Below, piece by piece: positions 1 to 64,000 of a stretch of DNA of 64,000 nt (position 1 is the first letter of the stretch; each line of letters opens with the position of its first letter). The notes under the pieces were generated by a model. The model ran no database searches, was not told where the DNA came from, and saw only the letters and a program-made list of their open reading frames with translations. The position numbers and the translations under genes were made by a program. The DNA is from Tubulanus polymorphus (taxonomy: Eukaryota; Animalia; Nemertea), in the NCBI RefSeq assembly GCF_964204645.1, contig NC_134031.1:19723910-19787909 (forward strand), read 5' to 3'.

Positions 1-54
1 AAAAAAATCTAGAGAAAAAAGGAATTCAATATTCTAACTGATTGTAGTTTACAG

Positions 55-72
55 GTTGACAATATCTCAGTG
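55..72 (+). CDS. FHAD1: FHAD1 18-nt microexon (VDNISV), phase 0/0
   Basis: Branch point ctaac, acceptor gtttacag| and donor |gtgagt; in frame with the exon at 439. Confidence 0.6.
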
Positions 73-2529
73 GTGAGTTTTTTAAGAGAAAATTCAAAGT
101 TGAAAGAGAGAAGTCAGAGGAATAAGTAACCCCCAACCTAGACATGGCGGTCACTGACTCAGGGAATCAGAAAAATCTAGAGAAAAAAGGAATTCAGATA
201 ATGTTAATGACCGTGTGTTTCTTTATCAATTCAATAATGAAAAATGAATGACTTGTAACATTTCAAACCTAGAAATTTCTCTGATTCACTGAATTTTGTG
301 TAATCACATGGAAAACTCAGGGTATTTGTTACTGGACAGAAAGTGGCGGCACTGGATCTGGATTGTTATAGTTTTCTCTAGACTACGAACGTACATTTCA
401 TACAGTCAATATTCTAACTGATTGTAATTGTATTACAGCTGCCGTACCCTCCTGTTCAACAGCGTCCGGCGTGGACAGCACCGATCACTGTCCTCAACGA
501 TGACATCATCCGACCACCGCAACCGCTGCAACCTGTCTCGACACCGGCCAGTTTCCCGTTCCTGGCGACGGTGACGAATAGCGCGTACTCCACGCAACCT
601 CGACCTCCGAGCGTTTCGATGAGATCTCGTCCGGTCAGCGCCGGGTCTCGCGGCAGTCCGAAAATGATGTCGCCGAACCTCGCACAACGAAGTAGGTATA
701 AAACAGAAAAGTTTTCCCAGACCGAGGAGTTTAATGAATTCTCCATAGAACTAGTTGATTTCAATTCTTTTACTTCTTTAAGTGTCAAATTCTAACAAAG
801 AACTGTAAAACTGGCTCATTTTGCTAGATTGTCTTAATGCCTTTTTGTTTGTGAATTTGTAGGTGTAACTGGTGCGTGGGTTTCAGCCCCTGTTTCTAGT
901 AGTCAGCGTCCAGGAATCACTGTCATTTCTAATTCACCCAGTAATGAAATGATTCTCCTTCAAGAAAAGGTATGATAGCATTTTCTAGCTAAACTCTTCT
1001 CAGCGAAGATAATTCAAAAAACAAAATGACAAATTTCTATTTTTTTTTCTCAGGAGCAGAGGATTTTACAGCTAAATCAGGAGTTAAGTCGTTTGAACGC
1101 CGTTGAGAAAGACAGCCAACGAAAGGATCAAATTTTGGTGCAACTTCGCGACGAAGTCAACCAACTTCGTCAGTCTCAGAGTAACATGATGTCCGACCCG
1201 GATGTCACTCAGAAATTATTACAGCTTGAAAACGAAGTTTTAGCGAAGAAAGAAGAGGTGAATCAAGTTAAAGATCAGGTGAGATGCAGCACACTCTTCC
1301 TTGCTGATATATTACTGGGTTGATTTCTATGAAATCCCATCTTTAGTATAAGCTTACATTACCATATATATGACCATCACGTTACCATTTACATTTTAAT
1401 CAATCTCAGTTAAAACTTTGATTCAGTTAAATCGAATGCAGAAATTATCGTCGAATCAACCAGCGGGTACGCTGCGACACGAACTGAACGAGAAACTCGT
1501 CGAAGTGAACAGCGTACGCACGCAACTCGAGCGAACTCGTAAAGATAAAGACATCACATCGGGACTCGTCACTCAAATGCAGCGCGACATGTCGAGTAAA
1601 GATTCCACGATCAGTCGGTTGACGCGCGAAATCGAAAATCTTAAACGCGACGGCCGAGAAAAAGACGTTCAATTGTCGGCTTTAACCGCAAAAGTACGTT
1701 CAAAATAGATCGATGAAGGGTGGTTGTTATCAATCAAAAACTGTTTATACGTTGCTTAACTTCTTAGTCAATTTACGATTGTATTTTATGTTCAAAATCT
1801 AACATGTTGGCCACTTACCGGTACCTGGAAAATCAGAGGTTTCAGATGAAAATCTAGCCCTAACTTGGATCCCGCTTTATGAAAAAGTCTACAAACCTTT
1901 TTTTGGTTTTCTTAATCCAGTTCGCTAGATTGAAAGAGAACAAACTAGCCCTCGACGAAATGGAAGCCAAAGATAAAGAGTTGACGAATCTACGACAGAA
2001 ATTCAAGGCCGCCGAAAATTCCGTGCAAGAACAGAAAGAGCTGGTCTCTTCGCTGAAAGAAGAGCTGGAGAAAATCAAGGAGAATACGTCAAAAGATACG
2101 ACGGTAAGTGAATGATTTAGAGACCTTGTTCTAAGTGAAATATCAGAGAGATTCAAGTCACGTGTAATTATGTTTCCCTGTTTGGAAATATTTGGGAATT
2201 TGAATGATTTTTCTCAACTCGGGAGATGTTTGGGAAATTCACATTTTACTCTTCGTGAAGCATAGTTCTGGGATTACAGTTGTAACTGCGAACCTGAAAC
2301 GGAGTCAGTTTTTAGTAGGAAAACGTACGGGTTTGCAGTAAATTATTTGATGTATATGTTTTCAAACAGAATTTAAAGAAGATGACCGCTGAATTGGACC
2401 AGGTTAAAGCTCAATTACTCGACACACAACGATCGGAAAGACAAGTTCGTATCGACAATGAACAAACATCAAAACAAGTGAGTATCCTCTCTCTCTCTCT
2501 ATCCTCTCTCTCCCTCTCCCTCCCTCTCT

Positions 2530-2619
<90 letters not shown>

Positions 2620-5600
2620 CATGTGAAATCAATCTATATAGATACAGAAGCCTCTCTTCTTACTCTTGATTTGCACTTGATTTTGGTGAAGTAATGATTT
2701 TCAGCTATTCCTCGCCCCTGAATCAGACTACCAATCCAGAATAAATATTTTTTGCGATCTGATTATCTTTTTGGTGGTAGAAATTTCTGATTACTTCCAA
2801 ATCTAAGATGGAAAATCCCACACTCAGAAAGAGTCTGAAAACTTTCGTTTAGATGACTATTAGGATACAGAAATAACGTTGAAAATAAATCATTCATTTA
2901 AGAAAATCTTTTCAGACTGTTGCGTCTTTCTGAGTGTGGAATTTTCTATGCAATTGTTACAACAACGACAGTATTTCACTAATGATTATTGGACTAGAGT
3001 TGGGGAAGATTTGATTTTGAATTTGTTTTCGGTTTTCCTCAGAAATCCTATCACCTTCTGTCTATTTCGTTTTGACACAGCAGTATACCCACCTATAATT
3101 CCCGGTGTATTGATTTTCACTATTGATTTGACCTTCACCTTTCTCCACACGTCGTCGTTTTCAGTTTGAATTGTTCCGAAAATCGATATTGCAGACGATA
3201 TTTTCGATCAAAGGCACGAAAGTTCCCAAAAAACAAATCGACGACATTGAATTAGTGTCGCTACTACGCGACACATTAAACCAACTCGCCGGTCCGAGTG
3301 GGTCAACTTCCTGCGCTAATTGCAAGCAAAAAGCGTCCCAACGAGCGAAATAATCTTCAAGATATATTCTTTAAATCAGGGTACTTATGGGTTTTGATAA
3401 ATGGGAATTCAAGACTGTGATAATTGTGATCGATTGATGAATGTGATGTCTTTGTTTAGTTTATGTTATGTAGTTAATTTATCTGTTTTTGAGTCGATAA
3501 GATACACAATACCCGTCGTGTAAGTTGAATTATGAGAGACAAAGTTCTTGAGTAAAAGGTTTATGTATTTGAGCGATGTTTAAGCTAAACACTATTAGAC
3601 ATCATCAGGTGTACTGAATCTGTATGTCTGATGATGGCTAATAGTCTTTAGCCGAAATATTCCTCAAATGTATTAACCTTTTACTCATGAACTTTACATC
3701 TTAAGCTTAATTATTGTGAGATTTTTCTTGTTTTCAATTTGAGATTATTGTTTTATTTTTTTTCTGTGTCAGTGACAATCAGGTCTCCTATTGTATTTAT
3801 TACTTCTTAATGTTACATAGTATATTATTATATATCGGTAAGGTAGATACGCAATCATATGAATGTCGAATTATGAAGGCACTTCATCAGTGCAATATCT
3901 ATAGCATATAAATTGCTTCCCCCTGAAGAGTTTATTAGTAATGGGATGCTTTGCCCCGATACGAATGGAAGAAATTCTGATTTTTAGTTTACTGTAGAGG
4001 ATACTGTGGTTCAAATCTGTGATCAAATTTTCTTATCGAAATTAATCTCAAAGTTTGCATAGCGTAGACTCTGGTATAGACTAATACGGTATAGCATTCA
4101 GAATTATTGCAGTCTGAATAATCATTCTATAGAAAGATCAGTTTGATACAGTATGAAGTACATTGTATGAGGACGAACAGATGTTTCAATACTAGATAAT
4201 AAGGTTCCGCTATCATCAGACCCTTCATCTTCAGTGACTATGATTTCAATAACCATTTACTTCTTTTTTAATCAGGGCCCAGGCCTGTGAATCTGTATAC
4301 CGGTTTATTAAACAACATCCTTTAACATTCAAGAAATATCTTTGTGACTTCGAGCAATGACTCAAGAGTCCGGCGGTTAGGTGTGTGTATATATGTATTA
4401 CCTATGAAACAGCTGTAGATAATGTGATTATGAATTTGATTAATAGTTATTACCTGCCTCTAAACCCCCTCTATTCATACCAGGTATCATTGATTTATTG
4501 TGCACATTCTCCATCAATTTCTACACTTATTTCCGCACACATTGTCTTACGCGCTCATACATTCCTGTGTGTTTAGTTTCAGTTAACAAATATTGCTTTT
4601 CAAAGACGTTTTCCGATCAATATCTTCCAAACTCAAATTCTGGCCAAATTGGTTTTACTGGTAGATCAACCAGTCATTGAATTTTGTGTAGATTTATAGC
4701 AGAAATAACTGATATTTAGTTGTCAAAAAATGTTACTTTATTACTACCAGATCCAGGGTTATTTTATTAGGACTTACTGTTCTTCATTTCGTTGATAACT
4801 GCATATGGGAGTCTTTATTGTAAATCACTTAATTACTCAACTCTAATATAATCACTTCTATCGTCCAAATTTAAATATTGTATTTTGAAGAAAAAAAGCG
4901 ATTCTTTGTTGAAAATTAGATTTTGTAGTTATATAACTGTAATAAAGGCTCCCAATGTGTTTTTCAAAATTAAACTTTTTGTCTTATTCTATTTTGTGGC
5001 GGGACATTAGAAAAGGTGGCCTCAACAAATTACCTAGTCTCACATGTCTAGATACATGTATAATACTATTTGATAAATATAAGTCTCAATGGTATCTAGC
5101 AATATAGGATTTTATAAAAAATGCCATCTTTTTGAAATAAGTCTGTTCGGGTTTCATTGCGTGGAGAGATTTCTTCAGAAGAATTATATTCATGAAATTT
5201 ATTGAAGGCAATATTCACTCAGTTCCTTTCAATGGCTCTTCTCAATAGAACATATCGTATGCAATATGCCACCAGAGGAAAATGCTCGCAGTAAGGTAAA
5301 TGAGGCTTGAAGTTAGATATACAGGTAATCATAATGACAGTATTCATTCAGTTTCTATATGATTATTCTGAACATTAATATAGCATTCAGAACATGTAGA
5401 ATCTGACAGCTGTGACATCACTACAGTACGACCCTTCAATGAATTCATTTTCAGCATTTTGATTGAAAATTATCCAACCACTTCATTCGTGTCATAACAG
5501 ATGTTCCTCACTGATATAATGTACTGATCGAATATGATATTGAATGCACTGTGGCGTAAAAAACATGTTTTTTCGTCTTCGATTCCGAACAATATATTCA

Positions 5601-8600
5601 TTATTTTCCATTAGTTTGATACTTTCCCCCCAGATGTCACTAATGACAACAGCTTTTAGAGTGGCGGCCACCCCTTTCATTTTTACATCCAGCCCTCTGA
5701 TTGAAAATCATCCACCCGCTTATGAAATATCTTCTGCCCCTAGTGGATGTCGAGATTCAATCCATGTTCATAATTGCTTTGAAATATCTTGAACTAATGT
5801 GAAAAATAGAAGATTACACCTAAATAAAGCTAAGATTTTCTGTATTTTTTGGGGGGTGAAAGCCTTGGTACTTCAGCATCAACGATATCATACACTTAAC
5901 AATGACTGCGACCCAAGCATATGGAAACTGCCACAATCTCAAAAATATTGTTAATTTCAGTCGGAAAGATTTCGAAATCGAGTGATCCAGGTGGCGTTCT
6001 CTACGCCGGGCGTGAAATACCCCGAGGACGAGATCAAAGACGACGAATTGTTGGAAACGCTGAAAAAGATGATCGACGAACGAACGGAGATGCATCGTAA
6101 AATGTTGGACATGAAAGAATCGTTGAAACAAGCGAATCACAGTAAAAAAGAACAAAATGATAAATTGAACAAACTGAAACATCATTTACACGAAGCGATG
6201 GTAAGTGAGGGTCGAATTAAAAAAACTGGATCCAGTTACAAAACCTGATCATAATCATACAGGAGTCAATATACAACCCAGGGGTCAGTTGCATAGTCAT
6301 GGCTTAGACTTAAGACCAGTCTAAGACCAACTTAGTTCTATAGCCAATCTAAAATTAAGACCAGTTTTAAGATTTAAGACTACTTTTGCACCTAAGTCAC
6401 GACTGTGCAACTGGCCCCTGAACGGTACCCTTTCAAACATTCAACATTGTAATGGGAAGATTATCGCATTTTGAAAATGTTCTGATAAAATGTCTGTTAT
6501 CTGGCATTGTTAGTTTTTTCAACCAAAAATGTCCCTGGTGAAGTCCTGAACATGCGGAGTGTGGACGATCATAATTTAAAGGATGATGATGATTTATCAC
6601 GTGTCTGAGGGGGGGGTTACGCTTGTATTAATTCTGACCCCCTTCAAAAAATCCAAGTGATGTCTAGTAACCTGCATAGATTCCAATTGCTGAAAGTGAA
6701 AGTTTAGTCATAATTTTGGCAAATGAAAATTTTAACTTTTTTGTGAAAGGGAGACATTGTACTCTAGATACTAACAGCACTCTTCATTCTTTACAGAAAC
6801 GTTATCGTGAACACGGTCGTCTTTCGGAACAACTGAGGAAGGAGGTCAGCCTCCTTCAATCTCTGGCAACCGAGGAAAACGTGAGCCACGTGAAAAACGC
6901 AGTCGTTGATATTTTACAACACGAACTAACCTGGCAGCAGAATATCGAGGATGCTTTACAAAAATGTGGAGTCAATACAAAACTTTCTAATGATGGTAAA
7001 AAAAAATATTATTCGAAAATCTTGAAATAGAATTAAAAGTCTAGATTTGACAAAAATGTGGATAACGTCAATACAAAACTTTCTAATGATGGTTAAAAAA
7101 AATGATATTTGAAAAATCTTGAAATAGAATTAAAATTCTAGATTTGGCTTATATTTCATTATTCAATTTCAGAACCGGCCAAACACATATTGACTCTGTA
7201 CAATACGTGGGAATCGGGAATTTCGGATACAACGAAATTAAAGAATCGTCTGGACGAGTTACAGAATATACACCAACAAGATTTAGACGCTCAAGCCGAA
7301 CGGTTTAAACAAGAGATGAACGATAAAATCAAAGATGCCATCGAAAAAACTAAACTCGAAGGTGCAGCGTTTTCATATATTCAAATCCCCAAAAAAAACT
7401 ATAAATTAGTTCGTAGATAATGGGGAAGTGCAGCACCAGCTCTTTCCCACCAGATGGCGTGATGAACACTCAATCTAGTGTATGACACGTGTTGTTCATA
7501 ACTTAACTATATTTTGAGAAAAGTTTATGTTTTCTGTTGTTTTTTGATATTGTACCATGTTAGTCTCCCTCCATATACGATGGAAATGGTTGGAGTGTAA
7601 ATAAATTCCTAATTCCTTGTCAGATTCAGTTCATTATCAATCAACTTGGAACTAAATCTTTAAGGTTCCCGAGTTCATACATTATTTCACGAACCACCAA
7701 TACTTTTACAATGATTGTTATAGTTTTCATGAGAGAAAAGTTCATTCGTGACGTGTTTTTGGTTATGTTTATTTTCTTATCAGACGAAGAGAAATTGAAC
7801 CAAGCCATCGACGAAATCCGTCAATTGGAAACGGAAAAACGTGAAAACGCGCTGGAAACGGAATTGAAGAAAATCACCGAACTGGAAGAGAGTTTGGAAC
7901 AACTTCGCAGTTCTATAGCTAATAATGAATCGACGAAAGATGACAATAAACAACAAGCTATTGATGCGTTGGAGCAACTGAGCCATCTGAAAAAATCAGA
8001 GGTATGAAAATTTTTATTAGTAAGGTTTCCAAACTGGATTAGATACCACATACCTTTTATTCATCTCTATTTCTTTCTCGGAAGGACTGTGGAACTAGAT
8101 CCAGATGAAAAAGAGTCAGGGAATAATAGTTGGAAATTTTGTAATAAAGCTAAAGATCGGGGAAATTTGCTAGATGACGCGTAAAATCAATGCTTGACAT
8201 ATTTGACTGTGTGGTTGAATTCTCAGCAGATCAGTCAGGGAAAACAACGTGCAAGTCAAATAAAAGTGGCCACCCTGATTATAATCTAATTTTTATTTTA
8301 CCGCGACTGCGAGCAATTAGTTCTTGTCACCAGAACGAGTTTTGTCACCCAATAAATCTTTAATCGCTTTTCACCGTCGATTAGAGTCGTTACCATGACT
8401 TCAAATGATTCGAGTTAATTCAAACAAATAATCGACTTCTTTGATGTCAGTAAGGACCATCGAGCTCCGTGTGTTTATAGAAACAGTAGCCGGATAGTAC
8501 TTTAGATTGTCATCTTTATGTTCTCTCGCGGTTGCTATGGGTAAACAATTCGATATTATTATCTATGGTAGGAATATGAGGTAGCTAGAGTAGACTTTGC

Positions 8601-11600
8601 TAGCCTCGGATCTTGCAGGATCAATTTCGTTTGAGGCAAGAAGATTCTGGGGCAGTGAACGATGAGTTGACATCATACGAATACGAGTATATTAATGAAT
8701 TTTGATCTTTGATCTTTAGGGAGAGTTTGAAACATTTTTGATTTTTGATTTTTGATGAATAAAATTTCGCTTTTAACCCTTTAGATTTTGTATATACTGG
8801 TAGCAGGTTTTAAACTTATTATCTATTCTCCACGTCAGAGTTTACAAGCTATTCTACCATATCATTTTTAAGATTTTGTCCGGGGTATGCTATAATAACC
8901 TGAGGCAAGTACAGTCTACACTGTACGATACAACTTCAACTTATTCAAATTATCAACTTCTATGTTGTGATGGTATCGCAGGTGTCCTTGATAAGAATCT
9001 ACGGCCATTTGCTCAAAAGTTGGCTGGAGTTGGCCAGTGGATAGTTAAGACATTGTGACAATTAAAAGTTCATTGTTACTATGGTATCTATCTGCTGGTT
9101 ATCAACTTTTGAGCAACTTGCTCCTGATCTATTAAAGAAAACGTCTTATATTTTGCTTCTTCGATTCTAGGAAGAGCTGAAAGAGGAATTGAGCAATCTT
9201 AAAGTCGAACACGCCCAACAGGTGGAGGCACTGTCACTCGATAAAACGACGCTCGAGAAGAAATTTGAGAATGATTTATCGAGTTATAAAGAACAGATTA
9301 AACAACATTCAGTGACGATCTGCGCGATGGAAGAACGATTGAATAAAGTGATGAAAAAGAACAAAGATCATCAACAGGAAATCACGCAACTTAAACAGAA
9401 AAATAGTGGTAAGATCAATTAGAGAGATTAACCTAAATAATCATTCCCTTTCAGTCCCAGCTTTATTGAACAATGCCATACGATGATGAAAAAATCAGGG
9501 GCTGGTTTCTCAAAAGTCTAGAGTTAACTGGTGGACAAATACCATGGTTATGATCCAACTTGATTCGTCACTGCTATACTATTAATCGACTGGGGCCAGT
9601 TGCATAGTCATGGCTTACATTTAAGACCAGTTTAAGTCCAACTTAGTTCTGTTGCCAATCTAACAACTTAAGACCAAGCTGAAGATTTAAGACCATTTTT
9701 GGTCATGACTGTGCAACTGGCCCCTGGTTAACTCTTACAAACTTTTGAGCGACTGACCACTGTTCTTTTGAAAAAAGTCCCCTACACGCTACATGAAATA
9801 TTTTCTAGAAGTTACACAAACATTTTTTGGATCAATTGATCCGCCATGATGACTTCTGGTTTTATAGGCTCCTAACTTCAACCCAGGGTCCGATTTCACA
9901 GTCATGGCTTAGATTTAAGACCTGTCTATGACCAACTTAGTCCTGTAGTCAATCTAACAACATAAGTCTGATGATTTAACAGGAACCAAAACTATATTGT
10001 TCTTCCCTAGAAAATAAGACTAAAACCCATTACATGTATATGAAACTTTTAGAAGATTGAAATGAAATTTATTCATCAAGAATTTTAAGCAAATGTTTGT
10101 ATGCGCTGTTTTTATCTTTTAATCATTTCTCCCACGCCTGAGCGCATAAACGCAATTCTAACATTCTTCTCTAGAAGTTTTTACGTTCATTAAGTTTATT
10201 CATGATATTCATTGAAATGATGATTGCCCATTTCCAATTCGATTTATCACGACTACAATAATCATCTTTCTACGCGTATTTGCGTAAACTCGCTACGAGC
10301 ATTGCGTCGTCGCATCAACGGTAACCATAGTGACAGTGACAACAAATAAAATAATTTTCGTCACAATATTACTGGGTTAGTCGGGCGTAATTAAAAAAGA
10401 TATATATAATCAGTTTGAGCTGAGGGGTGTCAATTGATAGAGAATTAATACGGTTCAATGAACGTAATTTTATTGAACTGATTAGATATTTTTTGACGGC
10501 TCGAATGAGTTTTCTCGTCACCAGAGTTTTGTGAGGTTAATATTCCGATTGCGTTTGACGGAAATGACAGGTTGTTCTGATTTAGATGTCGGGAAGTTTC
10601 TTTTTTGACGGTTGGGAAGCTTTTTCAGTGAAATAGACGCGTATTTTATTGCTGTGCGGTAGAAACCAGTTCCACAGTTGTCATTTGATTGCAGTGTTAC
10701 TGGTAATTACAAGGGGTCATTGATTTATTACGTACGCATTAGGGGAGGGGGGAGGGGTCAGTGCAATTGCGTACTGTAATGCTTAATGTATATGAAAAAA
10801 TGGCCGATTATGCGTACAGAGGGGGAGGGGGGGTTGAAAAATTCAAATTTTATGCGTACGTAATAAATGAATGATCCCCAATAAACCTTACTCAGTACCT
10901 GTCAACTCAGTAAACGGCTCAAGTTCAGGAATTTCATTTGAAATAGTTACAGTTCCAAAACAACCAGTTGGAAAGAGGCAGAGTTTCACTGTAATTAAAG
11001 TCTACAGTCAAATCAATCGAAGAACTGTGGATAAACGAGGCATGATTTGATCAGGATCATGCTTCACAATAATAACTAATACGTGGTGCAAATCGGTTGA
11101 GCTTTTTGCTCTAGTTACACGCGATCTGGAAAACTGAACCTTCGATCGTTTGTTATGATCCGAGTTGAATCGGTTGTCAACGTCGATTAAAAACGCGAGA
11201 TCGAGAGAGCACGCGCGCACGGTGGCGGCGCGGAAATAGAACATAACGCTGTGTCAGTGCATGATCGCACAATTCACTGCGAGATTATGTTAGAAAAATA
11301 CGCGTTGAAAACTGGTTTTTAGCTCTTTGTGACTGCGTGGTGAAATTCCCCTCGGGGAAGCAAAAATCAGCCACCAATAAGTTATTCTCTCGACAAACAT
11401 TACATATGTATTTTTCTAACCGGAGGTTGTATAGAGTATTGTATACGACTCCCCGGGATATTACTGTCACCTGTACCTCACATTTCAAACTTTCCACGTA
11501 ATTAACCTATTTTTTGATTCGGGTAACGGAATGTGTGAACACGAAATTCTGTGTAGATATTTGGAAGAAAGGAACAGGGTTTATTTGATATTTCTCAATC

Positions 11601-14600
11601 TGGAACTGCCCTTACCTGCAATAGAGGAAATGAGAAATATACTTTATTTCAAACAAAAACTCTTAAAAATCCTTCTTGCTAATCGGTGTTTAATGTCACT
11701 CATCAAAATCTGCTCATTCCTTTGGTATATTATTGTGCGCAGTCAAATGAAAACTCCACCTTTTGCAGCCCTGCATATATTCCACTGTGATAAATTCTGT
11801 GTAGTTCAAACATTTTTCCCACATAATTTCAACATGAAAATTATGACCAGTATAAAAGAACGTAAAGAACAAAGAACATAAAGAAAGTAAATACATGATA
11901 GTTTTTATAGCTCTGTTTTATATGCGAGTTTGATTAGAACGAGGAATCGGTACCTAATCATAAAACAAATTAACATTTTTGTACCTTACTATAATTGAAA
12001 AGACCTAAAAATGAAATTCGGCCAATTAGGATTTCAGTGTGGAAGTAATGATACTTATTGCTGCATTGGTTCACCGAGACCTGTTCTCATTCATTGCGTG
12101 TGCTTTTATTCGAAGCGAAACGACGAAAATGGATCTCTATTCAGAAACCGAATTTCGAATATGAGACCCTAAACGTAATATTTGAATAACACCTGTTGAT
12201 TGGATTAGACCCTGTGTCTTCAATAATAAATCATTCTATATTTATATATGTATAAAGTACACGTTTGTTGTAGAGTATTTTGTCTGGCCTAGTTTTGCTG
12301 TATTCATCGTCGTCGATAGGTTTTTGTTCGGGGAATTGAATCGAATGCGAGATCGGAAGTTTTTTCATGATTTGACGACAGCGCGGCACTCGCTACCCGT
12401 GAACGCTGTTGTGTCACCGGTTTGTTGACGACCGTGGATCAGCGTTCATTCTGTCACCAACACTCACAGAACGAGTCATACTCTGCGACCGTCGATAAAT
12501 CTTCATTGCTCTGTTGTTCTGATGCTCATCGTAGTTGTTTGAAAGTGATAAATCACGGGAAATGTTGTTTCAACTCGACTGCTGATTATCGAGGGGTCTT
12601 TGTCGGAGTTTATTGACTTTGGATCTCGCGCGTTCACAAGATTTCAAACGTCTTCGTCGGGATTAAATCTTTTCGAAAGAATAATGGAGTTTTAATTCGC
12701 GCGGAATAGCGCCCGGAATGATAATTGATGGTTAGATTTTCGGATCATTCAAATTGAAGAAAATTATCCGTCGAAATGATGAAAATGGAATTCACCGAGT
12801 TTTTGACGTTACCGAGTGTGAAATTGAAACATTTAAAGCCGAACTCGAAGGGTCCTCCGCCGTTGTTTGTGTCCAGCTCCGCGGCATCGGTTTCTACATC
12901 AGAGGCGACGACAAAATCAGAAAATCTCGAGACCAAATCGGAGAATTTCGATTCAGAATGGCAGCAACAACCGAACGAAGTCGCCGTCGATAGTGATGAT
13001 AGGGAATTGAGTGTGAATAGTTTCGGCAGGAATTGGTTGGCAAAATCGGAAAATTTCGCGCAGCAGAATTCTGGGGAAATCACTGGATTTAGGTTGACCG
13101 GTTACGAGCATCCTAATCGAACAATTCGACCGATGAGAGTTCATCATTATCGAGAACAGTTTAACATCGATGACAATCAAACGACTGAACAATCAACAAA
13201 CCCCCCTCCACCTTCTCCTGTCACGCAGAACGGCAATGGTTTGATATCTGAGAATTTTGAACTCGGTGCCGTTCTCGTCAGCCGTTTAACATACGAGGAA
13301 CCCCAACCCATAGAACCGCAAGGTAAAATCGGCTCAAATATTCATATCATATTCTTCAAAAGTTCATATCCTCGTCATCCGTCACAAATTCTGACCATCT
13401 TTACTTTGCTCATTGACACAAAATTGTTCTCAAATTTGCAATTAAATAAACATTTGCTACTTAATTTGTTCAAATGGTCCAGAGAATTGAAGCTGAACCT
13501 ATTTGTGAAACTAACTTGAAGATGGATAGATTCACATTAGTCTAGTATCTTCCCTAATGCTGTAGGGGACCGTAACTACGTCTGGTATTCAGACATGTTG
13601 AGGTATAGTTGATAAATGTGTCAGTGTTTTGTGTCATCGTGCTGCCCTCGTTTCATTCAGTAATTGAGAAATTTATTTCTGTTGATTGGAAAATGTCACA
13701 ATGAACCGGTCGGGCGACTGCTTGTTACGATGATGCGTTTTAAGGTTACCATGACAGCTCTTTCTACAACGGCTCAGTTTTGTTACTGTTACTGCGTGGA
13801 CACACTTCTAGAATTATCTAAATTGTCTCTTACAAAAAATACCTAAGATATATTACGTATTTTTTCTATGAAAGCTCTATGTATTTTTGTCATGAAGCTA
13901 ATGAAGCTATGATTATGAGGACCAGGGAGATGGCTCGCCCATTATATTCACATACTGGTTAACATTAAACATCCTTGTACAGTAGAACCTACATTTGAGG
14001 TCGGGATTAAAAGTCATTTTCTCACATACTAATGAAGAAATGAACTGCAGATATTGTCCCAGTTTAGAGAAAATTCCGGATTAAGCCGATGGGGATTAAG
14101 AGAGTTTGACTGTAGTAATTTTACCAGATTGTATAGACGTGTTGCCTTAAGATATCTGTGAAACTATAGTGAATACAAATGAATATTTAAAGATCTAACC
14201 TGTTGGGTGGTCAGTCATTCATTCATTGCATCTACAGTCAATATTCAGTAATCTTCATTTACTTTGTGAATTATTCATTACAAGGATGATTCGATATGTC
14301 TCCTTATTGACTTAGTAATAGATGTTACATGATGCATTGTCAATTACTAATGTATTAAGAGTTAATTTCACAAGTTTCTCTGACATGTTGTATGCGTACC
14401 CGGTATATATCACTTGTGTATATTCGTCCTACTAGCGGTGAACAATGATTGATATGCATTTTATAGTTTAATTAAGTTTCCCTAGATCACATTCCCTTTC
14501 ATTGTGAACCTGCAGATCGTTTTGCAAACTAACGGAATATATTTGTTTTCCGGGTTTCGTATTTGCGAATAGACGGAACGCAGTATAAAGATTTGTAATT

Positions 14601-17600
14601 CGAAATTTAATTAGAATATCTTTCATTCGTTATTTTATAGAGCTGAAGAACAAACCATCGCCGAAACAAAAAGAACCACCGAAAGAACCACCCCCAAAAC
14701 CGCAAGTTATCGTCGCTCAACCGCCACAAGATATCCTAGCGATGGAACAGCTTATAGTCGTTTTACGGTGAGTTGGAATTGAAATTTTCAAAAAAATTTT
14801 ATTAAGTTTTAATAGCATTTTCACGAACATTATCAACGTACATTGCCTTTCATCTTTTGCTTAAGCTGACAACTTAATTGAGTTTGACATTTTCCCATGA
14901 ACACATTTTTAATTGTACTAAAGCATAAAAACCTCTTTACTTCGGTCAACAAACACTTATTTCATGGTCTTACAAAGACCTTAATATCTACTTCAATAAG
15001 TCTAATCCTCACTAAGGAGATAATAGCTGTTTTGTGGTGGAATATAATACAAGGCCACTTTCAATAAACATATTTCAGGATTTTATTTTCTTTGAACTGA
15101 GCGTCAATGTGTGTCACAAACAGTTCTGAAATTGAAACTGTCAATTTTGAATGAATGATATTTGCGTCTATTTTACTGGCTGTAAATAAGAATTTTCAAT
15201 TCTTACGTCAGTCTCAAACCAAAAACTAATGAATTTCCTGTTCATACTTTGTTTAGTCGCGAGAATGTGGATTTGAAGAAGCAATTTAAAGAACAACAGG
15301 CTGTGATATTGGGATTACGGAAAGATTTGACGGGTGCCTCGGCAAGACTCACAGACATGACAGGTAAAATGTGTACCGTAGATAATCACTGAAATATTAG
15401 GGTTAGGATATTAAAAACCAGTTGTGAATTCAAGGCTCAAATTTAAGCCTGTCTTGCAGTTGATCTACAGGGGCCAGTTGCACAGTTGTGACCTAAGTTC
15501 AAAAGTGGTCTTAAATCTTAAGACTGGTCTTAAGTTGTTAGATTGGCTATAGAACTAAGTTGGTCTTAGACTGGTCTTAAGTCTAAGCCATGACTATGCA
15601 ACCGGGCCTAGCTGATCGAATAACATACACTGAATTTGAGATTTAAGACCATTATTTGACTGAGGTCACGACTCTGCTACAAAGGTCCATCTTTTAAACC
15701 TGTATTCAGACGATGAATAGCATTTGATTTATTTTGAAGGTGAACTGAGTGAAGCCCAGAAACAAGAACTTGAAAAGAACAAAGTTACAATTCGTCAACA
15801 GCAAAAGGATCTGGTTGAACTACGACAACAGTTGGCTAAAGTTTCTCAAATAGTTGATAACATCACCGGTGAAGTGAAGGCCAAAGAGGCTGAAATTAGG
15901 TAGGAAACACATAATTAATTGGTGAAGTCAACCGGGGGTTTCTTTTCTATTTTTCATTTCTTGTCAAAATTTACGATTTCCAGCAAATATAAAGCGATAT
16001 TGACGAAGTTTAAAAATTCGGAGAACGAAAAAGAAGACTTGATCAAAAACCTGGAAACGAAGCTGACGTCAACGGAAGACGAGAAGAATAAACAGTTGGC
16101 CGTTTTAGAGAAAGAAGGACGAATAACGTCGGAAATGACGGCGATGGGAGCTCAATGTCGCGGTGAACGTCACGAGCAGGTTATATCCAGACAACGCGAC
16201 GCTTTAGTAGAATTACGATCGCGTATTAAACAACTAGAACAATCTAGACCTCTGCGTAAGTTGAAAATATTGTCGTATATTGTGTATTCTGAAAATTGAA
16301 AATAATAGACCCAGTTCCACTGTTCAGGTATTTGACTCTAGGGGAAATGAACTGAATGGAATCAATTATTTTATGTGGTTGATTTTGATTGAGAATTGTG
16401 GAACTGGTTCCTGAACCCTGGGTCTGGTCATTTTACAGTCATTGTTTATGATGATAGAAGAATACTATGATAGCTGTTATACTGGTATCTCTAGAATTAT
16501 TCATTTCTATTGATTTATTTCCCATTATTTAGCGGACATACAAATGATGCAAAGAGAAATTTCGAATTTACAATTAAATCAGTTAAATTTCGGAACCACA
16601 TTGGCAGGCTTCAATAACGACAGCCGAATTTGTACAGGCAGGAAATGTTAGAAGATTTCAGCATGTGATGATATTAGATTAATCATTTTGTTTGCGAACA
16701 CAGCTTGAAAAATCCGATTTATAGCGTGGCATTAATTTATGATGATGATGATGTATGTAATCTACGAAGCACACATTTATTCGAAGCATGATTTAGATTC
16801 TGCTATATTCTTTATTTATGCATGATCATATTTTATTACCACTACAAATTACTGCATATATTATTCCCGGTATTCAGTGATTGTTATTTGATGTTATATG
16901 TTTTCAGTTCCGAACCACGACCAGGCGCTACAACAAGTGATATTATTAAAGAAAGAACTGGCGGAACATCGCGCTCAACAGGCTTTAGCCGAGGCTACCG
17001 GACATTCTGCATTAGATAACGCTATAAATGGAGCGCGCGGTAAGATGACTCCGCAGGCCGCGTCGGCTGAAGTAGAGGTAGAGAAGAGCGCTCATAGAGA
17101 AACATTAGACACGCTGGAAGAAAGTGAAAAGTCTGTGAGTATCATCGACAATCTGGGATTTCTGCCTATTCAAATATGTCGATTTTTGCTTTGATCAGAA
17201 GTGAATTTTCTATTTAGCAATTTCATCAGTGACCTCAGTTACAGGTTGATGTATCTTATACTTTACAAAAAGCTATAAGATTTGAAAGCATTTTCATATT
17301 TTCTACATCGTGTCAAATAGTACTTATTAGGTAAACTAGATTATTTGAGGCATGATCTTTCGCTGCTAGTGTATAGTACCTTTATCAGTTGACTCATTCA
17401 TCTAATGAAGCTGCTATTGACTAGTAGCGAAACCTCGTGCCTCATGTAATCTAGTTAACCTATAGAGTTCTATTTGTGTCGTACTTATTCCACACCAGGT
17501 TATCACGCGACTCATCTATGAATCTTCTCATATTTTCTAGTACATGGTGCTATTGCGAGCGATGGCGAGTTGTCTGGAACTCGAGGAAATCTACGGCCTA

Positions 17601-19254
17601 CGATCAATGGCTCACATACCGCGAGATGAACGAGACAAACTCTCCGAGGAACGGGAAAAATGTTGCGAAATGTTAGCCAACCGAATCAAAGCTCTTAAAG
17701 ATCGACTTTCACGAAAGGAAGACCTATTACAAGGCTACGAAACTGACTTAGCAAAACTAAGGTATGACCTCACGTCTAACTTTTGGAAGCTTAATAAAGA
17801 TCTTACCAGAAATTTCATTTGCTTGTTTTTGTCGATGATGGTTCATTATTTACCTTTTCTATTTCACAGACAAGCAGAAGAATTGGCCAATAGAAAACAT
17901 GTTCAAGTAGAGAGCTTAGCTGTAAGTTATCAGGCCTTAAAATATATCCCTAAACCTTTCATATCATTCTCAATGCCGTTATTATTATTGCCATTTTGGC
18001 ACCCAATTCAGCATTAGACACTGCACTAAAGCTCTTACAACAATGCTATTGATTATTAAATCAGATTTTGTCGATTAAAACACTGGGACCCAGTTCCACA
18101 GTTGTGAATTAAGATTTGACTCAAGAGTTAACTCATTGGGAATGAACTAATTTTCACTCAGAGTTAACACTAACTCACGTCTGTGGAACCGGACCCAGTA
18201 TATTAAATTCAGAATTTAACTCGATAATGTCTGTGTAAAAGGATAAATCTTCTGGGTAGTTGAAAAACGTTCAAAATGGCCAAATCATTGCCACGTATGA
18301 TAGTTACAAATTGTTGTTTTTGCAGACTGATGTTCGTAGTCGAACGGAGGAAGCTCAATATCTTCGCGAGTCGTTACATCGCACGAGAGATCAACTAGAA
18401 CAAGAGAAACGATTAAACAGTGCAATTAAACAACGTAAAGGTTTACAATTAGCCGATACTATCGACACAAACAGATCGAAACAATATCCTAAACATCAGT
18501 GTCCTGTCGAAGACATACACGCCAAGGTAATTCTTAATTTATCAATAATAATAATAATAATGAAATGTTTCTTATATAGGGCTAAATCCAGCCAGGCTGC
18601 TCAGAGCGCTTTACATTTTTGGGTATCATTACCCCGGCCAATTTTAAACTCTAACATGTATCAGTCATCTCTCCCTGGGGAGAAGTAACACCGAGCTGCT
18701 AACAAACGCTCAGGAGTCATCTATCAGGCCAGGTACCTATTTACTCCTGGGTGGAGAGAGGCAATGAGGATAAGTGTCTTGCCCGAGGACACTACGGCAA
18801 TGTAAGGGTTCGAACCCACGACCTGGCTTCCCAGAGCCACAACCGCTCGGCCACAACCGCTCCCACTAGATCAATAGATTCATATTGATACCTATGCATA
18901 TTTTGTAACCATAATTGCAAAGTTGTAGCTCATGACATGTTCTATAATCCTTGATAGTTCATAACGTTTTAAACATTCCGTTTCAGGCCTCTGCGCGAAA
19001 GAAAGCGGCGAAAGAGAAACTAAAACGCAAAGACTACGAAATCAAAACTCTTAAAAGCGAATTAACGGAGAAAGAACGAGATTTATGTAAAACGACTTCG
19101 CGTTTAGTGAATCTAGAAACAACGATGGTACGTCGGAAAAAATCATCGCTCGATCGATGTACGACGCCCTGAGACGAATTCGAGATAATAATTTGATTTC
19201 TTTTTCAAAATTATGAAATTTCAGGGAATGAATCCTGACAACGAATTTGCATGA
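55..19254 (+). CDS. FHAD1: Forkhead-associated domain-containing protein 1 (FHAD1)-like coiled-coil protein, 5'-partial. Exons: 55-72, 439-691, 863-969, 1054-1278, 1427-1693, 1921-2103, 2370-2477, 5961-6200, 6797-6995, 7173-7361, 7784-8001, 9171-9408, 14641-14767, 15257-15363, 15740-15899, 15984-16255, 16908-17134, 17541-17761, 17870-17921, 18326-18526, 18987-19127, 19225-19254
   Basis: 22 exons with GT-AG boundaries and mutually compatible phases join into a 3783-nt open frame (1260 aa + TGA). The protein is a long heptad coiled coil. It has motifs I recognise from FHAD1 orthologues: [25 protein letters not shown] and [31 protein letters not shown]. The N-terminal FHA domain is not in the window. 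Confidence 0.85.
439..691 (+). CDS. FHAD1: FHAD1 exon (Pro/Ser-rich linker [12 protein letters not shown]...)
   Basis: tattacag| acceptor, a|gtaggt phase-1 donor. Confidence 0.8.
863..969 (+). CDS. FHAD1: FHAD1 exon
   Basis: ttgtag| acceptor, aag|gtatga donor; phases 1/0. Confidence 0.8.
1054..1278 (+). CDS. FHAD1: FHAD1 exon ([14 protein letters not shown]...)
   Basis: ttctcag| and cag|gtgaga; coiled coil. Confidence 0.88.
1427..1693 (+). CDS. FHAD1: FHAD1 exon
   Basis: attcag| and aaa|gtacgt; coiled coil. Confidence 0.88.
1921..2103 (+). CDS. FHAD1: FHAD1 exon
   Basis: aatccag| and acg|gtaagt. Confidence 0.88.
2370..2477 (+). CDS. FHAD1: FHAD1 exon
   Basis: aaacag| and caa|gtgagt, phase 0/0. 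Confidence 0.88.
2487..2614. repeat. (CT)n microsatellite
   Basis: Direct reading; begins 10 nt after a donor site. Confidence 0.97.
2811..2946. mobile_element. Short MITE-like inverted-repeat element
   Basis: gaaaatcccacactcagaaaga...gtctgaaaa at the left end mirrors ttttcagac...tctttctgagtgtggaattttc at the right. Confidence 0.55.
3165..3353 (+). CDS. FHAD1: FHAD1 alternative terminal exon ([14 protein letters not shown]...QRAK*), paralogue of exon 5961-6200
   Basis: Pyrimidine-rich ttttcag| phase-0 acceptor; 14/34 ungapped aa identity to the start of exon 5961; ends in TAA. Confidence 0.7.
   Translation, partial: FELFRKSILQTIFSIKGTKVPKKQIDDIELVSLLRDTLNQLAGPSGSTSCANCKQKASQRAK
3541..3695. 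repeat. Long hairpin (arms about 73 nt) made of two inverted Penelope-type hammerhead-like units
   Basis: Arms are reverse complements; the right arm reads CTGATGA-tGGCTA-atagtctt-TAGCC-GAAA-tattc. Confidence 0.7.
4941..4946 (+). terminator. Candidate polyadenylation signal for the short FHAD1 isoform
   Basis: AATAAA followed by a GT/T-rich tract (tgtgtttttc), about 1.6 kb after the stop at 3353. Confidence 0.4.
5961..6200 (+). CDS. FHAD1: FHAD1 exon ([14 protein letters not shown]...)
   Basis: atttcag| and atg|gtaagt. Confidence 0.88.
6282..6417 (+). mobile_element. MITE family A (PIF/Harbinger-like)
   Basis: TIR GGGTCAGTTGCATAGTC / GACTGTGCAACTGGCCC, internal ttaagacc repeats, CWG flanks; other copies at 9593 and 15471. 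Confidence 0.8.
6797..6995 (+). CDS. FHAD1: FHAD1 exon
   Basis: ctttacag| and g|gtaaaa (phase 1). Confidence 0.85.
6959..7148 (+). repeat. Tandem duplication of about 92-98 bp spanning an exon end and donor site
   Basis: caaaaatgtgga...gtcaatacaaaactttctaatgatgg...cttgaaatagaattaaaa..ctagattt occurs at 6959 and 7051. Confidence 0.9.
7173..7361 (+). CDS. FHAD1: FHAD1 exon
   Basis: atttcag| and g|gtgcag; phase 1/1. Confidence 0.82.
7784..8001 (+). CDS. FHAD1: FHAD1 exon
   Basis: cttatcag| and gag|gtatga. Confidence 0.88.
9003..9123. mobile_element. MITE family B
   Basis: TIR ggccatttgctcaaaagttg / caacttttgagcaacttgctc. Confidence 0.65.
9171..9408 (+). CDS. FHAD1: FHAD1 exon (...[19 protein letters not shown]...)
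   Basis: attctag| and g|gtaaga (phase 1). Confidence 0.88.
9499..9759. mobile_element. MITE family B copy interrupted by a family A MITE
   Basis: TIR gggctggtttctcaaaagt / acttttgagcgactgacc flanking the 9593-9723 insertion. Confidence 0.65.
9593..9723 (+). mobile_element. MITE family A with exact CTG target-site duplication
   Basis: CTG|GGGCCAGTTGCATAGTCATG...CATGACTGTGCAACTGGCCC|CTG. Confidence 0.85.
10713..10879. mobile_element. MITE with 27-bp TIRs and internal G-tracts (Harbinger-like)
   Basis: GGGGTCATTGATTTATTACGTACGCAT / ATGCGTACGTAATAAATGAATGATCCCC. Confidence 0.8.
12776..13322 (+). CDS. FHAD1: Putative alternative first coding exon of an internal FHAD1 isoform (182 codons, Ser/Pro/Glu-rich)
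   Basis: Part of the longest ORF in the window; in-frame TGA at 12755 upstream of the ATG; phase-1 donor caag|gtaaaa compatible with the phase-1 acceptor at 14641. Confidence 0.6.
13980..14112. mobile_element. Tc1/pogo-type MITE
   Basis: TA|CAGTAGAACCT...GAGTTTGACTG|TA. Confidence 0.6.
14641..14767 (+). CDS. FHAD1: FHAD1 exon ([22 protein letters not shown]...)
   Basis: ttttatag| and cg|gtgagt; phases 1/2. Confidence 0.85.
15257..15363 (+). CDS. FHAD1: FHAD1 exon ([17 protein letters not shown])
   Basis: gtttag| and cag|gtaaaa; conserved FHAD1 motif. Confidence 0.9.
15471..15608 (-). mobile_element. MITE family A, opposite orientation
   Basis: Near reverse complement of 6282-6417. Confidence 0.82.
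15740..15899 (+). CDS. FHAD1: FHAD1 exon ([13 protein letters not shown]...)
   Basis: ttttgaag| and ag|gtagga. Confidence 0.88.
15984..16255 (+). CDS. FHAD1: FHAD1 exon ([20 protein letters not shown])
   Basis: tttccag| and c|gtaagt; conserved FHAD1 motif. Confidence 0.9.
16308..16410. mobile_element. MITE family C, degenerate copy
   Basis: ccagttccac...gtggaactgg termini shared with 18086-18195. Confidence 0.55.
16908..17134 (+). CDS. FHAD1: FHAD1 exon
   Basis: ttttcag| and tct|gtgagt. Confidence 0.88.
17541..17761 (+). CDS. FHAD1: FHAD1 exon
   Basis: ttttctag| and ag|gtatga. Confidence 0.88.
17870..17921 (+). CDS. FHAD1: FHAD1 exon
   Basis: tttcacag| and gct|gtaagt. Confidence 0.85.
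18086..18195. mobile_element. MITE family C
   Basis: TIR ggacccagttccacag / ctgtggaaccggacc with CWG flanks; related ends at about 10665, 56821 and 61300. Confidence 0.7.
18326..18526 (+). CDS. FHAD1: FHAD1 exon
   Basis: ttttgcag| and aag|gtaatt. Confidence 0.88.
18544..18864 (-). mobile_element. tRNA-derived CORE-type SINE with L2-like tail
   Basis: The minus strand reads A box TGGCCGAGCGG, B box GGTTCGAACCC, CORE-like GTGTCCTCGGGCAAGACACTTATCCTC...CCACCCAGGAGTAAATAGGTAC, then tail TGTAAAGCGCTCTGAG...(ATT)n. Confidence 0.8.
18987..19127 (+). CDS. FHAD1: FHAD1 exon
   Basis: gtttcag| and atg|gtacgt. Confidence 0.85.
19225..19254 (+). CDS. FHAD1: FHAD1 last coding exon (GMNPDNEFA*)
   Basis: atttcag| phase-0 acceptor and TGA, followed by an AT-rich UTR-like stretch with AATAAA at 19897 and 20371. 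Confidence 0.75.
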   Translation, partial: GMNPDNEFA

Positions 19255-20370
19255 TCTGTCTGTCTGTTGCACACTTGACTATATGGTAATCACTGTGATA
19301 AACTGAAGGGCACCACCACACCAAACCAGGAAGAGAAGGAAAAATCAGGCCACACTCACTCACATATGCACAGCACTACCGGTACATGCAGTTCATGAAG
19401 ATTCCATGTCATCTTTTCTAATAATGGTAAAATGGATGTTTTAAGTGGCACTGATTGATTATTGTTGTTGCATTGCATGGAGCAGCAAATGTTACCAATT
19501 TCAAATCATTGGTGGATAGATTGAAGTATATTTGAAATCTCTCGTGGCCTTCATTAGTTCTTATCTTAGAATGTTCTTCCTCTAGACTTCCTCGTATAGA
19601 ATATGAATCTCATTTCTGCGTTCAAGCTGCCTCAAAAAACTGCAACTAAGAGTTATGCTACTTTAGCGCATGCATCATTAAGTGATTACTTAATGTCAAA
19701 TTTTAAAACGTTGATATTGATAAAAGGTTTGCCAAAAAATACAGGGTAAACGCTTATTTATTGGACCTATATTTTGCACATCCCAAAAAGATGGATTTGA
19801 TGTATAGGCAAATGAGAGCCTGTGTAGTAATTTATATTGTACTAGTTCGCGTAGTGTTAGATAAATGCATAAAATTTTGCACCTTCAATCATTCCGAATA
19901 AAGATAATCATACTCATAATTCTTATCCAACATTCCATCCAGCTGTCAGTTTAACGGCCAGGTTTAGAATGAAAGACTGTTCTAAGTTCGTTTTGAACCG
20001 ATAACCATTTCTGTATCTTTCAATTTGAGTCGTTAACTGGACTCAGTATTCGAAAAAAAATAAATCGAAGAATCTTATCATTGTTTTTGTAAATGGAAAA
20101 TTATATATTTTTACCGAATCATGTGATAAATATTTTAGCGCATGCAAAAGCATTTTCGAACGGATTTTATTGTTATATACATTGTGTAACGATTCAATTT
20201 GATCAATTTAAAAGTAATTTATCTTGAAGTAAACTTTAATTGATATAATTTAATTGCTTAGTTCTTAATAGTGTAATGGTATGTTATTAAACTATGATAT
20301 TTGTATTGGTTATTGTCAGTGATCATATCCGATATTTGAATTATTACTATTGATATTTTTTAAACTGACA

Positions 20371-20376
20371 AATAAA
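20371..20376 (+). terminator. Candidate distal polyadenylation signal of FHAD1
   Basis: AATAAA at the end of an AT-rich 3' UTR-like stretch, followed by T-rich sequence. Confidence 0.45.
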
Positions 20377-20689
20377 ATTTTCTAAGATATTAAGACTGAG
20401 TTTTCGTCTTAAATTTTTTGAGAACTGGTCAGAGGATGACAGGATTAAAACCCACGTGAAAACTGATTAGAGGACATGACGACACTGTCGTATTGGACGT
20501 CAGGCTCGCGGCGTTAACTGAAGTGAAACGTCACAGTCGACTGCTAGTATGACGCGCTGTGACGACTGCGCGTGACGTTTGTTCATTCAAGAAGAAACGC
20601 CTGTAAGACAACTAGAACTGACAACGAAAATACACGTCGCTTTAGAAGCACTGTCCAATGAGGAAACTCACTCAGAGTTGTAGCTTTTT

Positions 20690-21165
20690 AAATCCTTTCA
20701 TTTAAGAAAACAATCATATATTTTACTACTAAGATATAAAAGAAACAAGAAAACTGACTTGAAAGTCAATTGACGCCTTGAGAAAAATAACACATTTATT
20801 GCTTATTTTCTACAAAAAATGATTTAGTATAAATCAGACAATATCATGGATCAATTCAGTTTGGATTCGAATACATCGATAGTTGAATAGAATTGACCGG
20901 CAACCAGTCTAGCCCCGATGTATTGATGACTTAATGCATATCCTCTCAAAAATAATTATCAAAATCTATCAAAAATGAAATAAAAGTTATATAAAATATA
21001 TATATTGGATTACAAAATAAACGCCAAAGTTCACAATTGCAATTATTATTTTGAAACACTAATATCGATGACGTAGTGGACACTGACTCACACAGAAACT
21101 CCCACTTAATTACGTAAACATTATTGTAACGGTTTTTACGGCATTAAAAACTTACACACTCAATG
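20690..21165 (+). repeat. Dispersed repeat of about 0.45 kb, inverted copy at about 25815-26240
   Basis: gaattgaccggcaaccagtctagcc and acattattgtaacggtttttacggc match reverse complements at about 26010 and 25840. Confidence 0.75.
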
Positions 21166-22045
21166 GCTGTTAGATGTTACATTTGAATAATTGGGTAACT
21201 ATAATATATCAATTACGTAGTATTTAAATATGAGATCCCTGGGCGATAAGAAATCAAATTAATCCTAAAGCATCATTAGATTAATGTCGCTACGACTTAT
21301 ATGGCATTTATCATACATAATGAAAATATATCATACTTTTAGTAAGGTTTTAATTCAATAAATCTAGATAAGCAGCGCCAGCGATTACGGTACAATGCAG
21401 TGTATATATATACATATATTTTTTAATAAAGGGAGTGCTGGGAATGATAAATGATGAATGTTGGTACTGCAGAAAAGGAACAGAGTTTAAAAACGATGTA
21501 GATAACAAAACCCACAACACGAAGGAAATCTGAGAGAGGAATTCAACGATTTTGATCTTAGAACGGGGATTGGCCCTGTTTTCGTTTGATTTTGGTTTTG
21601 AATTGGTGTCCCTTACAAAATCCACCCCATCTACCGGGAACGAATCAGGCGGTTTCAAAGTTTTTGACTTAAAATGCAATGAGCAATCGTGAAAATGGCT
21701 CATAGCACTTGAATCGATATGTCGAAACCTCTATATTTTTGTTTCACTTCTTATTGTGGGTATTTTCTTCAAGTGAATGAGATAATTGCTTGTCTATGAA
21801 CACAAGACAAACGACACGATTCTATCATTGATTAGGTTTGTGTTAATTCATGTGGTACCAGATGTCCTGATAACCTGTTGCGGCATACAACAAATATACG
21901 CGTTAAATCCAGCCCTAGAAGCTAGCGCGCACATCATCTGCGACGGAGTCTCATTCTGCGTCAAATCAGTCGTTGCAGTCACATCAACACTCAATCGCGC
22001 GCTCAATTCAAGTCTCTCGAAAACACCAACTACATCATCTACGCC

Positions 22046-47996
<25,951 letters not shown>

Positions 47997-50802
47997 ACGA
48001 AGAGAAAAACGAGACACAGACATAAACTACTAGACAGTATCTTTTAACTGCTTTACGAAAATAATTACGTTAATGAATAATACATATATATATATATATA
48101 TAAGTTGGCCACGGATCCTTTTGTGGCTGGATTTTTAACGTGCTTGTAGAAAGATGAATGCGATCCAGTATATATGAATAAGTTATCATCATTATAATTA
48201 TTATTACGGTGTTTGGAAATTAATAAGTCTATATTTCATTGAACACTGAACTTTGTTCATGGCCAGTCGGTACGTTTTGCAAAAAAGTAAAGCAATCTAA
48301 AGGTTGTCGTCAGTTGGCATTTAGATGTTCATGTGCGTCCCCTGGAAGAATGTCACTTGATTTAGACTATTATTAGACTTGTGATACACTTCAGACAATA
48401 TCACTGCGTTTTTGATTTTGCCGGCTTCGAATTAAATCCATATCAAAGACAAATTAGAATCGTTGAGTTTCGGATACAATTTTACCCGCGGAAAAACAAT
48501 CGACGCCGGTGAAACATTTACAAAATGATATACGCGCTCTAGCCTACGTCTAGTTTAAATGGACGTGGCAGTGTAGTTCAAATTTCTAGTTTTCTCTAAG
48601 CTGACATCGGGGACGCGCAGGACTTTTAATGGCAACCTTTTATCCTTGAGAAACGCTTCGACTGAACACTCGACGAAGCCTGCAATAGTGTTTCTATAAT
48701 CGTAATAGCTGGGTTACATATATTTATTCAAATGCACCGATGTATCAATCTGACTTTTAAAAAGTTGTCGTGACGTTGAAAATGCACAACGATATTAAAA
48801 ATGCACAATATTGTTGGATTTACAATATTTGAGTATTATAGACCTCTGGAAACTAGTCACTAGTCATGATATATATATGTGTGTGTATGGGAAATTCAAA
48901 AGTGCGCGTATGCTAATGAGGATGCCAGTCGACTTCGAGTTTGCGTAAGCAAGGTCAAGGCAACGTCCTCATTAACATACATATACAACGCCCACGGATA
49001 TAGACTAACACTGTTCTTTATGATAATCATTTAATGTTTTATTAATTAATTGAAAATAATGTCTAGCTCAATTTCCATCGTCATTCATGCGTGTGAAATA
49101 TAATTTAAACGTAGTCGGAATAACTGTCAATAGTACACCATGCGTTTCTTTCACCGAAATAAAGTTGGATATACCCTATCGATCGGTCGTTGCTGATCAG
49201 ACGACTTAACCGCATCACCAACAGTGCTAAACATCGTCTTTACTTCTCTTTTTGCAAGCATTTTAAACGTTCGTTATTGTATATAATATGATGTTTAACT
49301 ATATTATCATTAATCGCTCCATCATTCATCACTGCAATCAGATATATAATTGTTTCGCCGAGGAATTGGTACACACACCTAGCAAGGCAATGAAAAATCC
49401 CCGACCACAAAAAATCGGACATTTTCAATTACAAGTAATGCGGTAATTTGTTTGGAGGCCCCAAATGTAATATCAAACGGCTTTTGGCTTTAAATCGTAG
49501 GTCTTGGACATCACGCTTTTATGCCTGTACTCTGTTCTCTATGGCGACCACGTAGCAAGGTCAGATGGAATTTCACCAAATTTTTCAAAAAGATGAATTA
49601 ACCAAATTATGAAACGTTTCCCTGCGCGTCACACGTTCGCCTCGCACACGCCTTATCTAACGCACCGATAACCCATACGCACCGATGTCCTGTTGTTTTT
49701 TGGGGATGTGTGATATGACGACTGTGTCCATATATTCCAAATATATCATACTTTTATCATTCCGTGTTTTTTCTTGATATTTTACCGATGTTTTCATATA
49801 TATATATATATAAATAAATATATTATTATCATCGAGACCGTTATACATACATACATACGTGTATGCATATACGTATATATATATATAATGATGCTCTGCC
49901 TGAATAAAGGATTTTTTCTTCTCTGAATGACGAGTCCTTTCTCATTTCATTCGTTCGATGTTGGATGTTCGATAGTCGATGTTCGAGATGACATCTTATT
50001 AATGTGGTTTTTGTGGACCCAATGCTCCTAGGAAAAAAATTTGGGATTTTTTCTGACCAGTACTTCATGGCAAAATTCTCGTGTAAAGAAGGCCCCACGG
50101 AAGATCCCCGCAGAGGCACCATAGCAGAACGATGCGTTACCGTTGATCGTACATGTTTAACCCGGCTAATGCGAGAACAGTCCAAAACTGACCTATATGG
50201 CGAATCTAAAGAGTGTGCACCAGTGGTCTCGGGGAGGATTGTCTAGTTTCGCTTATGGGCGTGATCTTCCAGAGACTATGGTCAAATAAAATAATGATTC
50301 GGTCTATAGAAGGTGCCACGACCATTCCGGGGCAGAGCAAATAAAATATCTATCGCTAAATATGTACGTATCATTTTGAACCTACGGGGAGTATACGTAT
50401 CCGACAGAAATTATCCACAAGAAATCAATTTTCTGTGAGGGAAATGATCGCTGAAAATTTCGTATGAACTGACTTTCTTGGCTTACGTGCAAATCATCTA
50501 TGTATTGTCTCCCTAAGCTTTCTAAATCAAAGAAATATAAAAAAAACACAGAGAGACACATTTTCAAGAAGAATGAAACGCTTTTCGTATTTGCTTGTCT
50601 CTCATTAATTGTGTTACTGTCGTCTCTGCAAAGAAAACGGACGCTTTCTGTCGTCATAATCTATACCGACAGATGGCGCAGTTAGCTTCCGTTAACGGAA
50701 CGTACCGCTAAGGGCGTGCATTTTTTTCGATAAAATGTCTGACCGCAAACTTCCGGCGCCTGTCTCGACAATGAACGTGCATGAATGAAATGATGATGAA
50801 AT

Positions 50803-50963
50803 GCGCAGTAGTCGAATGGTTTAAGCCGCTGGTCACTGGTCTCGTCAATCCAGGGTTTATGGGTTCGAACCCTGGTGGCGACAGAGTTTCTTCGGGAAAA
50901 AGAAACATCGAACCCGCTTATAATGCCCTACGTGGCGCTTAGCGGGTTGGGGGTGTTAAAAAA
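50803..50963 (+). mobile_element. Short tRNA-derived SINE
   Basis: A box TAGTCGAATGG, B box GGTTCGAACCC, short A tail; atgaaatgatg on both flanks (TSD-like). Confidence 0.65.
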
Positions 50964-52753
50964 TGAAATGATGGCATGAAATCCTATATTTGTGTAAGAA
51001 TGTTCTTGACAGGCCTAATTTAAACCAGCACCATATCGAGGCTTACCCTGGCCTTTACCACTATATTTCTGTAGAAATTCTAAGAATTGTATTTGTTAGG
51101 CTATTAACCCATTATTCTTTACATCAATAGTGAAAAGTGCAGAGCTGCGAAAATACAAATTTCTATTTCGAATTTCATTTTCTATCTCACTGTCAATCCA
51201 AACTCTCCTAATTAAATAAACTTAGGATTATAATCTTGATGAAACCCTCTGTGCGAAGAAATAAACTATAGCTCAAGGAAACATTTCGGGCTCATTTTTC
51301 ATTTCTGTATTGTCGTATTTTACCGTTTCACCCAACTTAAGATTTATCATTGAGATCGTTCCGAATGATTATCATTATAGAGACGATGATTTACACAAAA
51401 CATACATCTGCACTTTTCTGAATGATCATCATAAGAAGATACGGAGATTATTTATCAAACGCGAAGTTATAACTTATATAATCACGTCGTGCTGAGTTAA
51501 GATACGACTTTTGATCTTCGCTTCGACTGTAAGCACGTCGCAACCGGTGACCCCTAATGACTGAAGATTCACTGGACTGAACGGGTATTACCAGCAATTA
51601 ATACTTCGGCAAAGTATATCATATCTTTGATGACGTTGTACATCTCTCGAGTCGTCCCTCTCTGTATCCCCTCTCGTTCCTTGGGCTCTCAATTACTCGC
51701 GCTAAGATACATCCCTAACAAGCTCGGGGCCAATACAATCGATCGTCGTAAAGAGTTTCTTCCCTCGACGAGTCTTCGTCGTGTCACCGGGAACATAGAC
51801 GCTAACTAGCTTCGTTATACGCTAATTGGGGAAGCTAAGAGCGCTGCGCCTTTCAGCCTGCGGAAAACGACAAGTTTCTCATAGACTTCCTGACTTTCCT
51901 TGGACCGATAGATAAACGCGTATGACATCCTCTCCATGATGTCAGTCAGTCTAATACACATATATGAGCGCGGATTATTCATCGCATAAAAATCATATCA
52001 ATTACGTCATAATGGTTACCACTTCCTCATAAATCTTCGATCAGACATTATTTCTAATTCTAGAAAATTGTCGAATTCCAAGCTGCCTGCTGATGGTGAA
52101 TATATACTGTTATTTGTTTCTGATTCTGGAACTGAAATTTTCACTCCTAAGTCTTCGCGTAAACTTATAACGACGCGTTTCGTATACACTTCGACCTTTC
52201 GTAAATTTATTCAGCGTTTGCTTTTCATCAACCCTTTAATGAACCAAAACAAATGAATATATTGTCGCATCATCTGTTGTAACGTGGTCCACGTTTCAGC
52301 TATTCATCACGTGTAATGTATTCCGATATAAAACAATAAACGACCGGAACGATGTATTTGTCGTGAGATCGTATCGTCTTTTCTCAAGAGACTTGTCTCT
52401 CGGCTTTCTTCGCCGTGTGTGTCAAACGACTGCAGCCGATCTCTCATCAAAATGCGGATGAACGCTTTGAACAAAAAAACTTGTCACATCTGCGCCGACC
52501 GTCTGCACGGAAGCGTCACGCCGGAAATCGACGGGGGTTTATACCAGTTTAGAACCACTTCATTTTATGGATTATCAAGGATTATCCTTCTATCATCGGC
52601 GATTAGTAATTTATCTTGGGAATGAATGATATATGAATTTATCGACTTATTGAATGTAAATGATGATTTGGCTTCTGATATACAGTGGAGACGCGTTGTA
52701 AGGACCTCGAATTTCGGTTATTACAAAACTAGAATTTCATCCCAAACATATGT

Positions 52754-52868
52754 TGGCTGATTCGGGCCATACTAAAAAGTCTCATGCGAGAAAATAAATG
52801 ATGGGCCCGTAAAAAATTTTATCGTTCCTTTAGCCGTATAGAATTTTTTGTATGGCCCGAATCAGCCA
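52754..52868. mobile_element. MITE with TIRs of about 24 bp, nested in a pogo-like MITE remnant (about 52683-52950)
   Basis: TGGCTGATTCGGGCCATAC / GTATGGCCCGAATCAGCCA; the host starts TA|CAGTGGAGACGCG and resembles 44314-44458. Confidence 0.7.
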
Positions 52869-55386
52869 CCATCAGTAATTTCATAATTGGAACTATCGGT
52901 TTATAGGGAATAGCTTTTCTGGGCACTGAATTCTTCATAACTCGTTTTCAGTCCCATCACGTCTCTGGGAAGAAGGTTAAACGCTGCAGTTTAATAGAAA
53001 AACGATCGCCGATGAAAATCTGGAGCATATGTTATATTTTACAGCGACATCAATTCGTGAGAATATCAATGACCAGCGGAAGTGCGCATTAATGAAAGTT
53101 CTAAGAACTGTGGAGGCAGGTGCAGTTTAGTCTTACTAAAACTTGTCACATCCAGGAAATGGCAGTTTTATTGAAAAAACAACAAAGGCCGAGCTTGAAA
53201 GACGCGCGAACGGTATCCATAGAAACACGCCGAGAACGTCCCCCAAGTTTTGTCACATCCGCAACAGCATATGCTGAAGATTTCGGTTACAAATTGTCCG
53301 AAATCCCCGCGAGATTTCATCAGTGTTAGTGATACAATTGTTTATTACGCGTCGTACAATCTGTTGGGATCTCGGCGGTCGTTTCAGTTTCCCGTTAATT
53401 AAAACGCGCGCTCCTCGTAAAACCGTTATCCCAGCGGACGAGCAGCGGACAAGCAGCGGAGGAGCGGGCGCAGCGCATTCACCGGGTACCGCGCTGCTGT
53501 TCATTAATACGCCAATAAATGATAAACGCGACCGGACCGTGAATCTTATTATGTGCGATCGTAACCTGTAATTGACTTGGTCAGGTTTTAATTATCCGAA
53601 GACGTGCGTGAGACTTTCCGAAATAAGCAGCCGGTCGAAATAAATGCTAATCGGGTTCGAATCCCACACCCTTACACGCAACAAGCTACGCGAGGCGCGG
53701 TCGTAATGACGTCACATAAAGTGTAACGAACTAAACGGGTACAGCGGTTATATGTATTGTACTTTAATGTTATACAGGGGAGTACACAAACTTCAGATAA
53801 AGTATTGGGCTCAGAATTGTATCTAATGCGCTTTCCGTGGCTGAATATATTGAAATTGATGATATTACGAGGTAGATGAATCTCTGGTAGCGCATCATCC
53901 AGTGACGCAACAAAGAATTTCAGTCAGGTTATAACTTTTGAACAAGAATCTTCATTCGCTAATGAATTCTCGAGCAAAATAAGCGACGAAAAATCGTTTC
54001 GAGCGTAAAAATTAATTGCTAGATAATGAGCGGTTATGGGTTCATCGTAGTTTTAGGAACCGCCGATTTCCATTATATCTACTAATCACTTCAAAGTACT
54101 GTAGATTATGACACGTGAAATTGAAGTGACGTTGATTACTGCTGAAGTATCGTTGACGCGCAGTAGACTGGAAGTTAGTTCGTGTCTTGTACCGTCTCGG
54201 TGTCAGATCTGAAGTATAATACCCGCCGTGCAGCGTCCTAAAGGTCTCGAATTATCCCCGTATGTACAACGTGCCTAATTACCTCTCTACAGTTTCGATC
54301 CATCCGCCGAACGCAGTCCGGGTTTTCTTAACGCCGGCGTCGACTCTTCTTCAATTGGCATTTTCGTCTGTCTTGGCGAACGCCTGCTCGAGGCTATGCG
54401 TCGACGATTAAACGCGCACGTAAATGATTCAACGTTTTCTTCAAGAACATAATTTTCGTAATAAAGATTTCCATCAGACGCTTGAACCGGTAACCAGAGT
54501 TTTGTTTCAGCGTTAGTTGTAAACCTTGCTCTCAAGAACTTTCGACATTAATATCTTGCTTTCTGTCGTATTTTTAGCTTTAAATGACCCAGGACTCCGT
54601 TCCACAGTTAGAATGGACTCTGAGTTAGTTAGATTAAAAGACAAAATATAGTGAAACGGAACTGTGACACCGACCATATATGCTGCTTTCAGTCTTGAAT
54701 GCAAAATTTTTCAGATTTTAAAGAAAATAGCGTTTGACTTTGACATATGGCTTTGATGACGTGTTTCGCGTATAATACGACCGAGAAGGATAGAATGGAA
54801 ATACATGAAGTCTGTATCGACTGGCTGACGGTGAAAAATCGCCCGGCAAAGAAAACCGAGGGAGAGCTCGCGGAGAGCTCGCGCTAATTGGCTCACAAAC
54901 GTAGAAAACGGTTCCGATCCCCGAGCGAAGACTTCCGTTCGAGGAAACCGTGTTTCAGACCTGGTGATATCGCTGCGACCCCCGTCGATCGTTTCAGTAA
55001 AACTCTCTCCGTTTTATGACTGTCGTCTTGAAAGGAGTCGTACGGAGCTGCCGAGGAGAGAATGGCGAGTTTTTCTTTTATTCGTTCAGACTGTAACGTC
55101 TCTGGATGAGACGAACGGAATATGATGACAAAAACCGAAGGCGATTTAACGGCTGGGGAAAGCGATTGTTGTAGCGACGTGTGCAGTTTAATTCAACTCA
55201 TAGCCGTTTAACGGATAAACCTTCCACTGCGAGGGGCGAATATCGATATCTCACAATAATGTTTTATTTTCTGCTTGGATTTCTGATTTTTGTCTGGTAA
55301 TTCATTATCACGATTGAATCATTTAGAAAATACAATCTTTCGTAGTACGATAACCACACTCAAACGTGGTGAACAGATAATAAGAT

Positions 55387-55434
55387 AAAACACCTGACGA
55401 TGATCTCTAGGGTGAGATCGAAACGTCGTGTTCT
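55387..55434 (+). ncRNA. Minimal type I hammerhead ribozyme motif (Penelope-like pLTR remnant)
   Basis: AACAC-CTGACGA-T-GATCTC-tagggt-GAGATC-GAAAC-GTC-GTGTT: complete catalytic core, stems I and II paired, AATAAA about 25 nt downstream. Confidence 0.7.
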
Positions 55435-58400
55435 TATAATCTAGGTTGTTTCAATAAATAAATTATCGATTTGAGAACTCTTTTAATTTGTACATAGTTG
55501 TTTTTTATCTTGCAATCTTTCGTATTTCTATTTCAGCAGAGACGATTTTCGAACGAACTTTGTATTTAGGTGCCCATGCGCAATTAGTTTCCGAGAATAA
55601 AACAGTAAAATGTTATTAGGAGATTCAGTATTGGGATTCTGATTTAATGGCTTCTCCATTGATTTGGCTTTTTCAAAAGTTTATGAAGCAGCGTTTATGA
55701 ATAGCGATCTTGTGTTTCTCAAAATGGTTCATCGATAATAATGACAGGCCAGCATAGAGCGACGCATTCACGAAACTGATGACGCGGATAAAGATCTTTT
55801 TGTTTCTTTTTCCCATCGATGAGAAACTGAAGATTTTTTTTTTTCTCTTATGAATCGATCTCGAAAAAAATCATATCAGTGTCGTTATCGGGGAACACGC
55901 GTTCAGGGGTTTATCGAGCTATGGCGCCGCCGCCTTGTATCAGCGGAATAACGGACGGACGCTCCGGCTGCACCGTATCGCGTAGTAATCTTTGCAGACC
56001 GCTTGTGGTTCATTCGATTACCCGTTACGAGCTTTTCATCGGAAATTATAGACAATTGATCGTACCACGGTTCCCGAGATTTTCTCAATCGACGTTCGTC
56101 TTTGTTGGCGGGTCTGTTGCGCCGAGTTTGGTCACGTGTCCTATGACAGTGAATGACGCAGTATGACGTCTAGAACAGACGATTTTGTTCCCGCGTCTTC
56201 TGCGAGGACGTCGTTCGCCGTATGCCAGCCCCCGCCAGCCTCACCCTGTTTATAAGAAATACGACAAGACACGGAAAATCGAAATAAGCCACCTCCACCA
56301 TCAGCAATTTCGTGATTTGTTTTCTGCTTTTCGCGTTTCCATTTATGGTTTTTGATGGTGAATATTAAAAAAGGCGCATTTGCATCCAAATCCGACACGT
56401 GGCCGGCTACATTGTAAAATGTTTTATCCTTAGCGACAGAATAAGGTTTACACAAAGAGTGATAGAAGTATAGCTCAGTATCGGGCATTCTAAACATATC
56501 CTCGCTCGATAAAGGATTATTGGTTATAAGACAAACGGATGAATTGTTCGCTTCAATATCTCGTGGCTTCTCAGTTTTATGGCTCTTCAGTTTTACGAGT
56601 GCAGCTCGATTCATAAATCCGATCACAATAAAATACAAGCTCTTTTCAACTACTCGCTGAATCTCGTCGAATCTCGGTGTTCAATTTCTGAATTGACACG
56701 TGTCTGAACGGACAACTATAATCGCATTACGTCTAGTAATACTTTGAGCCGGTCCTTAACCTAAACCACCTAACCAGAATAATTGTACCGAAAGTTGTTC
56801 TTTTTCCCAGATCTACTCAATCCAGTTCCACAGTTACGAGTTTTGACTCTAGGATAGAAATTACAAATTATTTGCTCTAAATTCGACTGACCATCCAACT
56901 ATATCTGTAGGCTATACGTACATTTCGCTTTCGGATTTCAAAATCTGGCCCTGTTTCGTTCCCGGTGGGTGTGGTAAAATGTAAGGGACTCCAAATCAAA
57001 ATCAACCAAATAAATAAAAGGGAATGCTATTGGCAAACTCAAGGGTCCAATTCAACGAAAAACAATAGAAAGAGTCCTTGGTTTCTGATGCATTTGATGA
57101 TCTGTGTCTCGGCATGAACGAACCCCGCTGCTAACGAGAACTTAATGACAGAGAAACAAAATAACACAATATAAGACAACTAGAAATAAAGCTTCAAAAC
57201 TATGAAAAGAACTGGCATACAATGATCTCCAATAAATCGAAGATGGCCGCCGTTTTGTTTTGTTCGATACACGATCGATCTTTGACTTCACATATCACTG
57301 CGTTTTTAGCAAATTGTCACGTTGTAGATTGAGAAAGACAAAACGACATCGCTAGAAATCGATTTTGACGGTATTATTTACTGCGATGATCCCCTACAGA
57401 GTGACACAAGTCACACTGAGGGGATGTTCATCGATAAAGACACTGGTTTCCGTCCAGATCGATCCACATTACGAGCATGAAACCACGTGTAGAGTATAAA
57501 CTCGAGTATCAACTCTCAAATCATTGTTTATAATGGCTTTCTCTGCCCCTAAAATCCCCTAATAACATCATCAAATTGTACATAGGGTGGATAAACTAGA
57601 TTTTAGACTCTTGTACGCCCATGCTAGTACTTGTCATTGGATTTTTAGCTTTAAATTTTTGGGATGAGTTTTTACCGGTATAAATCAAATCACTAGTTAC
57701 TTTATCTATATAAGTTAATCTTAAGGCAATTTAATGATTTCATATGAGAATTATGAGAATTTAGGAGGAAGCCATGTTTTGTCGAGAGGCATACATATGG
57801 TTATAGATCTAATGGACCGATGTTGTTATGATGAGAGCCTGCAGGTGAAATACGGTATCTTGAGGGTTAGTTTCGAGCGCTCATCATAGAAAAATCTGAT
57901 ATACTGAAGCCTTTCTTGAACCTGGTTCATTAATGAGCCGCGCGGCGTCTGTTAAACGTGCCTTTATAGACTGTGATATAGAGAGATACCGACATGTTCG
58001 GATAAAAACAACTTTCGCCCTAATGAGCTACTTGCTACTTGCGTATCTCTGTCAGTCTCTCTCTCTCTCTCCCTCTCTCTCTCTCTTTCAGCACCGACAC
58101 ATAGGAATCTCAATCATTTTTCTGGTCGTATGAACCAATCTGATACCAAGTGTGTTAGATTTGATGTATGAATGCGCGCGACGCCTCGTCAGCAATGATG
58201 GATGTTAACAATAGCTCTTCCCGCATCTAATTGGCAAATATACCCGTCCAAGTTTATCACACAGTCAGTTTTGACGACGTTATTTCGACTAATTGGCATT
58301 TTAACCCCGATACGATGCAATTTCGGTCGCCATCCAATGTAAGGTGCCAATTAGACTCAACTCCAATATTCAATACATCTAACCCAGGTATTGCTCTGAA

Positions 58401-61400
58401 AATATCGATATAAACATCCCGTTTATTGTCACGTGTTTGGCAGTTATCGCGTTGTTTGCTGCCGGAGTCAATTTTCTGTCGTTTTTTTCATAATCATTGA
58501 ACCGAATTGGTTTCCGTATTTTCAATGAGAGTGATTGAATTGAAAAAACACCGTGTATTAAGTTGATTATACCGCAAGTTATTTGCGGTTAAATGAAGCC
58601 TAAACGATTTTGAAAATAACGGTCATATATGAACATTTCTAGGCACGTTTTCGATAGCATAGAAATACAATGCTGAAGAAATGAAATTTTGACACTTTGA
58701 GGACCGACTGGCAAAAACATTGCTCCATTGATCATATATGATTATATTGACAGTGGCAGGGTAATGTTTGTCACGTGACTCCTCTCAAGTCACGGTTTCT
58801 ACAGTCGTCAAAATCTAGCATACATCACCTGAAATATGCATGAAATAAAGGGGCTTGCTATTGTTCAATGTACATTTTACGAATTCCAAGGAATAGCCTT
58901 TGTGCCTAAATGAGTGAAATCATTTTATTTCAGCGATTCAGTATTCCCATTCTGAGGGCGGGTATTTTGTATCTTTAATATCGGTTGAACGAGCGCGCAA
59001 TGAATTGACCTTTAACCGCGTATGGCTTCAAAGTCTCTACCCGGAGTCGGGAATCTCGATCGAATGCAGGGAAAATCATATACGTAAGGTTTCGCGCGGC
59101 GAGCCTATCTTGTTTGGAAATGTACTGATGATGATTTTTCGCTCCTCAAATATCACAATCACGCGTGAACCTGATACAACATCTTCATTGTGTGTCTTGC
59201 ATAAAAATCGAGCTGGAGTTCACGAGGCCCGCGGCATTTCTGACGCGGAGTATACGGTCGCAAAAATACACAGTTTGCTGCTGCAGCTTGGCGCTTGTCT
59301 CCGGCGGGCGCGAGTCGTCACCGCCGCCGCCGCCGTACAAAAGATATAATCTTTCGTCGTTCGGTCTTTGCGAGCGTTCGAATCAAAAGCGTTGCCAATA
59401 CGGGGGACATTGAATCCACGGTGAACGATTGAAATCCATCCCCTTGTAACGGACGGGCGCCGCCGGCATTCTGGCGAGGCTCTATGTCAACCGATTGGTT
59501 AATTGTAACTAATACCTAGCTTATATAAGCCCTCCGGTAACGAGTTACTGTTAAATTCTAGTTGCTGATGTTTATTTCGGTGTGTGATGCGTGATATTAA
59601 TATTACGAATCGACTGAATTCTAATAAATGAAGAATTGATTTCGACGCGAATCTGCAGTCTCGAATGTACAGTGTTTGTGTAAATATATATAAACGTATG
59701 CATTCGGTCAAAACATTTCGGGACGCGACTTGGAATGTAAATTAATAGCCTTTGATTGCTAATCTTCGCAATGACACTGATACAACCGCAAACTGGCAAT
59801 TTCTGAGCGCGGTTTTGATTTACAGTTATTGAAATCCATATCAAGGCGGGTCCGAACACTTTAATCGTAGCTTTTAATATACGATTAATGAGCTCATTAA
59901 CCCTTTGTTATCCACAACCTTCATAAATCTATATCGTTCAACTGGTTCGAGTCCCATAAAAACCATTCCGCGTTTTTCTAAGCTGTATACACTATTATAT
60001 CGCAAGAATTTCATCCCGCAATATTATTGAAATAATCCGAGAATTTTGTAAAAATCCAACAATCTCCTGAAGCGCATCGGAAAATTCCTTCTATTAGATG
60101 TTTAAACGGAGACGGAAATTGTTTCTTGGGGGTAACCTAAATATAAACGATGTATTTTAAGAGTAAAGTGTTAAATGTAAAATCGATATAAGATTGTCAT
60201 ACACGTATCTAGTTACTTTGATGAATAATGAATATTATTATTATCATTGCTATCATCATCATCATAAATATGGTCATAATTTTGGAGTACTTTTGTAGGA
60301 ATCATCTACATACTTGATAACGGAAATTAACTTCACATTCTGTAAATCATTATTTGGATAAGATTCACAAAGTTATCAGCGAACTAACTGAGAAAAACAC
60401 GGATTTCAAAAATCATCACCGGCAACGTTTTGGAAGTGATTGTCGAAGTGGGAAAACGGTAAATGAAATTCCACCTGTATCGGTTTTAAGTGGACAAAAA
60501 AACCGAATGTGTGGTTTTTTGAAGGTGTTTGCAAATTTACTCAGCGTTAACATCAGTAGCCCATCGAGAACGACGTCTAAAGAGCTTTTATGATATCACG
60601 CTGAAGTACGTGTTTACGCACCTATTTGAGTAGCGCACCGGAACCCGTCAAACCGCTCTCGACGGTTGCAAATTGGGAAGTATAGCACATCCGTCATTTT
60701 AATGATCAAATTAGCGAACGTACGTCTATACGTTACCGTTTTTGTTCGGAATTCCGAAGAGGTTCCCCGCACAATCACCCCCTGTCATTTTGTAAATATG
60801 TCAAAAGCGCTCGTCGAATTTCCGCGCATTTGACCACTCGAAATTTTATTTCCTCGTTTCGTCGTATGCGTCGACGATAGGTTCGTTTTGAATTATTAAT
60901 CCGACGTCGGTAGCATTTTGATTGTTGCATAATTTATCGCCGAGCGCCTCTGAAGCGATGTGTATATCGCTTACTCTTTTTTATTCCCTGAGGATTTTTT
61001 CATCCTTTATAAGACACTAAATCTCCGGAACCGATACACGCGTCGCGACCGACGCTCGTCCGTTTTTGACCGTATTTCTTAGCGCTTTTAAACCACGCAT
61101 TCTTCGTTCATTATTTAGATCTATATTCTCCCGGTATATTGTAAGCATCCTCGTCCGCAAATGAAAGATTTTTGCGGCCTTTCGGGTTTAAAGTGTATCC
61201 TACATTAAAACAACAGTATTTCGAATAGTTCCTCCGTTGGGTTTGAATCTGAATGTTAAGAGTTATGAGTTTTGGTTAAGAGTATAAACTCACAACTGTA
61301 GAAACGGGTTCAGCGTGAACAGCCAACACTGATATTGTTACTTTTTTAAAACTATTTTCTATTTTTCGCAATTTCGAGTGGAAATAAATACCATAAATAA

Positions 61401-63689
61401 ATACCATCATTATCATATCAATTTTGATGTTACACAATATATCTAAACAATTTTTACACCAAGAACCATCAATGACAATCTATTATATCTCATGGTTTTG
61501 TGCATCACGTGCGAGATGTTTTCCATCATTGGATTTCGCCTAAAACACAGTAGTGCAAAAGTGACAAACTATTTTTCGATTAACGATAAATTTCGAGGAT
61601 CATTTATCAGCGAAATGTCGAATGTTTCAAAATTGGAATCGGTTTTTCAATCGAGCGAGCCAACTTTACAAAGTTTGAGGTAAACGCCTAAACAACACAC
61701 GCCTAACTTTTCGTGTCAATAGAAATAAATAAAAATAAACTGCCAAGGGCGGCACAAGAAAACCCTGTTAATCTGGCCGTTTTTTTATTCCTGTGGCCGC
61801 CAATGAAGTTTAGCAATTTCGAATAGAAAATTGTCGAAAGTCTATTCACACCGTCCAGAAGAACAAGGCTAAAAATGATACCTTGTCTCCTTTTTTTGCT
61901 GAGCTTAAAAGTTGACCCGGTCGGCCACCTATCTACCTTGTACATTACCAAAAATTCATGATTATGTTATGCTAACAATAACAAACCCGGGAACTACAGA
62001 AATGTATTGATTGCTAATTTTATTGCGGTCTGCAAAATGACCCGGCCGATTTGGAGGAACGAGCCAATTTTTTAGCCTAATACCCAATTTTTGCGATTTT
62101 GATATAATTTGTTTATGGATCGCATTAAGCGCGTTAATTTTGTATACTGGAAACGCATTTATCGCTACCAGAAAAAAAAAACTCAAAAGCTAATTCAAAA
62201 TGAACCGCTTTTAAGTTGATTCGAAATTGGAAATTCTATACACTATTTCCTGCGTGGGACACTTTAGAAAAATATTCAAACATGCGACGGGTCGATATTT
62301 CCCTCGGTTCTTATTCAAACGATTCATTTTGAAATCTGAATTAGATTCGTTTGAAGATCTGATTTCACGGATTTTCGGCGCAGTTACTGCTTCGATCGCG
62401 TGATGTTCGACACTTTACGCGTACTGCCTAGATTTTCAGTCGGATTCATGTATATGAACTGCGTGTATTGAATTCGGTCGATGCATTATGTGTTTATGTC
62501 CGCTGTCTTTTGTCAACTTTGTTTTTTGTGAAACGTGTTTTTCTTCAAATGACATATCATCATTTTCTCGTCACATGAAAATGACAAAAAAATAATTTTT
62601 TGTATCCTTTTTACTCGTTCGTGTCCTCGTTGACAATGGGCGCTCTGTTTTTCTAAACCCACGCATATCAACGGCCTAAAAAGAGAAAGACGTTTGCGAT
62701 GATATTTTGTAAAGAAATCTAAATCGTTTGATATCTATCGCATGGACACCGACTGATCGCAGAAAAAAATTCATTTCATCACAACCGCTATTTCTGAACT
62801 ACCCTGTCAATGAATGTTATACCATCAAAAAGGAGGCAATGAACAGTGAATCAAATAAAGAAATATGAAGATAAAATGGTATTGTTAATCGTATGAATAA
62901 CCGAGCAGGTGCAATAAGTATGTATTTCTGGGAACGGTCCGAAAGTTATGCATTTCCTCGATTGAAATCATAACAAAATTCCCTACTACCTGGATGAATA
63001 GGCAGCTAACGTAATGATTATTGGCGTTATTTCTTTCACAGAAATGCGATTTATTTGTTGATAAATTGTGATGACAATTCATAAAATCGTAAATAGATAA
63101 TACGGGATGTATTGGTATATTTTCTGCACGGCCTGAGGTTCCTCGACAATTACCCGATTATCGTTCTGAGTTCAGAGCTGTCTAATAACTGGTATTTTAC
63201 TCAGCACGGTTTTTCTCTGTGAATCGCGCCGATTTGCAATTCTTTCATCGACGACGACAACGAGCGAAACGATCACGTGTCAACGCATCCGGAAAAACGG
63301 ATCCGCCCATAAATTACCAAACGACATAATCATAGTCTACACGTACGACCGAGTCGACCAATTGTATGAGTTTCTCGTCGCGTAAGAGCTCTAGTTCGGC
63401 GAACGGTCGTTCGAGGACGCCGCGATAGACTCCACCCCGCTGATAGACAGATCTGGTGAAGTATTCAGGAAAGATTTCGCTGCCGTTGTTGTCATTAAGT
63501 CGAAAGTTATCGGACGGATCAGAACTTGCAGTAGAACTAATTGAGACAATCGCGAGGAGGGATTCTTACTGAAAGGTTTCAGCGCCAGAACTGTTCGCAG
63601 AGGAAAATATCAACCGGAGCTTCACGCGTCCCGTATCTTGGTTTTAAAAGTTTATCAACGCCGGCTTCAATCTGGGGACATTCGTCAGA

Positions 63690-63821
63690 ATGGTGGAGAA
63701 AACTTCAATGACCCTTTGCGAGAGAGGGGTCGAAGTAACTGGACCACTGGATTGTCAGCATCCACATCAACCAGGCATGACCAGCATCGATACACATATC
63801 CACAGTCAACCGATGACAATG
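63690..63821 (+). CDS. Probable first coding exon (44 codons) of an unidentified gene continuing beyond the window
   Basis: agaATGg Kozak context; open frame to a consensus donor atg|gtatgt (phase 0); CpG-rich leader upstream with CATAAA at about 63308. Confidence 0.4.
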
Positions 63822-64000
63822 GTATGTATACTACTTCATTACACCTTTCTCATTTTTCGTGAAATAATTCTCAAAAGGTTTGTTAACCCTGAAGTATCAA
63901 CTGTTGATCCTGATGGTGAATTCATATTTGGGATTAAGGTCTCTCTTCAATATCTTACGCTTTGCGTTTAGACTTTAGATCATTTTGAACATTACATGTT

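Follow-up and report, generated by a model that had tools for sequence, protein, structure and literature searches.

The question raised by this locus is whether a short open segment within an intron of the Tubulanus polymorphus FHAD1 gene, which resembles the exon that follows it and ends in a stop codon, is an alternative last exon or something else, such as the relic of a duplicated exon. An earlier note had proposed the former, i.e., a built-in switch to a truncated isoform. We addressed this by computational analysis of a 64-kb stretch of genomic DNA (the window; coordinates are positions within it), referring to the intronic segment as exon A and to the following constitutive exon as exon B. 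The predicted short isoform was searched one exon at a time.

Exons A and B Lie within an FHAD1 Orthologue

The host gene of both exons is the T. polymorphus orthologue of FHAD1, an invertebrate gene of cilia and sperm tails whose product is among the cilia-associated proteins listed in PMC13096173. The identification of the gene in the earlier note was borne out by two results. First, an exon encoding an FHA domain lies about 90-300 nt 5' of the window start (L005, 9698-9910), with a Pfam FHA E value of 2.2e-11 and a score of 44 bits (cut-off 20.7). Second, tblastn gave 15 ordered HSPs with each of the FHAD1 proteins of Ptychodera (1398 aa) and Plakobranchus (1364 aa), together spanning window positions -586 to ~19160, and the long coiled-coil body is collinear, exon by exon, with FHAD1 of hemichordates, molluscs and annelids.

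The constitutive exon upstream of exon A (2370-2477, forward strand) is translated as 36 codons up to a phase-0 end. Over its final 16 residues it aligns with the sequence before the PF28447 ("Ccdc27") motif in Ptychodera FHAD1 and in a short mRNA, P0090, and it is 50% identical to the exon that precedes the counterpart of exon B in a metagenomic relative (L006). Its donor, GTGAGT at 2478, is common to both splice choices, i.e., the acceptors of exon A (3165) and exon B (5961). Exon B itself (5961-6200, forward strand) has 80 codons, runs from phase 0 to phase 0, and has the donor GTAAGT. It carries the PF28447 motif of full-length FHAD1 (94.5 bits with the family HMM), and precomputed labels place this family on the orthologous exon of relatives. 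Orthologues of exon B are found as single-exon ORFs in many invertebrates, and a word search of protein collections with exon B yielded one relative, with 53% identity.

Exon A Is a Diverged Duplicate of Exon B

The coding part of exon A (3165-3353, forward strand) comprises 62 codons followed by TAA (3351-3353). The first 40 codons copy the first 40 of exon B and are followed by a 22-codon tail with a CxxC and a basic end. Its start is 2.8 kb from that of exon B, the two copies being adjacent, on one strand and in one gene. Translation of both exons reproduced exactly the peptides quoted in the earlier note, and its observation as a whole was confirmed: the 14 ungapped identities it had counted over 34 residues were recovered, the span aligned by BLASTP giving 14/39 (36%; 33 bits, pairwise E 1e-8), and both exons do have phase-0 acceptors. 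It had also stated that protein similarity was kept despite strong divergence of the DNA, and we found that 58 of 120 nucleotides are identical between the exons.

When all six frames of the window were searched by tblastn, exons A and B matched each other with E values of 1.1e-5 and 2.3e-5; for exon A, the best of the remaining (chance) matches scored 19.6 bits. Across the whole 268-Mb genome each exon was the sole non-self match of the other, giving two copies of the motif. An HMM built from 79 family members, with exon A left out of the build, scored exon A at 39.4 bits (E 1.3e-10). A Pfam scan of exon A gave no match, the models scanned being a set without PF28447.

The two exons also share their register within the family. 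In both, the second residue falls on the E with which the family's E-R-F-R start begins, and exon A begins F-E at the exact place where many members have F-E-R-F-R. Exon A retains the invariant P21 and the near-invariant R5, Q10 and D27, while it has lost some others that typify the family (P in S-T-P-G and the D-E-R helix); its similarity to exon B stops after codon 40. The charge reversal emphasized in the earlier note (KVPKKQ in exon A versus KYPEDE in exon B) is present, but it is not special to exon A because this segment varies across the family, with a PKKE version in octopus FHAD1 and PNKQ or PDKQ in other species. Judged from these alignments, exons A and B are true duplicates that share their splice register. 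No larger block was duplicated, since copies of the neighbouring exons are absent from the intron, and origin from a repeat or transposon was ruled out, exon A being unique in the genome.

The duplication had been described as old. Synonymous sites are indeed near saturation (dS ~1.5-2.4); however, four other FHAD1 loci were scanned, from Plakobranchus (46 kb), Octopus (79 kb), Lamellibrachia (40 kb) and the metagenomic relative L006 (6.8 kb), and none had a second copy of the motif, so the duplication may be restricted to the T. polymorphus lineage. A word search with exon A, with candidates of 34-108 aa, gave no match in collections that hold neither T. polymorphus nor near relatives, and it is thus silent on conservation.

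Splice and Polyadenylation Signals around Exon A

Upstream of exon A (3130-3164, forward strand) we read from the sequence a candidate branch point (TTGAC), a pyrimidine-rich tract and the acceptor TTTTCAG. There is no AG between the candidate branch point and the acceptor, and the tract is richer in pyrimidines than that before exon B. Before the stop, the only GT dinucleotides in phase 0 are at 3222 (AAA/GTTCCC) and 3255 (TTA/GTGTCG); both are poor donors, and their use would shorten the motif. A phase-0 GT of fair context (AGG/GTACTT, at 3381) occurs 28 nt past the stop and would define a 216-nt exon, 3165-3380.

The CxxC tail, the stop and the AATAAA at 4941 are all as the earlier note described them. 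The AATAAA (4941-4946) belongs to a poly(A) signal cluster (4941-4974, forward strand) that also contains a CA at 4965-4966 and an ATTAAA at 4969-4974, with T/GT-rich sequence after both hexamers; a weaker ATTAAA lies at 4307. The first canonical hexamer is thus ~950 nt, and the best ~1590 nt, past the stop, making for a long 3' UTR. This putative UTR of the predicted short isoform (3354-4975, forward strand) has an intron-like composition. Apart from a palindromic repeat at 3541-3695, it is unique in the genome. Exon A therefore has what an alternative last exon should show in sequence, i.e., an in-frame stop and a poly(A) signal before the next constitutive exon, and from these signals it can only act as a terminal exon.

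Coding-Type Conservation Argues against a Relic

The most serious rival explanation is that exon A is the relic of a duplicate, whether or not it ever was in use: a pseudo-exon absent from mature mRNA today that has not yet gained a disabling mutation. We consider this rather unlikely, although several results are in its favour. As well as the lack of a counterpart in the four other FHAD1 loci, the branch leading to exon A in a tree of the motif is very long (1.9 changes per column), several motif residues have been lost from it, and unannotated duplicated exons are common, many being weakly expressed or not expressed (PMC9013439). Pairwise dN/dS between exons A and B is ~0.4-0.5 which, taken alone, is the value expected for one neutral and one constrained lineage.

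Other results are not those of neutral decay. Over the 40 aligned codons, exons A and B are identical at 18, 26 and 14 first, second and third positions, respectively, i.e., the second position is conserved and the third is near random. In simulations of neutral decay, with exon A neutral and exon B constrained, the joint probability of this outcome was ≤0.002 at any divergence, without counting indels; as exon A was picked for looking intact, these P values are conditional on that ascertainment. The alignment has no gaps over the 40 codons, and the frame of exon A stays open for 62.

Composition and codon usage gave a similar picture. Exon A has a GC content of 43% and a CpG observed/expected ratio of 1.93, as against 30-35% and 0.65-0.75 in the flanking intron. 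The exon-like composition takes in the tail that has no homologue in exon B, has sharp borders against the intron, and ends at the stop, not at 3380. The log-likelihood ratio for codon usage was +17.1 in frame and -8.8 and -16.4 in the other two frames, and was -16.5 or lower in all 822 intronic windows. At the observed divergence, a relic in a CpG-poor intron of 30-35% GC should have lost both its coding composition and its codon usage. The acceptor, the pyrimidine tract and the AG-free zone are also intact and no lesion is visible, although exon A could have died recently after long use. The signals within this genome (composition, codon usage, the codon-position pattern and the neutral-decay test) thus favour the proposal that exon A is kept under selection, while the pairwise dN/dS would also fit one unconstrained lineage. 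Overall, exon A lacks the appearance of a long-dead relic, and several independent signals suggest that it has been kept as coding sequence.

Exon A as a Probable Alternative Last Exon

Cassette exons bearing a stop codon are a known regulatory device, and exon A might be such a poison exon (3165-3380), spliced via the donor at 3381 and causing nonsense-mediated decay, thereby tuning the level of FHAD1 mRNA. The phase, context and position of that donor would allow this. However, a poison exon needs only a stop, leaving unexplained why 40 codons in the register of the family are conserved at the protein level, why codon usage is favourable in one frame only, and why the composition changes at the stop rather than at 3380; we regard this explanation as improbable. 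Mutually exclusive use as internal exons is usual for tandem duplicates of the same phase (PMC9741552, PMC9013439), and for exons A and B it would mean two full-length FHAD1 variants. This reading has next to no likelihood and is already contradicted by the sequence: such a pair should have donors and frame-keeping lengths in both copies, while in exon A the frame is closed by a stop after 62 codons, no credible phase-0 donor lies ahead of that stop, and similarity to exon B ends with codon 40. Exon A contains no methionine and cannot be an ORF of its own, so an independent small ORF was also ruled out.

The best reading, and probably the correct one, is that exon A is an alternative last exon of FHAD1, because it lacks a methionine and any usable donor ahead of its stop, and is followed by a good poly(A) cluster. 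According to this model, exon A would have arisen as a tandem duplicate of the internal exon encoding the PF28447 motif, would have lost (or never had) a donor, and would have been kept as an alternative last exon. From the donor at 2478, the spliceosome would join the acceptor at 3165, adding 62 codons up to the TAA, and the transcript would be cleaved at the poly(A) cluster (~4941-4995). The product, of ~500-560 aa, would consist of the FHA domain and the first coiled-coil segments, followed by the diverged motif copy and a short, basic tail. If the acceptor at 3165 were skipped, the poly(A) site would be removed with the intron and splicing to 5961 would give full-length FHAD1 (~1350-1400 aa). 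The choice between the forms would thus be a competition of splicing versus polyadenylation, as in other genes with alternative last exons.

The interpretation in the earlier note stands insofar as the FHAD1 orthology, the in-register duplication, the stop and poly(A) signals that permit only a terminal exon, and the coding-type conservation and composition are observed; from these we infer the remainder, i.e., the splicing of exon A into RNA, the ratio of the isoforms and the role of the short form. By analogy with CCDC27 and with short forms of FHAD1 in other animals, the predicted short form is expected to be a protein of the cilium or sperm tail with a phosphopeptide-binding head and the motif, but without the long C-terminal coil.

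Comparison with Known Systems

As in other tandem exon duplications, a single exon has been copied within a gene without change of strand or phase, the encoded peptides have stayed similar while the DNA has diverged, and one copy is possible per mRNA (PMC9013439, PMC9741552, PMC8373072). By contrast, exons A and B are not interchangeable: given the stop in exon A and its lack of a donor, the two splice choices would yield a truncated and a full-length protein, respectively. Such a switch in protein length, in place of an exchange of homologous segments, is one of the less common outcomes of tandem exon duplication. The present case also differs from Drosophila pip, where the duplicated units were already terminal exons; here the copy of an internal exon became terminal. 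In calcitonin/CGRP and in the secreted and membrane forms of immunoglobulin mu, alternative last exons couple splicing to polyadenylation. These resemble the present case in that an intron of the longer transcript harbours an upstream terminal exon, complete with stop and poly(A) site, and in that use of the upstream acceptor excludes all downstream exons. Here, however, the putative terminal exon and the constitutive exon after it are paralogues, so that both isoforms would carry a version of the same motif.

Short FHAD1-like Proteins in Other Animals

Proteins with the layout predicted for the exon A isoform occur elsewhere. Vertebrate CCDC27 and amphioxus P0112/P0113 are collinear with the N-terminal part of FHAD1 (residues 183-535 in the case of CCDC27) and end ~25-45 aa past the PF28447 motif with a Lys/Arg-rich tail (~25-30 aa past it in CCDC27). 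P0090, from a metatranscriptome, is a 544-aa protein with an FHA domain, coil, motif and basic tail, encoded by an intronless contig of 2021 nt that ends 15 nt past an AATAAA. The FHA domain is kept in P0113 and P0090, while none was seen in vertebrate CCDC27. The predicted T. polymorphus product extends 22 residues past the aligned motif and includes 4 K/R among its final 10 residues, and CCDC27, P0090 and P0113 likewise end with a short basic tail soon after the motif.

CCDC27 and the amphioxus short gene are separate genes and not isoforms, P0113 being a tandem truncated copy adjoining the true FHAD1, and their motif exon is internal and split differently. In T. polymorphus, by contrast, both motif copies lie within one FHAD1 gene. 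With no other copy in the genome, exon A would be the only route to such a short form in this animal. The motif tree does not group exon A with CCDC27, and their likeness therefore most probably reflects parallel origin and not orthology. Orthology of exon A with the terminal region of CCDC27 was thus not supported, although the long branch makes any placement unsafe; the ORFs grouping nearest to exon A were P0067, P0014, P0070 and P0039 (Ptychodera), some on contigs of 880-1610 nt. Our literature search found no paper mentioning both FHAD1 and CCDC27, although a Pfam family already implies that CCDC27 is homologous to the N-terminal half of FHAD1.

Should exon A be used, a single gene here would yield both full-length FHAD1 and a CCDC27-like short form, the poorly understood vertebrate CCDC27 could be read as a "frozen isoform" of FHAD1, and the PF28447 motif would mark where a functional module, made up of the FHA head, first coils and motif, naturally ends. 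More tentatively, and with the balance somewhat against it, a short FHAD1 stopping just past the motif may be a recurrently needed product of cilia or sperm tails that different lineages supply by different genetic routes. These would be an exon duplicate used as an alternative last exon here, a tandem truncated gene in amphioxus, CCDC27 with further loss of the FHA domain in vertebrates, and a short mRNA in at least one other animal. If so, exon A would be the isoform-level equivalent of a vertebrate gene, one function being provided by either isoform or paralogue.

Repeats in the Intron

Two further repeats lie in the intron. An interspersed repeat of ~265 bp (5646-5914), which is SINE- or MITE-like and has 40 or more copies (76-82%), ends 46 nt before the acceptor of exon B. 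A long CT microsatellite (2484-2617) starts 7 nt past the shared donor and might provide a binding platform for pyrimidine-tract proteins.

A Diverged Copy of One FHAD1 Exon

The window spans positions 19,723,910-19,787,909 of contig 7 in a 268-Mb eukaryotic genome of 77 contigs. One long gene occupies its + strand up to about position 19,160, having started some 590 nt before the window. An FHA domain is encoded by the opening coding exons (9698-9910 in L005, a stretch that includes the region just upstream of the window; Pfam E = 2.2e-11), and the remainder of the gene encodes coiled coil. It matches FHAD1 of Ptychodera (1398 aa), Plakobranchus (1364 aa) and Lamellibrachia collinearly, one exon after another. 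Molluscs and annelids supply the closest proteins by identity (best exons 59-65%), which makes the animal a probable lophotrochozoan. FHAD1 is a protein of the sperm flagellum and cilia, and its loss in mice reduces sperm motility (PMC10984166, PMC13096173). Exon 2370-2477 ends in phase 0 and is followed by GTGAGT; exon B (5961-6200; 80 codons) then carries the protein on exactly as in the orthologues, and the residues flanking this junction agree with Ptychodera FHAD1. A 253-codon open frame at 12758-13516, on the gene's strand, had no Pfam match and no counterpart between exons 9273-9401 and 15249-15374 in the FHAD1 genes of other phyla.

Within the intron before exon B lies exon A (3165-3353), which has a TTTTCAG acceptor and the same splice phase as exon B. 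Translation and direct reading recovered every feature that the earlier note had described (both peptides, the phase, the CxxC tail and the stop). Fourteen of the first 34 residues are identical between the two exons (14/39 over the BLAST span), with no gaps, after which exon A departs from exon B in a 22-residue tail, basic at its end and containing the CxxC, that leads to the stop codon. BLASTP of exon A against exon B gave 33 bits (pairwise E = 1e-8). The match had an E value of about 1e-5 in a search of the whole window translated in six frames, the best background match to exon A scoring 19.6 bits. In searches of the whole genome each exon matched only the other, and a profile search found two copies of the encoded motif, namely exons A and B. 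Exon A also scored 39.4 bits (E = 1.3e-10) with a family HMM that was trained on 79 homologous motifs from other species and did not include exon A itself. The similarity is beyond chance. No duplicates of neighbouring exons were found in the intron; a single exon was copied.

Alternative last exons that give truncated proteins are familiar. Tandem exon duplication is also common, the copies usually being mutually exclusive internal exons, and duplicated terminal exons are known, for example in Drosophila pip (PMC9013439, PMC9741552, PMC8373072). Exon A differs from these known tandem duplications in that the copy of an internal exon is proposed to serve as a terminal one. From its sequence, it would combine two known things, tandem exon duplication and an alternative last exon; the added interest lies in its parallel with CCDC27 and an amphioxus tandem gene, described below.

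Exon A Shows Signs of Coding Constraint

Identity between exons A and B at codon positions 1, 2 and 3 was 18, 26 and 14 of 40, respectively, and silent sites were near-saturated (dS 1.5-2.4). Judged from the sequences, this codon-position pattern is one of protein-level constraint. We also simulated neutral decay, the null being that A drifts neutrally from a B-like ancestor as B stays constrained. The joint event (an open frame, with third-position identity no higher and a BLOSUM score no lower than those observed) had P ≤ 0.002 at any divergence, this and the other P values for constraint being conditional on exon A having been picked for its intact look. The simulation leaves indels uncounted; across its 40 codons the actual alignment is free of them.

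Composition and codon usage point the same way. Exon A has a GC content of 43% and a CpG observed/expected ratio of 1.93; the corresponding values are 38-48% and 1.4-2.2 in neighbouring coding exons, and 30-35% and 0.65-0.75 in the intron on either side. Composition shifts sharply at both borders, 3165 and the stop, and the exon-like zone takes in the tail, for which B has no equivalent. A codon-usage score trained on 724 codons from the gene's other exons versus intron trinucleotides gave +17.1 bits in frame, the remaining frames scoring -8.8 and -16.4; in all 822 intronic windows of equal length, even the best frame scored -16.5 or below. Among conserved residues, exon A retains the proline that is invariant in the family and three that are nearly so (R, Q and D), and it begins F-E, as do many family members at the same position. 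Its acceptor has a better pyrimidine tract than that of exon B and a plausible branch point, with no AG between. Homology, codon positions, simulation, composition and codon usage thus support two parts of the earlier interpretation, exon duplication and coding constraint; the third part, use as a last exon, is taken up below.

The main alternative is that exon A is a relic pseudo-exon. The pairwise dN/dS of 0.4-0.5 would, taken alone, be compatible with one neutral and one constrained lineage. Two features typical of the family, the D-E-R helix and the proline of S-T-P-G, have been lost from exon A, and its branch in the motif tree is very long (1.9). No second motif copy was found in the FHAD1 loci of Plakobranchus, Octopus, Lamellibrachia or one metagenomic relative, in the last of which the intron corresponding to that of exon A is only about 820 bp. 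A relic must, however, be given a long functional history and a death too recent for any lesion or loss of composition, and we regard this explanation as rather unlikely.

Exon A as a Probable Alternative Last Exon

Exon A contains no methionine, and could therefore be read only if spliced to upstream coding exons. Judging by the features of the locus, it probably serves as an alternative last exon. Joining exon 2370-2477 to exon A would yield a short isoform in which the FHA head and the motif are retained and the C-terminal ~800 residues of coil are missing; by analogy, it would act as a shorter adaptor or as a competitor of the long form. Beyond the stop the intron sequence occurs nowhere else in the genome, a small palindromic repeat excepted. 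It contains on the + strand a candidate poly(A) signal, ATTAAA at 4307, and a stronger candidate cluster (AATAAA at 4941, CA at 4965 and ATTAAA at 4969), which T/GT-rich sequence follows. The most likely mechanism would be competition between splicing and polyadenylation at exon A. Use of the acceptor at 3165 and the poly(A) site would give the short isoform; if they were skipped, both would be removed with the intron, giving full-length FHAD1.

A CT microsatellite of about 130 nt (2484-2617) starts 7 nt past the shared donor that follows exon 2370-2477, ahead of the acceptor of exon A. PTB-type proteins classically bind CU-rich tracts, and one might speculate that this tract recruits pyrimidine-tract-binding proteins that sway the splice choice.

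Exon A might instead be part of a poison cassette exon, 3165-3380, with a donor at 3381. This would leave the protein-level conservation and the frame-specific codon usage unexplained, and we consider it improbable. Service as a mutually exclusive internal partner of exon B is contradicted by the sequence, since there is no phase-0 donor of any quality before the stop.

Two repeats lie nearby. About 190 nt past the exon A stop, within the putative 3' UTR, is a near-perfect, MITE-like palindrome (3541-3695; 77-nt arms, 81% complementary, 1-nt spacer), and related pieces occur on contig 7 at about 4,346,240-4,346,460. The second repeat (5646-5914), interspersed, about 265 bp long and SINE- or MITE-like, stops 46 nt short of the exon B acceptor; at least 40 copies, 76-82% identical, are spread over many contigs.

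Short FHAD1-like Proteins in Other Lineages

A profile of exons A and B, searched against 1.84 billion representative proteins, gave 97 matches of three kinds; the motif carries the precomputed label Pfam PF28447 "Ccdc27". In FHAD1 proper it lies at residues 470-590 of proteins of 1350-1400 aa, and it also occurs in single-exon ORFs of many invertebrate genomes. In vertebrate CCDC27 (420-630 aa, without an FHA domain) it lies 25-30 residues before the C-terminus and is followed by a Lys/Arg-rich end. The third kind comprises short FHA-containing forms, such as P0090, a metatranscriptome protein of 544 aa, and P0112/P0113 of amphioxus (885-890 aa).

Bowfin CCDC27 is collinear with residues 183-535 of shark FHAD1 (E = 5e-32), which makes CCDC27 a truncated paralogue of the FHAD1 N-terminal half. 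No paper in the literature searched names FHAD1 and CCDC27 together; the link is implied by the Pfam family. In amphioxus, an 890-aa FHA-coil-motif gene ending after the motif (10001-30681 of the Branchiostoma lanceolatum locus) lies in tandem with true FHAD1 (33276-40681), 2.6 kb upstream of it. P0090 aligns with residues 2-564 of Ptychodera FHAD1 (E = 3e-74); its contig (2021 nt) is intronless and ends 15 nt past AATAAA, and so is a mature short mRNA. Given CCDC27, the amphioxus short gene and P0090, an FHAD1 N-terminal half stopping just past the motif is real in several lineages, and joining 2477 to 3165 would yield exactly such a protein. In the motif tree, exon A grouped with a few sequences that include the short FHA mRNAs P0090, P0079 and P0070, and not with CCDC27, a placement that is untrustworthy because it rests on 50 columns and so long a branch. 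We take the resemblance of exon A to CCDC27 to reflect parallel evolution rather than orthology.

Amphioxus and the annelid Lamellibrachia share a DJ-1/PfpI gene immediately upstream, transcribed from the other strand, so this microsynteny looks old; in humans, 1p36 holds PARK7, CCDC27 and FHAD1. The annotation of the Lamellibrachia satsuma locus splits FHAD1 in two right after the exon B homologue. The first model (10001-29790) is a 581-aa N-terminal half with a 7-residue Lys-rich tail; the second, from 33521 onward, holds the next FHAD1 exon at 37892-38092. The split could be an artefact of prediction; otherwise it hints that a natural short form ends here too. Finally, a 610-aa cephalopod FHAD1 transcript from Logan contigs (P0050) diverges from the longer P0105 shortly past the motif exon and ends with an unrelated 22-residue tail; it may represent an unspliced intermediate or else a short isoform produced by another route.
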